Positions 1 through 64,000 of a stretch of 64,000 nt of DNA are shown one piece after another. A program made the position numbers and the translations under genes. The notes beneath the pieces were generated by a model. The model was not told the DNA's origin. It worked only from the letters and a program-made list of their open reading frames with translations, and did not search any database. Within the stretch, counting starts at the first letter, position 1. Each line of letters begins with the position of its first letter. Source of the DNA: an uncultured Chlorobiaceae bacterium. Lineage in GTDB: Bacteria > Bacteroidota > Ignavibacteria > UBA10030 > SZUA-254. The stretch is taken from contig CAZQSM010000001.1 of NCBI GenBank assembly GCA_964596065.1, forward strand, positions 1,623 to 65,622, written 5' to 3'.

Positions 1-261
1 CAGACTGTCGATGTTGTGCGGTGGGGCGGATTCAAGCCGACGCTGGCCCAGCTGCCCCGGGACCCGCTCTATCCCAATCCCACGGCCGACCTGCTCTACC
101 CGCAGAACGAACCCGCCGGATTCATCCCCGAGTGGTGGTCCCTCGCACGGTACGGCGACGACGTCGGAACTACAGTGTCACAGCAGAGCACGAACGGATC
201 GTTCTATATGTCCAACCAACCTGTACCCGGGTATTACAGCCAGATCAAAAAGAACAAATAA
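1..261 (+). CDS. 5'-truncated hypothetical protein (C-terminal end only)
   Basis: Frame open from base 1 (QTVDVVRWGGFKP...QIKKNK) to TAA 259-261, followed by an intrinsic terminator. Function not identifiable. Confidence 0.55.
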   Translation, partial: QTVDVVRWGGFKPTLAQLPRDPLYPNPTADLLYPQNEPAGFIPEWWSLARYGDDVGTTVSQQSTNGSFYMSNQPVPGYYSQIKKNK

Positions 262-283
262 CGATTGGATTTCAACGACGGTG

Positions 284-309
284 AAGCCGGGTCGAACGAC
301 CCGGCTTTT
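284..309 (+). terminator. Intrinsic terminator between the partial CDS and the convergent tRNA
   Basis: AAGCCGGGTCG-aa-CGACCCGGCTT inverted repeat followed by TTG. Confidence 0.75.
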
Positions 310-325
310 GTCGTTTCATGGGGGG

Positions 326-411
326 TGCTGAAGGTGGGAATTGAACCCACACCCGGGGTAAGCCGGACTGGATTTTGAGTCCAGCGCGTCTGCCAGTTCC
401 GCCACTTCAGC
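326..411 (-). tRNA. tRNA-Leu (anticodon CAA), CCA not encoded
   Basis: Reverse complement GCTGAAGTGGCGGAACTGGCAGACGCGCTGGACTCAAAATCCAGTCCGGCTTACCCCGGGTGTGGGTTCAATTCCCACCTTCAGCA: acceptor stem, Leu-type D arm, CTGGA/TCCAG anticodon stem with CT-CAA-AA loop, long variable arm, GTTCAA T loop. Confidence 0.97.
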
Positions 412-436
412 AGGTGGATGGAGCGTTCGCGCGGAC

Positions 437-465
437 AATATACGTAATCGTGCCGGCGTAATCAA
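437..465 (-). promoter_or_regulatory. sigma70-type promoter of tRNA-Leu
   Basis: TTGATT (465-460) - 17 nt - TATATT (442-437). Confidence 0.65.
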
Positions 466-517
466 ACGCTGATCCGCGCGATCCCGCCGCCCTGCGCGAC
501 AACGGGGTGCTTGCCCC

Positions 518-546
518 TTGATTCGGCCCGATATTTTCAGTACGTT
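518..546 (+). promoter_or_regulatory. sigma70-type promoter
   Basis: TTGATT (518-523) - 17 nt - TACGTT (541-546); places the real CDS start at ATG 608 rather than TTG 518. Confidence 0.55.
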
Positions 547-607
547 TTTCCACCGCGGGGCGATCATCGTCTCCGGAGACGGTTCACAACACAGCCGACA
601 CGCTTCA

Positions 608-2581
608 ATGCAAAGAGTCACCGGGAAGAGGGGGCTTCTCCTCGTCGTCGCATACCACTGCCTGGCCGTTTCCGGATCCGGCGGCCAGGATCCCGCCGAA
701 CGCCTCTTCCAGGCCGGACTTTCAGATTTCAGGGCCGGTCGTTACGCCTCCGCGGCGGCCGGGTTCGGCACGCTCGCAGACGCATCCCCGCGACACCGAC
801 GCGCCACGGCGGCGCTGGTGATGGCCGCGAAGTCGGAGTACCGCGCCGGACGGTACGACCGCGCTAAGGGCAGGGCGGAGGCACTGGTCGAACGCCATCC
901 GCGTTCAGCATACGGCGACGACGCGCGGTACCTGATCGCGCTGAGCGATTACAGGCTCGGCCGGTACGACATCGCCGCCTCGGACCTGCTCGACATGATG
1001 AAATCCCATCCCGTGTCTCCCCTGGTTCCGCGGGCTGATGAACTCTTCCGACACATCGTATCGACCCGCCTCCCGCCCTCCGAATTGAAGAGGCTCGCTG
1101 ACACGGATCTGCCCGCAGGTCTGGATCTGGCCGTGGGGATGGCGCGGGCGCGGGCCTACATTCGACAGGGGAACGACACGCTGGCCCTCGCCCTCCTCGA
1201 CGGACTCCGGGGGCTGCCCGGGACTCCCGTCTCGCTCGCCGAGGTCAACGAGATGCGCGAGGAAGTCGTCGCCGGCGGAAGCCTGCAGATCGCTGCCCTG
1301 CTTCCCATCCTCACCGGCAACGCCGATTCGGATGTCGGGAGGATCGGCCAGGAGGTGCTCGACGGCATCGAGATCGCCGCCGCGATCTTCAACGCCGAAA
1401 CCCCCCGCCAGAGGCCTGTGGAGGTCCTCCCGAAGGATACCGGCCGCGACACGGCCCTCGCGGCGGCCCAGGTTCGGGAGTTGTCCCTGTTGTCCCGGGT
1501 GCGGGCGATCATCGGGCCGTTGTTCAGCGACGTCTTCGCCGCCGCCTCGGTCGCGGCCAACGAGAGTCACCTGCCGATCATCTCGCCCACGGCGACCGCG
1601 GACCGCATCGCCGCGGTCGGCCCGTTCGTCTTCCAGGCGAATCCCGATTATTCGACCCGGGGGCGTGCCGCCGCCCGGTTCGCTGTCCGTGACCTCCGGA
1701 TGTCGTCATTCGCCGTGCTGGCGTCGGATGATCCCGTGGGCCGTGCCCATGCCCGGGGATTCGTCGAAGAAGCTGGCCTCCTCGGGGGCACGGTCCACAG
1801 TACCGTCTATTTCCCTCCGGAGGCCAGCGATCTCCGGGAGGAATTCCTCTCCCTGCGGCGCGCCGTGATGGCGGACCGGACGACGGTCCTTCGCGCGGAA
1901 CTCCTGAAACCAGAACTCGCCCCCGCACTCGCCGCATTCGGGGTCGATAGTCTCCCTCCCGGCATCGATTCGGTTTCGCCCGACCTGATCAGCGTTACCG
2001 CGCTCTTCGGCTCGCGGGGGTTCGTCGTCGCCGAATCACTCGGACTGCCGATCGCGTCGTTCGACACGACTGCGGACGAAACCGACATTCCGCTCGTTTC
2101 CCTCGACGGCATCTTCCTCGCCCTCGGCGACCCGGGACAGATCGACTACGTTGCACCGCAATTCGATTATTTCAACATCCGGGCCCAGATCATCGGCAAC
2201 AACGAGTGGTACGACCCCGCGAGGCTGAGGGACAACCGGGAATCGGTCGAGGGAGCGCTCTTCGTGTCGGATTCCCACATCGATCAGGCCGATTCGGCGA
2301 CCGCCGCGTTCTCCCGGCTCTTCTCCGAGCGGACGAGCCGGAGGCCGACGAAATTCACGCTGTATGGCTATGACACGATGAACCTGATACTCGCGCAGCT
2401 CCGGGCCGGGGCTCGCACGCGCAACGACATCGCGCGGGGGCTCTCGGGGGTGGAAGGATACAGGGGGATTCACTCCGAGATCACGCTCCGGGGCGGGAGG
2501 GTGAACCGGTTCCTCCACATCATGAAATACGCGGGGGGGTCCATCAGAAGGCTCGGTTCGGTGACCGTCGAAGGACCCTGA
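608..2581 (+). CDS. TPR-containing, LppC/LpoA-like type-1 periplasmic-binding-fold protein (putative penicillin-binding protein activator)
   Basis: N-terminal hydrophobic signal; BamD/YbgF-like TPR motifs (HPRSAYGDDARY, HPVSPLVPRA); then IAALLP...IIGPLFS...IISPTA...VFQANP...LYGYD, typical of LppC/PBP1 ligand-binding domains. Confidence 0.65.
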   Translation: MQRVTGKRGLLLVVAYHCLAVSGSGGQDPAERLFQAGLSDFRAGRYASAAAGFGTLADASPRHRRATAALVMAAKSEYRAGRYDRAKGRAEALVERHPRSAYGDDARYLIALSDYRLGRYDIAASDLLDMMKSHPVSPLVPRADELFRHIVSTRLPPSELKRLADTDLPAGLDLAVGMARARAYIRQGNDTLALALLDGLRGLPGTPVSLAEVNEMREEVVAGGSLQIAALLPILTGNADSDVGRIGQEVLDGIEIAAAIFNAETPRQRPVEVLPKDTGRDTALAAAQVRELSLLSRVRAIIGPLFSDVFAAASVAANESHLPIISPTATADRIAAVGPFVFQANPDYSTRGRAAARFAVRDLRMSSFAVLASDDPVGRAHARGFVEEAGLLGGTVHSTVYFPPEASDLREEFLSLRRAVMADRTTVLRAELLKPELAPALAAFGVDSLPPGIDSVSPDLISVTALFGSRGFVVAESLGLPIASFDTTADETDIPLVSLDGIFLALGDPGQIDYVAPQFDYFNIRAQIIGNNEWYDPARLRDNRESVEGALFVSDSHIDQADSATAAFSRLFSERTSRRPTKFTLYGYDTMNLILAQLRAGARTRNDIARGLSGVEGYRGIHSEITLRGGRVNRFLHIMKYAGGSIRRLGSVTVEGP

Positions 2582-2619
2582 CGACGGAGGGGAACAGGGA
2601 CCTCCGGCCGCCCGCGGCC

Positions 2620-3294
2620 CTGAGGATTTCGGACTGGCACCCGGACGACCGTCCCAGGGAGAAGGTGCTCGACCGGGGAGTGGCCGAACTCTCCGACACC
2701 GAGTTGCTCGCCATCGTGCTCAGGCACGGCGTGAAGGGGAGCAACGCCGTAGACCTTTCCAGGACGCTCATCGACGAGTTCGGGGGCCTCGCGCGGCTCG
2801 CCTCGAGGAACGTCAGGGAGATCGGCCGCATCCGGGGGATGGGGCTGGCGAAATCGGTCGCCGTGCTGGCGGCCTTCGAACTGGGACGCCGGGCCGCCGC
2901 CGCGAGCGGTGGCGGAAAAACTTCCATCTCCTCCCCGCGTGACGTCGTCCGTGTCTACGGGCCCGCCCTCCGTCACTTGAAACAGGAACTCTTCAAGGTG
3001 ATCCTCCTCGACAGCGCCAACCATTTCCTGCGCGACGTGACCATCTCCACGGGCATCCTCAACTCGTCGCTCGTCCACCCGAGGGAGGTCTTCCAGCCGG
3101 CGATCCTCGAGCCCGCGGCCGGGATCATCCTCCTCCACAACCACCCGAGCGGAAACCCCGACCCGAGCGGCGAAGACATCAGGATCACCCGACAGCTCTC
3201 GGAGGCCGGCAGGATCCTTGGAATTCCCGTCCACGACCATATCATCATCGCCGACCATGAGTCGACGAGTTTTGCCGAGCGGGGGTTATTGTAG
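2620..3294 (+). CDS. radC: RadC-family JAB-domain protein
   Basis: WHPDDRPREK, LSDTELLAIVL and HhH, SLVHPREVF, HNHPSG, VHDHIII. The start is uncertain: no ATG; possibly CTG 2620 or 2578, and the ORF track uses GTG 2665. Confidence 0.9.
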   Translation: MRISDWHPDDRPREKVLDRGVAELSDTELLAIVLRHGVKGSNAVDLSRTLIDEFGGLARLASRNVREIGRIRGMGLAKSVAVLAAFELGRRAAAASGGGKTSISSPRDVVRVYGPALRHLKQELFKVILLDSANHFLRDVTISTGILNSSLVHPREVFQPAILEPAAGIILLHNHPSGNPDPSGEDIRITRQLSEAGRILGIPVHDHIIIADHESTSFAERGLL

Positions 3295-3305
3295 GCCAAT
3301 CGCCA

Positions 3306-3327
3306 CCCAATATGGGCTCATATTGGG
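3306..3327. repeat. Perfect 9-bp inverted repeat
   Basis: CCCAATATG-ggct-CATATTGGG between the radC stop and the next -35 box. Confidence 0.8.
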
Positions 3328-3345
3328 CTATTTCGGGCACTTCCC

Positions 3346-3376
3346 TTGACAACGGAACGATTTTTTCGTATCTTTG
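3346..3376 (+). promoter_or_regulatory. sigma70-type promoter whose -10 also matches the Bacteroidetes TAnnTTTG box
   Basis: TTGACA (3346-3351) - 17 nt - TATCTT(TG) (3369-3376). Confidence 0.8.
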
Positions 3377-3444
3377 CAACGCATTAACGAAAAGAGATTC
3401 GAAAGTTCAGCTCAACGGAAAACTCAAATAAACAGGAGAGGTCT

Positions 3445-3708
3445 ATGCATAGATTGATCAAAACACTGACGGGGGGACTCATCCTGTCTGTTGCTTTGGT
3501 TTTGATGAGTTGTTCGAGCGCGCCATCCTCGGAAGAACTCAAGGCGCTCAACGACCTGAAGGCCGAGGTGGCCTCGATGGAAAAATCAACGGCTGACAGG
3601 CAGAAGGAGCTCGCGAACCTCGAACGCCAGCTTGCCGAACAGAACGGAAAACTCCAGCAATGCCAGTCTGACCAGGAAGCGGTCAAGAAAGCGCTGGGTG
3701 CCCAATGA
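3445..3708 (+). CDS. Small coiled-coil lipoprotein (Lpp/OprI-like)
   Basis: AGGAG RBS; signal peptide ending LMS-C; remainder is a heptad coiled coil. Confidence 0.7.
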   Translation: MHRLIKTLTGGLILSVALVLMSCSSAPSSEELKALNDLKAEVASMEKSTADRQKELANLERQLAEQNGKLQQCQSDQEAVKKALGAQ

Positions 3709-4457
3709 AGACGACGATGAAAACACTGATGCTCGTCCTGCTCGGGCTCGCGATCGCCATTCCCCAGGTGGCGTATTCCCAGGAAATGACCAAGGACCAG
3801 TGGCAGTCCGAGATGACACGCCTCACGGCGCGCAAGGCTGAACTGACCACGCAGATGACCAAACTCGACGCCGACATCGCCGCGGTGAAGGGCCAGAATG
3901 ACAAGGCGACGGCCGATGTCCGGGCCTGCGAGGATGCCCTCTACGCGATGCTCGGGGTGACCCGCGCGGAAGTCGAGGCGTTCGACAAGGAACTCGGCAC
4001 GATGGAATCCCGCGTCGCGGAGCTCCAGCGGATGTCGGATGCGGAACTGCTTACCCACCGAGACGAGATCCTGGCGATGGACGCCCGTCTGGCGGAAATG
4101 TCGAAGAGTAAAATCGCGCTCATTCCGCGATACGGAAACCGGATTTCGGGTCTGCAGGCGAAAGTCGCGTCCCTGATGAAGAGCCTCCAGCGCGAGAAAT
4201 CGTACACCGTCGGCACCTGGTCGCGCGACAGGGATTGCCTCTGGAACATCGCCAAGAAGCCTGACATGTACAACAACGCGTGGCTCTGGCCGAAAATCTG
4301 GCAGGGCAACCGCGACAAGATCAGGAACCCGGACATCATCCAGCCCAACTGGGTCCTCAGGATCCCCGAGGGGACTGAGCTGACGAAGGATGAGAAATCT
4401 GCGGCCAACACGTATTACAGGTCGAAGACCGCCGCGGATCCGGACCCGATCCCGTAA
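3705..4457 (+). CDS. Secreted coiled-coil protein with a C-terminal LysM peptidoglycan-binding domain
   Basis: Sec signal (..VAYS/Q), long coiled coil, then YTV..DCLWNIA..WPKIWQGNRDKIRNPDIIQPNWVLRIP; ATGA overlap with the lipoprotein gene. Confidence 0.8.
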   Translation: MKTTMKTLMLVLLGLAIAIPQVAYSQEMTKDQWQSEMTRLTARKAELTTQMTKLDADIAAVKGQNDKATADVRACEDALYAMLGVTRAEVEAFDKELGTMESRVAELQRMSDAELLTHRDEILAMDARLAEMSKSKIALIPRYGNRISGLQAKVASLMKSLQREKSYTVGTWSRDRDCLWNIAKKPDMYNNAWLWPKIWQGNRDKIRNPDIIQPNWVLRIPEGTELTKDEKSAANTYYRSKTAADPDPIP

Positions 4458-4520
4458 CCGATGAGGCCCGGAAGGGAAACCTTCACCCTGGCACGCACCG
4501 TCGGAATGAAACAGAGCAGG

Positions 4521-4561
4521 GCCCTCCACGCCGGACGACGGCGGGGAGGGCTTTGCCTTTT
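4521..4561 (+). terminator. Terminator-like hairpin after the lipoprotein-LysM pair
   Basis: GCCCTCCACGCCG-gacga-CGGCGGGGAGGGC followed by TTTGCCTTTT. Confidence 0.55.
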
Positions 4562-5608
4562 GTACCCCCACCATTCAACCCGCATCCCTTGATATCGAAA
4601 AAGATCAACGCCGACGGCGTCGATATCCTCCACCTGATCGGCCTCAACGACGCCAACCTCCAGTTCATTGAAAGCCAGTTCGACGCGTCGGTCTCGGTCC
4701 GGGGTTCGCAGATATCGCTCCGCGGGACGCAGCGCGAAGTCGACATCCTCGAAAAAGTCTTCAAGGAGCTGATCTATATGCTCTCGCGGAACGGGAGCCT
4801 GACGATCAACGACATCGGAACGGTCGTCGACCTGGCGAAGGTCAACGGGGAACCGGCCCTCCCCCGCGGGGTCCTGCCGGACGACAACGCGCAGGGAACG
4901 GAGCCGGCCGTCCTGTTCACGCGTAACGGGATCGTCCGGGCGAAAACCCCCGGGCAGGCGGTATTCATCGAGACCGTGCGTAAAAACGACATCGTCTTCG
5001 CCATCGGTCCGGCCGGGACGGGAAAGACCTACCTGGCCGTCGCGATGGCCGTCGCCGCGTTGAAAAACCGGGAAGTCGTGAAGATCATCCTGACGCGGCC
5101 CGCGGTCGAGGCGGGCGAGAGCCTCGGATTCCTCCCGGGCGACCTGAAGGACAAGATCAACCCGTACCTGACGCCGCTCTACGACGCCCTCGACGACATG
5201 ATCCCGCCCGACAAGCTCAGGACCTACCTCGAACGGAAGGTGATCGAGGTGGTGCCTCTGGCGTACATGCGGGGGCGGACGCTGAACAACGCCTGCATCA
5301 TCCTCGACGAGGCCCAAAACGCCGCCGCGATGCAGATGAAGATGTTCCTCACCAGGCTCGGCGCAAACTCAAAATCGATCATCACGGGGGATGTCACGCA
5401 GATCGACCTGCCGTCGAAGACCATCTCAGGACTCGTGCAGATCCAGGATATTCTCCGGGGGATCGAGGGGGTGGGCTTCTGCTACTTCGACCGGAACGAT
5501 GTGGTGCGGCACCGGCTGGTGAAGGAGATCATCGACGCGTACGACCGGTACCGGGAGAGCGGGGCGACTGGGGAACCGGGAACCGCCCCGGCCCACCGGA
5601 GGGGGTAG
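4553..5608 (+). CDS. phoH: PhoH-family ATPase (PhoH2/YbeZ-like, N-terminal KH-like segment)
   Basis: GPAGTGKTYLA, RPAVEAGESLGFLPG, YMRGRT, LDEAQN, GDVTQIDL, DVVRH. TTG start at 4553 or 4589. Confidence 0.93.
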   Translation: MPFVPPPFNPHPLISKKINADGVDILHLIGLNDANLQFIESQFDASVSVRGSQISLRGTQREVDILEKVFKELIYMLSRNGSLTINDIGTVVDLAKVNGEPALPRGVLPDDNAQGTEPAVLFTRNGIVRAKTPGQAVFIETVRKNDIVFAIGPAGTGKTYLAVAMAVAALKNREVVKIILTRPAVEAGESLGFLPGDLKDKINPYLTPLYDALDDMIPPDKLRTYLERKVIEVVPLAYMRGRTLNNACIILDEAQNAAAMQMKMFLTRLGANSKSIITGDVTQIDLPSKTISGLVQIQDILRGIEGVGFCYFDRNDVVRHRLVKEIIDAYDRYRESGATGEPGTAPAHRRG

Positions 5609-5612
5609 GGGG

Positions 5613-6371
5613 TCAGGGGAGCCTTTTCGCCTCGTTCCAGAGCAGGTCAAGTTCGGCGGGGGTGGCCTCGCCCGGTCCGCGGCCTTCGTTTTTCAGCGAC
5701 GCTTCGATGTGCGAAAACCGTTTCCTGAATTTCCTCGTCGCCAGCCGGAGCGACTCCTCCGGGTCGACCCCGAGGAACCTGGCGTAATTCACCATCGCGA
5801 AGAGCAGGTCCCCGAATTCCTCCCGGATCCCCTCACGGTTGTTCGCCTCGACCTCGGATTGTAACTCCGCCATCTCCTCGGAGACCTTCTTCCTGACGTC
5901 TTCCCCCCGTTCCCAGTCGAATCCGACGGACGACGCCTTCTCCTGGATCCGCTTTGCGTGCAGCAGGGCGGGAAGGTGACCGGGGATCCCGTCGAGCGCT
6001 GACGCCCGTCCCTCGCGCATCTTGAGCTTCTCCCAGTTCTCCTTCACCTGGCCTGGCCCCGAAACGACCGTGTCTCCGAAGATGTGCGGATGCCGCGCGA
6101 TCAGCTTCGCGCTCAACCGTCCGGCGACGTCGCCGAGGAGGAACGTGCCCCGTTCTTCCGCGATATTGGAGTGGAAGAGGACCTGGAGCAGCAGGTCCCC
6201 GAGCTCGTCACGCAGGTGTTCCGGATCGCCTCCGTCGATCGCGTCGACGACCTCGTAGGCCTCCTCGATCAGGTGGGACGCGAGCGTCCGGTGCGTTTGC
6301 TCCCGGTCCCAGGGGCATTCCTTCCTGAGGCGCTTCGTCAGCGCGACGAGGTCGTCAAGTTTCTCCGTCAT
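5613..6371 (-). CDS. mazG: Nucleoside triphosphate pyrophosphohydrolase MazG
   Basis: CPWDREQT, EEAYEV, ELGDLLLQV, RHPHIFG and a second EEFGDLLF repeat. Confidence 0.95.
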   Translation of the reverse strand: MTEKLDDLVALTKRLRKECPWDREQTHRTLASHLIEEAYEVVDAIDGGDPEHLRDELGDLLLQVLFHSNIAEERGTFLLGDVAGRLSAKLIARHPHIFGDTVVSGPGQVKENWEKLKMREGRASALDGIPGHLPALLHAKRIQEKASSVGFDWERGEDVRKKVSEEMAELQSEVEANNREGIREEFGDLLFAMVNYARFLGVDPEESLRLATRKFRKRFSHIEASLKNEGRGPGEATPAELDLLWNEAKRLP

Positions 6372-6529
6372 TCCATCCTCCGGTCAATGTTGACTCAATA
6401 TAACGGATCGACGGCTCCCCTCCAATCGACCGGGACCCGGATTGCGCGGGCGTTTCCCGGTTTGAAATCGGACCGGTTTTTTATATATTTTCGCGTTCCA
6501 TCCATCCAGATCACAGGTATCAGTTCACG

Positions 6530-7666
6530 ATGAAACGTAGGCTCTTTACTCCCGGCCCCACCCCCGTGCCGGAACGCGTCCTCCTGAAAATGGCGGAACC
6601 GATCATCCACCACCGGAAGCCCGAATACCGCGCCATCGCCTCCCGCGTGAATGCCAACCTCGGTGTCCTTTTCGGGACCACGAGGCCCGTCCTCACCCTC
6701 ACCTGCTCGGGGACCGGCGCCGTGGAGGCCTCGTTCGTGAACCTGTTCTCCCCCGGGGACAAGGTCATCGCGGTCAACGGCGGAAAATTCGGCGAACGCT
6801 GGGTCACGCTCCCGCGCGCGTTCGGCCTGGAGGCGGTCGACGCCGCGGTGGAATGGGGCCGGACGATGACGGAGGACGGGCTCCGCGCGGTCCTCTCGGC
6901 CCATCCCGACGCCCGAGCGGTCTACATCACGCAGAGTGAAACGTCCACGGGGACATTTTTCGACGTCCGGGCGCTGGCGAAGGTCGTGCGCGAACACTCC
7001 GACGCCCTCGTCTGCGTCGACGCCATCTCGGCGATGGGCGCCCACGAGCTGCGTTTCGACGAATGGGGCGTGGACGTCTGCGTGACGGGGTCCCAGAAGG
7101 GCCTGATGATCCCGCCGGGGCTCGCGTTCATCGCCCTGAGCGCACGTGCGGAAGGGGCGATGGCCCGGTCGACGCTCCCGAAGTTTTACTTCGACCTGCG
7201 GAAGGCGCTCGGCTCGCGCGCGACCGATGACACCCCCTGGACTCCCGCGGTCTCCCTCGTCGTCGGCCTCGACCTGGCGCTGCAGTCGATCATCGGGGAA
7301 GGGCTCGCGGCGGTCTGGTCGAGGCACCTCAGGCTTTCGGCAGCGCTCCGGGCGGGGGTGCTGGCGATGGGGCTGGAACTTGCGTCAGAATCCCCCTCCG
7401 CGGCGGTGACGGCTGTGAAACTGCCTGCGGGAATCGACTGGAAAACATTCAACCGGATTCTGGACGAACGATACGGCGTCGTGGCAGCCGGGGGACAGGG
7501 GAGCTGGAAGGGGAAAATCTTCCGCATATCCCACCTCGGCTACTATGACGAGCTGGACATGGTCACGGTCGCCGCTGCGCTGGAACGGACCCTCATCGAC
7601 TGCGGAGCCGGCGTCGCGCCCGGCGCAGGAGTCACGGCGGTGCAGCGGTCACTGGCCACCGCCTGA
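6530..7666 (+). CDS. Class-V PLP aminotransferase (alanine-glyoxylate/serine-pyruvate type); probable phosphoserine aminotransferase
   Basis: LFTPGPT, ETSTG, VDAIS, GSQKG (PLP lysine), FRISHLG; 3 nt upstream of serA. Confidence 0.85.
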   Translation: MKRRLFTPGPTPVPERVLLKMAEPIIHHRKPEYRAIASRVNANLGVLFGTTRPVLTLTCSGTGAVEASFVNLFSPGDKVIAVNGGKFGERWVTLPRAFGLEAVDAAVEWGRTMTEDGLRAVLSAHPDARAVYITQSETSTGTFFDVRALAKVVREHSDALVCVDAISAMGAHELRFDEWGVDVCVTGSQKGLMIPPGLAFIALSARAEGAMARSTLPKFYFDLRKALGSRATDDTPWTPAVSLVVGLDLALQSIIGEGLAAVWSRHLRLSAALRAGVLAMGLELASESPSAAVTAVKLPAGIDWKTFNRILDERYGVVAAGGQGSWKGKIFRISHLGYYDELDMVTVAAALERTLIDCGAGVAPGAGVTAVQRSLATA

Positions 7667-7669
7667 CCG

Positions 7670-9292
7670 ATGGCCCCGAACCTCAGGATCCTGATCGCCG
7701 ACGCGGTCGACGGGAAGGCGAGGGAGATCTTCGCCGCCGACGGCCTCGATGCCACCTACGCCCCGGAGATCTCCCACGCGGAACTCCTCGCGGCGATCGG
7801 CGGCTACGCCGCGCTGGTCGTCAGGAGCCGGACGACCGTCTCCGCGGACGTGCTGGCGGCCGGCACCGCCCTCCGGGTGGTGGGACGGGCGGGGGCGGGG
7901 GTGGACAACATCGACCTCGGCGAGGCCACGCGCCGCGGCGTGGTCGTGATGAACACTCCGGGCGGTAACACCGTTTCGACCGCGGAGCACACCATCTCGA
8001 TGATGCTCGCGCTCGCCCGGAACATCCCGGCCGCCGACCGCAGCGTCCGTTCGATGGAATGGAAGCGGAAGGAGTTTGTCGGGATCGAAGTCGAGGGGAA
8101 AACGCTCGGTCTCATCGGCCTCGGGAAGGTCGGCCAGGAAGTCGCGCGGAGGGCGATCGCGTTCGGGATGCGGGTCGTCGCCTGCGATCCCCTCCTCCCC
8201 GACGAGGCCATGCGGAAACTCGGCGTCGAACCCTTGACCCTGCCGGGGCTCTACCGCTGCGCCGACTTCATTTCGCTCCACACGCCGCTCACCCCGGAGA
8301 CGAAATACCTGCTCAACGAGGAGACGATCGGGATGTGCAAGAAGGGGGTCCGGATCGTGAACTGCGCTCGCGGCGGCATCGTCAATGAGCGGGACCTCCT
8401 GGCGGCGCTCGGCGAGGGGACCGTGGCGGGCGCAGCGCTCGACGTGTTCGAGCAGGAACCGCCCCGGAATTCCGATCTGCTTTCACACCCCCGGATCATC
8501 TGCACCCCGCACCTCGGAGCCTCGACGGAGGAAGCGCAGGAAAAAGTGGCGCTGCAGGTCGCGCGCCAGGTCTCCGATTACCTCCTCGACCGGGCGATCG
8601 CCGGTTCCGTCAACGCCGATCTGATCCGCGTCGCGCTCCGCGGGGAGCTGCGGCCGCTGATCGGCCTGTCGGAAAGGATGGGCCGCGTGATGGCCCAGCT
8701 CAACACCGGCCCGATCACCGGGGTCCGGCTCACGCTGCGGGGCACGGTCCCCGAGGACGCGGGGGACACCGTTCTCGCCGCGTTCCTCAAGGGACTCCTC
8801 GGTTCGCTGCTCTCCGACACGATCAATTTCATCAACGCCGGTATCCTGGCGCGCGACCGGGGAATCACGACCACGGCGATCCGCGAACCCGGACCCGGAC
8901 GTTACCCGCTGGAGATCGAGGCCGCATGTTCGACGGGGGACGCGGACCGCGTGATCGCCGGAACCGTTTTCGGTCACCGGGATGTTAGGATCATATGCCT
9001 CGACGGGTACCATTTCGAAGTCAAGCCGGAGGGGAATCTGCTCGTGTACTATAATACCGACAAGCCCGGTATGCTGGCGAGCGTCAGCTCCATCCTGGCC
9101 AGGCACTCCATCAACATCGCCGACCTATCGCTGGGACGGCTCAAACCCGGAGAGAAAGCCCTCACCCTCATCGCCACCGACCAGCCGGTTTCGGAAACAA
9201 TATTGCGCGAAATAGACAAAATTGGCGGGATCAGCGACATCCATAGTCTCGAACTGGGTACCGGAATGGATGATTTATCCGCTCGGACTTGA
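7670..9292 (+). CDS. serA: D-3-phosphoglycerate dehydrogenase (long form with ASB and ACT domains)
   Basis: VVRSRT, GRAGAGVDNID, NTVSTAEH, GLGKVG, NCARGG, DVFEQEP, TPHLGAST, C-terminal DKPGMLA ACT domain. Confidence 0.95.
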   Translation: MAPNLRILIADAVDGKAREIFAADGLDATYAPEISHAELLAAIGGYAALVVRSRTTVSADVLAAGTALRVVGRAGAGVDNIDLGEATRRGVVVMNTPGGNTVSTAEHTISMMLALARNIPAADRSVRSMEWKRKEFVGIEVEGKTLGLIGLGKVGQEVARRAIAFGMRVVACDPLLPDEAMRKLGVEPLTLPGLYRCADFISLHTPLTPETKYLLNEETIGMCKKGVRIVNCARGGIVNERDLLAALGEGTVAGAALDVFEQEPPRNSDLLSHPRIICTPHLGASTEEAQEKVALQVARQVSDYLLDRAIAGSVNADLIRVALRGELRPLIGLSERMGRVMAQLNTGPITGVRLTLRGTVPEDAGDTVLAAFLKGLLGSLLSDTINFINAGILARDRGITTTAIREPGPGRYPLEIEAACSTGDADRVIAGTVFGHRDVRIICLDGYHFEVKPEGNLLVYYNTDKPGMLASVSSILARHSINIADLSLGRLKPGEKALTLIATDQPVSETILREIDKIGGISDIHSLELGTGMDDLSART

Positions 9293-9317
9293 CATCAGAA
9301 ACAGCGTTTCTTATATT
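9289..9317 (+). promoter_or_regulatory. sigma70-type promoter of the TonB-receptor cluster, with the -35 overlapping the serA stop
   Basis: TTGACA (9289-9294) - 17 nt - TATATT (9312-9317). A possible second promoter is TTGACA 9378-9383 with CAGAAT 9400-9405. Confidence 0.75.
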
Positions 9318-9499
9318 GGCAAGAGTTATCAGATGTCCGTTCAAACTTCACTTCAATCCAAACAGGGGAAATTCTTATTGACAAATTGAGACGGCTTACC
9401 AGAATCTCCCCCCAGAGAATATTCCTCCTCCCGAATCAGGCAGGAGTATGCAGGTGTCCGGACCTCCACAGGTCCTATATCCGGGCAAATGTTGGATGT

Positions 9500-9511
9500 A
9501 CACACACACAC
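9500..9511 (+). repeat. (AC)6 dinucleotide run in the 5' leader
   Basis: ACACACACACAC about 20 nt upstream of ATG 9533. Confidence 0.7.
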
Positions 9512-9532
9512 CATACCTGAAAGGACGCAGCG

Positions 9533-12500
9533 ATGCTAACCCGACTCACTCTCCTATGCTCTCTTCTCCTTCTCCCGGCGCTCCTTCTTGCCCAGGGGAC
9601 AGGGAAAGTCAAGGGAATCGTCACCGATCAGGCCAGTAACGAGCCCCTGATCGGCGCGAGCGTATCCATCGAGGGGACTTCCCTCGGGGCGGCCACCGAT
9701 ATTGACGGAAATTACATCATCCTGAACGTCCCCGCCGGCACCCACACGGTGCGGACGAGTTACGTCGGGTACCAGATGGTGTCGGTGAGCAACATCCTCG
9801 TCAACTCCGGCCTTACCACGGAGCTCGACTTCAAGCTCACGAGCGAAGAGCTGCAGCTGCAGCCGGTCGAGATCATCGCCGACCGCCCCCTCGTGAACAA
9901 GAGCGCGACGAACGCGGTCCGCATTACGACCGGAGAGGATATCCAGAACATGGCGGTCCGGGGAGTGAACCAGATCATCGCCCTCTCGCCCGGCGTCGTC
10001 CTCCAGGACAACACGGTGTTCATCCGCGGCGGCAGGCAGGACGAAGTCGGATTTTACCTTGAAGGAGTGCCGATCACGAACAAGTTCGTGGGCGGCCGGG
10101 CCGTGACGCTCGTCCAGGACGCAATCGAGGAGATCCAGGTCCAGGCGGGCGGTTACAACGCGGAATTCGGCGGCGCCAACTCCGGCATCATCCAGACGCA
10201 GCTGCGCTCCGGGACCAGCGACTGGAAGGCCAGCGCGCAGTACTCTTCCGACAACCTCGGGTTCAAGAGCACCGAGGGCCTCTACAAAAGCGAAAAGACG
10301 CTCGGGACATATTCATACGGCTTCAACGAATTCACGGGGACGCTGAGCGGCCCCCTGGGGAGCGAAAACGTCAAGCTCTTCGGGCTCTTCAACTACAATT
10401 TCAACCGGGACCAGACCCCCCAACCCTATCCCGGGATCAACCTCGGCGTCATCTCCGATCCCGTGACCGGCGATTCGATCGATCTGACGTACCCGGCCGG
10501 GCCGGTGTACGGCAACTCGCTGGAACAGTTCACCTACACCGGGACGCTCTCGTTCGACCTGAAACCGGTGTTACTGCGCTTCGGCGGAACCTACACCGCG
10601 GGGACGAGCTTCAACGCGTTCAGCGCGGCGAGGGTCGCCGGCAATATCGCGAACATCCTCAACACCGGCAGGATCGAGAAGGTCGAGACGGGGAACGGCG
10701 CGTACAACCTGAAGGTCACGCACCTGCTCAACCCGACGACCTACTACGACATCAACATCGGGTACTTCCGGCAGACCTCCAACACGTTCGATCCGCTGCT
10801 CGGGGACGATTTCCTCAACTACGGCGACAGCCTGACGAACGCAGCGGTCGGCGTGACCAATTTCGCGAGCCGTTACCTCCGGCCCACGCGCGTCAACATC
10901 TTCACGTTCTCCTTCAACGCCCCGGGCGACCTCGTTGCCGACTACGTCCGGTTCAAGCGCGAAAACATCTCGCTGTCCGGCGGCATCACGTCGCAGATGT
11001 CCCAGCACTCCCTGAAAGTGGGGGGGGAGTTCCAGCGGTACGCGATGAGAAATTACAGCTTCGGCAATGAAGGCGTGTTCGCGCTCGCCGGCCTGATCGC
11101 GCAGAACGACGCCCTCGCCGCCAACGACCCGAACAAACTGACGCTGGAACAGATCCTCAAGCGGAGGGGCGTCAACAATTTCGGGTACGACGTGTTCGGC
11201 GCCGAGAACGACGAGGGGGGAAGCCTGTTCAGCCTGTTCGACGTGTATCCCGACGGCGGGCTCTCCAGGGCGAAATACCCCGTCTTCGCGGCGATCTACC
11301 TGCAGGACAAGATCGAGTTCCGGGACCTCGTGCTGAACCTCGGCCTCCGGTACGATTACATCAACAGCGACAGCTACGCGTTCGTCGACCCGGAGCACCC
11401 GGAACTGGCGATCAACAAGACGACGAACGAGTTCAATATGAACGGCCTCTACCGGGTGGCCCCCTACAAGGCGGTCAGCCCGAGGATCGGCATGGCGTTC
11501 CCGGTCACCGACCGGACGGTGTTCCACGCGCAATTCGGGAAATTCGTCCAGCAGTCGAGGCTCCGCGACGTCTACCAGGGGTATTACGCGACGGGAGCCA
11601 ACCTCGGCGGAGGGTTCTTCATCCCCGCGCCGGTGGGCTTCGACATCCGCCCGACCCGGACGACACAGTATGAGATCGGGTTCACGCAGCAAGTCAGCGA
11701 TTTCGCGTCGTTCGACATCACCGGATACTACAAGGACATCCAGGATCAGATCGTCTACGATCAGCAGAACGCCGGCACCGGATCCCCGTTCGGGTCGTAC
11801 TTCATCCTCCGCAACGGCGATTTCGCGACCACCAAGGGGGTCGAGATGACCTTCAACATGCGGAGGATCAAGAGGGTGCAGCTCAACGCGAACCTCTCGT
11901 TCAACGACGCGCAGGGCACCGGCTCGTTCCCCAATTCGAACCGGGGAGTCGTGGGCGCGCCGCTCGACGGCGTCACGGTGTTCAAGCCGCAGTACGTCAC
12001 GCCGCTGGAGTACAACAACTCCATACGCGGCAGCATCAACCTCGATTACCACTTCGGGAAGAACGACGGTCCGCCCGCGCTCCAGCAGTTCGGCGGCGCA
12101 CTCCTGACGACCTTCAACAGCGGCCATCCGTACACGGCGGGCATCGGCGGCGCGGACCTCGAAGGGGACGCGCGCGACCGGCAGCCCACCCAGCCGTTGA
12201 ATTCGTCCTCCACACCGTGGTTTTTCCAGAGCGACCTCAGGCTCGACAAGAGCTTCACCATCGCGGACCGCCTGAACGCCACCATTTACTTCCTGGTCAC
12301 GAACATCTTCGACACGAAGAACGTCACGAACGTCTTCCTGAGGACCGGGACGGCGGATGACGACGGCTACCTGAGCGATCCGGAGCTCGGCGGGCAGCTG
12401 ATCCAGACGTACGGCCAGGACTACGCCGACATGTACCGGGCCATCAACATCGATTATTACGAACAATATCAGAACGCGGGCGGATTGAACACCGTCCCGT

Positions 12501-12553
12501 TCCTCTTCGGTCCGCCGAGGCAGGTCCGGTTCGGCATCAGGCTGGACTATTAA
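9533..12553 (+). CDS. TonB-dependent outer-membrane transporter with N-terminal carboxypeptidase-regulatory-like domain
   Basis: Signal peptide; GKVKGIVTD..EPLIGASV..GAATDIDG N-domain; plug FIRGGRQDEV..GGYNAEFG; barrel motifs QDKIEF..NLGLRYDY, SPRIGMAFP; C-terminal RQVRFGIRLDY. Confidence 0.92.
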   Translation: MLTRLTLLCSLLLLPALLLAQGTGKVKGIVTDQASNEPLIGASVSIEGTSLGAATDIDGNYIILNVPAGTHTVRTSYVGYQMVSVSNILVNSGLTTELDFKLTSEELQLQPVEIIADRPLVNKSATNAVRITTGEDIQNMAVRGVNQIIALSPGVVLQDNTVFIRGGRQDEVGFYLEGVPITNKFVGGRAVTLVQDAIEEIQVQAGGYNAEFGGANSGIIQTQLRSGTSDWKASAQYSSDNLGFKSTEGLYKSEKTLGTYSYGFNEFTGTLSGPLGSENVKLFGLFNYNFNRDQTPQPYPGINLGVISDPVTGDSIDLTYPAGPVYGNSLEQFTYTGTLSFDLKPVLLRFGGTYTAGTSFNAFSAARVAGNIANILNTGRIEKVETGNGAYNLKVTHLLNPTTYYDINIGYFRQTSNTFDPLLGDDFLNYGDSLTNAAVGVTNFASRYLRPTRVNIFTFSFNAPGDLVADYVRFKRENISLSGGITSQMSQHSLKVGGEFQRYAMRNYSFGNEGVFALAGLIAQNDALAANDPNKLTLEQILKRRGVNNFGYDVFGAENDEGGSLFSLFDVYPDGGLSRAKYPVFAAIYLQDKIEFRDLVLNLGLRYDYINSDSYAFVDPEHPELAINKTTNEFNMNGLYRVAPYKAVSPRIGMAFPVTDRTVFHAQFGKFVQQSRLRDVYQGYYATGANLGGGFFIPAPVGFDIRPTRTTQYEIGFTQQVSDFASFDITGYYKDIQDQIVYDQQNAGTGSPFGSYFILRNGDFATTKGVEMTFNMRRIKRVQLNANLSFNDAQGTGSFPNSNRGVVGAPLDGVTVFKPQYVTPLEYNNSIRGSINLDYHFGKNDGPPALQQFGGALLTTFNSGHPYTAGIGGADLEGDARDRQPTQPLNSSSTPWFFQSDLRLDKSFTIADRLNATIYFLVTNIFDTKNVTNVFLRTGTADDDGYLSDPELGGQLIQTYGQDYADMYRAINIDYYEQYQNAGGLNTVPFLFGPPRQVRFGIRLDY

Positions 12554-12598
12554 TTGACAACGTCGACGATACTCCACCAAAAACAGGAGCGAATGAAT

Positions 12599-15500
12599 AT
12601 GAAACGCACTCTCTTCACGATACTCGCCGTCCTGCTGGGCCTCGGCCTGACGCACTCCGGCGCCGCGAGCGCGGCGGGGGGGGACAAGCAGGTTCGACAG
12701 AAGGTTTCGACCCCCTCGGGGACACCCATCAGGGCGTACCTGAACATCAATAACATCTCCACGGTGTTCAAGAACACCGGAATCTCCGATATCGACGTCC
12801 AGGAGGCGAATTCAGGTCTCGTCTTTCCGAAGGGATCGAGGAAGACGGCGGTGTACGCCTCGGGGTTCCTCTGGGGAGGGAAGGTGGGGAGTGAAGTCAG
12901 GGTCGGTGGATCGGCATACCGCGAGGGGATGCAGGGGGGGAAAATCCTGAGTCCGGGCGTCGCGGAGAGTCCCGATCTTCCGAAGAACCGCATCTACAGG
13001 GTCCGTCCGGATGAGCAACCGGGACCGGTCGACGCGAACCTCTCCTCGGAGGTGGCAGACGAGGGGATCCCGGAGGACGCGATCCGCACCCAGTACGAGA
13101 CGGATTGGACGGAATGGCCCGCCGGCGACGGCGCGCCGTACACCGACGTCGACGATAACGGCAGTTATGATCCGAACGTCGATATTCCCGGCGTCCCGGG
13201 CGCCGATCAGACGATCTGGTATGTCGCCAACGACGTCAACTCGACGCTCACGACCAACCTCTACGGGTCGAACCCGATGGGCATCGAGATGCAGGTGACG
13301 GTCTGGGCGTACGCGCAGCAGGGCGCCCTGGGAAACATGTTCTTCCGTAAGTACGTCATCATCAACAAGAGCCTGAGCCCGATCGACAGCATGTACGTCT
13401 CGATGTGGTCCGATATCGACCTGGGGAACTCGACGGACGATTTCGCGGGGTGCGACACCACGCTCAGCCTCGGCTACTGCTACAACGCCAACGCGAACGA
13501 CGCGACGTACAACCCGCTCCCCCCGCCGGCGGTGGGATTCGACTTTTTCCAGGGTCCGCTCGTCGACGCGCCGGGCGAGACGGGGATTTCGAACGGCCAG
13601 GTGATCGCCGACAAGAAAAACCTGCCGATGACGGCGTTCTATTATTTCGCCCGTGGCGACGCCTCGGTCACCGATCCGACGCAGGGTTCGTACGAGGGAA
13701 CGACGCAGTTCTATAATTTCTTCCAGGGGAAGATCGGCAGGACCGGGGTCTTGTTCGAAGATCCGCACACCAACCAATCGACGACGTTCGCCCTTGCCGG
13801 CGATCCCCAGACCCGTTCCGGATGGCTCGACGGCGACCTGCTCCCCGCCGGCGACCGCCGCATCGGCCTCGCCTCCGGACCGTTCACGATGGCGGTCGGA
13901 GACACGCAGGAGATCGTCGTCGCTGAAATTGTCGCCGGCGCGATCCCGGGCGTGGACCGGATATCCGCGATCGGCCTCCTGAAGTTCTACGACCTCCAGG
14001 CGCAGCTCGCGTACGACAACTTCTTCCGACTCCCGACGCCGCCCCCGGCCCCGAACGTGACGGTGGCGGAACTCGACAGGGAGATCGTGCTCGATTGGTC
14101 GAAGGACGCCAACCAGGTGAACCTGACGGAGACGTCGGACATCAAGGGGTACAAGTTCCAGGGATACAACGTCTACCAGCTTCCCTCCGCGTCGGCCAGC
14201 ATTTCGGAGGGTGTCCGCGTCGAGACGTTCGACATCAACGACGGCATCGGGAAAATCTTCGACCAGGTGTTCGATCCCAAAACCGGGTCGGTGGTTTCAC
14301 TCCCTGTCCAGTTCGGCAACGACACGTACATCCAACGGTTCCTCTCGATCAGGCAGGACGCGATAAAACAGCAGCCGCTGGTCAACGGCATCAGATACTA
14401 TTTCGCCGTGACGGCCTATAATTACAATCCCGATCCGCTGGCGGTCCCGAACAACCTCGAAACGCCGTTGAGGGTGATCGCGGTGACGCCGCACACCCTG
14501 AATCCGGGTGTCTCGCTGGGGGCCGGAAACGGCGGATCGATCGTGCCGGACCACAACGGCACCGCGGACGGTGATGTGACGGTGACGATCGTGGATCCGA
14601 CCGCGACGACAGGCGACGAATACCAGATCTACTTCACTCAACGGGAAGAGATTCGCGACGCCGAGGGCGACTGGGTGCCGTCGAGCACGATCCAGGCGCG
14701 CAGCCGGTCCACCGCCGGCCCCGATACCGTGGTAAATTCAACGATCGACATCGCGGGTGTATACGGGGTGGTCCCGGGGCAACTCCAGCTTCACTTCGCC
14801 CTGACCGTCGAATCACCCGAGGGGGCCTGGGTCGACGGGATCACGCTGACCTTCCCGTCCGGTGTCACGATCCTCAGCGCCCCATCCTTCGAGGCGGGGG
14901 GCGGGGACATTTTTCCGCAGATCGTGGGAAACCAGATCCGAATGGGCCTGATCGACCACGAATACACGGAAAACGGCGTCTTCCACGGCGGCGAAGAATG
15001 GGACATCCTCGTCCAGGGTCCGCTGCCGCTCCCGGTCGACTGGGTGGTGTTCGATGACGGGTATCTCGGCACGCCCCTCGACGCGCAGGGGACGACCACC
15101 GTCACCACGGTCGGGAACGTGTCCCGGACTGCAAAATACTGGAATCTTAAAAACGTCAACACGGGTGTCGTAAAACTCGAGAACCAATCCCTGATCAACG
15201 GGATCGACACATTCCCCGATCGCGACGATATTTCCACGAACATCGGAAATCCCGCCTCACCGGTCGTGGATGGTTTCCAGACGATGCTGAACGTCAATTA
15301 TGCCGCTCCCCTGACTTTTTTCAATGTATCGGTGAATGGGGAGTCGATACCGATCGCGGAAGGGACGGCAGGCGCCCTCGGACAGCGATGGACCGGGAGT
15401 AATTTCTCGGTGACGGACTACGGGTACTTTGGTATCGATCCGACGTCGCTCGGAGCGGCCGGTTACGGATCGACCTCCGTCAACGACCTCCAGCAGGACT

Positions 15501-16336
15501 ATGAATTCCGCTGGACGGGCGTCGAGGGCGATTCGGTGATCGGGGGACAGACGGTCAAGGTGATCAAGTCGGGCGGGTCGATCGCGACACTCTACGGGGC
15601 GAGGCTCTTCAGCATCGCGAACCATCCGCTGAATCCGAACCCGGGGTCGACGGCGCCGTTCCTCGTCCGGATACCGTTCGAAGTCTGGAACAAGGACAAG
15701 GGGATTCAGATCAACTATGAGTTTTACGATCGGGCGCAATCCAACCCGGCGGCCGACGGTTTCTACGTATGGAACCCGAACGCGCGTGTCTACGCCCAGA
15801 TCCTCGACACCCCGTACGACTCGACCCACATCGCCAACGGTTCGACGGGCGGGTCTGACGCCGACTCCTACACGTGGAACAACGTCTGGTACCAGTCCAA
15901 CTGGACGGTCGGTGATGTGGTCGAGATCGACTACGTCAACCCGATCCAGATCGGCGTGGACACGTATAATTTCACGACGACGGCGCCAGGGTACTCCGCG
16001 AATACGGCCAGGGCGCAGGTGGACGAGATCAACGTCTTTCCGAATCCATACTACGGGGTGAACACGGAGGAACTGAACAAGTACCAGCGGTTCGTGACGT
16101 TCACGCACCTGCCGGCGAAGGCGACGCTCAGGATCTTCAACCTCGCGGGCGGGCTGGTCAGGACGATCGAAAAGGACGATCCGGGCCAGTTCCAGCGCTG
16201 GGACCTGGCGAACTCCTCGGGCCTTCCCGTGGCCAGCGGTTTCTACGTCGTCTACATCGACCTGCCGGAGTTGGGCACGACGAAGATCGTCAAGCTGGCG
16301 ATCATCCAGGAACGCCAAATCCTCGACCGATTCTAA
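12599..16336 (+). CDS. Large secreted protein of unknown function with a T9SS-type C-terminal sorting domain
   Basis: AGGAG RBS then MKRTLF signal peptide; DVDDNG Ca-binding-like motif; FnIII-like segment after PTPPPAP; C-terminal INVFPNPY..FTHLP..RIFNLAG..WDL..VASG..K. Confidence 0.75.
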   Translation: MKRTLFTILAVLLGLGLTHSGAASAAGGDKQVRQKVSTPSGTPIRAYLNINNISTVFKNTGISDIDVQEANSGLVFPKGSRKTAVYASGFLWGGKVGSEVRVGGSAYREGMQGGKILSPGVAESPDLPKNRIYRVRPDEQPGPVDANLSSEVADEGIPEDAIRTQYETDWTEWPAGDGAPYTDVDDNGSYDPNVDIPGVPGADQTIWYVANDVNSTLTTNLYGSNPMGIEMQVTVWAYAQQGALGNMFFRKYVIINKSLSPIDSMYVSMWSDIDLGNSTDDFAGCDTTLSLGYCYNANANDATYNPLPPPAVGFDFFQGPLVDAPGETGISNGQVIADKKNLPMTAFYYFARGDASVTDPTQGSYEGTTQFYNFFQGKIGRTGVLFEDPHTNQSTTFALAGDPQTRSGWLDGDLLPAGDRRIGLASGPFTMAVGDTQEIVVAEIVAGAIPGVDRISAIGLLKFYDLQAQLAYDNFFRLPTPPPAPNVTVAELDREIVLDWSKDANQVNLTETSDIKGYKFQGYNVYQLPSASASISEGVRVETFDINDGIGKIFDQVFDPKTGSVVSLPVQFGNDTYIQRFLSIRQDAIKQQPLVNGIRYYFAVTAYNYNPDPLAVPNNLETPLRVIAVTPHTLNPGVSLGAGNGGSIVPDHNGTADGDVTVTIVDPTATTGDEYQIYFTQREEIRDAEGDWVPSSTIQARSRSTAGPDTVVNSTIDIAGVYGVVPGQLQLHFALTVESPEGAWVDGITLTFPSGVTILSAPSFEAGGGDIFPQIVGNQIRMGLIDHEYTENGVFHGGEEWDILVQGPLPLPVDWVVFDDGYLGTPLDAQGTTTVTTVGNVSRTAKYWNLKNVNTGVVKLENQSLINGIDTFPDRDDISTNIGNPASPVVDGFQTMLNVNYAAPLTFFNVSVNGESIPIAEGTAGALGQRWTGSNFSVTDYGYFGIDPTSLGAAGYGSTSVNDLQQDYEFRWTGVEGDSVIGGQTVKVIKSGGSIATLYGARLFSIANHPLNPNPGSTAPFLVRIPFEVWNKDKGIQINYEFYDRAQSNPAADGFYVWNPNARVYAQILDTPYDSTHIANGSTGGSDADSYTWNNVWYQSNWTVGDVVEIDYVNPIQIGVDTYNFTTTAPGYSANTARAQVDEINVFPNPYYGVNTEELNKYQRFVTFTHLPAKATLRIFNLAGGLVRTIEKDDPGQFQRWDLANSSGLPVASGFYVVYIDLPELGTTKIVKLAIIQERQILDRF

Positions 16337-16367
16337 CACGATGACCTTACTTGCAAAGGAGCTTACA

Positions 16368-17402
16368 ATGAAACGACTAATCGGCTTTTTGATCGTCGTC
16401 GTCCTGGGCCTCGTAACGCTGCACGAAGGCATCGCCGGACCCGGAAACCGGGCCGGAACGGGAGGGGCGGCGCAGCTGCTCGTCCCCGTCGGGGCGAGGG
16501 ACCTCGCGATGGGCGGCTCGACCATCTCCACGACCCGGGGTATCGAGTCGCTCTTCTGGAACCCCGCCGGGGTGGCCAGGAGCGACAATTCCGCAAACCT
16601 CATCTTCTCGCATATGTCGTACATCGCCGACATCGGCGTGGAGTATGGGGCGGTATCCGGTAAATTCGGGGACCTCGGCACGTTCGCACTCAGCGTGAAG
16701 TCGCTTTCCGTCGGGGACATCCCGGTGACCACCACCGAAAATCCGGACGGTACGGGCCAAAACTACTCACCGCAATTCTTCACGGCCGGTCTCACCTACT
16801 CCAGGATGCTCAGCGACAGGATCTCCGTCGGGTTGACGACGAACATCATCTCGGAGAGGATATCGGACGTCAGCGCCTCCGGGGTAGCGTTCAATGTCGG
16901 TGTCATCTACGATAACCTCGCGGATTTCCAGGGCCTGAGCCTCGGCGTGGTGGTGAAGAACATCGGTCCGCAGATGAAATACGACGGGCCGGCACTCTAC
17001 CAGGTGGGCGACGTGGCGGGGCAGAACCGGCCTCCCCAGTACCTGAAGATCGACACGGCGCCGTTCGAGCTTCCCGCGTCGATCGAGATCGGGCTCGGGT
17101 ATCGTTCGACGGTGAGTGAAAACGCCGACCTGCTCTTCTCCGGCGCATTCCAGAGCAACAACTTTTCGCAGGACGAATACCGCCTCGGTGCCGAGGCCGC
17201 GATCAACAAGATGTTCTTCATCCGCGGAGGGGCCTCGTTCGCGCCCGACACCCCCGACGACGAGGAGTACATCTACGGCTTCACCGTCGGCGGCGGCATC
17301 CAGTACGATCTCGGCGACGCGAACATCGCCGTCGATTACGCCTTCAGGGACACGGAATTTTTCTCGGGGAATCACATCATTGCGGTGCGGCTCGGTTTCT
17401 AG
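16368..17402 (+). CDS. PorV/PorQ-family outer-membrane beta-barrel
   Basis: Signal peptide; L.VPVGAR..AMGG, FWNPAG, alternating beta-strands, C-terminal F. Confidence 0.82.
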   Translation: MKRLIGFLIVVVLGLVTLHEGIAGPGNRAGTGGAAQLLVPVGARDLAMGGSTISTTRGIESLFWNPAGVARSDNSANLIFSHMSYIADIGVEYGAVSGKFGDLGTFALSVKSLSVGDIPVTTTENPDGTGQNYSPQFFTAGLTYSRMLSDRISVGLTTNIISERISDVSASGVAFNVGVIYDNLADFQGLSLGVVVKNIGPQMKYDGPALYQVGDVAGQNRPPQYLKIDTAPFELPASIEIGLGYRSTVSENADLLFSGAFQSNNFSQDEYRLGAEAAINKMFFIRGGASFAPDTPDDEEYIYGFTVGGGIQYDLGDANIAVDYAFRDTEFFSGNHIIAVRLGF

Positions 17403-18288
17403 GCCCCGGCCGGGGTTTCTCTCCATCGCGGTAATCGCCGCCCTTTTCACGGGTGGCGATTACTGTTTTAGCGGGTCGCCCACCGACTCGCTCACGGCCG
17501 TGCGCGGCCTGGAGGGTGCGTCGTCCTTTTGCGTCACCCCGTCTGGCGCGACCTACGTCCTCGAATCGGGGAAATCCAGGCTTCTCCGGTATTCACCGGA
17601 CGGCAGGCTCGATCGGCAGTTCGGCGGTTACGGTTGGGGAGGTGACGGGCTCGACGGGCCCGCGGACATTGCCGCGATATCGGACCTCGAGCTGTATGTG
17701 GCGGACCTGGGAAACGACCGGGTTGTCCGATTCGACCCCACCCTCGGCCTGGCGTCGATCCATGAGACACGCGAGGGTCCGGTCCCCTTCAGGTTCCCGA
17801 GGAGCGTGGCGGTCACCGATTTCGGCCAATTGCTCGTGGTCGACGGTGAAAACGGCAGGGTGGTCGAACTGGGGAAGGACGGCCGGGTGTCACGGATCTT
17901 CGGCGGAAGCGGCGTCGGGCCGGGTTTTCTCAGGAATCCCGTCCGCGTACGGTCCGACGGGCACGACCGCGTCATCGTCCGCGATGACAACGGACTGGTC
18001 GTCTTCGACACGTTCGGGAAACACCTGCTGACGCTGGGTGCCGCCGCGACGGGGGCATTCACCTCATTCGACCATTACCGGGGGGGTGTGATCCTCCTTG
18101 ATTCAAATACCGTCCGTGTCATCTCCCCCGACGGGGGCAGGGTCTGGGAGACGGATCTTGCCGTCTACAACGCCCCCTCCGGCAAGCCGCCTGTTGACAT
18201 CAGGAGCGCGGGTGAGCGGTATTTCATCCTCTACACCGACAGGATCATCAGCCTCATTCCGCCGGCCGACGCCGTCCGCCCGCGGTAA
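17380..18288 (+). CDS. NHL-repeat beta-propeller protein
   Basis: Repeats of P.DIA...LYVADLGNDRVVRF and FPRSVAV...LLVVDGENGRVV. A TTG start at 17380 overlapping porV gives a signal-like N-terminus; the ORF track start at 17116 lies inside porV. Confidence 0.75.
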   Translation: MRCGSVSRPRPGFLSIAVIAALFTGGDYCFSGSPTDSLTAVRGLEGASSFCVTPSGATYVLESGKSRLLRYSPDGRLDRQFGGYGWGGDGLDGPADIAAISDLELYVADLGNDRVVRFDPTLGLASIHETREGPVPFRFPRSVAVTDFGQLLVVDGENGRVVELGKDGRVSRIFGGSGVGPGFLRNPVRVRSDGHDRVIVRDDNGLVVFDTFGKHLLTLGAAATGAFTSFDHYRGGVILLDSNTVRVISPDGGRVWETDLAVYNAPSGKPPVDIRSAGERYFILYTDRIISLIPPADAVRPR

Positions 18289-18304
18289 TGGGGTCCGGGC
18301 CCGC

Positions 18305-18333
18305 TTGCTCCGGAGCCTCCGGTTTCGTATGTT
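18305..18333 (+). promoter_or_regulatory. sigma70-type promoter of ssb
   Basis: TTGCTC - 17 nt - TATGTT. Confidence 0.55.
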
Positions 18334-18363
18334 CATCAACAACCACATCAGAAGGATGCCCCA

Positions 18364-18786
18364 ATGGCTGGAAAAAGTCTCAATAAGGTCACGCTTATCG
18401 GCAACCTCGGGAAGGACCCGGAAGTCAGTTATCTCCCCTCAGGGGTCCCCGTCGCGAAATTCTCGATGGCCACCGGGGAACGATGGAAAGACGCGGATGG
18501 AAATTTCCAGGAGAAAACCGAATGGCATAACATCGTGGCTTGGCGCAAACTCGCGGAGATCTGCGGTCAATACCTGAAAAAGGGGAGCAAGGTCTACATC
18601 GAGGGGAAACTCTCGACCCGGTCGTGGGACGACAAGAATACCGGCGTCAAGAAATACATGACGGAAATCGTCATGGACGAAATGATCATGCTCGATTCGA
18701 AGGGGCAGGGGATGGAGGGCGTCCAGGAAACCGCGCCGTCGCTTTCAGAGTCAGGGCCCGCGGACAAGGAAGACCTTCCTTTTTAA
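18364..18786 (+). CDS. ssb: Single-stranded DNA-binding protein
   Basis: [31 protein letters not shown], acidic tail DLPF. Confidence 0.97.
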
Positions 18787-18855
18787 GAGCGTCCCCGGCA
18801 GCCCGTTTCGACGGGCTTTCGGAGACGATGCTCCCCACACCACGACGCTCCCGTC

Positions 18856-20538
18856 ATGACCGCCAGGGCCCGAACCCGCCTCGCGCTGCTGCTGATCGTG
18901 CTCTCCGCGACGGGTTGCTCCATCGGACCCCGCGCTCCCCAGCCCCGTCGGGGGATGGTCGTGACCGCCGACAGCATCGCCTCCTCCGTCGGTCGCGCCA
19001 TCCTGGAACGGGGCGGGAATGCCGTCGACGCCGCGGTTGCGGTCGGATTCGCCCTCGCCGTCGTCTATCCCGAGGCGGGAAACATCGGGGGGGGCGGTTT
19101 CATGCTCCTCCGGATGCCGGACGGCACTGCGCAGTCGATCGATTTCCGGGAGACCGCACCCCGGCGATCGACCCCCGGGATGTTCCTGGCCGGGAAGGGA
19201 GGAAGCGTCGACGGGTGCCTGGCCCCGGCCGTGCCCGGGACCGTCGCGGGTCTCCTGACGGCCCTTGACCGGTTCGGGACGATGGACAGGGCCGATCTCC
19301 TCTCCCCCTCGATCGCGCTCGCCGAGCGGGGATTCGTGGTCGATGAACACCTCGCCGGTAACCTGCTCGAGTACCGGGCGGGACTCGAACGCTCGGCGAC
19401 CGCCCGCCGGCTATTCTTCCGTAACGGCGCGACGCTCGCCGCCGGGGACAGACTCACCCAACCGGAACTCGCATCCACGCTTCGCCGCATCGCCGATTCG
19501 GGGATGGGGGGTTTCTACGCGGGGCGGACGGCGGTGCTCATCGCCCGGCACATGACGGCGTGCGGCGGACTCATCGACGAGGACGATCTGAGCGGGTATC
19601 GGGCCCTTGTCCGGCCGGCCCTGCGGGGCTCGTACAGGGGTTACACGATCGACGCGATGGGCCCGCCGAGTTCCGGCGGCCTCTGCCTGCTCCAGGCCCT
19701 CTCTCTCCTGGAACCGTTCGACCTCGGTTCGCTCGGATGGGGGAACCCCGGTTCCATCCACCTGGTCGCCGAGGCAATGAAGCGCGCGTTCAGCATGCGC
19801 GCCGCCTACCTTGGAGACCCGGATTTCGTCGACGTCCCGGTAGTGAAACTTCTCGGGGCGGTCCGCCGGCTCCCGGCCCGTCAGCGGATCGACAGTTCAC
19901 GCGCCGTTCCCGCCGATTCGCTGGGCGGGTTTCCGGGGATCTCCCGCGAAGGAACAGAGACGACGCATTACTCCATCATCGACGGGGACGGGATGGCCGT
20001 CGCGGTCACGTACACGCTCAACGACCTCTTCGGGAACAAGGACGTCGTTGAGGGCGCGGGATTCTTCCTCAACGACCAGATGGACGATTTCGTCACCGTC
20101 CCCGGACAGGCAAATTTATACGGCCTCGTCGGTGGCCCGGAAAACATGATTGCCCCTCATAAACGCCCGCTCAGTTCGATGTCCCCCACCATCGTTTCGA
20201 AAGACGGGGCCCCGTTGCTCATCCTGGGCGCGCGCGGGGGGTCGAAAATCATCAGCGCGGTCCTGCAGGCAATCATCAATGTCATCGATTACGGGTTGTC
20301 TCCGGCGTCGGCCGTTGCCCTGCCGCGGTTCCACCACCAGTGGAGTCCGGACACCCTGGTGTTCGAGAGGGGAGCGATCGGACCAGGAGCGAAGGAGGAA
20401 CTGCTTCGCAAGGGACACAGCCTCAGGGAAATCAACTCCACGATCGGTCAGATCGAGGCGATCTGTATCGACCAGGAGACGGGACTGCTGATCGGAGTGC
20501 CGGACCATCGGGAAGGCGGCGTCGCAGACGGGTTCTGA
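18856..20538 (+). CDS. ggt: Gamma-glutamyltransferase (lipoprotein)
   Basis: Lipobox ATG-C; GGNAVDAA, IDFRETAP, ETTHYS (catalytic Thr), LNDQMDDF, PLSSMSP, GGSKI. Confidence 0.95.
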   Translation: MTARARTRLALLLIVLSATGCSIGPRAPQPRRGMVVTADSIASSVGRAILERGGNAVDAAVAVGFALAVVYPEAGNIGGGGFMLLRMPDGTAQSIDFRETAPRRSTPGMFLAGKGGSVDGCLAPAVPGTVAGLLTALDRFGTMDRADLLSPSIALAERGFVVDEHLAGNLLEYRAGLERSATARRLFFRNGATLAAGDRLTQPELASTLRRIADSGMGGFYAGRTAVLIARHMTACGGLIDEDDLSGYRALVRPALRGSYRGYTIDAMGPPSSGGLCLLQALSLLEPFDLGSLGWGNPGSIHLVAEAMKRAFSMRAAYLGDPDFVDVPVVKLLGAVRRLPARQRIDSSRAVPADSLGGFPGISREGTETTHYSIIDGDGMAVAVTYTLNDLFGNKDVVEGAGFFLNDQMDDFVTVPGQANLYGLVGGPENMIAPHKRPLSSMSPTIVSKDGAPLLILGARGGSKIISAVLQAIINVIDYGLSPASAVALPRFHHQWSPDTLVFERGAIGPGAKEELLRKGHSLREINSTIGQIEAICIDQETGLLIGVPDHREGGVADGF

Positions 20539-20559
20539 CGGGCCGCATCGTGTCACCAC

Positions 20560-20588
20560 TTGACTCTCGCGGGAATCCCTCTTATATT
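20560..20588 (+). promoter_or_regulatory. sigma70-type promoter driving the riboswitch transcript
   Basis: TTGACT - 17 nt - TATATT. Confidence 0.75.
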
Positions 20589-20612
20589 CCCACGTCACGT
20601 TCTTTTCAATTT

Positions 20613-20840
20613 GGATACGCGGTACATCCCGCCGCTTGACGGCGGGATGGGAATTCCGTGCGACGACCTTCGGGGTCGTCAAACCGGAAGCTGCCCCGCA
20701 ACTGTGATCCCTTCCGCATAGCGGAACGATCCTGCGCCACGGATATGGTCACTCCGGTCTGAACCGGGGGAAGGCCGGCGCATGGAGGGGAAAGCCAGGA
20801 GACCGACCGCGTCATCAACAGAGAAGCCCTCGCGGGAGGG
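20613..20840 (+). promoter_or_regulatory. Cobalamin (AdoCbl-class) riboswitch
   Basis: GGGAAttccGTG, CTGCCCCGCAACTGTGA, GGGAAGGCC, AGCCAGGAGACC B12 box; P13 hairpin CCCTC-GCGG-GAGGG (20827-20840) with a loop complementary to L5 CCCGC; upstream of btuB. Confidence 0.95.
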
Positions 20841-20874
20841 ATTCGGCGAATTGCAGGCCCCCAGGGGCCCTGAC

Positions 20875-20908
20875 ACCCGGCCGTCCCCGCGATGGCCGGG
20901 TTTTTTTT
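20875..20908 (+). terminator. Riboswitch expression-platform terminator
   Basis: ACCCGGCCGTC-cccgc-GATGGCCGGGT followed by a T run. Confidence 0.8.
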
Positions 20909-22904
20909 GTCCACACTCCGCCGCCATATCGCCCTGTTCATCCTCACCTGCGCCAGCCTTCAGGCCCGCGTCGATTCCGTGGACGCGTCAGGGCGGGTCG
21001 CCGGGGACACGGTGTATCGATACGGCGAAGTGGTGGTGTCCGCGGAGCGATATCCGCTGTCGGCCCGGAGCGCGGGAACCGTGATGTTCGCGGCGAGCCC
21101 CACCGGGTCGTGGCAATTCGAGGGCCCCGGGGGGGCGCTGGCCCCGATCAGGAATCTCCACCTCATGGGGTACGGCGGGGGGATGGCCCTCCAGACCCTT
21201 TCCATCCGCGGCATGGGTTCAGAGCATTCGCTCGTCCTCTGGAACGGCCATCCGGCCGGCAACATGCAAACCGGCGTTTCCGATTTCAACCTTTTCAACG
21301 CCGCCGACCTCGAGGAGATCCGCGTGGTCCCGGGGGGCGCCTCGGCGTTGCACGGGAGCGGCGCCGTGGGAGGCGTGGTGAACCTGGTCCCCCGGTTTCC
21401 CTACTCCTCGCAACGGAGCGTCGAATTCGGCGCACGCTCCGGGTCGTTCCGCGACTCCCGCTTCATGGGGAGGGTCACGGTGCGGCCCGACTCGGCACTC
21501 GGAATCTCCGCGCGGTTCGGCAGGTCGCGCTCCCGGGGCGACTTCAGGTTCAGGGACACTGAACAGGACCGCGACGTTGCCCGGGAAAACAGTGACGTGG
21601 TGTCACATTCGTTCTCCCTCGCCGCCGGATGGAACCGCCCCGATCGGGACCGGCTGGGAATGATGATCACCGCGACGTTGCTCGACCAGGGTACGCCAGG
21701 TCCCTGGTCGGCGAACCTCCCCCAATCGGGAGCCAGGAGGAACGACCGGAGGTACCTCGGCGCGCTCTCGTGGGAATCAGCCCCCTCGGGCCGGTGGACG
21801 GTCACGGCGACGGGGAGCTTCGATTCGCAGTACGAGCGGTACCTCGACACCGACGGCCCAAATCCGGCGGACAATTTCTATCGGACCGCCCGGGTCGGCG
21901 CGTCGACGCAGTTCCGCTACCAGGCCGGGCCGGACTGGCTGTTGCAGGCGGGAACGGACCTGCATCACGTTGAGGCCGCGGGGAACGCCATCGACGGGAG
22001 CAGGTCACGCGACGGCGCCGCCCTCTGCGCCTCGATGTCGTGGGCGATCAACACCGGTGGCCGGCTCACCGGCACGGTTACGCCCTCCCTCCGGTGGGAG
22101 GGGGTCAGCGGGTTCGATCCGCACCCGAGCCCGAAACTGGGCCTGAACCTGGAAGGGCGCGGAGAGGCGTTTTCACTCCGTCTGCACGCGACGGCGGGCA
22201 GTGGGAGGAGGGACCCGACCATGAATGAACTTCATTATTCCGGGGAGGGGGGCGTGGGAAACAGCCGACTCGGGCCGGAAACGTCTGTGAGTTTTGACGC
22301 GGGCATCGGGGGGTGGGTGGGTGGCCCCGGAGACGGGATCGAATGGGACCTGACCCGCTACCTGATCCGCATGGATGGTCGGATTCAATGGGTCCCGACG
22401 TCAAATCCGAGGGTGTGGAAACCGGAGAACATCGGCAGAACCCGGTCGGAGGGATGGGAGGCGGGGGTCGGATGGAAACCGTTTCCGGGAGAGCTGGAAT
22501 TGCACGGAGATTACTCAACAATCAACGCGAGGAAGGCAAGGCTAACACCATTTGGTGCAACGGAATACGCGGAACAACTGATTTATATACCCCTCGATAA
22601 AGGCTCGGTCGGAATCCTCCTCGGGCGCCGGGACATCAATGGCTGGCTTCGATCGATCGCCCTGCGCGTAGAGGCGATCCACACCGGTGAACGCTATGTG
22701 CTGGATGACCAGTCCGTCTCACTCCCGGGACACCGGCTCATCAACGGTTCGCTCGCGACGGAAATCTCCCTGGGGGGATGGGGGGACGTGGTCCTCACCT
22801 ACGCCGCGGATAACCTCTCCGATGTCTCGTACGTCGTCATGCCCGGATACCCGATGCCAGGGTTCAGCCAATACATCTCAATCCAATACTCCATAGCCAT
22901 TTAA
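20892..22904 (+). CDS. btuB: BtuB-like TonB-dependent cobalamin receptor
   Basis: Plug motifs LSIRGMGSEHSLVLWNG and GGASALHGSGAVGGVVNL; barrel; directly under the B12 riboswitch. The start may be TTG 20907 (MSTLRRHIALFILTCASLQA signal peptide). Confidence 0.85.
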   Translation: MAGFFLSTLRRHIALFILTCASLQARVDSVDASGRVAGDTVYRYGEVVVSAERYPLSARSAGTVMFAASPTGSWQFEGPGGALAPIRNLHLMGYGGGMALQTLSIRGMGSEHSLVLWNGHPAGNMQTGVSDFNLFNAADLEEIRVVPGGASALHGSGAVGGVVNLVPRFPYSSQRSVEFGARSGSFRDSRFMGRVTVRPDSALGISARFGRSRSRGDFRFRDTEQDRDVARENSDVVSHSFSLAAGWNRPDRDRLGMMITATLLDQGTPGPWSANLPQSGARRNDRRYLGALSWESAPSGRWTVTATGSFDSQYERYLDTDGPNPADNFYRTARVGASTQFRYQAGPDWLLQAGTDLHHVEAAGNAIDGSRSRDGAALCASMSWAINTGGRLTGTVTPSLRWEGVSGFDPHPSPKLGLNLEGRGEAFSLRLHATAGSGRRDPTMNELHYSGEGGVGNSRLGPETSVSFDAGIGGWVGGPGDGIEWDLTRYLIRMDGRIQWVPTSNPRVWKPENIGRTRSEGWEAGVGWKPFPGELELHGDYSTINARKARLTPFGATEYAEQLIYIPLDKGSVGILLGRRDINGWLRSIALRVEAIHTGERYVLDDQSVSLPGHRLINGSLATEISLGGWGDVVLTYAADNLSDVSYVVMPGYPMPGFSQYISIQYSIAI

Positions 22905-22913
22905 GGCAGAACA

Positions 22914-23936
22914 ATGAAACAATTCATCGTGCTCCCGCTCCTCGCGATGACGCTCGCCGCGTCGGGGTGCCGGACGGCGGGGACACAGGAGCCGGATGTC
23001 CGCCCAGCCGGCTCCGGGACATACGTGGTGAACGAGGGGGGCTTCGCGGGAGGGGGAAACCTGAGTTTTTACGATCCGGTCGCCGGAAGTATCTCCAATG
23101 ACGTCGTCCGAAACGCGGATTCGTGGCTTTTCCCCAACGACATCCTCATCCGGTCGGGGAAAATCTTCGTCGCGGTCAACGGGAGCGACCGGATCGACAT
23201 CATCGACCCGGACGACGATTCCGTGAGGTCGTCGATCGTCTTCCCGCCGGGGACCGGACCGGGGTACCTGATCACATCAGGCGACCGGATCTACTGCGCC
23301 AATTATGACGGGACGGTCAGCTCGATCGACGCTTCGGTCGATTCGATCCTGTTCACCTCGGGGGCCGTCGTCGGCTTCCCGGGGGGGATCGTCGGCTCCG
23401 GAGGTCGGCTGTTCGTGTCAGACCTGGGCGGCTGGCCCGATACCGGCATCAGCGTGAAAGTCCTTGACGCGGCCACGCTGGGGATCGTCGGCTCCGTGCA
23501 TACCGGGGGAGGTCCGGCGCGAATGGTCCTCACGGGCGGTAAACTGTACGCGGTCGCATCGACCGCCGCGAAACTGTGGAGGATCGATCCGGTGACGCTG
23601 GAGATCGAGGATTCCTGCGACACCGGCTCGATCCCCGGAGACATCGTCACCGACGGCGCCAACCTCTACCTTCTGACAGGGGACGCCGTCGAGCGCGTCC
23701 CCCTCGCTCCGTTCGCCAGGGATACCGCCGCCCTGATCGGTCGGAGTGAGGGGCTCTTCCATTACGCGCTCGGGTTCGACGCGTCCTCGGGGCATTTGTA
23801 CGTTTCAACCATCCTGACGGCCGGCGGGTCGGGTTCCTTCAGCGTCTACTCGACCGCGGGAGCGAGGTTGGGTCCGCCCATCGCCGCCGGGATCTTTCCG
23901 GGCGCGTTCGGGTTCTATGTCGCCGATCCACCCTGA
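22914..23936 (+). CDS. BtuG-like (DUF5074/YncE-type) beta-propeller lipoprotein
   Basis: Lipobox ASG-C; YVVNEGGF, NLSFYD, IFVAVNGSDRIDII blade motifs; follows btuB. Confidence 0.78.
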   Translation: MKQFIVLPLLAMTLAASGCRTAGTQEPDVRPAGSGTYVVNEGGFAGGGNLSFYDPVAGSISNDVVRNADSWLFPNDILIRSGKIFVAVNGSDRIDIIDPDDDSVRSSIVFPPGTGPGYLITSGDRIYCANYDGTVSSIDASVDSILFTSGAVVGFPGGIVGSGGRLFVSDLGGWPDTGISVKVLDAATLGIVGSVHTGGGPARMVLTGGKLYAVASTAAKLWRIDPVTLEIEDSCDTGSIPGDIVTDGANLYLLTGDAVERVPLAPFARDTAALIGRSEGLFHYALGFDASSGHLYVSTILTAGGSGSFSVYSTAGARLGPPIAAGIFPGAFGFYVADPP

Positions 23937-23964
23937 GGAAGCGGATCCCCGGCCCCCGCGCAAG

Positions 23965-23993
23965 TTGCGCCGCATGCTATTTATCTGTATAAT
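23965..23993 (+). promoter_or_regulatory. sigma70-type promoter of the DUF6580-like gene
   Basis: TTGCGC - 17 nt - TATAAT. Confidence 0.65.
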
Positions 23994-24049
23994 CGTGATT
24001 GGATCCGCATAAAAACCGACGATACGATCTCACATAGGGAGAACCCTGA

Positions 24050-24571
24050 ATGATTCGCACACTATTTTTGCTCGGGCTCGCAACGCTCGCCGTCGTTTCC
24101 CGGCTGATCCCGCACCCGATGAATTTCGCCCCGATCGCGGCCCTCGCGCTCTTCGGAGGCGCGTATTTCGACCGCCGCTTCGCCTTCGCCCTGCCGTTCG
24201 CGGTCCTGATCGTCAGTGACGCGTTCCTCGGGTTCTATGAGGGAATCGAATGGGTGTACGGCAGCTTCTTCCTGATCAGTCTCATCGGCTGGAGCCTCCG
24301 GGGCAGGAAGAGCGTCGCGGCGATCGCCGGCGCGACGCTGCTGGGTTCCGTCCTCTTCTTCGTCGTGACGAATTTCGGCGTATGGCTCGGCGGGGGATTG
24401 TACACCCCCGACCTGGCGGGGCTCCTGAATTGTTACGTCGCCGCCATCCCCTTCTTCAGGAACAGCCTTGCCGGGGACGCGTTTTACGCCGCGGCGCTCT
24501 TCGGCGCGGCGGAACTGGCCTCGCGGCGGGTTCCCGCTCTCTCGGACGCCGGCGGGTCGGTCCGTGCCTGA
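24050..24571 (+). CDS. DUF6580-type small polytopic membrane protein (S-component-like putative transporter)
   Basis: RLIPHPMNFAPIAALALFGGAYF, SVLFFVVTNFGVW, CYVAAIPFFRNSLAGD; about 6 hydrophobic segments. Confidence 0.72.
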   Translation: MIRTLFLLGLATLAVVSRLIPHPMNFAPIAALALFGGAYFDRRFAFALPFAVLIVSDAFLGFYEGIEWVYGSFFLISLIGWSLRGRKSVAAIAGATLLGSVLFFVVTNFGVWLGGGLYTPDLAGLLNCYVAAIPFFRNSLAGDAFYAAALFGAAELASRRVPALSDAGGSVRA

Positions 24572-24625
24572 GGTGACGGTACCCTCCCCATACGCGCGGA
24601 CGCCGCGGACACCAGGCATGCCACG

Positions 24626-25768
24626 ATGAGCGCCAGACTCGTTCTCGAAAACGGGCTCGTCTTCGAGGGCAGCTCATTCGGCGCCGACACCGAAACGACA
24701 GGGGAGGTGGTGTTCAATACCAGCCTCACCGGGTACCAGGAAATCATCACCGACCCGTCGTACCGCGGGCAGATCGTCACGATGACCAACCCGCTGATCG
24801 GGAATTACGGCGTCAACGACGACGACATGGAATCGGCCAGGCCCCGGGTGGCGGGATTCGTCGTCAGGGAGTATTCGGAACTCTTCAGCAACCATCGCGC
24901 GTCGGAGAGCCTCGGGTCGTGGCTCCGGCGATCCGGCATCCCGGCCATCCAGGGAGTTGATACAAGGATGCTGACCCGCGCGATCAGGACCTCGGGCGCG
25001 ATGCGTGGGATCATCTCTTCCGGCGACGAGGACGTCGGGACGCTCCTGAGCAAGGTCAGGTCGTCGCCGTCGATGTCCGGGCTCGACCTGGCTCGGGAGG
25101 TGACCTGCGGGGAACCGTACGGATGGGAGGGGGTTGACACCACAAGGTTCGCCGTCCCGCCGCCTGAGGGATCGGATGCCTCCCGCCGCCCCCACGTCGT
25201 GGTCTACGATTTCGGCGTCAAGCGGAACATCCTCAGGAGGCTCACGACCCACGGGTGCAGGCTCACCGTGGTCCCCGCCTCGTTTCCCGCCGCCGACCTG
25301 CTCGCGATGCATCCCGACGGCGTTTTCCTCTCGAACGGACCCGGCGACCCCGAGGCGGTAACGTACGCGATCGACAATATCCGCGCGCTGATCGGGAAGA
25401 AACCGATCTTCGGGATCTGCCTCGGCCACCAGCTTCTTGCGCTGGCGCTGGGGGGAAGAACGTACAAGCTGAAGTTCGGCCACCGGGGGGCGAACCACCC
25501 GGTGAAAAACCTCCTCACCGGGGAGATCGAAATCACGTCCCAGAACCACGGGTTCGCGGTCGATCCCGATTCTCTCGACGCCTCGGCCGTCGAGATCACC
25601 CACGTCAACCTCAACGACGGCACCAATGAGGGGTTCCGCCACCGGCACCTGCCCCTCTTTTCCGTCCAGTACCATCCCGAAGCGTCCCCCGGACCCCACG
25701 ACAGCGATTATCTCTTCCGCTCTTTTTCACGGGTGCTCTCGGACCATGCCGCCGTTCCAGCCTCCTGA
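24626..25768 (+). CDS. carA: Carbamoyl-phosphate synthase small subunit
   Basis: [42 protein letters not shown]. Confidence 0.97.
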
Positions 25769-25783
25769 ACCCCCGGTCCGGCG

Positions 25784-26233
25784 TTGATCGTCACGATACC
25801 CATCGCGAGGATCCCGGGATCGGGTGACGATGTTCCGTTGCCGTCGTACGCGACGGCCGGGTCCTCGGGGATGGACCTGCGCGCGGTCATCGACGCGCCG
25901 ATCACGATGGCGCCCGCGGAAACGGTCATGGTCCCGTGCGGATTCAGGATGGCCATTCCCCCCGGGTTCGAAGGCCAGGTCCGTCCGCGGAGCGGCCTCG
26001 CCGCGAAGCATGGCATCGGCGTCCTCAACGCCCCCGGCACGATCGACGCCGATTACCGGGGCGAACTCAAGGTTATCCTGACGAACTTCGGCGGCTCCCC
26101 CTTCGTCGTCAACCGGGGCGACCGGATCGCGCAGCTCATCATTGCGCCGGTCGCCGCCGCTCGATGGTCTGAAACGCCGGACCTCGGCGACACGGCGCGG
26201 GGTTCGGGCGGTTTCGGACACACCGGGAAGTAA
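25784..26233 (+). CDS. dut: dUTP diphosphatase
   Basis: All five motifs present: SGMDL, RPRSGLA, GTIDADYRGE, GDRIAQL, RGSGGFGHTG; TTG start. Confidence 0.96.
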   Translation: MIVTIPIARIPGSGDDVPLPSYATAGSSGMDLRAVIDAPITMAPAETVMVPCGFRMAIPPGFEGQVRPRSGLAAKHGIGVLNAPGTIDADYRGELKVILTNFGGSPFVVNRGDRIAQLIIAPVAAARWSETPDLGDTARGSGGFGHTGK

Positions 26234-26238
26234 TCTCC

Positions 26239-26943
26239 GTGCCGCCTCCCGGTACCCTCTACCTCGTCTCCACCCCGATCGGCAACCGCGACGACATCAC
26301 CCACAGGGCGCTGCGCGTTCTTCGCGAAGCCGACGTTCTGGTCTGCGAGGAACGGAGGGAGGGAGAGAGACTCCTGGCGCGATACGGCATCGGCGGCAGG
26401 GCGGTCGAACCGCTCAACGAGCACACCGAAGCGGACACCGCGGGCGACATCATCGCCCATCTCCGGGAGGGCAGGAACGTCGCCCTCGTTTCCGACGCCG
26501 GCACACCACTGTTCTCCGACCCGGGGAGGCTCCTCGTACGGATGGCGATCGAGGCCGGGCTGTCGATCGTCCCGGTCCCCGGGGCCTCATCGCTCCTTCC
26601 CGCGCTCACCGTCAGCGGATTCCCGCTCGACGGCTTCGTCTTCCGGGGTTTCCTCTCGCCGAAGTCCGATCGCCGGCGTTCCGAACTGCGCGCTCTGCGC
26701 GCCGAGACGCGGACGACGGTCCTGATGGACACGCCGTACAGGCTCGCGGCGCTCCTCCGCGACGTCGCCGCGGTCCTCGGGCCGGGGCGTCGCGTCTGCG
26801 TCGCATTCAACCTCACGATGGCCGATGAGCTGGTCCTCAGGGGGACCGCCTCGGACGTGGCCGCCGACGCCGCCGCCCGGGGCCTCAAGGGAGAATTCGT
26901 CCTCGTCGTCGGTCCCCCGGACCGTCCCTCGAAGAACGCCTGA
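26239..26943 (+). CDS. rsmI: 16S rRNA (C1402-2'-O)-methyltransferase
   Basis: LYLVSTPIGN..DIT.RA, LVSDAGTPLFSDPG, PVPGAS, KGEFVLVV. Confidence 0.93.
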   Translation: MPPPGTLYLVSTPIGNRDDITHRALRVLREADVLVCEERREGERLLARYGIGGRAVEPLNEHTEADTAGDIIAHLREGRNVALVSDAGTPLFSDPGRLLVRMAIEAGLSIVPVPGASSLLPALTVSGFPLDGFVFRGFLSPKSDRRRSELRALRAETRTTVLMDTPYRLAALLRDVAAVLGPGRRVCVAFNLTMADELVLRGTASDVAADAAARGLKGEFVLVVGPPDRPSKNA

Positions 26944-26960
26944 GCGTCTCCACCGGCGGT

Positions 26961-26989
26961 TTGCATCTCCCCGGCCAAATCTCTATATT
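26961..26989 (+). promoter_or_regulatory. sigma70-type promoter
   Basis: TTGCAT - 17 nt - TATATT. Confidence 0.6.
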
Positions 26990-27004
26990 TTTTTACGCCG
27001 CCGA

Positions 27005-28018
27005 ATGGAAATCCTCCAACACCAATACCGCGCCCCGGACATCTACGGCGACGCCTGGATCAACGCGGAACCGGTCTCGATCTCGTCGCTCCAGGGCTCC
27101 GTCGGCCTCGTCGAGTTCTGGGATTATACGTCGCAGGGTTGGCAACGCGGCGTGCCGTACCTCCGGGAATGGGAACGGCGATACCGGGACGCCGGGCTGG
27201 TTGTCATCGGGGTGCATACTCCGAGATTCCCGTTCGGCCGCGATCCCGCGGCCGTGAGGAAGGCGGTCGACGCTTTCGGACTCCGCTACCCGGTCGTGAT
27301 GGACAACGATTACCTCGCCTGGGGCGCGTACCGGGCAACGATCTGGCCGACGAGGTATCTCATCGACAAAAACGGCCTCATCCGGTATGTCCAGGCAGGG
27401 GAGGGATCCTACCAGAACTTCGAACAGGCGATCCAGTCTCTGCTCCACGAAACCGGCAGCCTCAGGGACATCCCGTTACTGATGGAACCGGTGAGGGACC
27501 TGGACCGGCCCGGGGTCTACGCCTACAAGGCGACTCCCGAAATCCTCACGGGGTGGCAGCGGGGGACCATCGGCAACATTGAGGGGTTCGCTCCGGAATC
27601 GACCATCCGCTATTCCGACCCGGGTGTCTACGTGGAGGGGAGAATTTATCTCCACGGGGAGTGGAGCACGCACCGTTCCCACATCCGTCTGAGCGAGGCG
27701 GAGGGGGGGACGGGGAGCCTGACGTTCCGCTACCACGCGAGGGAGGTCAACATCGTCCTCGAGCCGGAAGGAGAAAAACATTTCCAGGCCATCATCCGGC
27801 AGGACGGCAAGGCCCTCGACCCGACGAATTCGGGGGAGGACGTCTTCTCCGACGGGGAGGGACGCAGCTTTCTGAGGGTGGACGAGGCGCGACTCTTCCG
27901 CGTCGTGAAGAACCCGGAATACGGCGAGCACACGCTGACCCTCACGTCCCGGTCCAACGGCCTCTCGGTCTACTGCATCTCCTTCGTATCCGGCGTGATC
28001 CCGGAACTGATCTCCTGA
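27005..28018 (+). CDS. DipZ-C-terminal-like thioredoxin-fold protein lacking the CxxC motif
   Basis: APDIYGDAWIN, LVEFWDYTSQGW, GLVVIGVHTPRFPF, YPVVMDNDY..W..WPTRYLID..G.IRY..GEGSY, and a DipZ-like second domain (FRYHAREVNIVL). Confidence 0.75.
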   Translation: MEILQHQYRAPDIYGDAWINAEPVSISSLQGSVGLVEFWDYTSQGWQRGVPYLREWERRYRDAGLVVIGVHTPRFPFGRDPAAVRKAVDAFGLRYPVVMDNDYLAWGAYRATIWPTRYLIDKNGLIRYVQAGEGSYQNFEQAIQSLLHETGSLRDIPLLMEPVRDLDRPGVYAYKATPEILTGWQRGTIGNIEGFAPESTIRYSDPGVYVEGRIYLHGEWSTHRSHIRLSEAEGGTGSLTFRYHAREVNIVLEPEGEKHFQAIIRQDGKALDPTNSGEDVFSDGEGRSFLRVDEARLFRVVKNPEYGEHTLTLTSRSNGLSVYCISFVSGVIPELIS

Positions 28019-28056
28019 TTGCGCCCGCCCTCCGGGTTTCATTTTATCACAAACCG

Positions 28057-28067
28057 TGCTATCTTTG
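28057..28067 (+). promoter_or_regulatory. Extended -10 promoter immediately before metH
   Basis: TG-C-TATCTT(TG); predicted +1 falls at or next to the A of ATG 28073; no SD sequence. Confidence 0.55.
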
Positions 28068-28072
28068 ACGCC

Positions 28073-31000
28073 ATGAAGGCATTCAAGGAACTCCTCCGCG
28101 AAAAAATCGTCGTTTTCGACGGAGCGATGGGCACGAGCATCCAGGCCAGAAACCCCACCGCCGATGATTACGGCGGGGAGCGGCTCGCCGGCTGCAACGA
28201 ATACCTCGTCATCAGCAACCCCGCCATGATCCGCGACGTCCACGCCGGTTTTCTCGAGGCCGGGGCGGATGTCATCGAGACCGACACCTTCGGGGGCACC
28301 TCGGTGGTGCTCGCAGAGTACGGCCTCCAGGAGAGGGTGTTCGAGCTGAACCGGGCGGCGGCCAGGCTGGCGCGGGAGACGGCCGACCAGTTCACCACCC
28401 CGGCGAGGCCCCGATTCGTCGCCGGTTCCATGGGGCCGACCACGAAACTCCCGACACTCGGGCACATCACCTTCGGCGAGCTGGAACGGGCGTTTTACGA
28501 TCAGGCGGCGGGGCTCGCCGAGGGAGGCACGGACCTCCTCGTGATCGAGACGTGCCAGGACCTGCTGCAGGCCAAGGCGGCTCTCGCCGGCGTCCGGCGG
28601 TACTTCCTCGACGCGAGGCGATCGCTGCCGGTCATCGTCTCGGTCACCGTCGAACAGACCGGCACGATGCTCCTCGGCACGGAGATCGCCGCCGCACTCA
28701 CTGCGCTCGAACCGTTCAACCCCGACATGATCGGGATGAATTGCGCCACCGGACCGAAGGAGATGTCGGAGAGCATACGCCACCTCTGCCACCACAGCCC
28801 GTTTCCCGTCTTCGTGATGCCCAACGCCGGCATCCCTGAAAATGTCGGCGGGCTCGCGCACTACCACCTCACGCCCGCGGAGCTGGTCCGGTATCTCGGC
28901 CATTTCGTCTCCGACCTGGGCGTGTCGGCGGTCGGCGGCTGCTGCGGCACGACACCCGAACACATCCGCGCGCTCGCCGACGCGGTCGGCCGGGTCTCCC
29001 CGCCGGAGCGATCGTGGACGCCCGCGCCGGGGGTCTCGAGCCTCTACCAGCACGTGCCGTACCGGGTCCTCCCCGCGCCGACGCTCGTGGGCGAGCGGAC
29101 CAACGCCAACGGCAGCCGTAAATTCCGCGACCTCCTCGCCTCCGAGGACTGGGAGGCGATGACCGGGATGGGGAAGGAGCAGGAACGGGAAGGTGCGCAC
29201 CTGCTCGACGTCTGCGTCGCGTTCGTCGGTCGGGACGAATCGCGCGACATGCGCGAATTCATCCCACGGCTCAACACCCAGGTCACGCTTCCCCTGATGA
29301 TCGACTCGACCGAACCGCCGGTGATCGAGGAGGCCCTGATGCGGATCTCCGGGAAGGCGATCGTCAACTCGGTCAACTTCGAGGACGGCGGGGAGCGCCT
29401 CCACAAGGTGCTCGGCCTCTGCCGGAAATACGGCGCCGCGGTCGTGGCGCTCACCATCGACGAGCAGGGGATGGCGAAATCGGTGGAACGCAAGGAGGCG
29501 ATCGCCCGGCGGATCCTCGAAACGGCCACCGGGACGTACGGCATGCGCGGGAGCGACGTCATTTTCGATCCCCTGACGTTCACGCTCGGTTCCGGCGACC
29601 CGGAATTCCGGGACGCGGGAATCAACACGCTGAACGCGATCCGGGCCATCAAGAAGAATCATCCGGACATCCAGACCAGCCTCGGCGTGAGCAACATCTC
29701 CTTCGGCCTTTCCCCGCGCACCCGCACCGTGCTCAACAGCGTGTTCCTGCACCACGCGATCGAGGCGGGACTGGACATGGCCATCGTGCACGCGTCCAAA
29801 ATCGTTCCGCTCTACCGGATACCCGAGGAGGAGCGGGAGGCGTGCCGGAAGCTCATCTTCAACGACCGCGCCGGCGGCGCCGACCCGCTCGAGCGGCTCC
29901 TCGCGCTCTTCTCCGGACACGCGGCCGTGGAACGCGCCGCCCCGTCGCCGGACGCACCGATTGCGGAACGGCTCAAACGGCGGGTGGTCGACGGGAACAA
30001 GGTCGGGCTCCCCGCCGACCTCGACGTCGCGCTCACCACGACGCGGGCCCTCGACATCATCAACGACATCCTCCTCGACGGGATGAAAACCGTGGGGGAA
30101 CTCTTCGGAAGCGGGCAGATGCAGCTCCCGTTCGTGCTGCAATCGGCCGAGGTGATGAAAAGCGCCGTCGCCTACCTGGAACAATTCATGGACAAGGCCG
30201 ACAGCGCCACGAAGGGGACGATCGTGCTCGCCACGGTGAAGGGTGACGTCCACGACATCGGGAAAAACCTCGTCGACATCATCCTCACGAACAACGGCTA
30301 CCGGGTGATCAACCTCGGGATCCAGTGCGCGCTCGAGACGATGCTCGACGCGTGGCGGAACAACGGCGCTGACGCCATCGGGATGTCGGGGCTGCTCGTG
30401 AAGTCGACGCTCATCATGAAGGAAAACCTCGAGGTGCTCACGGAGCGGAGGCTGGAGATCCCGGTGATCCTCGGCGGAGCGGCGCTGACCCGCCGTTACG
30501 TCGAGCAGGACCTGGACTCCGTCTATCCCGGAAGGGTCTTTTATGCGCGAGACGCGTTCGACGGCCTGCGCCTCATGGAGCGGATCAGGGGAGGGGGGAT
30601 CGCCGGGCGCGGTCCGGCCGTCCTCCCGGCCCCGCCCGACGGCGCGGGGGCGGACATCGACACCGACGACCCAGGGACCGGCTTCGAGGCGAAGGTGCTG
30701 CTGGCGTCTGCGGAAGGACCCGGATCGCCCACTCCCCGGAGCGTGCCGTCGGCGCCGCCGGTCTCGGTCCCGTTCTACGGAACCAGGGTAGTGCGGGGGG
30801 TCCCGACCGGGGATGTGTACGACTATATCAACACGACGGCGCTGATCCGCGGGCAGTGGCAGGTGAAAAGGGGAACGCTCACTCCGGACGCCTACCGGAG
30901 GCTCCTCGAAGAAAAAATATACCCTGAGCTCGACCGGCTCAAGACCGAGGCGGGCCGCGAGGGGTTGATCAGGCCGGAGGTGGTCTACGGATACTATCCC

Positions 31001-31594
31001 TGCCGTCCGGAGGGCGACGACCTCGTCCTCTACGTCCCCGAGGGGCACGCCGACCCGTCGGACCGATGGGATCCGCGCGACGCCAGGCCGTTGCGGGAGA
31101 TCCTCCGGTTCAGCTTCCCCCGCCAGAAGCGGGACCGGCGGCTCTGCATCGCCGATTATTTTCACCCGTCCGCGCCGGACGGGTATGAGCTCATCGGCGT
31201 TCAGCTGGTGACCGTCGGAGCGAAGGCCTCCGAACACGCGAAGATGCTCTTCGACTCCGACCGCTACCGGGAGTACCTCTATTTCCACGGCCTGAGCGTT
31301 GAATCCGCCGAGGGCCTGGCCGAGTACTGGCACAAGGTCGTCAGGGGTGAAATGGGGATCGGGGGGGATGACGCGGCCGACATAAAAAAACTCTTCAGCC
31401 AGCACTACCGTGGATCCCGCTACAGCTTCGGGTACCCCGCTTGCCCGTCGCTCGAAGACCAGGCGAAACTTTTCGTCCTTCTTAAACCGGAGCGCATCGG
31501 CGTGACACTGACGGAGGAATTCCAGCTTGTCCCCGAACAGTCGACGTCCGCCATCATCGTCCACCACCCCGAAGCCCGATATTTCACCCTGTAA
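28073..31594 (+). CDS. metH: Cobalamin-dependent methionine synthase
   Basis: DGAMGT, GMNCA and GGCCG (Zn ligands), GERTNANGS, DVHDIGKN (B12-binding), RYSFGYPACP, PEQSTSA. Confidence 0.97.
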   Translation: MKAFKELLREKIVVFDGAMGTSIQARNPTADDYGGERLAGCNEYLVISNPAMIRDVHAGFLEAGADVIETDTFGGTSVVLAEYGLQERVFELNRAAARLARETADQFTTPARPRFVAGSMGPTTKLPTLGHITFGELERAFYDQAAGLAEGGTDLLVIETCQDLLQAKAALAGVRRYFLDARRSLPVIVSVTVEQTGTMLLGTEIAAALTALEPFNPDMIGMNCATGPKEMSESIRHLCHHSPFPVFVMPNAGIPENVGGLAHYHLTPAELVRYLGHFVSDLGVSAVGGCCGTTPEHIRALADAVGRVSPPERSWTPAPGVSSLYQHVPYRVLPAPTLVGERTNANGSRKFRDLLASEDWEAMTGMGKEQEREGAHLLDVCVAFVGRDESRDMREFIPRLNTQVTLPLMIDSTEPPVIEEALMRISGKAIVNSVNFEDGGERLHKVLGLCRKYGAAVVALTIDEQGMAKSVERKEAIARRILETATGTYGMRGSDVIFDPLTFTLGSGDPEFRDAGINTLNAIRAIKKNHPDIQTSLGVSNISFGLSPRTRTVLNSVFLHHAIEAGLDMAIVHASKIVPLYRIPEEEREACRKLIFNDRAGGADPLERLLALFSGHAAVERAAPSPDAPIAERLKRRVVDGNKVGLPADLDVALTTTRALDIINDILLDGMKTVGELFGSGQMQLPFVLQSAEVMKSAVAYLEQFMDKADSATKGTIVLATVKGDVHDIGKNLVDIILTNNGYRVINLGIQCALETMLDAWRNNGADAIGMSGLLVKSTLIMKENLEVLTERRLEIPVILGGAALTRRYVEQDLDSVYPGRVFYARDAFDGLRLMERIRGGGIAGRGPAVLPAPPDGAGADIDTDDPGTGFEAKVLLASAEGPGSPTPRSVPSAPPVSVPFYGTRVVRGVPTGDVYDYINTTALIRGQWQVKRGTLTPDAYRRLLEEKIYPELDRLKTEAGREGLIRPEVVYGYYPCRPEGDDLVLYVPEGHADPSDRWDPRDARPLREILRFSFPRQKRDRRLCIADYFHPSAPDGYELIGVQLVTVGAKASEHAKMLFDSDRYREYLYFHGLSVESAEGLAEYWHKVVRGEMGIGGDDAADIKKLFSQHYRGSRYSFGYPACPSLEDQAKLFVLLKPERIGVTLTEEFQLVPEQSTSAIIVHHPEARYFTL

Positions 31595-31639
31595 GGGGCA
31601 CGACCGCTTTGGAAATTCCTCGGGATTTGCCTATAATCC

Positions 31640-32020
31640 ATGAAGACGGTTGATATTGTCGAATTTCGCAGGGCGATCGTCGAATTCAACGAAGGTCGTT
31701 ATTTTGAATGCCACGACACGCTCGAGGCGCTCTGGGTCCTCGCTTCCGGGGACGAACGGCGCTACCTGCAGGGACTGATCCAGGTCTCCGTCGGGTTTTA
31801 CCACTTTTTCAACGGCAACCCCAGCGGGGCCATCAGCCAGTGGGGGAAGGGGAGCCGGAAGCTCGGGACGTTCGGCCACGGGTACGGTGGTGTGGATCAT
31901 CAGGCCCTCATTGACAGCGTGACGGAATGGACGGGGATCGCTTCGCGGATCCTCTGCGGGGAAACGGTTTCGACGGAAAACGTGAAGACACCGATTGTAC
32001 ACATTAACCTCAACAGTTAA
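31640..32020 (+). CDS. DUF309-family protein
   Basis: FNEGRYFECHDTLEALW..YLQGLIQVSV..H. Confidence 0.8.
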   Translation: MKTVDIVEFRRAIVEFNEGRYFECHDTLEALWVLASGDERRYLQGLIQVSVGFYHFFNGNPSGAISQWGKGSRKLGTFGHGYGGVDHQALIDSVTEWTGIASRILCGETVSTENVKTPIVHINLNS

Positions 32021-32031
32021 CGGAGAGAACC

Positions 32032-32370
32032 ATGGCCACGATGATCACGGAAGAGTGCATCAACTGCGGAGCGTGCGATCCCGAATGCCCCAACACGGCG
32101 ATCTACGCGGGGGGCGTCAATTGGGAGTTGAACGGCGCGTCGAACCCCGCACTCTCGGCGGAATTTTATTACATCGTCCCGGAAAAATGCACCGAATGCG
32201 TCGGACATTTCGACCAGGAACAATGCGCCGCGGTCTGCCCGGTCGATTGCTGCGTGCCGGATCCCAACCACGTGGAATCGGAAGAGGAACTCTTCGCGCG
32301 CGCGAAACAACTCCATCCCTCGAAGGAATTCGCCGAGCTCTCCGCGGCGACATCGCACTTCAGGAAATAA
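32032..32370 (+). CDS. YfhL-family 2x[4Fe-4S] ferredoxin
   Basis: CINCGACDPECP and CTECVGHFDQEQCAAVCPVDCC. Confidence 0.92.
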   Translation: MATMITEECINCGACDPECPNTAIYAGGVNWELNGASNPALSAEFYYIVPEKCTECVGHFDQEQCAAVCPVDCCVPDPNHVESEEELFARAKQLHPSKEFAELSAATSHFRK

Positions 32371-32391
32371 CCCCCGGGTAATCCGGGTGAG

Positions 32392-32425
32392 AGGTCGGTT
32401 GGACGTCCGTTCAACCGGCCTTTTT
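32392..32425 (+). terminator. Intrinsic terminator after the ferredoxin
   Basis: AGGTCGGTTGGACG/CGTTCAACCGGCCT stem followed by TTTT. Confidence 0.75.
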
Positions 32426-32433
32426 GCATTCAC

Positions 32434-33285
32434 ATGAAGATCGGCCCCTATACGATCGACCCGGTCGAAACCGGCCGCTTCGCCCTCGACGGCGGGGCGA
32501 TGTTTGGCGTCGTCCCCAAACCCCTCTGGAGCCGGACCAACCCGGCGGACGAGCGGAACAGGATCACCCTCGCCGCCAGGGCGCTCCTCCTCCGGGACGG
32601 CCGGCGGACCATCCTGGTGGACAACGGGAACGGGTCGAAGTTCTCCGACAAGCTGCGCGACATCTACCGTCTCGACACCGCGGCGGGCGACCTGCGATCG
32701 TCCCTCGGCGCTCTCGGTGTGACGCCGGACGATGTCACCGATGTCGTCCTGACGCACCTCCATTTCGACCATGCCGGCGGCTCGACGACCGTCGTGGACG
32801 GTCGGGCCGTCCCGACGTTTCCCAACGCGAGACATTACGTGCAGCTCGCGCACTGGGAGCAGGCGATGAATCCGACCCCGAAGGACCGCGCGAGCTTTTT
32901 CCCCGACGATTACATGCCGCTGAAAACGGAAGGGCTGCTCGAATTTACCGACGGTGAGGGGGAGCTCTTTCCCGGAATCAGGCTGCTGGTGATGAACGGC
33001 CACACGGCCGCGCAGCAGCTGCCACTGATCACGGATGGGGCCACCACGCTGCTCTACTGCTGCGACCTTTTCCCGACAGTGGCCCACATCCCGCTGCCCT
33101 ACGTCATGGCCTACGACCTCCGCCCGCTCACGACGATGGCGGAAAAGGAATCGGTGCTGGAGCGCGCCGCGGCCGGGCGCTGGGTCCTTTTTTTCGAACA
33201 CGATCCCGGGACGGCCGCGTGTACGGTCAAGCGGGGGGAGCGTGGAGTGGTTTTCGATGCCGCGGTCGGGTTCGACAGCCCCTGA
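32434..33285 (+). CDS. Metallo-beta-lactamase-fold hydrolase (YtnP-like)
   Basis: LDGGAMFGVVPK.LW, THLHFDHAGG, GHT, DLFP, FFEHDP. Confidence 0.88.
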   Translation: MKIGPYTIDPVETGRFALDGGAMFGVVPKPLWSRTNPADERNRITLAARALLLRDGRRTILVDNGNGSKFSDKLRDIYRLDTAAGDLRSSLGALGVTPDDVTDVVLTHLHFDHAGGSTTVVDGRAVPTFPNARHYVQLAHWEQAMNPTPKDRASFFPDDYMPLKTEGLLEFTDGEGELFPGIRLLVMNGHTAAQQLPLITDGATTLLYCCDLFPTVAHIPLPYVMAYDLRPLTTMAEKESVLERAAAGRWVLFFEHDPGTAACTVKRGERGVVFDAAVGFDSP

Positions 33286-33598
33286 CGCGGAGGAATGGGT
33301 CCGGGTCGGCTCGATGCGCGAGCTCTCGCGCGTCGGCCGCGTGAGGGTCCAATCGGGCGGGAAGGACCTCATCCTGGTGATGTGCGACAGGCAGGTCTAC
33401 GCCTGCGACAATACCTGCGCGCACCAGCATTTTGCCATGCTCCACAGCGGAACGCTCAACGGTTGCCTCGTCACCTGCCCGATGCACGGCTGGACGTTCG
33501 ACGTCCGGACCGGGCGCTCGACCGCCGGCGAAGGACGGATCGCCACGTACGCGGTCCGGGTGCGTGGCGACGACGTGTTCATGCGGAGCGGCGCGTGA
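33257..33598 (+). CDS. Rieske [2Fe-2S] ferredoxin
   Basis: CAH..CPMHGWTFD; start taken as ATG 33257. Confidence 0.85.
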   Translation: MPRSGSTAPDAEEWVRVGSMRELSRVGRVRVQSGGKDLILVMCDRQVYACDNTCAHQHFAMLHSGTLNGCLVTCPMHGWTFDVRTGRSTAGEGRIATYAVRVRGDDVFMRSGA

Positions 33599-34593
33599 GC
33601 GGCGCGGTTCAGCCGGCCGCGGCAGGCGGCGCATCCCTGAAGGACTTCATACGGGCGAAGTCCCGCGAGCTCGGCATCGACCTTGTCGGATTCGCGCGGG
33701 TCACGGAACCGGGTGTGGAACGCGAACGCCTCGACCGGTGGTTCGAAGAGGGCCGGCACGGCACGATGGCCTGGATGGAGAAAAACCGGGAACGGCGCGC
33801 CGACCCGGCCCTGGTCCTCGGGGGCGTCAGGACGATCGTTTCGGCCGCCCTCAACTACGCGACGCCGCAGCGTCACTCGGGCGCTCCCGGGACCGGCAAA
33901 GTGTCGCGCTACGCGTGGGGGGACGATTACCATGACATCCTGGGGAACCGGCTCAAGGCGCTGCTGGCCGCCGTACAGGAGTTCGATCCGTCAGTCGGCG
34001 GGAAGTATTACGTGGACACCGGTCCCGTGATGGAGAAGGTCTGGGCCCAGCGGGCGGGTCTCGGATGGCAGGGAAAGCACACGAACCTGATTTCACAGGA
34101 GCTGGGGTCCTGGATCTTCCTGGGCGAGGTGCTCCTGACCGCGGAAATCGAACCTGACGCGCCCGAGACCGATCACTGCGGACAGTGTACGCTCTGCATC
34201 GAGGCGTGCCCTACCGGCGCGATCATCGAACCGTACCTGCTGGACGCCCGGCTGTGCATCTCGTACCTGACCATCGAACGGCGGGAACCGATACCCGACG
34301 ACCTCGAAGCCCTGCTCGACGGCTGGGTCTACGGGTGCGACGTCTGCCAGGACGTCTGCCCCTGGAACGATCGCGCGGTGGACTCCCCCGAGGGCGCGTT
34401 CGCGCCCCGGCCGGGGAACGTCGACCGGGACCTCCGTGCCTTGATCGAGATCTCGGAGGAGGATTTTCGGACGGAGTTCAGGAAGAGCCCGATGCGCCGG
34501 GCGGGACGCGAAGCGTTGTCCCGCACAGCCCGGGCGCTGCTGGACGCGGAAAACAACCACCATCATACGACAGATGAAAACCATGGAACGTAA
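33595..34593 (+). CDS. queG: tRNA epoxyqueuosine(34) reductase (cobalamin- and 2x4Fe-4S-dependent)
   Basis: VSRYAWGDDYH, VDTGP, GLGWQGK, CGQCTLCIEACP, CISYLTIE, GCDVCQDVCPWN; GTGA overlap with the Rieske gene. Confidence 0.95.
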   Translation: MSGAVQPAAAGGASLKDFIRAKSRELGIDLVGFARVTEPGVERERLDRWFEEGRHGTMAWMEKNRERRADPALVLGGVRTIVSAALNYATPQRHSGAPGTGKVSRYAWGDDYHDILGNRLKALLAAVQEFDPSVGGKYYVDTGPVMEKVWAQRAGLGWQGKHTNLISQELGSWIFLGEVLLTAEIEPDAPETDHCGQCTLCIEACPTGAIIEPYLLDARLCISYLTIERREPIPDDLEALLDGWVYGCDVCQDVCPWNDRAVDSPEGAFAPRPGNVDRDLRALIEISEEDFRTEFRKSPMRRAGREALSRTARALLDAENNHHHTTDENHGT

Positions 34594-35524
34594 GGAAAAC
34601 GTCATCATCATCGGCTCCGGCCCCGCCGGCCTTACCGCGGCGCTCTACACCGCGAGGGCAAACTTCAAACCCCTCATTTTCGAGGGGATCCAACCGGGAG
34701 GGCAGCTCACCATCACCACGGACGTGGAAAATTACCCCGGATTCCCGGACGGGATCCTCGGTCCCGACCTGATGGACCGGTTCCGCCAACAGGCCCAGCG
34801 GTTTGACGCGCGCACACTCTTCCAGGACGTCACGAAAGTCGATTTCCGGGAGAAACCCTTCACCGTCTGGTCGGGCGATGAAACACACCGCGCCGACGCC
34901 ATCATCATCGCCACGGGCGCGTCCGCGAAATGGCTGGGCCTTCCCTCGGAACAGCGGTACATGGGACACGGCGTCTCGGCCTGTGCCACCTGCGACGGGT
35001 TTTTCTTCAAGGGGCTCGAAGTGGCAGTCGTGGGGGGAGGGGACACCGCCATGGAGGAGGCGAATTTCCTGACTCGTTTCGCCTCGAAGGTGACCATCAT
35101 CCATCGCCGGGACAAACTCCGCGCCTCGAAAATCATGCAGGACCGGACGCTCGCGAACCCGAAGATCTCCGTCCTCTACGACAGCACCATCGAGGAAATC
35201 CTCGGCACGGAGGACGGGGGAAAAAAATCGGTGACCGGAATCCGAGTGCGAAACGCGAACGACGGATCGAGGCGGGATCTGCCGATGAACGGCGTGTTCA
35301 TGGGCATCGGGCACAAGCCGAACACCGACCTGTTCCGGGGTCAGATCGACCTCAACGAGAGCGGATACATCGCCGTGTCGCCCGGGACCACGAAGACGAA
35401 CGTCGAAGGGGTGTTCGCGGCGGGCGACGTTTCGGATCCGCACTACAGGCAGGCCGTCACCGCCGCCGGCACCGGTTGCATGGCTGCGATGGACGCTGAA
35501 CGGTATCTCGAATCGAAACACTGA
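34574..35524 (+). CDS. trxB: NADPH thioredoxin reductase
   Basis: GSGPAG, GGQL, CATCDG, GGGDTA, HRRD, GVFAAGD, RQAVTAAG. Confidence 0.96.
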   Translation: MKTMERKENVIIIGSGPAGLTAALYTARANFKPLIFEGIQPGGQLTITTDVENYPGFPDGILGPDLMDRFRQQAQRFDARTLFQDVTKVDFREKPFTVWSGDETHRADAIIIATGASAKWLGLPSEQRYMGHGVSACATCDGFFFKGLEVAVVGGGDTAMEEANFLTRFASKVTIIHRRDKLRASKIMQDRTLANPKISVLYDSTIEEILGTEDGGKKSVTGIRVRNANDGSRRDLPMNGVFMGIGHKPNTDLFRGQIDLNESGYIAVSPGTTKTNVEGVFAAGDVSDPHYRQAVTAAGTGCMAAMDAERYLESKH

Positions 35525-35552
35525 CACCGTCGAACAATTTGACCGAACAATA

Positions 35553-35568
35553 TGTCACCGGGGTGACA
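35553..35568. promoter_or_regulatory. Palindrome, possible enhancer-binding-protein site
   Basis: TGTCACC-GG-GGTGACA; imperfect second copy GGTCACCCGCTGACA at 35597-35611. Confidence 0.45.
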
Positions 35569-35672
35569 ATTCGTCGCCGGGACCTGAAATAATGAAGGTC
35601 ACCCGCTGACACTCTGGCACGCCCCCCCGAACGCCCGCCCCTCCTCGGCGCTCCTTGATTGATCGGCGGTTC

Positions 35673-35687
35673 TGGCACGGGAGTTGT
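35673..35687 (+). promoter_or_regulatory. sigma54-like -24/-12 promoter of hsp20
   Basis: TGGCACG-GGAG-TTGT versus consensus TGGCACG-N4-TTGC (one mismatch). Confidence 0.55.
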
Positions 35688-35753
35688 TTTTTATTCCCGC
35701 AGAGATCGGAATCAACCATCATCAACAACAGTATTTGAAAGGAGCGTATCACA

Positions 35754-36239
35754 ATGACGTTAATCCGATGGAAACCCGGACTGAACGTGGCACGCTGGTC
35801 CCCGGTGACCGACCTGGCGGCGGAATTCCTGAACTTCAGGAACGATTTCGACAGGGCGTTCGACCGGTATCTCGGTGACGCGCGGGATTCCCTGCGCACA
35901 ACGGAATTCTGGCCGACGGCCGATGTGCTGGAACACGAAAATGGTTTTACCGTCAAGGTCGAGCTTCCCGGTGTGCCGAAGGAAGACGTGAAGATCACGG
36001 TCGCCGAAGGCGTTCTCACAGTCCGCGGGGAGAAGAAACGTGAGGCGGAAACGAAAGCGAAGGACGGCGAAACCCGGAGCCTGGAACGGTTCCATGGTTC
36101 GTTCGAGCGTTCGTTCACGCTTCCCACGTCCGTAGCCCCGGAGAAGATCGCCGCGACCTACGCGAACGGGCTCCTCACGATCGACATCCCGAAGGCGGAA
36201 CACTCGAAACAGCGGGAAATCGAAGTGGCAGTCGGCTGA
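35754..36239 (+). CDS. Hsp20/alpha-crystallin small heat-shock protein
   Basis: WPTADVLE, VELPGV.KEDVKI, LTVRGEK, ERFHGSFERSFTLP, A.Y.NGLLTIDIPK. Confidence 0.93.
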   Translation: MTLIRWKPGLNVARWSPVTDLAAEFLNFRNDFDRAFDRYLGDARDSLRTTEFWPTADVLEHENGFTVKVELPGVPKEDVKITVAEGVLTVRGEKKREAETKAKDGETRSLERFHGSFERSFTLPTSVAPEKIAATYANGLLTIDIPKAEHSKQREIEVAVG

Positions 36240-36261
36240 CGGCCGGGCTGGTCAGACGATG

Positions 36262-36294
36262 GCGTCCGGATCTCCGCGATCCGGGCGCTTTTTT
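36262..36294 (+). terminator. Intrinsic terminator of hsp20
   Basis: GCGTCCGGATC-tccgc-GATCCGGGCGC followed by TTTTTT. Confidence 0.85.
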
Positions 36295-36339
36295 ATTTTT
36301 CCCCTTTCCAGCCTCCGGTGACGCAGGAATTCACCTCCC

Positions 36340-36368
36340 TTGACTTTTTCAGGACAATTTCGTATAAT
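36340..36368 (+). promoter_or_regulatory. Near-consensus sigma70 promoter about 200 nt upstream of hup
   Basis: TTGACT - 17 nt - TATAAT. Confidence 0.8.
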
Positions 36369-36575
36369 TAGGCGAATTTTAAACAAGTTATGGGTATCGT
36401 TTCATGAAGATAATTCGATGAATTCCGGATACCTTGAGTAATACAACCACACTTTTTTTCCTGACATATCCTTCGCCTCGCGGCCCGGCCGCGGGCTGTT
36501 TCGGTTCCATCCGGATTCCACCGCACACTTACCCTCTCGGACGGTTCATGTATCATTACCAAAGGAGAATGCGCT

Positions 36576-36881
36576 TTGACTAAAGCTGACATTGTTGACC
36601 ACATCGCCTCCGGGACGGGCCTGACGAAAGTCGAGACGGAAGCAGTCGTCGACGGCTTCATCCAGACCGTGATCGAGGCCCTGAAGGACGGAAAGAATAT
36701 CGAGATCCGGGGGTTCGGAAGCTTCAAGACGAAGATGCGGAAGGGAAGGATGGCGCGAAATCCGCGGACCGGAGAGCAGGTTCAGGTCGACGAGCATTTC
36801 GTCCCATTTTTCAAGGTCTCCAAGGAATTGAAATCGAACGTCAACCTGAGCCTGAAGCGAAAACAACCCGCCGGTTTGTAA
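36576..36881 (+). CDS. hup: HU/IHF-family DNA-binding protein
   Basis: AGGAG RBS with TTG start; MTKADIV, IEIRGFGSF, ARNPRTGE. Confidence 0.93.
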   Translation: MTKADIVDHIASGTGLTKVETEAVVDGFIQTVIEALKDGKNIEIRGFGSFKTKMRKGRMARNPRTGEQVQVDEHFVPFFKVSKELKSNVNLSLKRKQPAGL

Positions 36882-36890
36882 TCTGACCCC

Positions 36891-37727
36891 GTGAGCAACC
36901 CGCTGCCATGTCCGTCGTGCGGCTCCATCCCGGAGCCGGGCGACAAGTTCTGTCCATCCTGCGGGAGGGCGGTGGCCGGAACCCGGACGCCGGACCCCAC
37001 GCCCGCGGCGGGATCCGGGCCGGTGACGTGCCCGCTGTGCGGGCAGGAACATTCCGGGCCGGTGGCAACCTGCGCTACCTGCGGCGCGAAGATCGGGAAA
37101 GGTCCTCCGGACGGGGGCAGCCGGACCGGAAAACCGGCGGAACAACGGGTCGGCGCATTTCAAAGCTGGAAATTCACGCTGGGGGTCGCGGCGCTCCTCG
37201 TGACGGCGTTGATCGTCTTCGTTTCCTCACGAAACGGCCCCGAACCCGCCAGGACACAGGAAGATCCCCACGACGCCGGGATGATGGAGAGGATCAGGGA
37301 GCTCGAGGCGCACATCGCGGAACACCCGGACGATCCGGCGGTGCTCCTTGAGTACGCCAACATGCTCTACGACGTCAGGTTTTACCAGAAGGCGGCGTCG
37401 ATCTACGAGAAATACCTGGACCTGAACCCGTCAAACGCCGACGCCAGGGTCGACCTCGGGACATCGTATTTCCAGATGTCATTCACCGATACAGCGAGGA
37501 GCCGGGAACTTCTCGCGGGCGCGGAAGCGTGCTTCCTGAAGACCCTCGAATCGGCGCCGAGGCACCAACTGGCACATTTTAACATCGGGATCCTCCATCT
37601 CCACAGGGGCGACATGGCGGGGGCGCGTGAATGGTTCCGGAAATCGATAGAAATCGACCCATCAACCGAAGCCGCCCGGAGGGCGACACAGTTACTGACA
37701 CCGCATAACCAGGACAATCCTCAATAA
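36891..37727 (+). CDS. Double zinc-ribbon / single TM / TPR membrane protein
   Basis: CPSCG..FCPSCG and CPLCG..CATCG; TM segment WKFTLGVAALLVTALIVF; C-terminal TPRs (PSNADARVDLG, AHFNIG). Confidence 0.75.
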   Translation: MSNPLPCPSCGSIPEPGDKFCPSCGRAVAGTRTPDPTPAAGSGPVTCPLCGQEHSGPVATCATCGAKIGKGPPDGGSRTGKPAEQRVGAFQSWKFTLGVAALLVTALIVFVSSRNGPEPARTQEDPHDAGMMERIRELEAHIAEHPDDPAVLLEYANMLYDVRFYQKAASIYEKYLDLNPSNADARVDLGTSYFQMSFTDTARSRELLAGAEACFLKTLESAPRHQLAHFNIGILHLHRGDMAGAREWFRKSIEIDPSTEAARRATQLLTPHNQDNPQ

Positions 37728-37744
37728 TCGAAGGAGTAGCAGAG

Positions 37745-37840
37745 ATGCCAAGCGGCAAAAAACGCCTGAGAAGGAAAATGGCGACGCATAAACGGAAGAA
37801 ACGGCTCCGGAAGCAGCGCCACAAGAAGAAAAACCGATAG
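37745..37840 (+). CDS. Small basic ribosomal protein bS22 family (AURKAIP1/COX24-like), 31 aa
   Basis: MPSGKKRLRRKMATHKRKKRLRKQRHKKKNR with AAGGAG upstream; matches the recalled Bacteroidota peptide MPSGKKRKRHK.ATHKRKKR. Below the ORF-track length cutoff. Confidence 0.88.
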   Translation: MPSGKKRLRRKMATHKRKKRLRKQRHKKKNR

Positions 37841-37847
37841 CCTGCGG

Positions 37848-37875
37848 TGACGGGACCCCCTCGAGGGTCCTGTCA
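37848..37875 (+). terminator. Strong hairpin after bS22 (no U tract)
   Basis: TGACGGGACCC-cctcga-GGGTCCTGTCA, 11-bp stem. Confidence 0.5.
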
Positions 37876-38004
37876 GCCGGGAAGGCGAACGGGGCCCGGC
37901 CGGATCCGCCCGAGGCTGCGTCCCATCCCGGTCATGGCCAGACACCATCATCTTCTCTCCGTTCTAGTCGTCCCCCTCCAACAAAGGCCGGGCCGCCCGA
38001 TTAC

Positions 38005-38033
38005 TTGATTTTTTAGCCCGATCTTTTTACTTT
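38005..38033 (+). promoter_or_regulatory. sigma70-type promoter of the ytxH-like gene
   Basis: TTGATT - 17 nt - TACTTT. Confidence 0.6.
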
Positions 38034-38090
38034 GCATACAGGCACGCACGCATCATCACACCTCAAGGCAATCAAGGGAAGGAGATCGAC

Positions 38091-38483
38091 ATGTCCAAGG
38101 ACAATAACGGACTCGCAAAGGGCCTTTTCGTGGGCTTCCTGGTCGGAGGCATCACCGGCGCCATCGCGGCCCTCCTGTACGCACCGAAGAGCGGCAAGGA
38201 ACTTCGCGGCGACATCAGGAAACGGACGGACGAGCTGACCGGCGAGGTCGGTGAATATCTCCGCAGCGCGGGGAGCAAAACGACCGAGATGGTGAACCGC
38301 GGAAAGCACCGGTCCGAGGAACTGGTCGCCGCCACGCGTGAGAAGGCCGAACACCTCATGGATGACGCCGAAAAGGTCCTCACGGACATCCGGACCAGGG
38401 CTACCTCGGAACAGGGCAAGATCAAGTCCGCCCTCCGGGCCGGGATGGACGCCTACAAAACCGAAAAGGACCGCGGGGCCTGA
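38091..38483 (+). CDS. YtxH-domain protein
   Basis: GFLVGGITGAIAALLYAPKSGKELR followed by a coiled coil. Confidence 0.9.
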   Translation: MSKDNNGLAKGLFVGFLVGGITGAIAALLYAPKSGKELRGDIRKRTDELTGEVGEYLRSAGSKTTEMVNRGKHRSEELVAATREKAEHLMDDAEKVLTDIRTRATSEQGKIKSALRAGMDAYKTEKDRGA

Positions 38484-38529
38484 ATATTCCCCGGAACGGC
38501 AAGCTGACCCACACAGGAGAGGGTGCGCC

Positions 38530-38916
38530 ATGGAAGGTTTCATTCTCGTCGTCCAGGTTCTGACCAATCTCGCCGTCATCACGCTCTGCGTCTGCCTCGT
38601 CATTTTTCTGCGCAGGATGGGCGGAACGCTCGATTCCCTCGAAAAGAACGCCAGGGAATTGAGCACCCGGGCGCTGCCGATCATGGACAATCTCGAGGTC
38701 ATCACCGACAAGGCCCGGAACATCGCGGACAACGTCGACGACCAGATCGAGCTCGTTAAAAATTCGATCAACGCCGTCCGGGAGATCGCCGACAATGTCG
38801 TCGATTTCGAGCGGAAGGTCCAGGCGAGGATCGAGGAACCTGTGTTGGAAACCATCGGCACCATCGCGGCCGTCCTGAAAGGTGTCCGGGCGTTCTTCGT
38901 CCGGCTGAAGGCCTGA
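38530..38916 (+). CDS. DUF948 (YtxG/YoxC-like) membrane-anchored coiled-coil protein
   Basis: N-terminal TM segment then coiled coil; follows ytxH; AGGAG RBS before ATG 38530. Confidence 0.7.
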   Translation: MEGFILVVQVLTNLAVITLCVCLVIFLRRMGGTLDSLEKNARELSTRALPIMDNLEVITDKARNIADNVDDQIELVKNSINAVREIADNVVDFERKVQARIEEPVLETIGTIAAVLKGVRAFFVRLKA

Positions 38917-39036
38917 GGGGGACACTCCCCGAACCGTGATAATGACGCTCCTCCCGGAGTCGTCGCCCGGGCAGGGGCAGGACCGCGCCGCGCTCGCGTC
39001 AGATCTTTCTCACCATCTTCACTGAGGTCATGACCT

Positions 39037-41139
39037 ATGAAGGAATATCACCCGGATCAGATCAGGAACATCACCCTCATCGGCCACGGCGGCTCGGGAA
39101 AGACGTCGTTTTCCGAGGCGGTCTGCTACTGCGCGGGCTCCACGTCGCGGCTCGGCAAGGTCGAGGAGGGGAACACCATCTCCGATTACCACCCGGACGA
39201 AATCGAACGGCAGGTGTCGATCAATTCCGCACTGATCTCCAACGAGTGGCACGGCCATAAAATCAACCTGATGGACACGCCTGGCTACACGGACTTCACG
39301 GGAGAAGTGAAGGCGAGCCTCCGGGTGTCCGATACGGCCCTGATCTTCCTGAAGGCGGTTGAGGGGACCGAGGTGGGCACGGAGATCGTCTGGGGCTACA
39401 CCCGGGAACTCCGGATACCATCCATGTTCGTGGTGGCGAAACTCGACAACGAGAACGCCGATTTCGACGCGGTCGTGGCGCAGGCCCGCGAGCGGTTCAC
39501 CCATGACGTCATTCCCGTGCAGTTCCCGGCCGCGGTCGGCGCCGGATTCGGCGCCATCGTCGACGTCGTGAAGATGAAACTCCACACGTTCAGCGCCGAC
39601 GGCAGGGGGAAGGCGGTCGAATCGGAGATCCCGGAGGCCCTCAGGGCGAAGGCCGCGGAAATGCGGGAACATCTCATCGAACAGATCGCCGAAACGGACG
39701 AGAAACTGCTCGACGCATTCTTCTCGGCGGGGACGCTCACCGACGAACAGCTGACAAACGGGCTCAGGGCGGGCATCCGCAACCGCAAAATCTTTCCCGT
39801 GCTCTGCGCCTCCGGGACCCTCAACGTCGGGGTCTCCCTCGCGCTCGACTTCTGCGTTGAATTCGCCCCCGCCCCGAACCGCGTCGAAACCCCCGTCGGG
39901 TTCGCCCCGGGCTCAGACCATCAGAAGGAAATACCGGTCAAGTGCGATCCCGCCTCACAGCCGACGATGTTCGTCTTTAAAACCGTCGCCGAACCCCATG
40001 TCGGCGAGCTGTCGTTTTTCCGGGTTTACTCCGGCACGGTGGCCCCAGGCATGGACATGGTCAACGATTCGAACGGGAAAGGGGAGCGCCTGGCGCAGAT
40101 CTTCGTGATGCGCGGGAAGGAACGGAAGGAGGTGTCGGCGCTGATGGCCGGCGACTTCGGGGCCGTCGTCAAGCTGAAGGACACGCACACCAACAACACG
40201 CTCAGCGGAAAGGCGTTCCCCGTCATCCTCGCCCCCATCGATTTCCCCGAGCCGGTCATCTCGATGGCACTCGTCGCCAGGACGAAGGGCGACGAGGACA
40301 AGATCGCGACCGGCCTCCATTCGCTCCACGAGGAGGATCCCACGTTCGTCGTCAAGGTTGATTCGGAACTTCACCAAACCGTCATCAGCGGCCAGGGAGA
40401 GCTCCATCTCGAGATCATCGTCCGGCGGCTCAAGGCCAAGTACGGGGTCGAGGTGGAAATGGTCGAGCCGAAAATACCATACCGGGAGACCATCAAGGGA
40501 CGGGTGAACGAGGTCGAGTACAAGCACAAGAAACAGACGGGCGGCCGGGGGCAGTTCGGCCACGTCTGGATCAAGATCGAGCCTCTCCCGCACGGGGGAG
40601 GTTTTGAATTCGAGGATGCGATCGTCGGCGGTGTGGTCCCGGGCAGGTTCGTTCCGGCGGTGGAAAAGGGGATCGTCGAGGCGCTGGAGAGCGGCGTCGT
40701 CGCCGGCTACAAGGTCGTGGACGTGCGGGTCACGCTCTTCGACGGGTCCTACCACGACGTCGACTCCGACGAGCATTCGTTCAAGATCGCCGGGCGGATG
40801 GCGTTCAAGAAGGGATTCAGGGAGGCGCGGCCGGTCCTGCTCGAACCGATTTACGAGGTCGAGGTCCGTGTCCCCGAAGATTACCTGGGCGACGTGATGG
40901 GGGACATCTCCAGCAGGAGGGGGAAGATCCTGGGGATGGACTCGGACGGCTCGACGCAGATCATCAGGGCCAACGTGCCCCTGAAGGAACTCTTCCGCTA
41001 TTCCACGATCCTCCGGTCGATGACCCAGGGCCGCGGCATCCACAAGCAGAAGTTCAACCATTACGACGAAACCCCCCGCGAAGTGGCAGACAAGATCATC
41101 GCCGAACACTCGAGGCAGAAGGTCGAGGAGGAGGCCTGA
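39037..41139 (+). CDS. fusA: Elongation factor G paralogue (EF-G2/FusA2-like)
   Basis: Five-domain EF-G layout; GHGGSGKT, ERQVSI, DTPGYTDF, AKLD, GQGELHL, HKKQTGGRGQFG, DGSYHDVDS. Confidence 0.92.
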   Translation: MKEYHPDQIRNITLIGHGGSGKTSFSEAVCYCAGSTSRLGKVEEGNTISDYHPDEIERQVSINSALISNEWHGHKINLMDTPGYTDFTGEVKASLRVSDTALIFLKAVEGTEVGTEIVWGYTRELRIPSMFVVAKLDNENADFDAVVAQARERFTHDVIPVQFPAAVGAGFGAIVDVVKMKLHTFSADGRGKAVESEIPEALRAKAAEMREHLIEQIAETDEKLLDAFFSAGTLTDEQLTNGLRAGIRNRKIFPVLCASGTLNVGVSLALDFCVEFAPAPNRVETPVGFAPGSDHQKEIPVKCDPASQPTMFVFKTVAEPHVGELSFFRVYSGTVAPGMDMVNDSNGKGERLAQIFVMRGKERKEVSALMAGDFGAVVKLKDTHTNNTLSGKAFPVILAPIDFPEPVISMALVARTKGDEDKIATGLHSLHEEDPTFVVKVDSELHQTVISGQGELHLEIIVRRLKAKYGVEVEMVEPKIPYRETIKGRVNEVEYKHKKQTGGRGQFGHVWIKIEPLPHGGGFEFEDAIVGGVVPGRFVPAVEKGIVEALESGVVAGYKVVDVRVTLFDGSYHDVDSDEHSFKIAGRMAFKKGFREARPVLLEPIYEVEVRVPEDYLGDVMGDISSRRGKILGMDSDGSTQIIRANVPLKELFRYSTILRSMTQGRGIHKQKFNHYDETPREVADKIIAEHSRQKVEEEA

Positions 41140-41164
41140 CCCCCACCCGACGGCCGGGAACGCC

Positions 41165-41668
41165 ATGAGACGGCTCCATTCCCCCTGGCGCTCGGAGTAC
41201 ATCCAGACCTTCAAGACGCCGAAGAAAAAACAGCGGTGCGTCCTCTGCGACGCGCTCCGGTCCCGACACGACAGGGAACACCGCGTCGTCGCCCGCGGCA
41301 GGCACGCCTTCGTCATCCTCAACCTCTATCCCTACAACAGCGGCCACTGCATGGTGGTCCCCAACAGGCACGTTCCGACGCTCGATGCCCTCACCGACGC
41401 GGAATACACGGAGACGTGCAGGTGGATCAGGAAGGTCGTCGCGGGACTCGGAACGGTGTCGGCCCCCGACGGATACAACATCGGATCGAACATCGGCAGG
41501 AGCGCAGGGGCCGGGATCGACGCCCACATCCACTTTCACGTCGTACCACGCTGGGGCGGGGACACCAATTTCATGCCGGTCCTCGGCGACACCAAGGTCA
41601 TCTCCGAGGACATGGACACGACGTGGGAGAAACTCAGGAAGGTCGTGCGGACGGGCAAAGCCCGCTGA
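41165..41668 (+). CDS. HIT-family hydrolase (Ap4A hydrolase/phosphorylase-like)
   Basis: LHSPWRSEYI, CVLC, NLYPYNSGH, GRSAGAGI, HIHFH. Confidence 0.88.
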   Translation: MRRLHSPWRSEYIQTFKTPKKKQRCVLCDALRSRHDREHRVVARGRHAFVILNLYPYNSGHCMVVPNRHVPTLDALTDAEYTETCRWIRKVVAGLGTVSAPDGYNIGSNIGRSAGAGIDAHIHFHVVPRWGGDTNFMPVLGDTKVISEDMDTTWEKLRKVVRTGKAR

Positions 41669-42281
41669 CAACGCACCCGCCGCAGAGCGGCCGCCTCGCC
41701 CTGCACACAGCCCGCCCGTGAAGGATGAAGAGGTGGGGGAGGAGGATCCATCCCGCCGGGGGGGCGATCGCCATCAGGTCGGCTTCGATCTTCTCCGGCG
41801 TCGTCGAGGCGGACAACCGCAGCAGGCCGGCGAGCCGCTTCACGTGCGTGTCGACAACGATCCCTTCGGCCTTCCCGAACGCGCTCCCGAGCACGACGTT
41901 GGCCGTCTTCCTCCCGACCCCCGGCAACGCGACGAGTTCCTCCATCGTCCGTGGCACCTCGCCCCGGTGCCGGTCGACGATCGCCGCGCAACAGCCGACG
42001 ATGTTCCTCGCCTTCGCGCGGAAAAACCCGGTCGACCGTATGATCGATTCCAGCTCCGGGGCGTCGGCGCCCGCGAAATCCGCCGCGCTGCGGTACCGTC
42101 GGAAGAGCGAAGGGGTGACCATGTTCACCCTCTCGTCGGTGCACTGCGCCGACAGGATGGTCGCCACCAGGAGCTGCAGCGGGTTGCCGTGCGTCAGGGC
42201 GGTCGCCGCGCCCGGATAAGCGCCATTCAACCGTCGCACGATCTTCCTCAACCGCCCCTTTTTCTGCCTCGCGGATTCCAT
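41634..42281 (-). CDS. nth: Endonuclease III
   Basis: LVATILSAQCTDERVN, HhH LPGVGRKTANVVL, VDTHV, C-x6-C-x2-C-x5-C Fe-S loop; start ATG 42281. Confidence 0.95.
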   Translation of the reverse strand: MESARQKKGRLRKIVRRLNGAYPGAATALTHGNPLQLLVATILSAQCTDERVNMVTPSLFRRYRSAADFAGADAPELESIIRSTGFFRAKARNIVGCCAAIVDRHRGEVPRTMEELVALPGVGRKTANVVLGSAFGKAEGIVVDTHVKRLAGLLRLSASTTPEKIEADLMAIAPPAGWILLPHLFILHGRAVCRARRPLCGGCVVSGLCPSARPS

Positions 42282-44038
42282 CAGCCCCTCCCGAACGCGC
42301 GTTCGACCTCCCCGGCGGACCGGGTATTGAAAATGTCCGCCGGCCCGAGCCATCCCCTGCGCGCAACGTCGATGCCGTATCGCACGTCGGTGAGCCCTCC
42401 GGTCCAGTGTGCATCCGGATTGATGACGAGCAGCACCCCCTTTTCCTTCGCGTACCGGCAGAAGGTCCAGTCGAGGTCGAGCCTGCGGGGGTTCGAATTG
42501 ATTTCGATCATCGTTCCATGATCCGCGGCCGCGTCGATTACCTCCCGGAGGTTGATCGGGTAGCCTTCACGTTCCAGCAGGAGCCTCCCCGTGGGATGGC
42601 CGAGCATCGTGACGCGGGGGTTCTTCAACGCTCTGATGACCCGCCTGGTGGCTTCCGCCTCGGTCATCGAGAACTTGCTGTGCACCGATGCGACGACAAA
42701 ATCGAACCGTTCGAGGATCCGGTCGCTCCAGTCGAGCGTTCCGTCCGTCAGAATGTCCACCTCGGTCCCGGAAAAGACCCTGAACCCCCTGAGGTCCCTG
42801 TTGATCGCATCGATCTCCCCGAGCTGCCTCGCCACGTCCTTCTCCTTCAATCCGCCGGCGTAGGCTGCCGCCTTGCTGTGGTCCGCGATCCCCAGGTATT
42901 TCCACTTGAACTTGATGGCGGCATCGACCATTTCCCTCAACGAGTTGCGCCCGTCACTGTATGTGGTATGACAATGAAACGTGCCCTTGAGGTCGTCAAT
43001 CGAGACGAGGGTCGGGAGGGTCCGGTCGCCGGCCGCCCTGATTTCGCCCGTCGCTTCTCGGAGTTCCGGAGGGATGGGGCGGAGTCCCAACGCGCGATAG
43101 ATCCCGTCCTCATCGTCGCAGACGGGTATTTTTCCCCTTCCCGCGGAACGGGGGCCAGGGGAAGGTTGTTTCGGGGCTGCGGAAAACCCGTACTCGTTCA
43201 GGCTAAGGCCCAACGACCCGGCGAGCGTCCTGAGTTCGACGTTGTGCTCCTTGCTCCCCGTGAAATACTGAAGGGCGAAAGGGTATTCACCCTCTGAGAC
43301 GACCCTCAGGTCACACTGTATGCCGGATGAGAGGAGGACGCTCGCTTTTGTCGGCCCGGACGCGAGTATCGAGGCGACCTCCGGGAAGGCGGAAAACGCC
43401 CCGAGGATTGCGGCCGCCTTCTTCGCGGAGGCGCCGGCCAGCAGGTCGATATCGCCGACCGTCTCCTTTCTTCTCCTGAGGCTCCCCGCGACTGAACAGA
43501 ACGCGACACCGGGAAGCGCCCGGAGCCGCCCGAGCAGGGCCTCCGCCGTCGATTCCGCCTCCGGCAGGAGGCGTTTTCCGCTGCTCTTCTCGAGCATCGC
43601 GAGGCCGCGGAGGATGTTATTCTGGCTTTTTTCACCGAATCCATCAAGGGCGGCGAGTCGTCCCGCTTCGGCGGCTTCCCGGAGGCGACCCGGGGAATCG
43701 ATCCCCAGTTTCCCATGGAGGATCCTGATCTTTTTCGGGCCCAGTCCCTGTATTTTCACCAGTTCCAGCAGCCCGGCGGGAACAGACGCCCTGATCGTTT
43801 CATATTCTTCGGATTTTCCCGAGGTGATCAGGTCGGATATGATCGGCGCGAGTCCCTTGCCGATGCCCGGGATCGCGGTCAGCGTGCCTCCTGAAACCGC
43901 GTCATGGAGGTCGAGCGACAGTGTCCCGAGTACGCGCGCGGCATTGTGAAACGCCCTGCACTTGAAGACGTTTTCACCCCTGATTTCGAGGATGGTACCG
44001 ATCTCCTCCAGGATCGCGGCGATGTCCCTGTTCGTCAT
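42281..44038 (-). CDS. polX: DNA polymerase X / PHP 3'-5' exonuclease
   Basis: GLGPKK, GSLRR..ETVGDIDLL, CDLRV, YFTGSKEHN; PHP motifs HCHTTYSDG, DHS, TEVDI, GHP, NPDAH. Confidence 0.95.
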   Translation of the reverse strand: MTNRDIAAILEEIGTILEIRGENVFKCRAFHNAARVLGTLSLDLHDAVSGGTLTAIPGIGKGLAPIISDLITSGKSEEYETIRASVPAGLLELVKIQGLGPKKIRILHGKLGIDSPGRLREAAEAGRLAALDGFGEKSQNNILRGLAMLEKSSGKRLLPEAESTAEALLGRLRALPGVAFCSVAGSLRRRKETVGDIDLLAGASAKKAAAILGAFSAFPEVASILASGPTKASVLLSSGIQCDLRVVSEGEYPFALQYFTGSKEHNVELRTLAGSLGLSLNEYGFSAAPKQPSPGPRSAGRGKIPVCDDEDGIYRALGLRPIPPELREATGEIRAAGDRTLPTLVSIDDLKGTFHCHTTYSDGRNSLREMVDAAIKFKWKYLGIADHSKAAAYAGGLKEKDVARQLGEIDAINRDLRGFRVFSGTEVDILTDGTLDWSDRILERFDFVVASVHSKFSMTEAEATRRVIRALKNPRVTMLGHPTGRLLLEREGYPINLREVIDAAADHGTMIEINSNPRRLDLDWTFCRYAKEKGVLLVINPDAHWTGGLTDVRYGIDVARRGWLGPADIFNTRSAGEVERAFGRG

Positions 44039-44070
44039 TGCAGCGGTCGCGTGGCGGTGGTTGCCGGAGG

Positions 44071-45072
44071 TCAGGGAGCGGTGGTGGTGAGTGCCGCTGA
44101 ATCGGAATTCATCAGCCGTTCCCTCAACCGGCCGATGTATTCCGCAAGGGGTTGGTGTTCCGTGAACTGCATCAATTCGTGCCGGACCCTGGCGATTCCC
44201 GGGAGGTTCCTCAGGTACCCGCCGTAATGTTTCCGGAATTCGACGACCCCGCGCCGTTCCCCCTTGTGTTGCACCGAGAGGTCAAGGTGCCGGAGGAGCA
44301 GATCGATCCGTTCTTCCGGGCCGGGAGGGGGGAGGACGACCCCGGTTCGGAGAAATGACCGGATTTCCCTGAAAATCCACGGGTTATTGACGGCACCGCG
44401 GGCGATCATGACACCGTCGCACCCGGTTGACGAAAAGACTGTCTGCGCCGTTTCAGGCGTGTCGATGCCACCGTTGACGATGACGGGGATCGAGACCGCC
44501 GCCTTGACGGCGGGAATGTACGTGTAGTCGGGATCGCCGGAGTGCCCCTGGGCCCGGGTCCGGCAGTGGATCGTGATGGCCCGCGCCCCCGCGTCCTCGA
44601 CCATGCGGGCGACGTCGGTGATGACGATCGTTCCTTCGTCCCACCCGAGGCGCGTCTTGACCGTGACCGGCAGGTGGGTCGAACGGACGACCGATTCGAT
44701 GATCCGCCGCATCTTCGGGAGATCCCGGAGGAGTCCCGCCCCCGCCCCGTGCCCGGCCACGTTCTTCACCCAGCAGCCGCAGTTGATGTCGATCAGGTCG
44801 GGTGAAAGGGCCGTCGCGATGTTCGAGGCCCCCTCCATCGAGAGATCGGTGCCGCCGTAGATCTGGATGCCGAATGGGCGTTCCTCCTCGAGGAAGCGCA
44901 TCTTCGAATGGGTCTTCCCGGAACGTCGGACCAGCCCTTCGGAATTGACGAATTCCGTAAACATCAGGTCCGCGCCCATCTTCTTGCAGACAAGGCGAAA
45001 GGGGATGTCCGTGACATCTTCCATCGGCGCCAGTACCACGGCATTCTCTATGTCAATCGTCCCGATTCTCAT
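44071..45072 (-). CDS. dusB: tRNA-dihydrouridine synthase
   Basis: LAPMEDVTD, TEFV, IQIYG, DINCGCW, TVKTRLG, IHCRT, NGGI, MIARGA..NPW. Confidence 0.9.
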   Translation of the reverse strand: MRIGTIDIENAVVLAPMEDVTDIPFRLVCKKMGADLMFTEFVNSEGLVRRSGKTHSKMRFLEEERPFGIQIYGGTDLSMEGASNIATALSPDLIDINCGCWVKNVAGHGAGAGLLRDLPKMRRIIESVVRSTHLPVTVKTRLGWDEGTIVITDVARMVEDAGARAITIHCRTRAQGHSGDPDYTYIPAVKAAVSIPVIVNGGIDTPETAQTVFSSTGCDGVMIARGAVNNPWIFREIRSFLRTGVVLPPPGPEERIDLLLRHLDLSVQHKGERRGVVEFRKHYGGYLRNLPGIARVRHELMQFTEHQPLAEYIGRLRERLMNSDSAALTTTAP

Positions 45073-45112
45073 GGTCAGAGTCTAAATTATCGATATTTGA
45101 CCGGGATTGCAA

Positions 45113-45146
45113 ATAAAAAGGGCCCGGGAGTCGATTCCCGGGCCCT
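45113..45146 (-). terminator. Intrinsic terminator of the T9SS cargo gene
   Basis: AGGGCCCGGGA..TCCCGGGCCCT followed by TTTTATTT on the minus strand. Confidence 0.85.
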
Positions 45147-45185
45147 CGCCAGTTTCCGGGGGAGACCCCGGCGGCCGATCGGAGA

Positions 45186-48100
45186 CTATTTCATCAGGAG
45201 TACCTTCTGCACAGCGGTGAACTCGCCGGCCGTCATCCTGATGACGTACATCCCTGTGGGGACCGCCTTGCCCGCTTCATCACGACCGTCCCACGAGAGC
45301 GTCAGTGAACCCGCTTCTTTCGTGCCGGCCAGCAGTGTGGCGACGAACCTTCCGAGGAGATCGTAGACCCCGACGTCCACCCGGGAGTTTTTCGGCAGAT
45401 CGACCTGCACGTGCGTCACCGGGTTGAACGGGTTCGGATAGTTTCTGCCGAGCGCGAACGCCTGGGGGAGGTCCGCAGGCTCGTCGGACAGTCTGACGAT
45501 GAATCCGGCATTCGAACCGGCCTCGCGGATCGTCACAGAACCGCTCCCTTCGATGGCACTGCCGGTCCCCTCATGCCCGATGAAATAGAATTTTCCCGAC
45601 CCGGCGGGCGGGGAGGCAATCTCCCAGCTGAGGGTGATCGGGTACGAAGCGCCCTGGACCAGCACCGGATAGTCACGGTTCGTTCCCGCATCCAGATCGG
45701 ACCAGCTTTCGAGCATCGTCTGCGATGAGAAGCGGACGTCGAATCCGCCCGAGGGGGGGAGGGGGGGAAGCTCGTAGAACCGGGTCCCCCGGACGAGGAC
45801 CGACGCCTCGGCGAGATAGACCGACTGCGACCGCCCGGCCGCGTCCCTCACCGTGAACCGGTTGGCCGCGCGGAGTTCGGCCGGCAGCTCCGCCTGCTTG
45901 GGCGCCGCGGCGGACGACGCCGTCATGTCGAGCGTTCCGGCCCCGTTGACCTTCACCCAGTATCCGCGGCCCGGTTGGATGGAGGTCGCCGTGGCGTATC
46001 CCGACGCCCCAAACCCGAAAAATGGGGAGGCGATGGTCGTACCGGTGGGCACGATCTCGGAGGTCGCGACGAAACCCGAGGGCCCGCCGATCAGGTTCCA
46101 TTTGTCCTGGACGGCGGCGACGACCGCGCTGTCGAACGTGCCGGGAGAACCTCCCACGCCGCCCGCGCCGTTGAACTTGAGCCAGTACCCTTTCCCCTGC
46201 GTCAGCGGGTCCGCGACGGCGTATCCGGCGCCGTATTCGTACGCCGACGAGGCCGAGGTCGGGAAGAGGGAGGACTTCGCGTAGTTCAGGTCGTTCGGCG
46301 TGAGCGATACGGCCACGATGTTCCAGCCGTCGAGGGCCGTCGTGCTGATGTTCGGGATGAGCCTGACGCACCAGTTATCCCTCGGCTTCGTCTCGTGGGG
46401 GTAGGTATTCCGGTTGACGTAGATCCACCCCGGGACCGGGCCAGAAATGTCGTTCGAATCGGCCTGCATCCCGACGAGGGCGAGGGAGTCGAGGCCGGTG
46501 GTGCCGACGCTTTCGTACTGGTATTCCACGCTCCCGTCGCACCGGTTCAGGACGGCGCGGAACGTCGTGATGTCCGGGATGGGTCCGTCCGTGTCGAAGG
46601 CGCCGATGGAATCCCACTGCACGATGAAGAGGCAGGGGTCAGCGTCGTTGCCGTAGAGGATCCGGCCGTACGTGGCCGCGGAGTCGCCGATGATGAAATC
46701 GGACCAGAACGGCGCTAAGAACATTCCCGGCATCCGGCCAGCGCGGTTGGTGTCCGTACGTCCGGTTTTCTGGGGGTTCGGGAAATCCCAACCGGTGGTC
46801 GCGAAGCCGTTTGAGTTGACGTCGAGCGTGTCGAGGGCGGACTTGCTCAGCGCCATCGCGCCGTTCACCCCGATCCAGGCGTATCGGAACGTGTCCGCGA
46901 ACATCGTGTAGGTCGCTCCCATGTCGTACGGTCCGGAGGTCCCGTCGTCCTTCGGCGCGGTACCGGAGCCGGAGTACGGCGGTACGAAGAAAGAGGCGGT
47001 GTCGACGGCGATCCCGCTGGCGGAGATGTCGTGGACGGTGCACGCGGCGCCCGTATCGGCAGTGAACCACTCGGTGCTGAGCTTCACGATCTTGTATGAG
47101 TTGGACCCGGTGGAATCTGCGAAGTCGTTCGAGTCGGCGGCGACGATTTTATAGGAAATCACGTCGTTGACCTCCGCCCCGGGGAGTGAACCTTCCCAGG
47201 TATCGGCGCCGAGGTAGAGCATGGGGATGTCGGGTTGGGCGACGTTATTGATGGTGTGCCGGATTTTCGCGTATTTGACGCCCGCCGACAACGGCGCCTC
47301 GGGATTGCAGTCGATGATCTGAGCCTGAACCACCTGGGGATCCGTCGAGAGCGTCGTGTTGACGTCGGTGACATTCTCGAAAACCGGCGGGATATTTGTT
47401 TCGACCGTCATCGTGTACCAGAAGAGGATATTGAAATCGCCCCTGGCCACCCACCCCGGGCACGTGAACCCCGGTTGGATTTCCACGATGTGTTCATAGA
47501 ATTTCCAGTTGTGGGTCGAAAGCGAATCCGTTTCGTTCACCGCCAGGAAACCGGTCTGGCTCTCTTCGGCCTGGGCAACATGGGGGCCGTAAATTCGGAT
47601 GGTGATGAAGAACGGGTCGCCGACAGTGACCTGCGGTTCCCCCAGAACTCCGAGGTCGTAAAAGTTGACCGCATTCGCCTGCTCGACCACCGGTGCGCCG
47701 CCGAAACCCCAGATTTCGTCCCCCATGGGTGTAAAGGAGGGGGTGGCTCCTGACACCGTGGAGTACCAGGTTGGGTCGGTGGCGTCTTCCGGAAATGCAG
47801 CGATGCCATTGTCGAGATCATCGGTATTGATGAAGTAACCCCAGCAGAGTCGGCCCGGTTTCGGGTAACCGCCATATCCGGGGCCACTTCCCGGATAAAT
47901 GTTCGATTTGAACAACCGAAGCGTGACGGTGGAATCTGCGGAGCCAACATCCGTGGCCCGCCAAAAAATCGTGTCGATCGTGCCGCTGGCGGGGGCCACG
48001 TACCACATCGCCATGATGTCCTGGTGGAATCCGATGTGGTTAGTCCCGGGGTTGGGGTTCTGTTCGAGCGTATAGCCGAATGTCGCCTGGTCGGTACAGA

Positions 48101-48269
48101 CCATCGTTGACGTGGCGTTACTCTGCGCGGCCATCGATTGTTTGAGAAGGTCGGCGGCACCCTGGTTTTTTCCGATCGGGATTGCGTCGCCGTACGGCGA
48201 TACGAGGACCCGTTGCTGCGATAGTGCCGGGAGCGTGCACACAAACAGGAAGAGGATCAATTTATTCAT
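45186..48269 (-). CDS. Large secreted protein with a NIDO-like domain and a canonical T9SS type-A / FlgD-like C-terminal domain
   Basis: MNKLILFLFVCTLPALSQ signal; LAPFWSDF..FIVQW; C-terminal LGRNYPNPFNP..VYDLLGR..WDGRD..G..VPTGMYVIRM..QKVLLMK. Confidence 0.8.
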   Translation of the reverse strand: MNKLILFLFVCTLPALSQQRVLVSPYGDAIPIGKNQGAADLLKQSMAAQSNATSTMVCTDQATFGYTLEQNPNPGTNHIGFHQDIMAMWYVAPASGTIDTIFWRATDVGSADSTVTLRLFKSNIYPGSGPGYGGYPKPGRLCWGYFINTDDLDNGIAAFPEDATDPTWYSTVSGATPSFTPMGDEIWGFGGAPVVEQANAVNFYDLGVLGEPQVTVGDPFFITIRIYGPHVAQAEESQTGFLAVNETDSLSTHNWKFYEHIVEIQPGFTCPGWVARGDFNILFWYTMTVETNIPPVFENVTDVNTTLSTDPQVVQAQIIDCNPEAPLSAGVKYAKIRHTINNVAQPDIPMLYLGADTWEGSLPGAEVNDVISYKIVAADSNDFADSTGSNSYKIVKLSTEWFTADTGAACTVHDISASGIAVDTASFFVPPYSGSGTAPKDDGTSGPYDMGATYTMFADTFRYAWIGVNGAMALSKSALDTLDVNSNGFATTGWDFPNPQKTGRTDTNRAGRMPGMFLAPFWSDFIIGDSAATYGRILYGNDADPCLFIVQWDSIGAFDTDGPIPDITTFRAVLNRCDGSVEYQYESVGTTGLDSLALVGMQADSNDISGPVPGWIYVNRNTYPHETKPRDNWCVRLIPNISTTALDGWNIVAVSLTPNDLNYAKSSLFPTSASSAYEYGAGYAVADPLTQGKGYWLKFNGAGGVGGSPGTFDSAVVAAVQDKWNLIGGPSGFVATSEIVPTGTTIASPFFGFGASGYATATSIQPGRGYWVKVNGAGTLDMTASSAAAPKQAELPAELRAANRFTVRDAAGRSQSVYLAEASVLVRGTRFYELPPLPPSGGFDVRFSSQTMLESWSDLDAGTNRDYPVLVQGASYPITLSWEIASPPAGSGKFYFIGHEGTGSAIEGSGSVTIREAGSNAGFIVRLSDEPADLPQAFALGRNYPNPFNPVTHVQVDLPKNSRVDVGVYDLLGRFVATLLAGTKEAGSLTLSWDGRDEAGKAVPTGMYVIRMTAGEFTAVQKVLLMK

Positions 48270-48316
48270 CGGGAGCCTCACAGATTGATAAAAAATTTGC
48301 GACGGGTAATCGACAC

Positions 48317-48345
48317 ATTATCGTCTTTTTTAGTCAAATTGTCAA
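48317..48345 (-). promoter_or_regulatory. sigma70-type promoter with the -35 overlapping the tyrA stop
   Basis: TTGACA (48345-48340) - 17 nt - GATAAT (48322-48317). Confidence 0.75.
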
Positions 48346-49091
48346 TTGTCGTCGCGCCGATTTCGGAGGGATTCGGTTTTTCGTTGAATGTGGCGAACAA
48401 GCCTGCCTAATGATGCCGGGCAGTACGGGTTGAAACGGTACAGATCCCGTATCAGATCGGGCGAGTTTCGGGCGGCCCGCCGGGCGATGATCCGGAGATG
48501 TTCGAAGCCCGCGGTCGTCATTCCTGGTACGCCTGGTCGCGCGGCTTGAGGGAACGTCTCCCCGATAAACTGGGTAAGGAAAAGACTGGATGACATTGAT
48601 TTATCGTGAGTAACGGCAGTCATCTCTATTGGCTTCAATCCCAGGGAAACGATGGTGCGCAGCAGCAGAAGGTGACAGGCCGGACTGCTCCTTCCCCGAC
48701 AGACGGCGACCGGATGACCGCCCTCTCCCGCCGGGGGAGTGTCGGGCCCGAAGAGGGGGTGAAGGCCGGCATATGATACCCCCGCGGGAAGGTGGGTTCC
48801 AAGCCACTTCAGCGGCGCGATTTTAACGGCGCAGAGGTCGGCAACGAATGCGCCATTCCTGACCCTCGACCCGTTGGATTCCAGGAATTGTTTCAGGCGG
48901 AGCGCCGGAAGCGCAAATATGATCAGGTCGAACCCGCCCAGGTCGGAGACCGATGCCCGTTTGAGTCCCCACCGAAGTCGGACCCCCCGACGCGTTTCGA
49001 GGATGTGGACGGTAAACCGCCTCCTGAGCAGCGCGGCGGCGAACGCGCCGAATCGACCATACCCGACGAGCAGGAGCGACGGTTTTTTCAT
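48342..49091 (-). CDS. tyrA: Prephenate/arogenate dehydrogenase (TyrA, short monofunctional form)
   Basis: GYGRFG Rossmann motif, DLCAVK, GLHPLFGP, HDKSM. Confidence 0.82.
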   Translation of the reverse strand: MKKPSLLLVGYGRFGAFAAALLRRRFTVHILETRRGVRLRWGLKRASVSDLGGFDLIIFALPALRLKQFLESNGSRVRNGAFVADLCAVKIAPLKWLGTHLPAGVSYAGLHPLFGPDTPPAGEGGHPVAVCRGRSSPACHLLLLRTIVSLGLKPIEMTAVTHDKSMSSSLFLTQFIGETFPQAARPGVPGMTTAGFEHLRIIARRAARNSPDLIRDLYRFNPYCPASLGRLVRHIQRKTESLRNRRDDN

Positions 49092-50422
49092 CGTTTCTGC
49101 ACCTGCCGGGAGTGGAGGAAAATCGCGGAGTAGACGCTCCGGAGTAGATGTTCGTCGAGGAGTGTCTGGTCGGCAACAAGGAGGAGCCTCCGGAGAATGG
49201 CGCGTTCCCTGCCGGGATCGCCGATTCTCGATCCGGCGCGCTTTTTCATCGAACCGAGCTCTCTCACCAGGCCCTGCCGTTCGTTGAGGAGGATCAGGAG
49301 GGCGTCATCGACGAGATCGATCTCCCGGCGCACCGCCGCGGGGGAGAGGGGCGGGCGGAGGAGCGACTGGCGGAGCAGGTGGTCCGCGATCACGACGGCG
49401 ATCATCGATTCGACGACCGGGACGACCCTGGGGCAGATGCACGGGTCGTGTCTCCCGGTCACGGAGATGCCGGCACTCCGTCCCCGCGTGTCCACCGTCC
49501 GCTGTCTCCTGCCGATCGACGAGGGTGGCTTCACGGCGACGCGGAGCACGATCTCCTCGCCGTTCGAAATTCCGCCGAGGATGCCGCCGGCGTGATTGGT
49601 GCGGGTGCGGACCCTCCCATCGCGACGGGAAACGTAGAGCTGATCGTTGTGCTCGCTCCCGTTCATCTTCGCCGCGGAAAACCCGGAACCGATTTCGACC
49701 CCCTTGACGGCCGGAATCGACATCACCGCCCGTGAGAGCTCCGCGTCGAGCTTGTCGAAAACCGGATCGCCGAGGCCCGCCGGGCACCCGCGTACCACCG
49801 CTTCCACGATCCCGCCGGCTGAATCCCCCTGTTTCCTCAGTGCCGTGATTCGCCGCTCCATCCTGAGCGCGGCCGCCGGGTCGGGGCAGCGCATCGGGTT
49901 CCGTTCGATCTCCGAGCGGACGACGCGACCGGCGCGGACGCCTGCCGCCTCGAGCGTGTAGGCAAAGATATCGATGCCCCGCTTCGCCAGGAGCTGCTTC
50001 GCCAGCCCCCCGGCGGCGACTCGCCCGGCCGTTTCGCGTCCGGAGGACCTGCCCCCGCCCCGGTAGTCGTGGATGCCGTACTTCGACAGGTACGTGTAGC
50101 CGGCGTGTCCGGGGCGGAAGAGATGACGCACGGATCTATACGCGCCGGGGTCCTGGTCTTCGTTCCTGATGAGCAGGCAGATCGGGGTGCCGAGGGTCTT
50201 CCCCCTGTAGACGCCGCTGACGATCTCCACGCGGTCCGTTTCCCGCCTCGGGGAGGTCACCGCGCTCTGGCCGGGGCGGCGGCGGTTGAGTTCATTCTGG
50301 ATGGCCGCTTCCGAAATCTTCAGGTTCGGGCGCACGCCGTCGATCAGGACGCCGACGGCCTTCCCGTGGCTCTCCCCGAACGTGGTAATCCTGAATAACG
50401 TGCCGATGGTATTTCCTGCCAT
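49088..50422 (-). CDS. aroC: Chorismate synthase fused to a C-terminal AroQ-type chorismate mutase
   Basis: TTFGESHG, RPGHA, RSSGRET, GRHDPC for AroC; then RREIDLVD..LLNER..MK..DPGRE..SRQVQ for AroQ; GGAG RBS before ATG 50422. Confidence 0.92.
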   Translation of the reverse strand: MAGNTIGTLFRITTFGESHGKAVGVLIDGVRPNLKISEAAIQNELNRRRPGQSAVTSPRRETDRVEIVSGVYRGKTLGTPICLLIRNEDQDPGAYRSVRHLFRPGHAGYTYLSKYGIHDYRGGGRSSGRETAGRVAAGGLAKQLLAKRGIDIFAYTLEAAGVRAGRVVRSEIERNPMRCPDPAAALRMERRITALRKQGDSAGGIVEAVVRGCPAGLGDPVFDKLDAELSRAVMSIPAVKGVEIGSGFSAAKMNGSEHNDQLYVSRRDGRVRTRTNHAGGILGGISNGEEIVLRVAVKPPSSIGRRQRTVDTRGRSAGISVTGRHDPCICPRVVPVVESMIAVVIADHLLRQSLLRPPLSPAAVRREIDLVDDALLILLNERQGLVRELGSMKKRAGSRIGDPGRERAILRRLLLVADQTLLDEHLLRSVYSAIFLHSRQVQKR

Positions 50423-50437
50423 TGGATTCACTCCGTG

Positions 50438-51700
50438 TCAGTTGAATTTTTCAAGTTCCGTCCAGAAACCCGGGAACGACTTCGCGACGCATCCCGGGTT
50501 GACGATCCGCACGCCGTCCAGGCCGAGTCCGGCCACGGCGAAACTCATGGCGATGCGATGGTCCCGGTAGGTTTCGATGACGGCGCCGCGCAGCGGCCCG
50601 GGGCTGATCGTCAGCGTCCCGCCGGAGACTCCGGCCCGGGCACCGATCTTCCCCAGCTCGTTGCAGAGCGCCGAGAGGCGGTCGGTCTCCTTGCGCTTCA
50701 GGTGTGCGACACCCGTTATGGCGGATGGTGTCGAGGCGAAGGCCGCGGCGACGGCGAGGGGAGGGACGCTGTCCGGGAGGGGGTTCATGTCGGTAGTGAT
50801 GCCCCGGAGGGTCCCGCCTTCGACGGTCACTCCGTCCGCGTCAAAACCGACAGCGCACCCCATCTCCCGGAGGAGGAGGAAGCAGCCGACGTCCCCCTGG
50901 AGGGAGTCGCGCCGGACGCCGCGGATCGTGACCCGGCTCTTCGTGATGGCCGCGGCGGCGCCGAAGAAGGCCGCCGATGAGAGGTCCGGCTCGACGTCAT
51001 ATTCGCGGGCGCGGTAGTGTCCCGCTGTGGCGAGCCTGTACGCTGCTCCCGCGGCCTCGGCACCGACACCGAAGTCGCGCATCACAGCGATTGTCATCGC
51101 GACATAGGGGGCGGAACTGAGGTCGCCGGCCAGCGTCATGACCAGCGGCGTCCGGCAAAAGGGCGCGACCAGGAGCAGCGCGGAGAGGAACTGGCTGCTT
51201 TCGTCCGCGGCGAGGGCGACGCGGCCGCCGAACGGCGCGCCGCCCCTGACCGTCACGGGAGGAAAACCGTCACGGCAGGAAGCATCCACGCCGGCTTCCA
51301 CGAGCGCCTGGACGAGCGGGGCCACGGGGCGTTGCAGCATCTCGGCGTCGCCGGTGAGCGTCGTGGCGCCAGGAACGAGGGCCGAGAACGCGGTCAGGAA
51401 ACGGAGGCAGGTCCCGGCGTTGCCGACGTGGATGGTCCGGTCACCGGCGGGCGGGCGTCCGCCGCAGCCGGCGATCCGTAGTGCACCGTGAGTTTCGTCG
51501 ATCCCGACGCCGAACTGCCGCAGCGCCCTGACCATCGTCAACGAATCGGATGAGGGTGACGGGTGCCGAATGACGCTCACGCCGTCGGCGAGCGCAGCGG
51601 CGATCAGCGCCCGCTGCGTATAGCTCTTCGACGGGGGGAGATCGACTGCCACGTTCCTTCGAACGGCCGGGCGGATGAGGCGCGGTTCCGTGCCGGTCAC
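50438..51700 (-). CDS. aroA: 3-phosphoshikimate 1-carboxyvinyltransferase (EPSP synthase)
   Basis: PPSKSYTQR, GNAGTCLRF, SSQFLSALL, KETDRL, DHRIAMSF. Confidence 0.95.
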   Translation of the reverse strand: MTGTEPRLIRPAVRRNVAVDLPPSKSYTQRALIAAALADGVSVIRHPSPSSDSLTMVRALRQFGVGIDETHGALRIAGCGGRPPAGDRTIHVGNAGTCLRFLTAFSALVPGATTLTGDAEMLQRPVAPLVQALVEAGVDASCRDGFPPVTVRGGAPFGGRVALAADESSQFLSALLLVAPFCRTPLVMTLAGDLSSAPYVAMTIAVMRDFGVGAEAAGAAYRLATAGHYRAREYDVEPDLSSAAFFGAAAAITKSRVTIRGVRRDSLQGDVGCFLLLREMGCAVGFDADGVTVEGGTLRGITTDMNPLPDSVPPLAVAAAFASTPSAITGVAHLKRKETDRLSALCNELGKIGARAGVSGGTLTISPGPLRGAVIETYRDHRIAMSFAVAGLGLDGVRIVNPGCVAKSFPGFWTELEKFN

Positions 51701-53130
51701 AGGAGTTCCAGGAACATCGCCGACTGCAATCGGGCCTGCGCGCCGTAGAGCTCTGCGCCGGTGATCACCGGAACTCCGCTGCGCCGGGCGTCCGCGACCA
51801 GGGTGGTCCGCCCACCGGGCGGGTTGGCGAAATCGCAGACCAGTTCATATCGGCCGAGGGAGGAGGGGGGGACGATCCTGCCGGCGCCCCGCGTTCCCGT
51901 TCCGGAATCCATCCCCACAGGCGTGGCGTTCACCAGGACGTCACCCTCGAAATCTGGTTGCTCCGGGAGCGGGATCCAGTCGCACCCGAACCGACGGGCC
52001 AGTTCGCGCGCGGCCCGCGTGTCGCGCCCCGCGATGGTGACCCTCGCGCCGGACACCGCGCCGACGCCGGCGACGGTGCCCGCTGTCCCACCTGTTCCAA
52101 GGACGAGGACCCGTTTGCCGGCGGGGTGGATCCGTTCCCTCAGCAACGAAAGGAGGGCGTGGAAATCGGTGTTCAGCCCGCGGAGCATGCCACGCTTGCG
52201 GAGTACCGTGTTCACCGAACCGGTGATGAGCGCGGAATCATCCAGCCGGTCGAGGAAGCCCGCGATCGACCGCTTGAAGGGCATGGTGACGCTCAGGCCG
52301 GTGATGTTCCCCGACATCAGGTCGAGGAACGCGCCGTCGTCGTCCGACGCGAAGTTGACGTACACGGCGTTTGCCCGTTTCTTGATGAATATGGCGTTAT
52401 GGTAGCGGATGCCGCCGCTGAACTCCACGGGATAGCCGAGGAGGCCGAAAACCCGCGTTCGGCGATCAAGACGGTCCGCGCGGTAGAGACCGGCCAGGTC
52501 GGCGATGGGAAGCTGCCCGGGTCCGGTGGGGTTGGCGGCGTCCGCCGACGCGAATGTCATCGCGCCGCCGAACACCCCCTGAAGGACCCTTGTGTAGCTC
52601 CCGAACCCTCCCATCGCGAGCGCGACCGCCGGCTGCCGGAGCGCGCGGGCCTCCGCAAGGATGTCGAGGACCCGACCGGTATCGCCGAAACAGACCGGGG
52701 TCGCGGCGATTTTTACGAAGGCCGGTTTCAGGGCGGCCATCGCGCGGAAGCGGGCGGGGAGATCGGCGGGCACACGACGGGTGTCGTGATACGAGAGAAT
52801 GATCCGTTGCCGGCCCGCCGCGCCGAAGAGTTTCCGGAGCAGGGGGGGGCCGAGGGAGAATTCCGCGTCCAGATATTCAGCGCCCGCCGACGCGGCTTCC
52901 ATCAGGAGATCCGCGGCCCGTCGCGGGGAACCGTCGAACAACCCTCCTTCCCGGCGGCTCCGGCAGGTGACGATCAACGGGGGCCGGGGGCGCGCCAGCA
53001 ATGGTCCGAGGGCGAATGTGTCGAGCCCGTCGATCCGAAGTTCCGCGGGGCTCTTCATCCCCGAGTGCCGTTTGAGGAATTTCGCGGCCTCCCGGAGCGA
53101 TCGGGGGGCTGACGAAGGGACGATGATCAT
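51697..53130 (-). CDS. aroDE: Bifunctional type-I 3-dehydroquinate dehydratase / shikimate dehydrogenase (AroD-AroE)
   Basis: AELRID, IVTCR..EGG, ILSYH, VKIA, AMG; then GLLGYP, GLSVTMPFK, GSVNT, NTD, LGTGGTA, NATPVGM. Confidence 0.88.
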   Translation of the reverse strand: MIIVPSSAPRSLREAAKFLKRHSGMKSPAELRIDGLDTFALGPLLARPRPPLIVTCRSRREGGLFDGSPRRAADLLMEAASAGAEYLDAEFSLGPPLLRKLFGAAGRQRIILSYHDTRRVPADLPARFRAMAALKPAFVKIAATPVCFGDTGRVLDILAEARALRQPAVALAMGGFGSYTRVLQGVFGGAMTFASADAANPTGPGQLPIADLAGLYRADRLDRRTRVFGLLGYPVEFSGGIRYHNAIFIKKRANAVYVNFASDDDGAFLDLMSGNITGLSVTMPFKRSIAGFLDRLDDSALITGSVNTVLRKRGMLRGLNTDFHALLSLLRERIHPAGKRVLVLGTGGTAGTVAGVGAVSGARVTIAGRDTRAARELARRFGCDWIPLPEQPDFEGDVLVNATPVGMDSGTGTRGAGRIVPPSSLGRYELVCDFANPPGGRTTLVADARRSGVPVITGAELYGAQARLQSAMFLELL

Positions 53131-54209
53131 CGCCCCAGCGCCTCTTCGAGGAGCGGCCGGGGAACCTCGACTCCCCAAACCCCCCGGCCGATGGCGGAAA
53201 GGAGGGAAAACCGGACGATGCCGTCCGCCCGCTTCTTGTCGAACCGGAGGGCCCGCAGGAGGGCGGACCGGGTCAGGTTCGCCGGAACCGTGACTGGCAG
53301 GCCGTAGGAGCTGAGGAGTTCGCGGATGCGCTCAAGATCGCGACCGTCGATCATCCCCATGGCGCAGGAGATCCGCGCCTCGGCCGCCATCCCGATCGCA
53401 ACCGCCTCGCCGTGCGTGACCCTGTATCCGGAGGTGTGTTCCACTGCGTGCCCGATGGTATGGCCGAAATTGAGGAGCTTCCTCCCCGCGGTCTCGCGTT
53501 CATCGGCGGCGACGAGCTTTCCCTTGAGCGCGCACGAACGGGCTATCACCCGGGAGACCAATGACATGTTTCGCGCGCGGATCGGGCCGACCGACCGGCC
53601 GAGAAGGTCCACGAACCGACGGTCGAGGATGAGGCCGATCTTGATCACCTCGGCAAACCCCCGGATATATTCCCTTTCAGGGAGGGTACGGAGGAATGCG
53701 GGATTCGTCAGAACGGCCACGGGCTGGTGGAAGGAGCCGAGGAGATTTTTTCCCATCGGGTGGTCGATCCCGACCTTGCCGCCGATCGAGCTGTCGACCT
53801 GCGCTACGAGCGATGTGGGCACCTGGACCAGCCGTACCCCCCGGAGGATCGTGGCGGCAGCGAAGCCCGCCAGGTCGCCGACGACCCCGCCCCCGAAGGC
53901 GGCGACGACGCACTCCCTGTCCGCCCCGGAGCGGATGAGCTCGTCCTCGAGCCGGTCACGCGTCCGGCGGCTTTTGTTCCGCTCGCCGGTGGGGAGGACG
54001 ATCGTGCGGAATCGCGCGCCACGGCCTGCGAGCATCCGTTCGAGGGTTTCGCCATGATACGAGTGCACGTTTCGGTCGGTGACGAGGAAGAGGGTCGTTC
54101 CCCGCGCGGCGGCGGCCAGGCGCGACGCGACCTCTGCCGTTCCGGAGCAGAAATGAACGGGACACACCCGGGAAGGGGCAGGCGACCATCTGATGACGAG
54201 ACTCTTCAT
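53127..54209 (-). CDS. aroB: 3-dehydroquinate synthase
   Basis: GERNKS, AFGGGVVGDLAGF, QVPTSL.AQVDSSIGGK, KNLLGSF, LNFGHTIGHA, HGEAVAIG; start ATG 54209. Confidence 0.93.
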   Translation of the reverse strand: MKSLVIRWSPAPSRVCPVHFCSGTAEVASRLAAAARGTTLFLVTDRNVHSYHGETLERMLAGRGARFRTIVLPTGERNKSRRTRDRLEDELIRSGADRECVVAAFGGGVVGDLAGFAAATILRGVRLVQVPTSLVAQVDSSIGGKVGIDHPMGKNLLGSFHQPVAVLTNPAFLRTLPEREYIRGFAEVIKIGLILDRRFVDLLGRSVGPIRARNMSLVSRVIARSCALKGKLVAADERETAGRKLLNFGHTIGHAVEHTSGYRVTHGEAVAIGMAAEARISCAMGMIDGRDLERIRELLSSYGLPVTVPANLTRSALLRALRFDKKRADGIVRFSLLSAIGRGVWGVEVPRPLLEEALGR

Positions 54210-54216
54210 CGTGCGG

Positions 54217-55020
54217 TCACCGGGAATCGAGCGCCGTCCGGAGCGTGGAGGTGAATTCCGTCGCGGCCCGCCTTCCTTCGGCTGGCGGTCCGCCGGCGAG
54301 CCTCGAGACCAACGCGCTCCCCACGATGACGCCGTCGCAAGCCGCGGCCACGGTCCGTGCAGAAGCGGCGTCCGAGATGCCGAACCCGGCGAGGAACGGG
54401 GTCCGTCCCACCAAAGGCCGCGCCCGGCGCAGGAAGGCAAGCGTGTCATCCCCGACTCCGTGACGGACCCCGGTGACTCCGAGCGTCGAGACGCCGTAGA
54501 CGAAACCGGTCGAGACCATGCCAATTTCGACGATCCGTTCATCAGGGGTGGTCTGCGAAACGAGAAAGATGGTCGACAGGCCTGCCGATGCCGCGAGCGA
54601 CCGGTAGTGGGTGCTTTCCTCCGGGGGAAGATCGGGTATGATCATCCCATCCGCACCGACGGCCGCAGCGTCACGGACGAACGCCCCGAGGCCATAACTG
54701 AAGAGAGGGTTGGCATAACTCATCAATATAATCGGGATGGCGGCGCATTTCCTAATTTCGCATACCATTCCGAGGACGGACGCGGGAGTGACTCCGAGAG
54801 CCAGGGCGCGGTGGCTGCTCGCCTGGATGACCGGCCCGTCCGCGATCGGATCGGAGAAGGGTATCCCGATCTCGACGATGTCGGCTCCCGCCTCCGAAAG
54901 TCCTGCCACGAGGCCAGGGAGGAGGTCGGGGGCCGGAAGGCCGGCGGTAATGAAGACTGTAAGGACCTTACGCCCGGATCCGACGTTGGCGGCGAGCACC
55001 CGTTCGAGCGCCGTCATCAC
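54217..55020 (-). CDS. trpA: Tryptophan synthase alpha chain
   Basis: EIGIPFSDPIADGPVIQ, MSYAN, PDLP, GVTG, GFGIS, DGVIVGSA. Confidence 0.95.
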   Translation of the reverse strand: MMTALERVLAANVGSGRKVLTVFITAGLPAPDLLPGLVAGLSEAGADIVEIGIPFSDPIADGPVIQASSHRALALGVTPASVLGMVCEIRKCAAIPIILMSYANPLFSYGLGAFVRDAAAVGADGMIIPDLPPEESTHYRSLAASAGLSTIFLVSQTTPDERIVEIGMVSTGFVYGVSTLGVTGVRHGVGDDTLAFLRRARPLVGRTPFLAGFGISDAASARTVAAACDGVIVGSALVSRLAGGPPAEGRRAATEFTSTLRTALDSR

Positions 55021-56225
55021 CGATCACCAACCGCCGCGTGCTTCGCGAGCGCGCCGAGGTCCTTGTCGCCACGGCCGGAGAGGCCGACGACGACCACGTC
55101 TCCCCGGTCCGTCTGCGGCATCAGGCGTTCGAGATGGGCGATCGCGTGCGCCGACTCGAGCGCGGGGAGGATCCCCTCAAGGGCCGTCAGCATCAGCGCC
55201 GCGTCGAGCGCCTCCCGGTCAGACGCGGACGCGCAGATCAGCCGGCCCGCACTCCTGAGGTAACTCAGTTCCGGGCCGACGCCCGGATAGTCGAGCCCCG
55301 CGGAGATGGAATGCGCCGGAAGGATCTGTCCTGACTCGTCCTGGAGGAGGTACGACCTCGAGCCGTGCAGGATACCGGGTCGGCCCGCCGAGAGGGACGC
55401 GGCGTGGCGGGAAGTGCCGAGCCCCTCCCCGGCCGCCTCGACCGCAACAAGTCCGGCCCCGGTCCGGATGAATTCGTGGAAGAGCCCGATCGCGTTGCTC
55501 CCGCCTCCGACGCACGCCACGAGGTGGGCGGGGGTCCCGAGACCCGCCTCGCCGAGCTGACCCGCCACCTCGCGCCCGATCACAGACTGGAAGTCGCGAA
55601 CGATGACCGGGTAGGGGTGGGGACCAACGGCGGAACCGAGGATGTAGAACGTGTCGCGCACGTTGGTAACCCAGTCGCGGAGCGCTTCACTCGTTGCGTC
55701 CTTGAGGGTTCCGGTGCCTGCGGAAACGGGGACAAGGTCGGCCCCGAGAAGTTTCATCCGCCGCACGTTGAGCGCCTGCCGCTCCATGTCGGCGGTGCCC
55801 ATGTAAATGACGCACGGGATCTTCATGAGCGCTGCGACGGTCGCCGTGGCCACGCCGTGCTGGCCGGCGCCGGTCTCCGCCACGATCCGGCGCTTGCCCG
55901 AGCGGCTGGCGAGGAGCGCCTGGCCGAGCGTGTTGTTGATTTTATGGGCCCCGGTGTGGCAGAGGTCCTCCCGCTTCAGGTAGATGGTCCCCCGGCCGTA
56001 ACGCGCCGTGAGGTTGTCGGCCCGGTAGAGTGGCGTGGGACGTCCCGCGAAATCCCTCAGTAGCCGCCGGAGCGTATCGGCGAAATCGGGATCGTCGGCG
56101 GCTTCCCGGTACGCACGCTCGAGCTCGGTGAGCGGGGCGATAAGGGTTTCGGGGACATATCTCCCCCCGAACTCCCCGAAACGGCCGGCTGCGTCAGGGT
56201 AGGGGTACGGGTCGGCACGGGTCAT
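55017..56225 (-). CDS. trpB: Tryptophan synthase beta chain
   Basis: [54 protein letters not shown]; start ATG 56225. Confidence 0.97.
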
Positions 56226-57268
56226 CGGTGCGCCTCCTCGGATTGTGGGGCGCCAAGAAAAGTTCGTCCCAGCGCCGGGGCGATCGCGCTGATCCGCCGG
56301 ATGAGTTCCCCGAGCCTGGCGGGTTTGAGCGACTGGTATCCGTCGGAGAGCGCCGACGCGGGGTCCGCGTGCGTCTCGATCATCAGGCCGTCGGCCCCCG
56401 CCGCCACGGCGGCGAGCGCCATGTCGGACACGAGCTCCCACGCCCCCGTGCCATGGCTCGGGTCGACGATGATCGGCAGGTGCGAGGCTTTTCTGACCAC
56501 CGGGACGGCGTTCAGGTCGAGCGTAAACCGGGTGGCCGGTTCAAAGGTCCGGATCCCCCGCTCGCACAGGATGACCTCGTAGTTTCCGGCGGCGACGATG
56601 TATTCCGCCGCCATCAGGAACTCCTCGATGGTCGACGACATCCCCCGCTTGAGGAGGACCGGTTTACCGGCCCTGCCGACAGCCTCGAGCAGCGGGTAAT
56701 TCTGCATGTTTCGTGCGCCGATCTGAACGATGTCGGCGACCGTCGAAACGTCGTCCACCGTCGCGGGCTCCATCACCTCGGTGACGATCCGCATCCCGGT
56801 CAGCGCACGTGCCTCCGCGAGGTATTCGAGCGCCGCCCCCTTGAGGCCCCTGAACGCGTAGGGTGATGTGCGCGGTTTGAAGGCGCCGCCCCGGAGGAAC
56901 GTGACCCCGAGTTCGCTCAGCGTCCCGGCGATCCCGACAATCTGGTCGCGGCTCTCGACCGAACAGGGGCCGGCGATCAACGCGATTTCGTTGCCGCCGA
57001 TCGCCCGGTCGCCGAACGGGATGACGGTATTTTCCCGCTTGACCTCCCGGCTGACAAGTTTGTACGGCTTCGAGACCGCAATCGCCTCGACGACGCCGGG
57101 AAGGTTGAGGAACAGGTCGGGATCGAGTTTCGAATGGTTGCCGGTGATGCCGATCGCGATCCGGCGCTCGCCGGGAATTTCGTGGGGAACGAAACCGAGG
57201 TCCCTGATCTTCCGGGCGACGGCGTCCACGCGGTTCCGGCCCGCGTCGAGATTCATGATGATGAGCAT
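56222..57268 (-). CDS. aroF: DAHP synthase type I-beta with N-terminal ferredoxin-like regulatory domain
   Basis: [48 protein letters not shown]. Confidence 0.93.
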
Positions 57269-57277
57269 ACGCGCCTT

Positions 57278-57907
57278 TCAGTTGATGGTGGCTGATCTGA
57301 TGTTTCCACAGAAATTCCTGACGAGGACCGGGTCCTTGATTCCCGGTCGCGCTTCCGTCCCGCTGCCGACGTCCACGGCGTAAGGGCGGACCCGCCCGGC
57401 AATCTCGACGACGTTCGACGGGGTGAGGCCCCCCGCCAGAAACAGTTTTCGGGAGCGGGAGAGGGTAGTCGCGAATTCGAGGTCGGCCGGCGTACCCGAT
57501 CCCCCGTAGACCCCCGGGCCCCCTCCGTCGACCATCGCGGCGAAGACGTCGTACGCGTCAGGGGAGGGGGATGGCACCCCCTCCGCAGGGGGCCTGAACA
57601 CCTTGATCACCGGGAGGGTGATCAGGCGGCAGAGCCCGGGTGGTTCGTCGCCGCTCAGCTGGACGAGCCGGATACCGGACGCGGTCGCGGCCCCCGCCAC
57701 CGCCGCCGCCGAGGGATTGACGAAGACCCCGACAGGGATGACATCCACCGGGAGACTCCTGATGATCGTTCCCGCCAGCCCGGGGGTGATGAACCTCTTG
57801 CTCATCGGGACAAAGATGAATCCGAGGTAATCAGCGCCGGCCCCGGCGCACACGAGTGCGTCGTCGAGGTTCGTGATGCCGCAGATTTTAATCCTGATGG
57901 AGTTCAT
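57278..57907 (-). CDS. trpF: Phosphoribosylanthranilate isomerase
   Basis: IKICGIT, LGFIF..SKR, VGVFVN, YGGSG, LAGGL, DVGSG.E..PG.KD. Confidence 0.92.
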   Translation of the reverse strand: MNSIRIKICGITNLDDALVCAGAGADYLGFIFVPMSKRFITPGLAGTIIRSLPVDVIPVGVFVNPSAAAVAGAATASGIRLVQLSGDEPPGLCRLITLPVIKVFRPPAEGVPSPSPDAYDVFAAMVDGGGPGVYGGSGTPADLEFATTLSRSRKLFLAGGLTPSNVVEIAGRVRPYAVDVGSGTEARPGIKDPVLVRNFCGNIRSATIN

Positions 57908-58679
57908 CGATCATCGCCTCGAGGCATCGCCCCGGTTCCGGGTCCCGCATGAAGTATTCACCCATCAGCACGGCGTCGACTCCCGACCCCGCGACGCGCC
58001 GGACGTCCGCCGCCGACCGGAGTCCGCTTTCGCTCACGGTGACGACACCGCGGGGGAGGAGCTCTCCGATCCTCGGCGTGGTCTGGAGGTCGACGGAAAA
58101 ATCGCCGAGGTCCCGGTTGTTGATCCCGACGAGGCGAACGACCGAGAAATCGATCATCTCCAGCTCTTCGGGGCGGTGCACCTCGACGAGGCACTCCATG
58201 CCCAGTTCGGCGGCCCTGCCGTGCAGGTCCCGGAGGCGGCCCGCGTCGAGGATCGAGGCGATCAGGAGGATCGCGTCGGCGCCGAGCGATTTAGCCTCCA
58301 CCACCTGGATCTCCTCGATGACGAAATCCTTCCGCAGCACCGGGACGGGGGAGACGGCGCGCACGGCGGCCAGGTCCCCGGGGCTCCCGGAGAAGAAACG
58401 GACATCGGTCAGGACCGATACCGCAGAGGCGCCGTTCGACGCGTATGCCACCGCGAGGCCTGCGGGGTCATCCGTCCCCCTGATCATACCGGCGGACGGC
58501 GACGCCCGCTTGATCTCAGCGATCACCGCGGGGCGCCGGGCCCGGACAATGGCGTCGCGGAGCGACCGCACGGGGAGATGGAATCCGGGAAGGTCATCGA
58601 ATCCGCCGCCAGGCCTGGCTCGGCGGAGCACCGCCGCTTCCTCGCGTTTTACCGCGACGATCCGGTCGAGGATGGTCAT
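57888..58679 (-). CDS. trpC: Indole-3-glycerol phosphate synthase
   Basis: IAEIKRASPS, SVLTD..FF.G, LRKDF, GADAILL, LVEVH, GINNRDL, SESG. Confidence 0.95.
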   Translation of the reverse strand: MTILDRIVAVKREEAAVLRRARPGGGFDDLPGFHLPVRSLRDAIVRARRPAVIAEIKRASPSAGMIRGTDDPAGLAVAYASNGASAVSVLTDVRFFSGSPGDLAAVRAVSPVPVLRKDFVIEEIQVVEAKSLGADAILLIASILDAGRLRDLHGRAAELGMECLVEVHRPEELEMIDFSVVRLVGINNRDLGDFSVDLQTTPRIGELLPRGVVTVSESGLRSAADVRRVAGSGVDAVLMGEYFMRDPEPGRCLEAMIDELHQD

Positions 58680-59701
58680 CGGGTCGTGTACTCCACCAGG
58701 CGCCGGAGCGCCACGAGGGCACTCCCCGCGTCGATCGACACGGCGCAGCGTTCGTACGCCTCAGCATGTGTCAACCCATCGCGGGCGACCATCAGCCCGA
58801 GCGAGGCGTTCATCAGGACGAAGTCCCTCGCCGGCCCGGGGGTCCCTGAAAGGACCTCGAGCGCGATCTGCGCGTTGCGCGCGGGCGAGCCGCCGGCGAC
58901 GGCGCCGAGGCAGGGGGCGCGGACGAGCCCGAACGTTGACGGGTCGATGACGTATCGTCGTTCCTCCGTTGTCAGCCTGAACTCCCGGACCCGGGTCGGA
59001 GCCTGCGGGGACATCTCATCGAGCCCGTCGTCGGCGTTGAGGACCATGGCGGCGGCGGGACGCGTTTCCCGGAGGATCGAGGCGAGCGTGTCCGCGGCCG
59101 AGGAGTTGTACGCCCCGACCACCTGGCGGCGGACGCCGGCGGGGTTCGCGAGGGGGCCGAGGAGGTTGAAGCAGGTGCGGAACCCGAGGTCCGCGCGGGC
59201 GCGCGAGACGGTCTTCATCGCGGGATGGTAGATCGGGGCGAAGAGGAACCCGACGCCGGTTTCGTTGATGCACGCCTCCATCGTCTCCGGGGGAGCGTCG
59301 ATCCTGACGCCGAGCTCGCGTAGAACGTCGGCGCTGCCGGAAGCGCTCGACACCGAGCGGTTTCCATGCTTGGCGACCGTCACTCCGGTTCCCGCGAGGA
59401 CGAACGCGGCGACCGTGGAGACGTTGAAGGTCCCGAGGCCGTCGCCGCCCGTTCCGCACACGTCCACGGCATCGGGGTCGTCCAGGGTGACGCGGCGGGC
59501 GCGTTCCCGGAAGGCGTCGAGGAACCCGAGGAGTTCCTCCGTGCGGTCGCCCCTGACGCGGAGCGCGGCAAGATAGCCGCCGATCTGCGCGTCGGTCGCC
59601 GCGCCATCCATGATCTCCCCCATGGCCAGGGCCGCTTCGTCTCTCGAGAGGTGCGCACCTTCGACCGTCATGGCGATGCAGTATCTCAGCCCGGCAGTCA
59701 C
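58676..59701 (-). CDS. trpD: Anthranilate phosphoribosyltransferase
   Basis: DVCGTGGDG..TFNVST, KHGNRSVSS.SGSAD, FAPIYHPAMK, FNLLGPL.NP, GLDE; GTG start 59701 overlapping the trpG stop. Confidence 0.95.
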   Translation of the reverse strand: MTAGLRYCIAMTVEGAHLSRDEAALAMGEIMDGAATDAQIGGYLAALRVRGDRTEELLGFLDAFRERARRVTLDDPDAVDVCGTGGDGLGTFNVSTVAAFVLAGTGVTVAKHGNRSVSSASGSADVLRELGVRIDAPPETMEACINETGVGFLFAPIYHPAMKTVSRARADLGFRTCFNLLGPLANPAGVRRQVVGAYNSSAADTLASILRETRPAAAMVLNADDGLDEMSPQAPTRVREFRLTTEERRYVIDPSTFGLVRAPCLGAVAGGSPARNAQIALEVLSGTPGPARDFVLMNASLGLMVARDGLTHAEAYERCAVSIDAGSALVALRRLVEYTTR

Positions 59702-60264
59702 AGCGTCTCGAGCCAGTTGTTCACGATCGCCGCGCCCGCGGGAGTCAGGATCGATTCCGGGTGAAATTGAACTCCCCGCACCGGGTGGGAGGAGTGCCGG
59801 ATGCCCATGATCGTCCCGTCCTCCGTTTCGGCGGTCACGCGGAGGGCCTCCGGAAGGTTCCACCGGGAAACGACGAGTGAGTGATACCGTCCTGCGCCAA
59901 ACGGGCTCGCGACGCCGCGGAAGATATCGGTTCCGTCGTGCCGGACGGCCGAGGCGCGGCCGTGAACGCACTCCACGTGCCGGACGACCTCGGCGCCGTA
60001 GGCGACCCCGATCGCCTGGTGCCCGAGGCAGACGCCGAGGATCGGAATGGAAGATCCGAAACGCCGTATCAGCCCGAGCGTGACCCCCGCCTGTTCAGGA
60101 CGCCCGGGGCCGGGGGAGAGGACGATCCCCCCGGGCGACGAGGCGGCCACGTCTTCGGACGTAACGGCATCGTTCCTCACGACCATGACCTCCCGTCCAG
60201 CCACTCCGATCATATGGGCAAGGTTATGGGTGAATGAGTCGTAGTTGTCTACCAGGAGAATCAT
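59698..60264 (-). CDS. trpG: Anthranilate synthase component II
   Basis: DNYDSFT, LSPGPG.P, GVCLGHQ, RYHSL, QFHPES. Confidence 0.95.
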   Translation of the reverse strand: MILLVDNYDSFTHNLAHMIGVAGREVMVVRNDAVTSEDVAASSPGGIVLSPGPGRPEQAGVTLGLIRRFGSSIPILGVCLGHQAIGVAYGAEVVRHVECVHGRASAVRHDGTDIFRGVASPFGAGRYHSLVVSRWNLPEALRVTAETEDGTIMGIRHSSHPVRGVQFHPESILTPAGAAIVNNWLETL

Positions 60265-61742
60265 CCGTCGACCTCATTCGCCGATCGCACCGCCTCGAAC
60301 AGGGCCAGGAGTTTGTGGCGGAGCTCCTCGGTCTCCCTCAGGGGGTCGGAGGCTGAAACGATTCCCGCACCAGCCTGCAGGTGGAACTCCCCGCCGAACG
60401 CGAGCATCGTCCGGATCGCCAGGCAAAAATCCATATTCCCCGAACCGTCGAAATAGCCGACCGCGCCGGCGTAGAACCCCCTGCGGATCCGCTCCATCTC
60501 GTCGATGATCTCCATCGCGCGGATCTTCGGGGCGCCTGACACCGTCCCGGCCGGGAAGAGCGCCTTCAGCGCGTCGACGGGGCCCGTCCCGGGGAGCACC
60601 GTCCCGCTGACGCGGGATACGAGGTGCATCACGTGGGAAAACCGTTCAACCTGCATCAGCCGGTCGACGACAACCGAACCCTGCCGGCAGACCCGGGAGA
60701 GATCGTTCCTTCCCAGGTCGACAAGCATGACATGTTCCGAGCGTTCTTTCTCGTCGGCGAGCAGCTCCGCGGCGATCCTGTCGTCCTCCCCGGCCGTCCG
60801 CCCCCTCGGCCGGGTTCCCGCGATCGGCACATGCTCGAGGAGGCCGCCGTGCAACCTCGCCAGCGTCTCTGGCGAGGACCCGAGGAGCACAGTCCCGCCG
60901 AAATCCATGAAAAAATGGTAGGGGGAGGGGTTGAGCATTCTGAGAGCGCGGTACACCTGGAACGGATCCCCCTCGAACCCCACGCGCGCCCGTTCGGAGA
61001 GGACGACCTGGAATATATCGCCGGCCCTGATGTATTCCTTCACCCGTTCAACCTTCGCCGGGAAGGCGCTGAGGTCGAACCGGGCCTCCCCCGCGCAGTA
61101 GCCGCCGCCCGTTCTCCCTCCAGCGCCGATCCGGAGCGCTCCCCTCAGCCGTCCGAGCCGTTCCACGAGTTCTTCGTATAGGTCCCCGGGGGACCGTTCA
61201 TCGAACGGATCGGCGTTGACGAACAATCGCACGCTGTGGGTCACGTGATCGAAGACGACCAGGGTGCCGAAGTACCCGAGGAGGCTGTCGGGCGCCCCGA
61301 GTTCGTCGGAGACGCTGCAGGGGATCCGCTCGATCGCGCGGACCTCGTCATACCCGATGAAGCCGACGAGCCCCGCCGCGAGGCGGGGAAGCTCGTCGCC
61401 GGGGTGGATGCGGATCGACCCCAGCAGCGTCGACGCGGCGTCGAAGATGTTCCCATCCGACGGCAGCCCCCCCGGCGTCGTTCCGCCGGAACGGCGCCGG
61501 AGTGTCGTGGTGTTACCGCGAGATTCCAGGATCGTCGTGGCGTCGAATCCGAGGAACGAATACCGCGCCAGGTGTTCCCCTCCTTCGACGCTTTCCAGGA
61601 GGAACGATCCGTTCGCGGCATCCGCGAGCGACAGGTACGCCCCCACTGGGGTGAGCATGTCCCCGGGGATCGTCGTCGAGACCGAAGCGACGAATCCCGC
61701 GCGGAGGCGTTCCAGAAATGTGTTTCGATCCGGCGTGATCAT
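60261..61742 (-). CDS. trpE: Anthranilate synthase component I
   Basis: LLESVEGG...ARYSF, GDIFQVVLS, NPSPY, PIAGTRPR, KERSEHVMLVDLGRND, GTVSGAPK.RAM, QAGAGIV. Confidence 0.96.
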   Translation of the reverse strand: MITPDRNTFLERLRAGFVASVSTTIPGDMLTPVGAYLSLADAANGSFLLESVEGGEHLARYSFLGFDATTILESRGNTTTLRRRSGGTTPGGLPSDGNIFDAASTLLGSIRIHPGDELPRLAAGLVGFIGYDEVRAIERIPCSVSDELGAPDSLLGYFGTLVVFDHVTHSVRLFVNADPFDERSPGDLYEELVERLGRLRGALRIGAGGRTGGGYCAGEARFDLSAFPAKVERVKEYIRAGDIFQVVLSERARVGFEGDPFQVYRALRMLNPSPYHFFMDFGGTVLLGSSPETLARLHGGLLEHVPIAGTRPRGRTAGEDDRIAAELLADEKERSEHVMLVDLGRNDLSRVCRQGSVVVDRLMQVERFSHVMHLVSRVSGTVLPGTGPVDALKALFPAGTVSGAPKIRAMEIIDEMERIRRGFYAGAVGYFDGSGNMDFCLAIRTMLAFGGEFHLQAGAGIVSASDPLRETEELRHKLLALFEAVRSANEVDG

Positions 61743-61750
61743 GGCCCTGA

Positions 61751-61786
61751 AAATAAAAAAACCCTTTCCGGGTTCCGGAAAGGGTT
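61751..61786 (-). terminator. Attenuator terminator of the trp leader
   Basis: AACCCTTTCCGG-aac-CCGGAAAGGGTT (12-bp stem) followed by TTTTTATTT, ending 9 nt before the trpE ATG. Confidence 0.9.
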
Positions 61787-61808
61787 CGAGTGTAAACGCC
61801 TGGGACGG

Positions 61809-61922
61809 TCAGCGGTGCATTCGTGTCCTGCCGGAACGATCGGATCGATCCGCGTGCCACCAACCGCCGCAGCCGGGGTTGGAGGCCGTCCCGAATGTCT
61901 GGTACCGTTGCGTCATCGTCAT
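61809..61922 (-). CDS. trpL: trp operon leader peptide (37 aa, tandem Trp codons)
   Basis: MTMTQRYQTFGTASNPGCGGWWHADRSDRSGRTRMHR*, lying between the promoter and the attenuator terminator. Confidence 0.85.
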   Translation of the reverse strand: MTMTQRYQTFGTASNPGCGGWWHADRSDRSGRTRMHR

Positions 61923-61928
61923 AATTCA

Positions 61929-61957
61929 AGTATCTGGAATTGCCGCGAGATTGTCAA
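61929..61957 (-). promoter_or_regulatory. sigma70-type promoter of the trp-aro-tyr operon
   Basis: TTGACA (61957-61952) - 17 nt - GATACT (61934-61929). Confidence 0.8.
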
Positions 61958-61994
61958 GGGTCCTGAAAAATATTTCCCGCGGCCCCGCAGGCCG

Positions 61995-62414
61995 TCAGGC
62001 GGCGTACACATGGTAGAGAATGAGGTAAATCATCACCCCGGTCACCGAAACGTAGAGCCAGACCGGATATGCCCATTGCACAACCCGTTTATGGGCCCCG
62101 AAGCGGGAACCGAGGGCGTGGTAGAGCGCGAACCCGACCAGCGGGACGTTGACCACGGCGAGGATCGTGTGGGAGAGCAGGAGGGCGAAATAGAGGGGCC
62201 GGGCGATGCCGGTACCGGGGAACGATGTCGAGCCGTGCAGGTAATGGTAGACGAGGTATGAAACGAGGAAGGCGACGGAAAAACCGACGGCGCGGAGCAT
62301 GAAGGTCCGGTGCGCCTCCCGGTCGCCAGCCCTGATCTTCGATCGTCCGGCCAGGAGCATCGCCGCGGACGAGAGGTTCAGGAGGGCGTTCAGGGCGGGG
62401 AGGTATTCGGTCAT
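61995..62414 (-). CDS. DUF420 (CtaM-like) membrane protein
   Basis: LPALNALLN, HRTFM, FLVSYL.YH, HTILA, WLYVSVTGV. Confidence 0.88.
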   Translation of the reverse strand: MTEYLPALNALLNLSSAAMLLAGRSKIRAGDREAHRTFMLRAVGFSVAFLVSYLVYHYLHGSTSFPGTGIARPLYFALLLSHTILAVVNVPLVGFALYHALGSRFGAHKRVVQWAYPVWLYVSVTGVMIYLILYHVYAA

Positions 62415-63028
62415 CGCGCGGGATCCCCCGAGAGCGTCACCACCTGTTCCAGGAGGAGGTCCATCGCGTCCGTGCTGTCGCTGTCATAATATCCCCTGAT
62501 CGACCCCTTCCGGTCGACGAGCACGAAGCGCGAGCTGTGGATGATGGCGTCCTCACCCTCCGCTTCGAGTCCCAGGCGAAAACCGTTTTGCGTCAGCTCA
62601 TAGATCTGCTTCCGGTCGCCCGTCACAAACGTCCAGCGGCCGGGGATCGCACCGTACCGCTTTCCATATTCGGCCAGGACCTCGGGCGTGTCGGTCTCGG
62701 GGTCGACGGAGAAGGAAACGAACCGGACATCGGGATGGTCGCGGAGTTCCTCCTGGAGCCAGGCCATCCGCCCGCTCATCATGGGGCAGATGCCGGCGCA
62801 CGAGGTGAAGATGAAATCGACCACCGACACCTTCCCCCTGAAGAGTGATTCGTCCACGGGCGATCCCGTCTCGTCCCTGAGCGCGAAGCCGGGTACGGGC
62901 CCGATTTCGGGGAGCGGGACGGCATCGCGGCCGACCCTGTCCAGGATTACCCAGACGGCGAGCAGGAGCAGCACGACAAGCGCAGGCGCGAGATACCGCC
63001 AGATTCCGCGGACGGTCCTACCCGTCAC
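62411..63028 (-). CDS. SCO1/SenC-family copper chaperone
   Basis: DFIFTSCAGICP (CxxxC), SVDPETDTPE, IIHS..FVLVD. Confidence 0.92.
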   Translation of the reverse strand: MTGRTVRGIWRYLAPALVVLLLLAVWVILDRVGRDAVPLPEIGPVPGFALRDETGSPVDESLFRGKVSVVDFIFTSCAGICPMMSGRMAWLQEELRDHPDVRFVSFSVDPETDTPEVLAEYGKRYGAIPGRWTFVTGDRKQIYELTQNGFRLGLEAEGEDAIIHSSRFVLVDRKGSIRGYYDSDSTDAMDLLLEQVVTLSGDPAR

Positions 63029-63810
63029 GACTTGGCCGTCCGCGCCGATATGGCCGAAAGGATGATCATCCCAATGGAAAATAACGAAATAATCAGGAGA
63101 TTGAAAGGGAGGGGGAGAAATTCATCGGGGGCGTGCGGGGTACCGAGGTAAAGCGCCTGCCGGAACGCCGACATCCCGTAGTATATCGGGTTGAGCAGGA
63201 TGACGGTTCCGATCCAGGGAGAGGCACCCCTGATCGGGAAGAGCGCCCCGGAGAGGAGCCAGAGGGGGAGCAGCACGAGGTTCATCACCGCGTGGAATCC
63301 CTGCGTCGTGTCCATCCTCCAGGCGATCAGGAACCCGAGACCCGCGAGCCCCGTCGCGAGGATGAAGAGCGAGGCGAGCGACGAGAGCAGACCCTGGACG
63401 CTCATCCCGATGCCGAGGAACGGGACGATCAGCAGGAGGAGCAGCGCCTGGAGCAGGGCGAGCGTGGCGGCGCCCAGGATCTTGCCGGTGGCGATGCTGA
63501 TCCCGGGGACCGGCGCGACGAGGACCCCCTGGAGGAACCCGGAATGACGGTCCTCGATGATCGAGATCGACGCGAAGATCGCGGTGAAGAGCATCGTGAG
63601 GACGACCGTGCCGGGGAAGTAGAATTCCAGGTAGGAGATCCCGGGCTGTCCCACGGGATAGGAGAACGAATCGCCGAACCCGGAGCCGATGACGACCCAG
63701 AAAATGAGCGGCGAGCCGATGAACCCCGCGAGCCTCGCCGGCTGCCGGAGAAAATGGAGCATCTCGCGTTTCCAGAGTGTGACGATGGCGGGGGAGAGCC
63801 GTCCGTTCAC
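63025..63810 (-). CDS. ABC-2 type transporter permease
   Basis: YLEFYFPG, IIEDRHSGFLQGVLVAPV, PLWLLSGALFP, LNPIYYG; GTG start 63810. Confidence 0.88.
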   Translation of the reverse strand: MNGRLSPAIVTLWKREMLHFLRQPARLAGFIGSPLIFWVVIGSGFGDSFSYPVGQPGISYLEFYFPGTVVLTMLFTAIFASISIIEDRHSGFLQGVLVAPVPGISIATGKILGAATLALLQALLLLLIVPFLGIGMSVQGLLSSLASLFILATGLAGLGFLIAWRMDTTQGFHAVMNLVLLPLWLLSGALFPIRGASPWIGTVILLNPIYYGMSAFRQALYLGTPHAPDEFLPLPFNLLIISLFSIGMIILSAISARTAKS

Positions 63811-64000
63811 GAGGGGCCCCCGTTCGAGGCGCGGAATCGGTGCCCGGTTTTTTTGACGTACACATCCCCGATCGACGGCCGGGACAGCTGGACGAGCTCC
63901 ACCGACGCCCCGAACAGCCGCAGGAGTTCCGGCAGCAGGGTGGAGGCGTTGTCGCATTCGACCCTGATCGTGTCGTCCACCCTGTAGATCGGGAGAGCGT
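63807..64000 (-). CDS. ABC transporter ATP-binding subunit, C-terminal fragment (5'-truncated)
   Basis: Manual translation ..ELVQLSRPSIGDVYVKKTGHRF..GPS*, resembling the DrrA-type RPTLEDVF..TG tail; stop overlaps the permease GTG. Confidence 0.75.
   Translation of the reverse strand, partial: ALPIYRVDDTIRVECDNASTLLPELLRLFGASVELVQLSRPSIGDVYVKKTGHRFRASNGGPS

Follow-up and report, generated by a model that had tools for sequence, protein, structure and literature searches.

In only about half of the B12-auxotrophic bacteria is a BtuCDF transporter predicted, and according to the work on BtuM the proteins that take up B12 across the inner membrane are in most cases still unidentified (PMC6072759). 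BtuM of Thiobacillus denitrificans (6FFV, 8OVV, 8C7P; Rempel et al. 2018, PMC6072759) is a small protein of the inner membrane, about 20 kDa in size, that has six helices, adopts the S-component fold and has been tested experimentally for its function. It occurs mostly in alpha-, beta- and gamma-proteobacteria, in Gram-negative B12 auxotrophs that possess BtuB but neither BtuCDF nor an ECF module, is linked to btuB, and ligates cobalt through an invariant cysteine in loop 3. CbrT, the S-component of ECF-CbrT from Lactobacillus delbrueckii, shares the fold, works together with the EcfAA'T ATPase module and is found in the cluster nrdJ-cbrS-cbrT-pduO (Santos et al. 2018, PMC5997447), whereas the biotin carrier BioY can, as a solitary S-component, do without an ECF module. 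As to the outer membrane, the BtuB-BtuG system of Bacteroides thetaiotaomicron (8BLW, 8BMX, 8P97; PMC10404256) consists of a riboswitch-controlled TonB-dependent receptor followed by a beta-propeller lipoprotein, and Bacteroides loci of this type run on into btuFCD and genes for BtuH and other accessory binders.

The locus described here lies in a window of 64,000 nucleotides from the genome of an uncultured Chlorobiaceae bacterium (Table 1). It resembles the Bacteroides loci in the order of riboswitch, receptor and lipoprotein but differs from them in what comes next, a DUF6580 gene, and in that no BtuFCD was detected in the genome, which is 96% complete.

Table 1. Features of the B12 locus and its surroundings, with positions in the window
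Feature	Position	Strand	Evidence or remark
GGT gene			upstream flank of the riboswitch-btuB-btuG-DUF6580 locus
Sigma-70-like promoter TTGACT-17-TATATT, before the riboswitch	20560-20588	+	consensus scan, pattern match only
Cobalamin riboswitch aptamer RF00174	20603-20825	+	79.7 bits against a cut-off of 31.5
Expression platform: intrinsic terminator, hairpin plus T8 tract	20875-20908	+	11 pairs, 8 of them GC
BtuB-like TonB-dependent outer-membrane receptor, 670 aa	20892-22904	+	Plug domain
BtuG-like beta-propeller surface lipoprotein, 340 aa	22914-23936	+	lipobox LAASGC
Probable internal promoter TTGCGC-17-TATAAT, for the DUF6580 gene	23965-23993	+	GTATAATC box kept in relatives
DUF6580 protein, 173 aa, six membrane helices	24050-24571	+	PF20221, 182.8 bits
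carA, rsmI, thioredoxin-like gene			downstream flank of the DUF6580 locus
metH, B12-dependent methionine synthase	28019-31594	+	all five MetH Pfam domains
queG, B12-dependent epoxyqueuosine reductase	33295-34593	+	QueG_DUF1730 and Fer4_16

The aptamer, which is the only cobalamin riboswitch in the genome, lies just 5' of the interval 20892-24571 singled out by the first-pass annotation and matches the covariance model in full (positions 1-189, E 5e-18), exceeding its gathering threshold. Downstream of it a hairpin (20875-20901) is followed by eight T residues and overlaps the btuB start codon (ATG at 20892), and the expression platform is of the terminator type. The best solved relatives of the 670-aa receptor are the BtuB proteins of B. 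thetaiotaomicron (BtuB1/2/3; 8bmx, 8p97, 8p98, 8blw), at the low similarity of E about 1e-14; the receptor further has a signal peptide and a TonB-box-like GEVVVSA. Its best NCBIfam model, TIGR01779 (TonB-B12), reaches 74 bits where its cut-off demands 600, short of strict equivalog membership. We assign it to BtuB because of its context and best solved relatives: it combines a Plug domain and barrel with control by a B12 riboswitch, and BtuB proteins are its closest characterised relatives. The gene for the lipoprotein starts 10 nt past btuB, and its product, a predicted beta-propeller, is similar to the BtuG chains of BtuBG complexes (8ptf, 8bn0, 8p97_B, 8okv_B) at E values of 1e-8 to 1e-6, which again is low; the match to Pfam DUF5074 (23.3 bits) stays under its cut-off of 27.2. 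This protein is probably a BtuG.

That this bacterium uses B12 is evident from its MetH, QueG, PduO adenosyltransferase and two enzymes of the methylmalonyl-CoA mutase family, while a search of the 96%-complete genome yielded neither MetE nor CobS. The bacterium must therefore import a finished cobamide, of which MetH and QueG are users. The first-pass annotation had described riboswitch-controlled btuB and btuG-like genes with the DUF6580 gene behind them, all confirmed here, two genes for B12-dependent enzymes nearby (metH and queG lie within about 10 kb), and a neighbourhood free of ABC and ECF genes, and indeed no such gene was found in the flanks. Its further statement that btuFCD is lacking holds for the entire genome: at 96% completeness we found no FecCD/BtuC permease, no BtuF-type binding protein, no EcfT (CbiQ family, PF02361), and hence no ECF transporter, and no BacA-type transporter. 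The sole other S-component-like gene is BioY. The genome thus offers the same context as that of BtuM, with BtuB present and BtuCDF and an ECF module absent, which is a functional analogy and not membership in the BtuM family.

The DUF6580 protein matches PF20221, a family of 5217 clusters at 50% identity, almost throughout (model positions 6-162 of 162; cut-off 27 bits) and hence belongs to this Pfam family. Its AF2 model is of high confidence (pLDDT 95, pTM 0.89) and predicts the fold of an ECF S-component. The top matches obtained with Foldseek are all S-components and BtuM, and VIA-align places BtuM first (Z 13.8, rmsd 3.1 A over 157 residues), followed by FolT (13.1), BioY (12.2) and ThiT (11.9). 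A Z of about 13 is not far over background for helical bundles. Among the 16 best matches (Z 10.2-13.8) there is nothing but BtuM and ECF S-components, MreD (9.5) and CbiM (9.3) are the only others above Z 6, and the rest reach 5.9 at most. The S-component-like character proposed earlier from some six membrane segments is thereby upheld, and so is the likeness to BtuM and CbrT as far as the fold is concerned. Membership in the BtuM family by sequence or hallmark residues did not hold up, and membership in the CbrT family was not borne out by searches of solved chains. HMMER searches of all solved PDB chains, BtuM entries among them, with the single sequence or a 137-sequence profile gave no match at E values up to 10, so that sequence homology to BtuM is not detectable even by family profile, and with respect to CbrT, too, no solved chain was matched; weak ECF_trnsprt matches occur in 7 of the 137 family members (best 4e-5). 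Nor did a sequence-level comparison of the 137 sequences reveal a counterpart of the cobalt-ligating loop-3 cysteine of BtuM (Cys80; PMC6072759). Loop 3 of DUF6580 (residues 61-65) reads G-F-H/Y, with His in 71 and Tyr in 51 of the 137 sequences, and the only frequent cysteine, at position 128, sits in another loop and gives way to Ser or Ala in a quarter of the sequences (102 Cys, 25 Ser, 6 Ala of 137). The link of DUF6580 to known B12 carriers is one of fold and context only. Different from BtuM also in range, the family is found in Bacteroidota, CPR, Acidobacteriota, Planctomycetota and Bdellovibrio, and it is known here from sequence and predicted structure. A protein-atlas search for named look-alikes outside PF20221 yielded nothing usable, and a search for fused forms returned one protein of 783 aa (DUF6580, Plug and TonB_dep_Rec), which we set aside as probably a merged gene call. 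Searches of a literature library found no paper on DUF6580 or PF20221 and, under novel riboswitch-linked B12 transporters, nothing on the family; a paper on DUF71 does not mention it.

The association of the family with B12 extends far beyond this genome. Among 80 DUF6580 loci sampled from many phyla at least 48 contain a cobalamin riboswitch (nhmmer profile and Rfam together), against roughly one to be expected in about 1 Mb of random genome sequence. The iterated nhmmer profile alone detected riboswitches in 45 loci, and 55 of its 58 matches lie on the strand of DUF6580; a check against Rfam confirmed the riboswitch in six of nine diverse loci and rescued it in three of nine that were negative with the profile. 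In about 30 of the 80 loci, several of them short contigs, no riboswitch was seen, and in 14 the riboswitch is located 120-380 nt ahead of DUF6580. The co-occurrence anticipated by the first-pass annotation is thus borne out. BtuB is near DUF6580 in 37 and BtuG in eight of the 80 loci, to each of which the present window is to be added; other neighbours are BtuF-like proteins (10 loci), DUF71 (9), class II ribonucleotide reductase NrdJ (7), DUF4430 (7), PduO (6), CobO/BtuR (5) and MetH (5). CPR and some gammaproteobacterial loci show the order NrdR-NrdJ-riboswitch-DUF4430-DUF6580-PduO, in which DUF6580 takes the position of cbrT in the nrdJ-cbrS-cbrT-pduO cluster; CbrT depends on its ATPase module, however, and the genome studied here, at 96% completeness, yielded no EcfT. 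Closer by, riboswitch, btuB and DUF6580 stay together, with btuG being optional, in six genomes from the same family or order, and in one related genome the riboswitch directly precedes DUF6580 alone.

The phyletic pattern points in the same direction. In 401 high-quality genomes of the phylum, which as related genomes are non-independent samples, 141 have DUF6580 only, 211 have only FecCD, a family that also takes in haem and siderophore permeases, 46 have both and 3 have neither; DUF6580 is present in 47% of the Bacteroidota genomes sampled. The two are nearly complementary across the phylum, and the pattern is repeated in many families: DUF6580 and FecCD are found in 0 and 85 of 86 genomes of one family, in 8 and 0 of 8 of another, and in 21 and 3 of 21 of a third. 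As had been predicted, btuCD tends to be absent where DUF6580 occurs: the two nearly exclude each other, and genomes without either are very rare. They are not strictly alternatives, however, because 46 genomes contain both and because in four loci a BtuF-led ABC-ATPase operon, whose permease is deduced from gene order and size, adjoins btuB-DUF71-DUF6580. The earlier idea that DUF6580 stands in for BtuFCD could accordingly apply to this genome but does not fully account for some others, in which DUF6580 lies beside BtuF or such an operon.

We suggest, with a probability of roughly three in four, that the locus constitutes a two-membrane uptake route for B12 (cobamide) with DUF6580 as the inner-membrane carrier. 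DUF6580 is the strongest candidate for the inner-membrane importer of B12 that is missing in the many bacteria without BtuFCD. Its ligand binding, transported substrate, direction and mechanism we infer as follows. BtuG, as a lipid-anchored beta-propeller at the cell surface, would capture the vitamin and pass it on to BtuB, which would bring it into the periplasm at the expense of TonB energy; at high B12 levels the riboswitch would turn off btuB and btuG by premature termination. The solitary DUF6580 protein would then carry the cobamide over the inner membrane. The corrinoid pocket most likely faces the periplasm and would be formed by the conserved loop-1 motif R-L-x-P-H-P-x-N-F together with conserved residues where helices 3 to 6 end on the outer side (D57, Y70, N108, W112, Y118), and release inside would probably occur by a toppling movement and without an ATPase. 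What drives uptake would be the TonB-powered build-up in the periplasm and the trapping of cobamide by MetH, QueG, the mutases and the PduO adenosyltransferase.

But could DUF6580 handle cobamide at the inner membrane without translocating it, as a decyanase, a chaperone, a dock for BtuF or the binding part of a system with an unseen energising partner? BtuM itself joins binding with decyanation chemistry (PMC6072759), BtuF-like proteins adjoin DUF6580 in 10 of 80 loci and the BtuF-led operon does so in four, and 46 of 187 DUF6580-positive genomes also possess FecCD. We nevertheless consider this unlikely. FecCD is absent from the present genome and from 140 others of the phylum sample, and no partner for DUF6580 is in sight because EcfT, BtuF and BacA-type proteins were not found here either. 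Moreover, genomes with neither DUF6580 nor FecCD are rare (3 of 401), which fits a stand-alone alternative, and solitary S-components (BioY, BtuM) are known to sustain uptake alone.

It is still less probable that DUF6580 imports some other B12-related compound, be it cobinamide alone, a lower ligand or alpha-ribazole, which CblT imports, or cobalt, which CbiM imports. Such an assumption could draw on the control of CblT-type and CbiMNQO-type S-component transporters by cobalamin riboswitches, on the salvage enzyme DUF71 as a frequent neighbour and on CbiM among the fold matches. However, precursors and cobalt would be useless to this bacterium because CobS is absent, the commonest partners of DUF6580, BtuB and BtuG, handle whole corrinoids, and in CPR the position of DUF6580 between a B12 binder (DUF4430), NrdJ and PduO speaks for a route of finished cobalamin.

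With respect to regulation, the first-pass annotation had cautioned that the DUF6580 gene has a promoter of its own, and conservation sustains this. The consensus scan did not call the element, as its -35 box matches at 3 of 6 positions, but the GTATAATC box recurs at the same place 5' of DUF6580 in three relatives of the same family, one of which has TTGACT-17-TATAAT. Because this -10 box is conserved we assume a separate promoter and reject the riboswitch as sole control of DUF6580 here; in this lineage basal synthesis would probably continue whatever the B12 level. The 113-nt stretch between btuG and the DUF6580 gene contains no terminator. The view that DUF6580 is an unrelated housekeeping membrane protein, placed by chance after btuG and belonging with carA, could appeal to this box, to the gap and to carA being next in same-family relatives, yet it is highly improbable and already contradicted by linkage, synteny and phyletic data, since the carA linkage is limited to close relatives whereas that with B12 riboswitches and genes recurs in many phyla and varied gene orders, with the riboswitch sometimes directly before DUF6580.

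Returning to DUF6580 as cobamide carrier, we lean, with less confidence than for the locus itself, towards a wider joint reading, in which it represents a third, independent and very large family of S-component-fold cobamide carriers that would be the main importer of BtuCD-lacking bacteria, would work free of an ATPase and, in some lineages, might be fed by BtuF. Its ligand set (R18, H22, N25, D57, Y70, N108, W112, Y118) would be unlike the cysteine of BtuM, and its hosts would comprise non-gut Bacteroidota, Ignavibacteria, CPR/Patescibacteria, Acidobacteriota, Planctomycetota and Bdellovibrio. The pairing with a BtuF-type periplasmic binding protein that may exist in some lineages would make it an unprecedented binding-protein-fed S-component. 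Should DUF6580 prove to be the carrier, it would fill the inner-membrane B12 gap in a large part of the environmental bacteria, including abundant marine and soil Bacteroidota and CPR lineages with tiny genomes, would allow better genome-based prediction of B12 cross-feeding in microbiomes, and would add a third natural solution to the problem of how a six-helix protein lets a cofactor of 1.3 kDa pass without ATP.

Finally, the genome's own BioY, like DUF6580, is an S-component-type protein in a genome in which, at 96% completeness, EcfT was not found. The two would differ in substrate, and their profiles are not significantly similar, as hhalign gives a probability of 1% for the DUF6580 family against this BioY. 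The only resemblance seen is a local one around P-H-x-P-x-F-T in loop 1.

The DUF6580 (PF20221) protein of the window would act as a solitary S-component-type importer of cobamides in the inner membrane, completing a route formed by BtuG, BtuB and DUF6580; we put the probability of this reading at about three in four. Rfam, Pfam and searches for solved relatives agree with the first-pass annotation on the gene order of the locus, a cobalamin riboswitch followed by btuB-like, btuG-like and DUF6580 genes without an adjacent ABC or ECF gene, and both B12-dependent enzyme genes that it had placed nearby are present (see table). The BtuG chains matched by the lipoprotein belong to the same BtuB-BtuG complexes as the BtuB relatives of the receptor. 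Domain annotation found no ABC or ECF gene in the locus or among the flanking genes, of which the upstream one encodes a gamma-glutamyltransferase and the downstream ones CarA, RsmI and a thioredoxin-like protein.

Features of the cobalamin locus and of loci referred to in the text (window coordinates unless prefixed; L003, a fetched DUF6580 locus; L089, the BioY locus of the window's genome, G000)
Feature	Position	Strand	Remarks
CarboxypepD_reg-type TonB-dependent receptor	9533-12553		upstream of the B12 locus
ORF, 1260 aa	12554-16336		no Pfam match
PorV-like type IX secretion protein	16341-17402
Sigma-70-like promoter, TTGACT-17-TATATT	20560-20588		consensus pattern; ahead of the riboswitch
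Cobalamin riboswitch	20603-20825	+	Rfam, 79.7 bits against a cut-off of 31.5
Terminator hairpin, 11 pairs, GC-rich, then T8	20875-20908		overlaps first ATG (annotated btuB start, 20892)
TonB-dependent receptor, 670 aa, Plug domain	20892-22904	+	best solved relatives are three Bacteroides thetaiotaomicron BtuB proteins
Lipoprotein, 340 aa, lipobox LAASGC	22914-23936	+	matches BtuG beta-propellers, E ~1e-8
Promoter-like site, TTGCGC-17-TATAAT	23965-23993		ahead of the DUF6580 gene; proposed in the first-pass annotation
GTATAATC box	23986-23994		kept in four genomes of the family
DUF6580 protein, 173 aa	24050-24571	+	Pfam DUF6580, 182.8 bits; preceded by a 113-nt gap
metH	28019-31594		presence confirmed
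queG	33295-34593		presence confirmed
DUF71/COG2102 PP-loop enzyme	L003:6240-6932		between btuB and DUF6580
BtuF-like binding protein	L003:6992-7990		directly beside DUF6580
DUF6580 protein	L003:8001-8525
Solitary BioY	G000:C28:19048-19617 (L089:3049-3618)

The DUF6580 family is large (3081 matches in 90% clusters; 5217 clusters at 50% identity), is named by NCBI only as 'DUF6580 family putative transport protein', and was mentioned in no paper found by our literature search. Foldseek searches with an AlphaFold2 model based on a 137-sequence alignment (pLDDT 95, pTM 0.89) returned as best matches exclusively ECF S-components and BtuM, with TM-scores of 0.54-0.65. VIA-align ranked BtuM first (Z 13.8, rmsd 3.1 A over 157 residues), ahead of FolT (13.1), BioY (12.2), ThiT (11.9) and then PanT, RibU and CbiM, with one MreD chain at Z 9.5 and all other chains at or below 5.9. 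The S-component-like fold suspected from the sequence is thus borne out by structure prediction. No solved chain matched by sequence or family profile at E values up to 10, and weak ECF_trnsprt matches occur in 7 of the 137 family members. To judge from the helix pattern and, by the positive-inside rule, from the basic residues at positions 41-43 and 83-86, loops 1, 3 and 5 would face away from the cytoplasm. Nearly all of the conserved polar residues (R18, H22, N25, D57, Y70, N108, W112 and Y118) sit either in one of these loops or at the outer end of a helix, which is where S-components bind their substrates.

In BtuM, a solitary B12-carrying protein of S-component fold, cobalt is ligated by an invariant cysteine of loop 3, the hallmark of that protein (PMC6072759). 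This residue, however, has no counterpart in DUF6580, whose loop 3 carries His or Tyr instead; a quarter of the family have another residue in place of its sole frequent cysteine, at position 128. DUF6580 therefore does not belong to the BtuM family and at best would work in a BtuM-like manner. A further parallel is offered by CbrT, the cobalamin S-component of ECF-CbrT, whose discovery was prompted by the cluster nrdJ-cbrS-cbrT-pduO (PMC5997447); this cluster is mirrored in CPR and some gammaproteobacterial loci by the order NrdR, NrdJ, riboswitch, DUF4430, DUF6580, PduO.

Among 401 high-quality genomes of the phylum that we screened for DUF6580 and for FecCD, the BtuC-type permease family, DUF6580 alone was found in 141, FecCD alone in 211, both in 46 and neither in only 3. 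Since related genomes are non-independent samples and FecCD also takes in haem and siderophore permeases, the Fisher value for these counts should not be read as a probability. Some families carry almost exclusively FecCD (f20, 85/86 with FecCD and 0/86 with DUF6580; f21, 28/28 and 0/28; f7, 22/22 and 2/22), others DUF6580 (f12, 8/8 with DUF6580 and 0/8 with FecCD; f11, 12/12 and 1/12; f17, 21/21 and 3/21; f1, 3/3 and 0/3), and in the mixed families f3, f4, f24 and f28, by cross-reading of family labels, 9 genomes lack DUF6580 and 7 of these have FecCD. Still, if a non-orthologous carrier had replaced BtuCD, nearly every genome should hold either DUF6580 or FecCD, as is the case here. That DUF6580 is an accessory or binding component that depends on a partner appears unlikely to us. 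A gene for a BtuF-like periplasmic binding protein lies directly beside DUF6580 in 10 loci of a context sample of 80, as in L003, L044, L055, L056, L069 and L071. The genomes of L003 and L069 yielded no credible FecCD permease, a hint that in these two DUF6580 may be fed by BtuF; if true, an S-component-like carrier supplied by a binding protein would have no precedent. In four acidobacterial or verrucomicrobial loci (L051, L054, L065 and L082; ~1260-8500 in each) two riboswitch units stand side by side, one with BtuF, a putative permease and an ABC ATPase, the other with BtuB, DUF71 and DUF6580. The two systems can thus coexist, and perhaps they differ in corrinoid preference.

The B12 economy of the organism accords with solitary import by DUF6580. 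A genome-wide search found MetH, QueG, a PduO-type adenosyltransferase and two methylmalonyl-CoA-mutase-family enzymes, whereas MetE and CobS were not found in the 96%-complete genome. Nor did this genome yield a FecCD/BtuC-type permease, a BtuF-type binding protein, EcfT or a BacA-type ABC transporter, so that what the first-pass annotation saw near the locus, no BtuFCD and no ECF module, holds for the assembly as well. As far as a MAG of 96% completeness can tell, the organism is thus an obligate importer of finished cobamide that lacks any known transporter for B12 in the inner membrane. Besides DUF6580, the only S-component-like gene encodes a solitary biotin BioY and, no EcfT having been found, the organism apparently depends on module-free S-components. 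That DUF6580 carries a different B12-related compound is improbable, and in the window's genome the missing CobS argues against it.

The context sample (~1.02 Mb in total) spans Ignavibacteria, Bacteroidota, Acidobacteriota, Planctomycetota, Verrucomicrobiota, Elusimicrobia, Bdellovibrio, Proteobacteria and several CPR groups. Of 9 diverse loci searched with Rfam, 6 contain a B12 riboswitch, and an iterated nhmmer profile seeded from Rfam-found riboswitches gave 58 matches in 45 of the 80, 55 of them on the DUF6580 strand; the riboswitch lies upstream in 39 loci and only 120-380 nt ahead of DUF6580 in 14. As Rfam recovered riboswitches in 3 of 9 profile-negative loci, at least 48 of the 80 carry one, against about one per 1 Mb expected by chance, assuming roughly one to a few per genome. 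The anticipated co-occurrence is thereby confirmed, and a mere chance neighbourhood with B12 genes is very improbable. Clustered and annotated neighbours include, besides the BtuF-like proteins, BtuB (37 loci plus the window), BtuG (8 plus the window), DUF71 (9), class II ribonucleotide reductase and DUF4430 (7 each), PduO (6), and CobO/BtuR and MetH (5 each). Throughout six genomes of the window's family and order, riboswitch, btuB and DUF6580 always occur together and btuG is optional; in one the riboswitch directly precedes DUF6580, and another has riboswitch-DUF6580-riboswitch-btuB. This tandem order, with a separate cobalamin riboswitch for each gene and the second only ~110-160 nt past the DUF6580 stop, was seen in L004, L005, L006, L009, L015, L020 and L088. 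The DUF71/COG2102 enzyme, for which a role in B12 salvage was predicted in 2012 (PMC3541065), recurs between btuB and DUF6580 in L003 and 8 other loci. A single database protein (P0273, 783 aa, metagenome) joins DUF6580 to Plug and TonB_dep_Rec, most likely because the gene caller or a frameshift merged two adjacent genes.

Rfam detects a single cobalamin riboswitch in the window and in the entire 2.72-Mb, 96%-complete assembly. From its sequence, the predicted hairpin with its T-tract is a classical terminator-type expression platform; given its overlap with the annotated btuB start, either the gene truly begins at a later codon or the platform shuts off translation initiation as well as transcription. 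The promoter-like site in front of DUF6580 is rejected by a consensus scan, because its -35 box matches at 3 of 6 positions only. However, a GTATAATC box lies 45-90 nt ahead of the DUF6580 start in all three same-family genomes compared (L083, L084 and L085), in spacers that are otherwise unalignable and one of which reads TTGACT-17-TATAAT. This conservation suggests a riboswitch-independent promoter and upholds the earlier caveat that DUF6580 has its own. The DUF6580 gene is thus probably transcribed from a separate promoter. No terminator was found between btuG and DUF6580 in the window, and read-through from the riboswitch may reach the gene as well; any riboswitch control of it in this genome is putative. 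Further upstream, the region 9533-17402, with its receptor, ORF and PorV-like genes, is possibly a locus for T9SS cargo or for uptake.

Follow-up and report, generated by a model that had tools for sequence, protein, structure and literature searches.

Chorismate mutase (CM) domains of the AroQ class occur in several described fusion proteins. In the P-protein of E. coli (PheA, CM-prephenate dehydratase-ACT) and its T-protein (TyrA, CM-prephenate dehydrogenase), an EcCM-type AroQ domain with eight active-site residues is joined at the N-terminus to an adjacent-step partner that consumes prephenate. [quoted passage not shown] An AroQ domain may keep its catalytic residues and still act mainly allosterically, as in the DAH7PS-CM of Bacillus and Geobacillus. 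The CM domain of P. gingivalis DAH7PS-CM likewise retains its catalytic residues while regulating its partner (PMC12202928). Sequence searches have also uncovered exported CM-CDT and CDT-CM proteins, in which CM is joined to an enzyme of a neighbouring step (Stocker et al., 2023; PMC10520331). Chorismate synthase itself is known from monofunctional AroC structures (H. pylori 1UM0, S. pneumoniae 1QXO), and the extra activity of the fungal "bifunctional chorismate synthase" of the literature is a flavin reductase, not CM.

The 64-kb stretch of DNA analysed here (the window), from an Ignavibacteria-like bacterium, carries a gene in which chorismate synthase (AroC) is followed by an AroQ-class CM domain (Table 1). 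This AroC::AroQ protein is a real, widespread, and uncharacterised variant of the known CM-fusion enzymes. We know of no other fusion that tethers CM to the enzyme making its substrate.

Table 1. Features of the AroC::AroQ gene and its surroundings, by position in the window.
Feature	Position	Strand	Basis and remarks
trpE	60261-61742	-	Pfam
trpG	59698-60264	-	Pfam
trpD	58676-59971	-	Pfam; start uncertain
trpC	57888-58679	-	Pfam
trpF	57278-57907	-	Pfam
DAHP synthase, 348 aa	56222-57268	-	Pfam; N-terminal FXD domain, without CM
trpB	55017-56441	-	Pfam; start uncertain
trpA	54217-55020	-	Pfam
aroB (3-dehydroquinate synthase)	53127-54542	-	Listed ORF
aroD::aroE fusion (type I dehydroquinase + shikimate dehydrogenase)	51697-53178	-	Pfam DHquinase_I, Shikimate_dh_N
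aroA (EPSP synthase)	50438-51700	-	PF00275, 351 bits; adjoins fusion gene upstream
aroC::aroQ fusion gene	49088-50422	-	444 aa from ATG at 50422
AroC domain	49373-50395	-	Residues about 10-350 of the 444-aa protein; Pfam, NCBIfam, AF2
Linker, short, non-helical	49343-49357	-	Residues 356-360, inside RPPLSPAA; AF2 secondary structure and sequence
AroQ-class CM domain	49091-49342	-	Residues 361-444; Pfam CM_2, 1ECM alignment, AF2 model
tyrA-like prephenate/arogenate dehydrogenase, 249 aa	48342-49091	-	Pfam PDH_N, 28.7 bits (cut-off 26.5)

The in-frame AroC-AroQ fusion of the original prediction proved to be real, both Pfam domains being full-length in one ORF. The uninterrupted reading frame (49088-50431, minus strand, 447 aa) begins with a GTG at 50431, but the true start is likely the ATG at 50422, which is preceded by a GGAG and gives a protein length in keeping with the 444-445 aa of homologues; the ORF read from this ATG agrees with the coordinates first proposed. 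The predicted short PPLSP linker is also present. It spans about 5 residues, connects the last AroC helix (residues 330-355) to CM helix 1, and lies in a stretch that is poorly conserved among homologues.

By family membership and predicted fold, the N-terminal domain is a complete chorismate synthase. Pfam Chorismate_synt (PF01264) matches residues 13-353 of the 447-aa ORF over its whole length (model 1-327/327) at 461.7 bits (cut-off 27), and two NCBIfam chorismate synthase equivalogs score above threshold (NF003793, 464.9 bits, cut-off 321; TIGR00033, 446 bits, cut-off 212.2). When the single-chain AF2 model of the fusion protein (pLDDT 77) was compared by Foldseek with 28 solved chorismate synthase chains, E values ranged from 1e-19 to 1e-33 and target TM-scores from 0.74 to 0.93; solved enzymes such as 1um0 and 7rca were matched with TM-scores of 0.83-0.84. 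The AroC core is 33-44% identical to solved chorismate synthase structures, with TM-scores of 0.75-0.85. Foldseek returned no solved structure that aligns over both domains, each match being confined to one of the two.

The C-terminal tail matches Pfam CM_2 (PF01817) across the entire model (1-80/80; residues 367-446 of the 447-aa ORF) at 60.3 bits (cut-off 27). When the last 90 aa were aligned by phmmer with E. coli CM (PDB 1ECM, the P-protein's own CM domain), the alignment was in register and bore out the claim that every E. coli AroQ catalytic residue is kept: all eight are found, with EcCM R11, R28, K39, D48, R51, E52, S84, and Q88 corresponding to R365, R382, K393, D402, R405, E406, S438, and Q442 of the 444-aa protein. 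The three CM helices predicted by AF2 (H1, 361-396; H2, 403-419; H3, 424-443) reproduce the AroQ protomer topology, and the modelled tail superposes on 1ecm with an rmsd of 1.1-1.2 A over 82-84 columns (1.1-1.3 A when 2d8d is included). Across 120 homologues, conservation of the residues equivalent to R11, R28, K39, R51, E52, and Q88 reaches 95-98%, against 20-60% for the majority of other tail positions; S84 is replaced by Ala in about half of these homologues and D48 by Asn in 11%. Because the catalytic residues are conserved so far above the rest of the tail, purifying selection on catalysis is indicated. None of more than 20 NCBIfam CM subfamily models reaches its cut-off, the best being TIGR01791 (CM_archaeal) at 46-50.6 bits against 66.95, and the domain is therefore AroQ-class but outside every curated CM subfamily. 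An identity as a PchB-type isochorismate-pyruvate lyase was rejected, NF005475 scoring 18-23 bits against a cut-off of 126, as were other AroQ side activities, for which there were weak sub-threshold matches only; in both cases linkage to tyrA favours CM. The tail is a putative active CM, judging from its residues, its predicted fold, its co-variation with tyrA, and the replacement by a DAHPS::CM described below.

The gene belongs to an operon for aromatic amino acid synthesis. The stop codon of aroC::aroQ (TGA, 49088-49090) shares bases with the tyrA start (ATGA), an overlap that suggests translational coupling; NCBIfam prephenate dehydrogenase models match this tyrA weakly. Upstream, beyond aroA and an aroD::aroE gene whose start codon is uncertain and which is also found at a related locus, L081, Pfam scans identified the rest of the cluster at 54217-61742 (minus strand). 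The true start of aroB is probably near 54230, since the listed ORF overlaps trpA and a homologue has 366 aa. The trpE gene, predicted to share an operon with the fusion, was indeed found in the same minus-strand cluster. The window protein had no exact match in the contig index, and context was compared through the L081 fusion protein (P0019, 67% identical); the order of the upstream genes is the same there. Chorismate_synt is the only partner domain of the fused CM; TyrA and DAHP synthase of the window are separate genes without CM, and elsewhere in the 64-kb window there is no second CM, no prephenate dehydratase, and no AroK-type shikimate kinase.

Far from being the rarity of a single genome, the fusion is the form that aroC normally takes in much of Ignavibacteriota and Calditrichota. 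The AroC::CM architecture was found in more than 220 protein clusters at the 90% identity level (55-95% identical), and about 115 of the 120 best homologues (59-95% identity) have both Pfam domains. It also occurs in at least 8 further divergent clusters of a 50%-identity library, 38-51% identical to the window protein; one distant fusion-bearing lineage has an archaeal-type shikimate gene context. Ignavibacterium album, Melioribacter roseus, and Caldithrix abyssi were not among the matches listed. Members of Ignavibacteriota and Calditrichota are common in bioreactors, sediments, and soils. In fused proteins, divergence of the core is correlated with divergence of the tail (r = 0.78), in keeping with two domains that have long been inherited in a single gene, and the fusion looks ancestral to the clade of Ignavibacteriota and Calditrichota. 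Of the possibility raised at the outset, that such a fusion is already common and described, the first half holds; as to the second, full-text literature searches found no published description of an AroC::AroQ fusion, in line with the original prediction, which knew of no characterised AroC fusion. Among the proteins listed, all source names are simply "chorismate synthase".

A connection between the tail and aromatic amino acid synthesis comes from the 55 loci in the clade whose downstream sequence was long enough for comparison. Wherever the CM tail is intact, tyrA lies directly downstream (31/31); where the tail is truncated, degenerate, or missing, tyrA is absent from 23 of 24 loci (Fisher p about 1e-14, uncorrected for phylogeny). 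Shared ancestry inflates this association, since parsimony on a neighbour-joining tree suggests that only about 7-10 of the losses were independent. Tailless AroC proteins occur in nested relatives, including L012, L018, L026, and L029. At L012, tailless aroC is followed by Iso_dh and a protein of ~1000 aa, while at L081 the order is aroC::CM, tyrA, Iso_dh, and a protein of ~1050 aa, from which it follows that loss of the CM domain went along with loss of tyrA. Other relatives have partial tails; one group has a 41-aa tail consisting of helix 1 only (conserved at 44% pairwise identity across a clade), and another has tails of 70-85 aa that lack R11, K39, R51, and E52. The single exception among the 24 loci, L057 (Calditrichia), retains both tyrA and pheA. 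The catalytic residues are gone from its AroC tail, which scores 21.8 bits with CM_2, below the cut-off, and the operon at this locus contains an intact C-terminal DAHP-synthase::CM (CM, 70.8 bits). The idea that this DAHPS-borne CM is a moved Calditrichota AroC tail was rejected: its identity to such tails, about 27-28%, does not exceed its identity to other CMs, and so it is not a recent relocation. The pheA found near the fusion in Calditrichota-type operons encodes PDT-ACT only, without a CM domain.

Taken together, these data point to a bifunctional chorismate synthase/CM whose CM domain feeds the Tyr/Phe branch, a reading to which we assign a probability of roughly 0.8, with CM activity deduced from sequence. 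The AroC domain would convert EPSP to chorismate, and the AroQ domain, a three-helix EcCM-like unit that would need a second copy to complete its active sites, would convert chorismate to prephenate; dimerisation of the CM domains within the AroC oligomer is presumed. Prephenate would then pass towards tyrosine through the translationally coupled TyrA and towards phenylalanine through a prephenate dehydratase encoded elsewhere. In this lineage the fused domain would supply the CM step of the Tyr/Phe branch. The fusion would have been passed on as a single gene from a time before Ignavibacteriota and Calditrichota split, with the tail dropped upon loss of the Tyr branch gene or takeover by another CM. 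The likeliest gain would be a fixed 1:1 co-expression of the chorismate producer and the first enzyme committed to Tyr/Phe.

Several other explanations were weighed. That aroC and aroQ are really two genes, with the stop codon that divides them lost through sequencing or assembly error, has a negligible probability. One relative, L001 (a MAG, 82% identical), does have an ORF split by a 1-nt deletion within the CM domain, but this is probably a sequencing error, because the downstream frame is still CM-like. In the window, positions 48900-50500 showed 0 differences and 0 gaps against contigs from four public runs (two studies, of sand and bioreactor metagenomes; word depth 8-23), and the AroC/CM junction has no in-frame stop, the other two frames being closed or without a nearby start. 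Identical contigs in four runs, together with the many homologues holding both Pfam domains (more than 220 independent clusters share the in-frame architecture), exclude a lost stop or frameshift and settle a check that the original prediction had called for. A genuine fusion could still carry a tail that does no chemistry, a helical extension that only steadies AroC oligomers and whose likeness to CM is vestigial. The 41-aa and 70-85-aa tails, helical remnants unable to catalyse, show that such extensions exist in some relatives; however, the catalytic residues are among the best-conserved tail positions in the window protein and in about 95% of full-length homologues, and the tail has been cleanly deleted with tyrA in several lineages, making this very improbable. 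By analogy with DAH7PS-CM, whose CM domains (2d8d, 5gmu, 3nvt, 5j6f) rank with the solved structures nearest to the tail, the AroQ domain might instead mainly sense chorismate or prephenate and control AroC allosterically. Against this, the tail of L057 decayed beside a DAHPS::CM while the Tyr/Phe genes stayed, which indicates redundancy in catalysis rather than AroC-specific regulation; most organisms, nested relatives among them, have an AroC that works without a tail; and feedback control here is probably exerted through the FXD domain of DAHP synthase. A regulatory module is thus improbable.

The original prediction proposed channelling, in which tethered CM might take chorismate as it leaves AroC and favour prephenate over TrpE and other users, possibly in a lattice of AroC tetramers and AroQ dimers. 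The two domains run consecutive reactions across a very short linker, the fusion has long been retained, and trpE is co-transcribed with it, so that the operon does face the problem of how to divide chorismate between users. Nevertheless, in structural and kinetic work the CM-CDT fusion gave neither channelling nor catalytic gain from tethering (PMC10520331), and since Trp, menaquinone, and folate synthesis need free chorismate, any channelling must leak; we consider it unlikely. A related and somewhat more doubtful proposal is a branch-point commitment device, in which AroQ domains of different AroC protomers would dimerise across or between AroC tetramers and organise an assembly that turns part of the newly made chorismate into prephenate before it mixes with the TrpE/menaquinone/folate pool. 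If this were true, the conserved helix-1-only remnants without tyrA would show that the tail has an additional, structural function in AroC oligomerisation.

The bifunctional reading has consequences for genome annotation. With these proteins labelled "chorismate synthase" and no NCBIfam CM cut-off reached, automated reconstructions can report CM as missing, and in Ignavibacteriota and Calditrichota CM, and hence Tyr/Phe biosynthesis, may look absent though present. The fusion also offers a natural system in which to ask if covalent proximity at a metabolic branch point shifts flux partitioning. The graded series of intact, catalytically dead, helix-1-only, and absent tails, which tracks tyrA, makes it possible to study how the loss of a domain is coupled to a pathway being lost or replaced.

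Chorismate synthase thus joins the list of AroQ fusion partners as a new entry. AroC::AroQ shares with the P- and T-proteins the same eight-residue EcCM-type domain and an adjacent-step partner, but here the CM is C-terminal and the partner makes the substrate of CM rather than consuming its product; TyrA is a separate protein, as is PheA, without CM, in related operons. Like DAH7PS-CM, it joins AroQ to a shikimate-pathway enzyme, here the seventh rather than the first, and the DAHP synthase of the window operon has an FXD domain in the place of the CM of DAH7PS-CM. Its core is like that of monofunctional AroC, to which the CM tail is added. Whereas the CM-CDT proteins are AroQ-gamma, periplasmic, monomeric, and extremely rare, being found in nine species (PMC10520331), AroC::AroQ is cytoplasmic, EcCM-like, and phylum-wide.

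The aroC::aroQ gene occupies an uninterrupted reading frame on the minus strand (49088..50431) of 447 aa when counted from GTG. The true product is most likely 444 aa, starting from the ATG at 50422, because a GGAG lies just 5' of that codon and homologues are 444-445 aa long; this is the span, 49088-50422, that had been proposed originally. Within the 447-aa frame, Pfam places Chorismate_synt at residues 13-353 (461.7 bits); the chorismate mutase (CM) domain, CM_2, is complete and covers residues 367-446 (60.3 bits, model 1-80/80). Both domains are far over their gathering scores and are separated by the linker RPPLSPAA; the in-frame AroC-AroQ fusion noted originally is real. The NCBIfam chorismate synthase equivalogs are satisfied (464.9 bits, cut-off 321), and all curated NCBIfam CM models score under their cut-offs on this protein. 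Precomputed Pfam annotations show the architecture, which is therefore not hidden from domain databases; among the matches listed, every source name for AroC::CM proteins is "chorismate synthase".

An artefactual origin of the fusion, through a lost stop codon or frameshift, is ruled out. The region 48900-50500 is reproduced with no differences and no gaps in independently assembled contigs from four public runs of two studies (sand and bioreactor metagenomes), and the same architecture is found in homologues, with both Pfam domains present in about 115 of the 120 best matches to the protein (59-95% identical) and in about 110 of the 120 best matches to a distant fused relative. In the closest species representative (L001, 82% identical), a single-base deletion within the CM domain splits the reading frame (L001:7020-7340). 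Since recognisable, conserved CM is still encoded past the deletion in another frame, the MAG probably contains a sequencing error here rather than a pseudogene.

The catalytic residues that the original prediction read by eye, R11, R28, K39, D48, R51, E52, S84 and Q88 in E. coli CM numbering, are all retained, with numbering unshifted, in a phmmer alignment of the last 90 residues to 1ECM. Across 120 homologues, R11, R28, K39, R51, E52 and Q88 are conserved at 95-98% and D48 at 81% (Asn in 11%), position 84 is Ala or Ser, and most remaining positions of the tail, the part beyond the chorismate synthase core, are conserved at only 20-60%. Such a pattern is the signature of selection on catalysis, not on a helix as such. 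In an AlphaFold2 model (mean pLDDT 77; 79-92 in the final seven 10-residue blocks of the tail), the core terminates in a helix (330-355) followed by a five-residue break and three tail helices (361-396, 403-419 and 424-443). In Foldseek, every solved chorismate synthase matched the core, and the tail matched 1ecm (rmsd 1.1-1.2 A), Thermus thermophilus CM and the CM domains of DAH7PS-CM enzymes; it returned no solved structure aligning over both core and tail.

The fusion is gene 12 of 13 in a tightly packed minus-strand cluster that, as stated originally, includes trpE: trpE, trpG, trpD, trpC, trpF, DAHP synthase, trpB, trpA, aroB, aroD::aroE, aroA, aroC::aroQ and tyrA. Its stop codon shares bases (ATGA) with the start of tyrA, which encodes a 249-aa TyrA-like dehydrogenase. 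The same gene order surrounds a protein 67% identical in the related locus L081. The cluster DAHP synthase has an N-terminal ferredoxin-like (FXD) regulatory domain and is without a CM domain. No second CM domain was found anywhere in the 64-kb window, and neither prephenate dehydratase nor an AroK-type shikimate kinase was found in the cluster or the window. The aroD::aroE architecture is known in plants, some bacteria and archaea (PMC11237513). In L081 and in the tail-less locus L012, too, the operon is followed by a large protein similar to the one downstream of tyrA here.

Features of the window and of homologous loci (L numbers) that bear on the fusion
Locus	Position	Strand	Feature	Remark
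Window	54217-61742	-	Interleaved trp/aro section	DAHP synthase between trpF and trpB; aroB after trpA
Window	51697-53178	-	aroD::aroE fusion (type I dehydroquinase + shikimate dehydrogenase)	Kept in relatives L081, L084
Window	45186-48281	-	1031-aa protein, FlgD_ig / Por_Secre_tail (type IX secretion) C-terminal sorting domain	Directly 3' of tyrA
L057	3294-4427 and 5956-7305		DAHP synthase with CM; AroC with dead tail
L091	16-4022 and 4054-9237		aro genes beside menaquinone genes
L012, L017, L018, L026, L029, L036, L044, L047			Tail-less AroC	Nested in clade
L009, L021, L028, L030, L032, L033, L037, L038, L087-L091			41-aa helix-1-only tail
L050, L052, L057, L059, L065			70-85-aa tail	Helical pattern kept; R11/K39/R51/E52 lost

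Among species representatives (one genome per species), full-length fusions were found in Ignavibacteriota and Calditrichota. The AroC proteins nearest after these (Omnitrophota, Margulisbacteria, Nitrospirota and others) end 0-15 residues past the core. A neighbour-joining tree of AroC cores places the fusion at the root of an Ignavibacteriota + Calditrichota clade, with repeated departures nested inside, and parsimony suggests about 7-10 independent losses. Core and tail identities among fused proteins are correlated (r = 0.78), as expected for two domains travelling together as one gene. When 1.8 billion cluster representatives were searched exhaustively, at least eight further clusters of this architecture emerged, more divergent and 38-51% identical to the window protein. 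One is from a MAG labelled Myxococcota, in an operon of aroB, aroD::E, aroA, aroK and aroC::CM; another (L085:8001-9380) lies in an archaeal-type shikimate context, with a DeoC-like gene, a PF01959 dehydroquinate synthase and a GHMP-kinase-type gene where the archaeal shikimate kinase sits; a prephenate dehydrogenase gene follows the fusion there. In more distant bacteria (L097:39-3223 and L098:5015-7340), a tail-less AroC is followed immediately 3' by a CM-PDT-type P-protein gene, with the CM N-terminal in L098 and after about 240 residues of a 628-aa reading frame in L097; such adjacency could be a precursor state of the fusion. Public data also hold AroC fusions with shikimate kinase, one C-terminal to AroC and one with AroC C-terminal (P0171, 586 aa; P0123, 539 aa).

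The state of the tail follows that of tyrA. Among clade loci with at least about 1.2 kb of downstream sequence, plus the window, an intact tail was accompanied by tyrA immediately downstream in 31 of 31 cases, while a truncated, degenerate or absent tail lacked it in 23 of 24 (Fisher p about 1e-14, an upper bound on significance as the loci are related). The sole exception, L057 from a Calditrichia genome, retains tyrA and a CM-less pheA. Its AroC tail is catalytically dead (CM_2 21.8 bits), but an intact C-terminal CM (70.8 bits) is borne by the DAHP synthase; it looks like one CM fusion has been replaced by another inside one operon. Comparison of L012 (tail-less aroC, Iso_dh, large secreted protein) with L081 (aroC::CM, tyrA, Iso_dh, large secreted protein) shows that the CM domain and tyrA vanished together. 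The pheA of Calditrichota-type operons is PDT-ACT only. Together with the helix-1-only loci, these observations argue that the tail functions as the Tyr/Phe-branch chorismate mutase: retained where that branch is encoded alongside, redundant where another CM is present, and dispensable for AroC itself.

The best-supported reading from these sequence comparisons, with a probability of about 0.8, is that the fused enzyme is bifunctional and that its AroQ domain is catalytically active. A mainly regulatory domain, as in DAH7PS-CM, is less likely, as L057 and the nested tail-less AroCs count against it. A purely structural tail does not fit the conserved catalytic residues here, but a structural role may apply to the helix-1-only remnants. 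These consist of about 41 aa, to about the K39 position (e.g., L030:6001-7191), and cannot form an active site; their pairwise identity of 44% (80% for the core) and a retained pattern like L.LID...L...RK....GK hint at a residual structural role. In L091, of this helix-1-only clade, aroB, aroD::E, aroA and aroC adjoin futalosine-pathway menaquinone genes (an MqnA/D-like VitK2_biosynth gene and a radical-SAM MqnC/E-like gene) and ubiE, and no trp or tyrA genes were found on the 17.6-kb contig, which suggests that quinone synthesis is the main use of the chorismate produced there.

The original observation is thus correct, and its interpretation is supported in part. That the fused CM channels chorismate to prephenate is possible, though less likely. 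The same operon must also feed TrpE, so channelling cannot be complete, and in the one CM fusion found to have been examined for this, a CM-CDT enzyme, tethering brought no benefit (PMC10520331). Co-expression and fixed stoichiometry are a more economical explanation of the bifunctional enzyme. The architecture itself was borne out, and it is not confined to this genome, given its spread over two phyla and the divergent clusters.

A fusion of chorismate synthase with chorismate mutase, of which no characterised example is known, went unmentioned in full-text literature searches. The passages that term searches retrieved from a 2024 survey of archaeal fusion proteins give aroD-aroE, aroE-aroK and CM-PheA(-TyrA), with AroC-CM absent from them. 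The fusion is unnamed and uncharacterised; its interest for enzymology is moderate, and it matters in practice for the annotation of Tyr/Phe biosynthesis in two phyla that are common in the environment. What the literature calls "bifunctional chorismate synthase" has flavin reductase as its second activity, unlike the CM described here. The window domain is an EcCM-like AroQ (EcCM, the E. coli CM), and domains of this kind are known to be fused to prephenate dehydratase, prephenate dehydrogenase or DAH7P synthase and, in rare cases, to cyclohexadienyl dehydratase (PMC10520331; PMC1173090). The AroC fusion is a widespread and apparently ancient variant of this known family of AroQ fusion enzymes.

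Follow-up and report, generated by a model that had tools for sequence, protein, structure and literature searches.

A leader-peptide attenuator with tandem tryptophan codons predicted upstream of the trp–shikimate–tyrA operon of an uncultured Ignavibacteria bacterium

The trpL leader of Escherichia coli and other enterobacteria (RF00513) contains a short ORF with two adjacent Trp codons, followed by RNA segments that pair as 1:2, 2:3 or 3:4 and by an intrinsic terminator just before trpE, so that a ribosome stalled for want of tryptophan covers segment 1 and frees segment 2. Attenuators of the trp genes have also been described by comparative analysis in the actinobacteria Corynebacterium and Streptomyces (PMC1262725), and in Sinorhizobium meliloti the attenuator RNA released from trpL (rnTrpL) and the leader peptide (peTrpL) act in trans as well (PMC6614838, PMC7298713). 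We describe here an element from the window, i.e. the whole 64,000-nucleotide stretch of DNA that was analysed, which resembles the E. coli leader in its ORF, its alternative pairings and its terminator, and in which a stalled ribosome is predicted to act in the same way. It is, very probably, a transcription attenuator of the ribosome-mediated, leader-peptide kind, with charged tRNA-Trp as the signal sensed, and most likely it switches on a 13-gene operon when tryptophan is short.

The operon in question (48342–61742; this and all other features described lie on the minus strand) consists of 13 tightly packed genes, assigned with Pfam, in the order trpE-trpG-trpD-trpC-trpF-aroF(DAHP synthase)-trpB-trpA-aroB-aroD/E-aroA-aroC::CM-tyrA, a gene order common across the family. 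The start codon of trpE is at 61742, the DAHP synthase carries an FXD domain, aroC::CM is a chorismate synthase::chorismate mutase fusion and the last gene is tyrA-like. Terminator-like sites within the operon are not in excess (7 found against 7.9 expected from shuffles), and no canonical terminator was seen 3′ of tyrA. The final codons of tyrA coincide in part with a strong promoter-like site, TTGACA-17-GATAAT (48317–48345; score 11/12), which probably serves to express the gene that follows (1031 aa, 48281–45186) and sets the 3′ limit of the controlled operon. On the upstream side, the 3′ end of a DUF420 gene lies at 61995, and a terminator-like GC hairpin with AAAUAUUUUU (61966–61991; hairpin sequence CCTGCGGGGCCGCGGG AAATATTTTT) ends the DUF420/SCO1/ABC-2 unit. 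In sister species a GC hairpin followed by AAATATTT occupies the equivalent position, just 5′ of the trp promoter. With the element, the promoter of this 13.6-kb aromatic amino-acid operon is located, as is its only evident point of control.

The original prediction placed at this point a promoter and a 37-residue leader peptide with Trp at codons 21 and 22, and both are present. The promoter is of the sigma-70 type (61929–61957), with TTGACA at 61957–61952, a 17-nt spacer and GATACT at 61934–61929; it scores 10/12 and is the sole promoter-like site between 61000 and 62600, where shuffled sequences give 0.3. The leader ORF (61809–61922; product MTMTQRYQTFGTASNPGCGGWWHADRSDRSGRTRMHR) has 37 codons and a UGA stop, and its two regulatory Trp codons (TGG TGG) lie at 61857–61862. 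The stop codon (61809–61811) follows the Trp pair by 45 nt and precedes the terminator stem by 21 nt. Only 6 nt separate the end of the –10 hexamer from the leader ATG, in the window as in three sister species, and a TTGACA-17-TAnnnT promoter directly 5′ of the leader ATG is found in about 46 of 54 relatives from the order, the gap being 5–8 nt in 23 of the order's leaders and 10–17 nt in most others. The short gap leaves no space for a Shine–Dalgarno site, and leader translation is consequently predicted to be leaderless or near-leaderless. Shine–Dalgarno sites are little used in the phylum to which the genome belongs. From the promoter spacing we infer that transcription starts at the leader AUG or a few bases from it, so that the mRNA on which the window leader is translated probably has no 5′ leader or next to none, a feature that goes beyond the routine of such elements; the sequencing runs that match the locus are all DNA metagenomes (sand, bioreactor and soil), and in the bioreactor the organism is abundant.

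Three RNA elements follow the Trp codons. The terminator consists of segment 3 (GAACCCUUUCCGG, 61775–61787), an AAC loop (61774–61772) and segment 4 (CCGGAAAGGGUUU, 61759–61771), and is followed by a U tract, UUUUAUUUU (61750–61758), which reads U4-A-U4 and continues the three U of the stem. The whole hairpin (61787–61759) has a predicted stability of –20.4 kcal/mol and ends 16 nt 5′ of the trpE ATG; its presence with a U tract agrees with the original prediction, which had counted 12 bp where we count 13. Segment 2 (61827–61840) has two possible partners. Its portion AUCGUUCCG (61840–61832) pairs with segment 1 (CGGAUCGAU, 61844–61852) to form a protector hairpin of eight pairs and one U·U mismatch (–8.6 kcal/mol), whereas GUUCCGG.AGG (61837–61827) pairs with the 5′ arm and loop of the terminator. 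In the latter helix GUUCCGG (61837–61831) is complementary to CCGGAAC (61778–61772), and with the AGG × CCU extension included (CCU..CCGGAAC, 61784–61772) the duplex reaches –14.6 kcal/mol. The antiterminator helix and the terminator are mutually exclusive. Segment 1 starts 4 nt after the Trp codons and thus covers nucleotides 5–13 beyond them, inside the footprint of a ribosome stalled there. The minimum free energy structure of the whole leader contains 1:2 and 3:4 (z = –2.6 against dinucleotide shuffles), which is more than chance would give. All positions stated in the original prediction proved correct.

We searched for TrpE in 40 relatives and read the DNA upstream. Sister species and many other genera have the same layout, namely a Trp-rich small ORF that stops 18–30 nt short of a strong terminator, with trpE beyond. 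From 17 of these sequences a covariance model was built, which matched 93 of 277 genomes and 42 of 110 genera in the order; after reading of the sequences, 54 leaders from 54 genomes were kept in a curated alignment. Trp codons, usually in a cluster of two to five, are present in all 54, with trpE downstream wherever this was checked, so that the Trp leaders expected upstream of trpE in relatives are indeed there. Elsewhere in the class, 12 of 14 inspected matches are leaders with WW to WWWW before trpE, and the whole arrangement recurs in more than 60 other genomes. Two Trp leaders (..NNWWWP.. and ..NNWWWH..) upstream of trpE come from one family of another Bacteroidota class, where the terminator differs (ACCCACUGCAG...UGGAGUGGGU), and leader-peptide Trp attenuation therefore reaches beyond the Ignavibacteria within the Bacteroidota. 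Matches to the model at E values above about 1e-5 include terminator-only false positives, i.e. SAM-I and TPP riboswitches and gene-end terminators. Two SAM-I riboswitches, before an O-acetylhomoserine sulfhydrylase-like gene, and one TPP riboswitch, all from the order, carry an ACCYUU..AAGGGU-type terminator, and it is this common terminator, seemingly the house style of the lineage, that accounts for the weak matches. A single metagenome scan for genus-type terminators returned only the copies of two known sister species and unrelated terminators, and the genus sample consequently stays at six species; a TrpE search of genome contigs gave only distant TrpE from other phyla (at most 48% identity), and a loose terminator pattern run over genome contigs yielded mostly noise.

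Beyond the Trp cluster the peptide sequence is unconserved among relatives, although its length and spacings are kept. Within the genus, whose TrpE proteins are 58–71% identical to that of the window, TGGTGGC is invariant in the alignment of six species, the distance from the Trp codons to the stop is 45 nt in all six and that from the stop to the terminator 21–23 nt; exactly 20 codons precede the Trp pair in four of the six, even though the peptide they encode is unconserved. The window leader has two Trp codons only, where most relatives have three to five.

The pairings are likewise maintained. Over the 54 sequences the terminator is paired in 95.7% of cells, compensatory changes are found in 8 of its 13 pairs, and its covariation score is 0.381 against at most 0.19 for slid controls. 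For the antiterminator, the complementarity between GUUCCGG and CCGGAAC that the original prediction had proposed was confirmed in the window, and across the six species of the genus GUUCCGG.AGG × CCU..CCGGAAC is paired in 90% of cells against at most 67% when slid, with an invariant TTCCG core and one compensation (G–C to A–U). In the leader family at large, it is in every case the 3′ end of the ORF that pairs most strongly with the terminator 5′ arm and loop, and in a fixed alignment register 60.7% of cells are paired against 30–47% when slid. Terminators that have changed are matched by changes in the leader, as seen for GCCCCCGUGGAUCC with GGUGGAAUCCCCGAGGC and, in a second lineage, for CCCUCUCUGGUUCACC with GGUGAAACAGUGAGG. 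The observed pairing and covariation scores were reached by none of 500 shuffles, with the same outcome on the alignment behind the covariance model, and in an alignment-free comparison the leader 3′ end gave a mean duplex energy of –14.1 kcal/mol with the terminator arm of its own genome, against –10.7 with arms from elsewhere and –9.75 with clearly different arms (0 of 5000 permutations as low; Wilcoxon p = 1.2e-7), significance that is overstated because the sequences are related and the tests ignore phylogeny, the direction still being clear. Against mononucleotide shuffles the antiterminator duplex gives modest z-scores (–0.5 to –2.8), and it is for this reason that the register, cross-pairing and covariation tests were used. 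Conservation of the Trp codons and pairings in orthologous leaders had been set beforehand as a point on which the prediction could fail, and the outcome favours an attenuator.

The protector hairpin presents a more complicated picture. It is present in the window where it had been predicted, 4 nt after the Trp codons, yet its exact pairing occurs in the window genome only: the CGGAUCGAU/AUCGUUCCG helix was sought in the five sister species and is absent from them, so covariation cannot support that pairing. RNAalifold applied to the genus independently finds a helix in which six bases starting 3 nt after the Trp codons pair with the GGCAGC-type 3′ half of segment 2 (GUUGCC/GGCAGC, UUGCC/GGCAG and GCGUCC/GGAUGC in sister species). 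This genus-wide helix is paired in 80.6% of cells against at most 42% when slid, and both sides have changed in three pairs, its covariation being weak in six species (observed values reached by 22–43 of 500 shuffles). In the genus-wide register the window makes three of the six pairs only; it has its own longer helix at the same anchor. It therefore looks as if the function, that of a hairpin which follows the Trp codons, would be melted by a ribosome stalled on them and captures segment 2, is what has been conserved in the genus.

From these elements we infer the following order of folding and response to tryptophan. The 37-codon leader would be translated behind the advancing RNA polymerase. 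With tryptophan plentiful, the ribosome would clear the Trp codons, cross segment 2 and reach the UGA, the 1:2 hairpin would re-form behind it before the terminator 5′ arm leaves the polymerase and, with segment 2 thus locked, 3:4 would fold and transcription would end at the U tract. With tryptophan scarce, the ribosome would stall with a Trp codon in its A site and cover segment 1, the free GUUCCGG.AGG would pair with CCU..CCGGAAC in the upper part of the terminator 5′ arm and in its loop and, in the absence of a terminator, the polymerase would enter the trp–shikimate–tyrA operon.

Folding calculations bear on this scheme in two ways. In most relatives segment 2 is formed by the last 18 nt of the ORF and is therefore masked by a ribosome on the stop codon; in a partition-function model of the relatives outside the genus, upstream engagement of the terminator 5′ arm has a probability of 0.50 when the ribosome is on the last Trp codon, 0.32 when it is at the stop codon and 0.31 without a ribosome (0.50 vs 0.32, p = 1.6e-4). 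In the genus of the window, the stop has come to lie 15 nt past segment 2 through a 6-nt insertion and the addition of three codons, as a result of which a terminating ribosome uncovers it: with the ribosome on the UGA, its trailing edge lies one base downstream of segment 2. Here the comparison of folding with and without a ribosome mask, which had been proposed as a check, gave no separation: in the window transcript cut before the terminator 3′ arm the antiterminator forms in all three states (P of 0.61 with the ribosome stalled, 0.66 with it at the stop and 0.59 without it). The proposal that the element follows the logic of E. coli trpL is supported by conservation, covariation and own-arm pairing, but not by equilibrium folding of the window, which is the same whether or not the ribosome is stalled. 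As such folding does not separate the states, the switch would have to be kinetic; by analogy with E. coli, it is plausible that the 1:2 hairpin, with its 3-nt loop, snaps shut before segment 3 emerges, and the spacing fits.

The masking of segment 2 in most relatives also suggests a design with three elements, in which a ribosome translating the last 12 or so codons over segment 2 itself blocks antitermination, and the 1:2 hairpin has a role only on untranslated leaders or none at all. The 1:2 pairing of the window, unconserved in the sister species, is what such a design would lead one to expect. We nevertheless consider it unlikely for this genus, because the displaced stop takes a terminating ribosome off segment 2 in all six species, and all six keep a hairpin 3–4 nt after the Trp codons that captures part of segment 2.

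Less likely still is a decayed or weakened attenuator that terminates poorly or responds weakly, its chief effect being a promoter-proximal pause or partial termination. The displaced stop, the re-invented protector hairpin and the lack of state separation at equilibrium could all be taken as signs of decay, as could a complement of two Trp codons, the fewest regulatory codons in the family; yet two suffice for the E. coli trpL leader, as textbooks have it, and the invariant TGGTGGC and TTCCG, the fixed spacings kept at the observed TrpE divergence and the stability of the terminator argue for purifying selection.

Regulators of other kinds were looked for in the window genome, a 2.7-Mb metagenome-assembled genome that is 96% complete. 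Neither TRAP (MtrB, PF02081) nor TrpR (PF01371) is present, the former being detected in the B. subtilis control and the latter in control genomes, and neither the region nor the genome as a whole matches T-box (RF00230), a search to which control genomes respond. An Rfam cmscan of 61500–62200 gave seven matches at E ≤ 10, all well below the gathering scores and mostly on the terminator hairpin, and RF00513 Trp_leader was not among them. That the terminator is a constitutive damper or answers to an RNA-binding protein, a small molecule or a tRNA, the WW ORF being incidental, is very improbable: the link between ORF and regulation is a prediction from sequence, and no Rfam match rises above threshold in the region, but the absence of TRAP, TrpR and T-box from the genome, the Trp codons in every one of the order's 54 leaders while the rest of the peptide diverges freely, and the sister elements with the same terminator that carry His, Cys and Tyr runs before his, cys and DAHP-synthase genes all speak against it.

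These sister elements, picked up by the covariance model, extend the comparison beyond tryptophan. At eight loci in order-level relatives, His-rich leader ORFs (e.g. ...HVHHHHHHGDD...) with a near-identical terminator, GCCCUUCUUGGAAnnCCAGGAAGGGC, precede a hisZ-like gene (Pfam tRNA-synt_His), an arrangement that suggests a His attenuator sharing its chassis with the Trp one. Cys-rich leaders (...AAVCCCCLTSSC... and ...ASCACCCACA...), one in the family of the window and one in another family of the class, have the same type of terminator before cysK (PALP) and sulfite reductase (NIR_SIR) genes and are candidate Cys leader-peptide attenuators. In a genome from an Ignavibacteria family, a stand-alone DAHP synthase is preceded by a Tyr-rich leader, MTKATKYNVVRYAYYYYATSPLHPGGKRMA (YAYYYY), which closes with GGKRMA-stop and the terminator in the manner usual for these leaders and is a candidate Tyr attenuator.

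The composition of the Trp leaders (W, or W and Y) in turn tracks the content of the operon. Three families, that of the window and two that neighbour it, fuse the trp genes with tyrA and mostly with shikimate genes too; in eight others the operon is confined to trp genes, to which aroF may be added. Leaders of trp–shikimate–tyrA operons interleave Tyr (and Phe) with Trp, as in WYWYWY and NWYWFWYRWY, and those of trp-only operons mostly have WWW(W); in a comparison of 38 genomes the former have a mean of 1.8 Tyr codons within the Trp cluster against 0.35 for the latter (Mann–Whitney p = 4.5e-5, a value that ignores phylogeny). The genus of the window is the exception, as all six species have the long operon, yet there are no Tyr codons in the cluster, which is WW only. 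A joint reading of these patterns is nearly as likely as not: the window element would be a derived member of a class-wide chassis recoded for Trp, Tyr, His or Cys, in which mixed W/Y leaders give dual sensing and from which this genus has lost the Tyr codons. Such a chassis may comprise a promoter abutting a leaderless mini-ORF, an ACCCUUC..GGAAGGGU terminator and an antiterminator strand in the closing codons, which often read ...GGKR(T/M)A-stop, and its targets may include trpE, DAHP synthase, the hisZ-like gene, cysK and sulfite reductase. If W/Y leaders do sense both amino acids, the window genus would have gone back to governing its entire aromatic operon by Trp, and if the joint reading is true the common aromatic pathway and tyrA would answer there to Trp alone, which raises the question of how the supply of Tyr and chorismate is balanced. 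The recurrence of one chassis with His, Cys and Tyr leaders is a testable feature that goes beyond the routine, and so is the match between leader composition and operon content, to which this genus forms the exception.

As to precedent, a comparative genomics study by Vitreschak et al. in 2004 (FEMS Microbiol Lett) reportedly predicted leader-peptide Trp attenuators in the Bacteroidetes/Chlorobi group. In the open literature we found no paper tying the Ignavibacteria to leader peptides or attenuation, and the family is not in Rfam. The suggestion that the lineage had no earlier description therefore holds for Rfam and the open literature searched, and has to be tempered for the wider group by the 2004 predictions. 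The mechanism is that of the textbooks; what is new is its occurrence in a lineage for which neither a catalogue entry nor an open paper was found, together with two particular features, namely a leader ORF that is probably leaderless and a trp–shikimate–tyrA operon that is probably under Trp codons alone. The element adds a well-supported regulatory feature to the annotation of a mostly uncultured lineage and, since the family is missing from Rfam and occurs in at least 54 genomes of one order, a covariance model would allow it to be annotated automatically.

Set beside E. coli trpL, with which it has no sequence or covariance-model similarity, the window leader has 37 codons instead of 14; it is probably leaderless, given the closeness of its AUG to the –10 hexamer, where the E. 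coli leader has a 5′ UTR and a Shine–Dalgarno site; and its segment 2 is within the ORF, with 15 nt between it and the stop codon, where in E. coli segment 2 comes just after the stop. E. coli trp differs further in that no TrpR was found in the window genome and that the window operon, with its 13 genes, extends to tyrA and the shikimate pathway. In Actinobacteria the 5′ UTR is commonly short or missing. With the actinobacterial trp attenuators the element has in common that it represents leader-peptide attenuation outside the Proteobacteria found by comparative genomics (PMC1262725); the phylum is another and the sequences are unrelated. The S. meliloti leader is likewise a Trp leader-peptide attenuator upstream of trpE(G), of unrelated sequence. 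The other trp leaders of the Ignavibacteria belong to the same homologous family. They have the TTGACA-17-TAnnnT promoter abutting the leader ATG and an ACCCUU..GGAAGGGU-type terminator; their last codons supply the antiterminator strand, and they stop 20–30 nt ahead of the terminator. They have WYWYW or WWW(W) where the genus of the window has WW only, and that genus differs from them further in the 6-nt insertion, which creates the GUUCCGG that pairs with the top of the arm and the 3-nt loop, in an ORF three codons longer that takes the stop off segment 2 and in a distinct protector hairpin.
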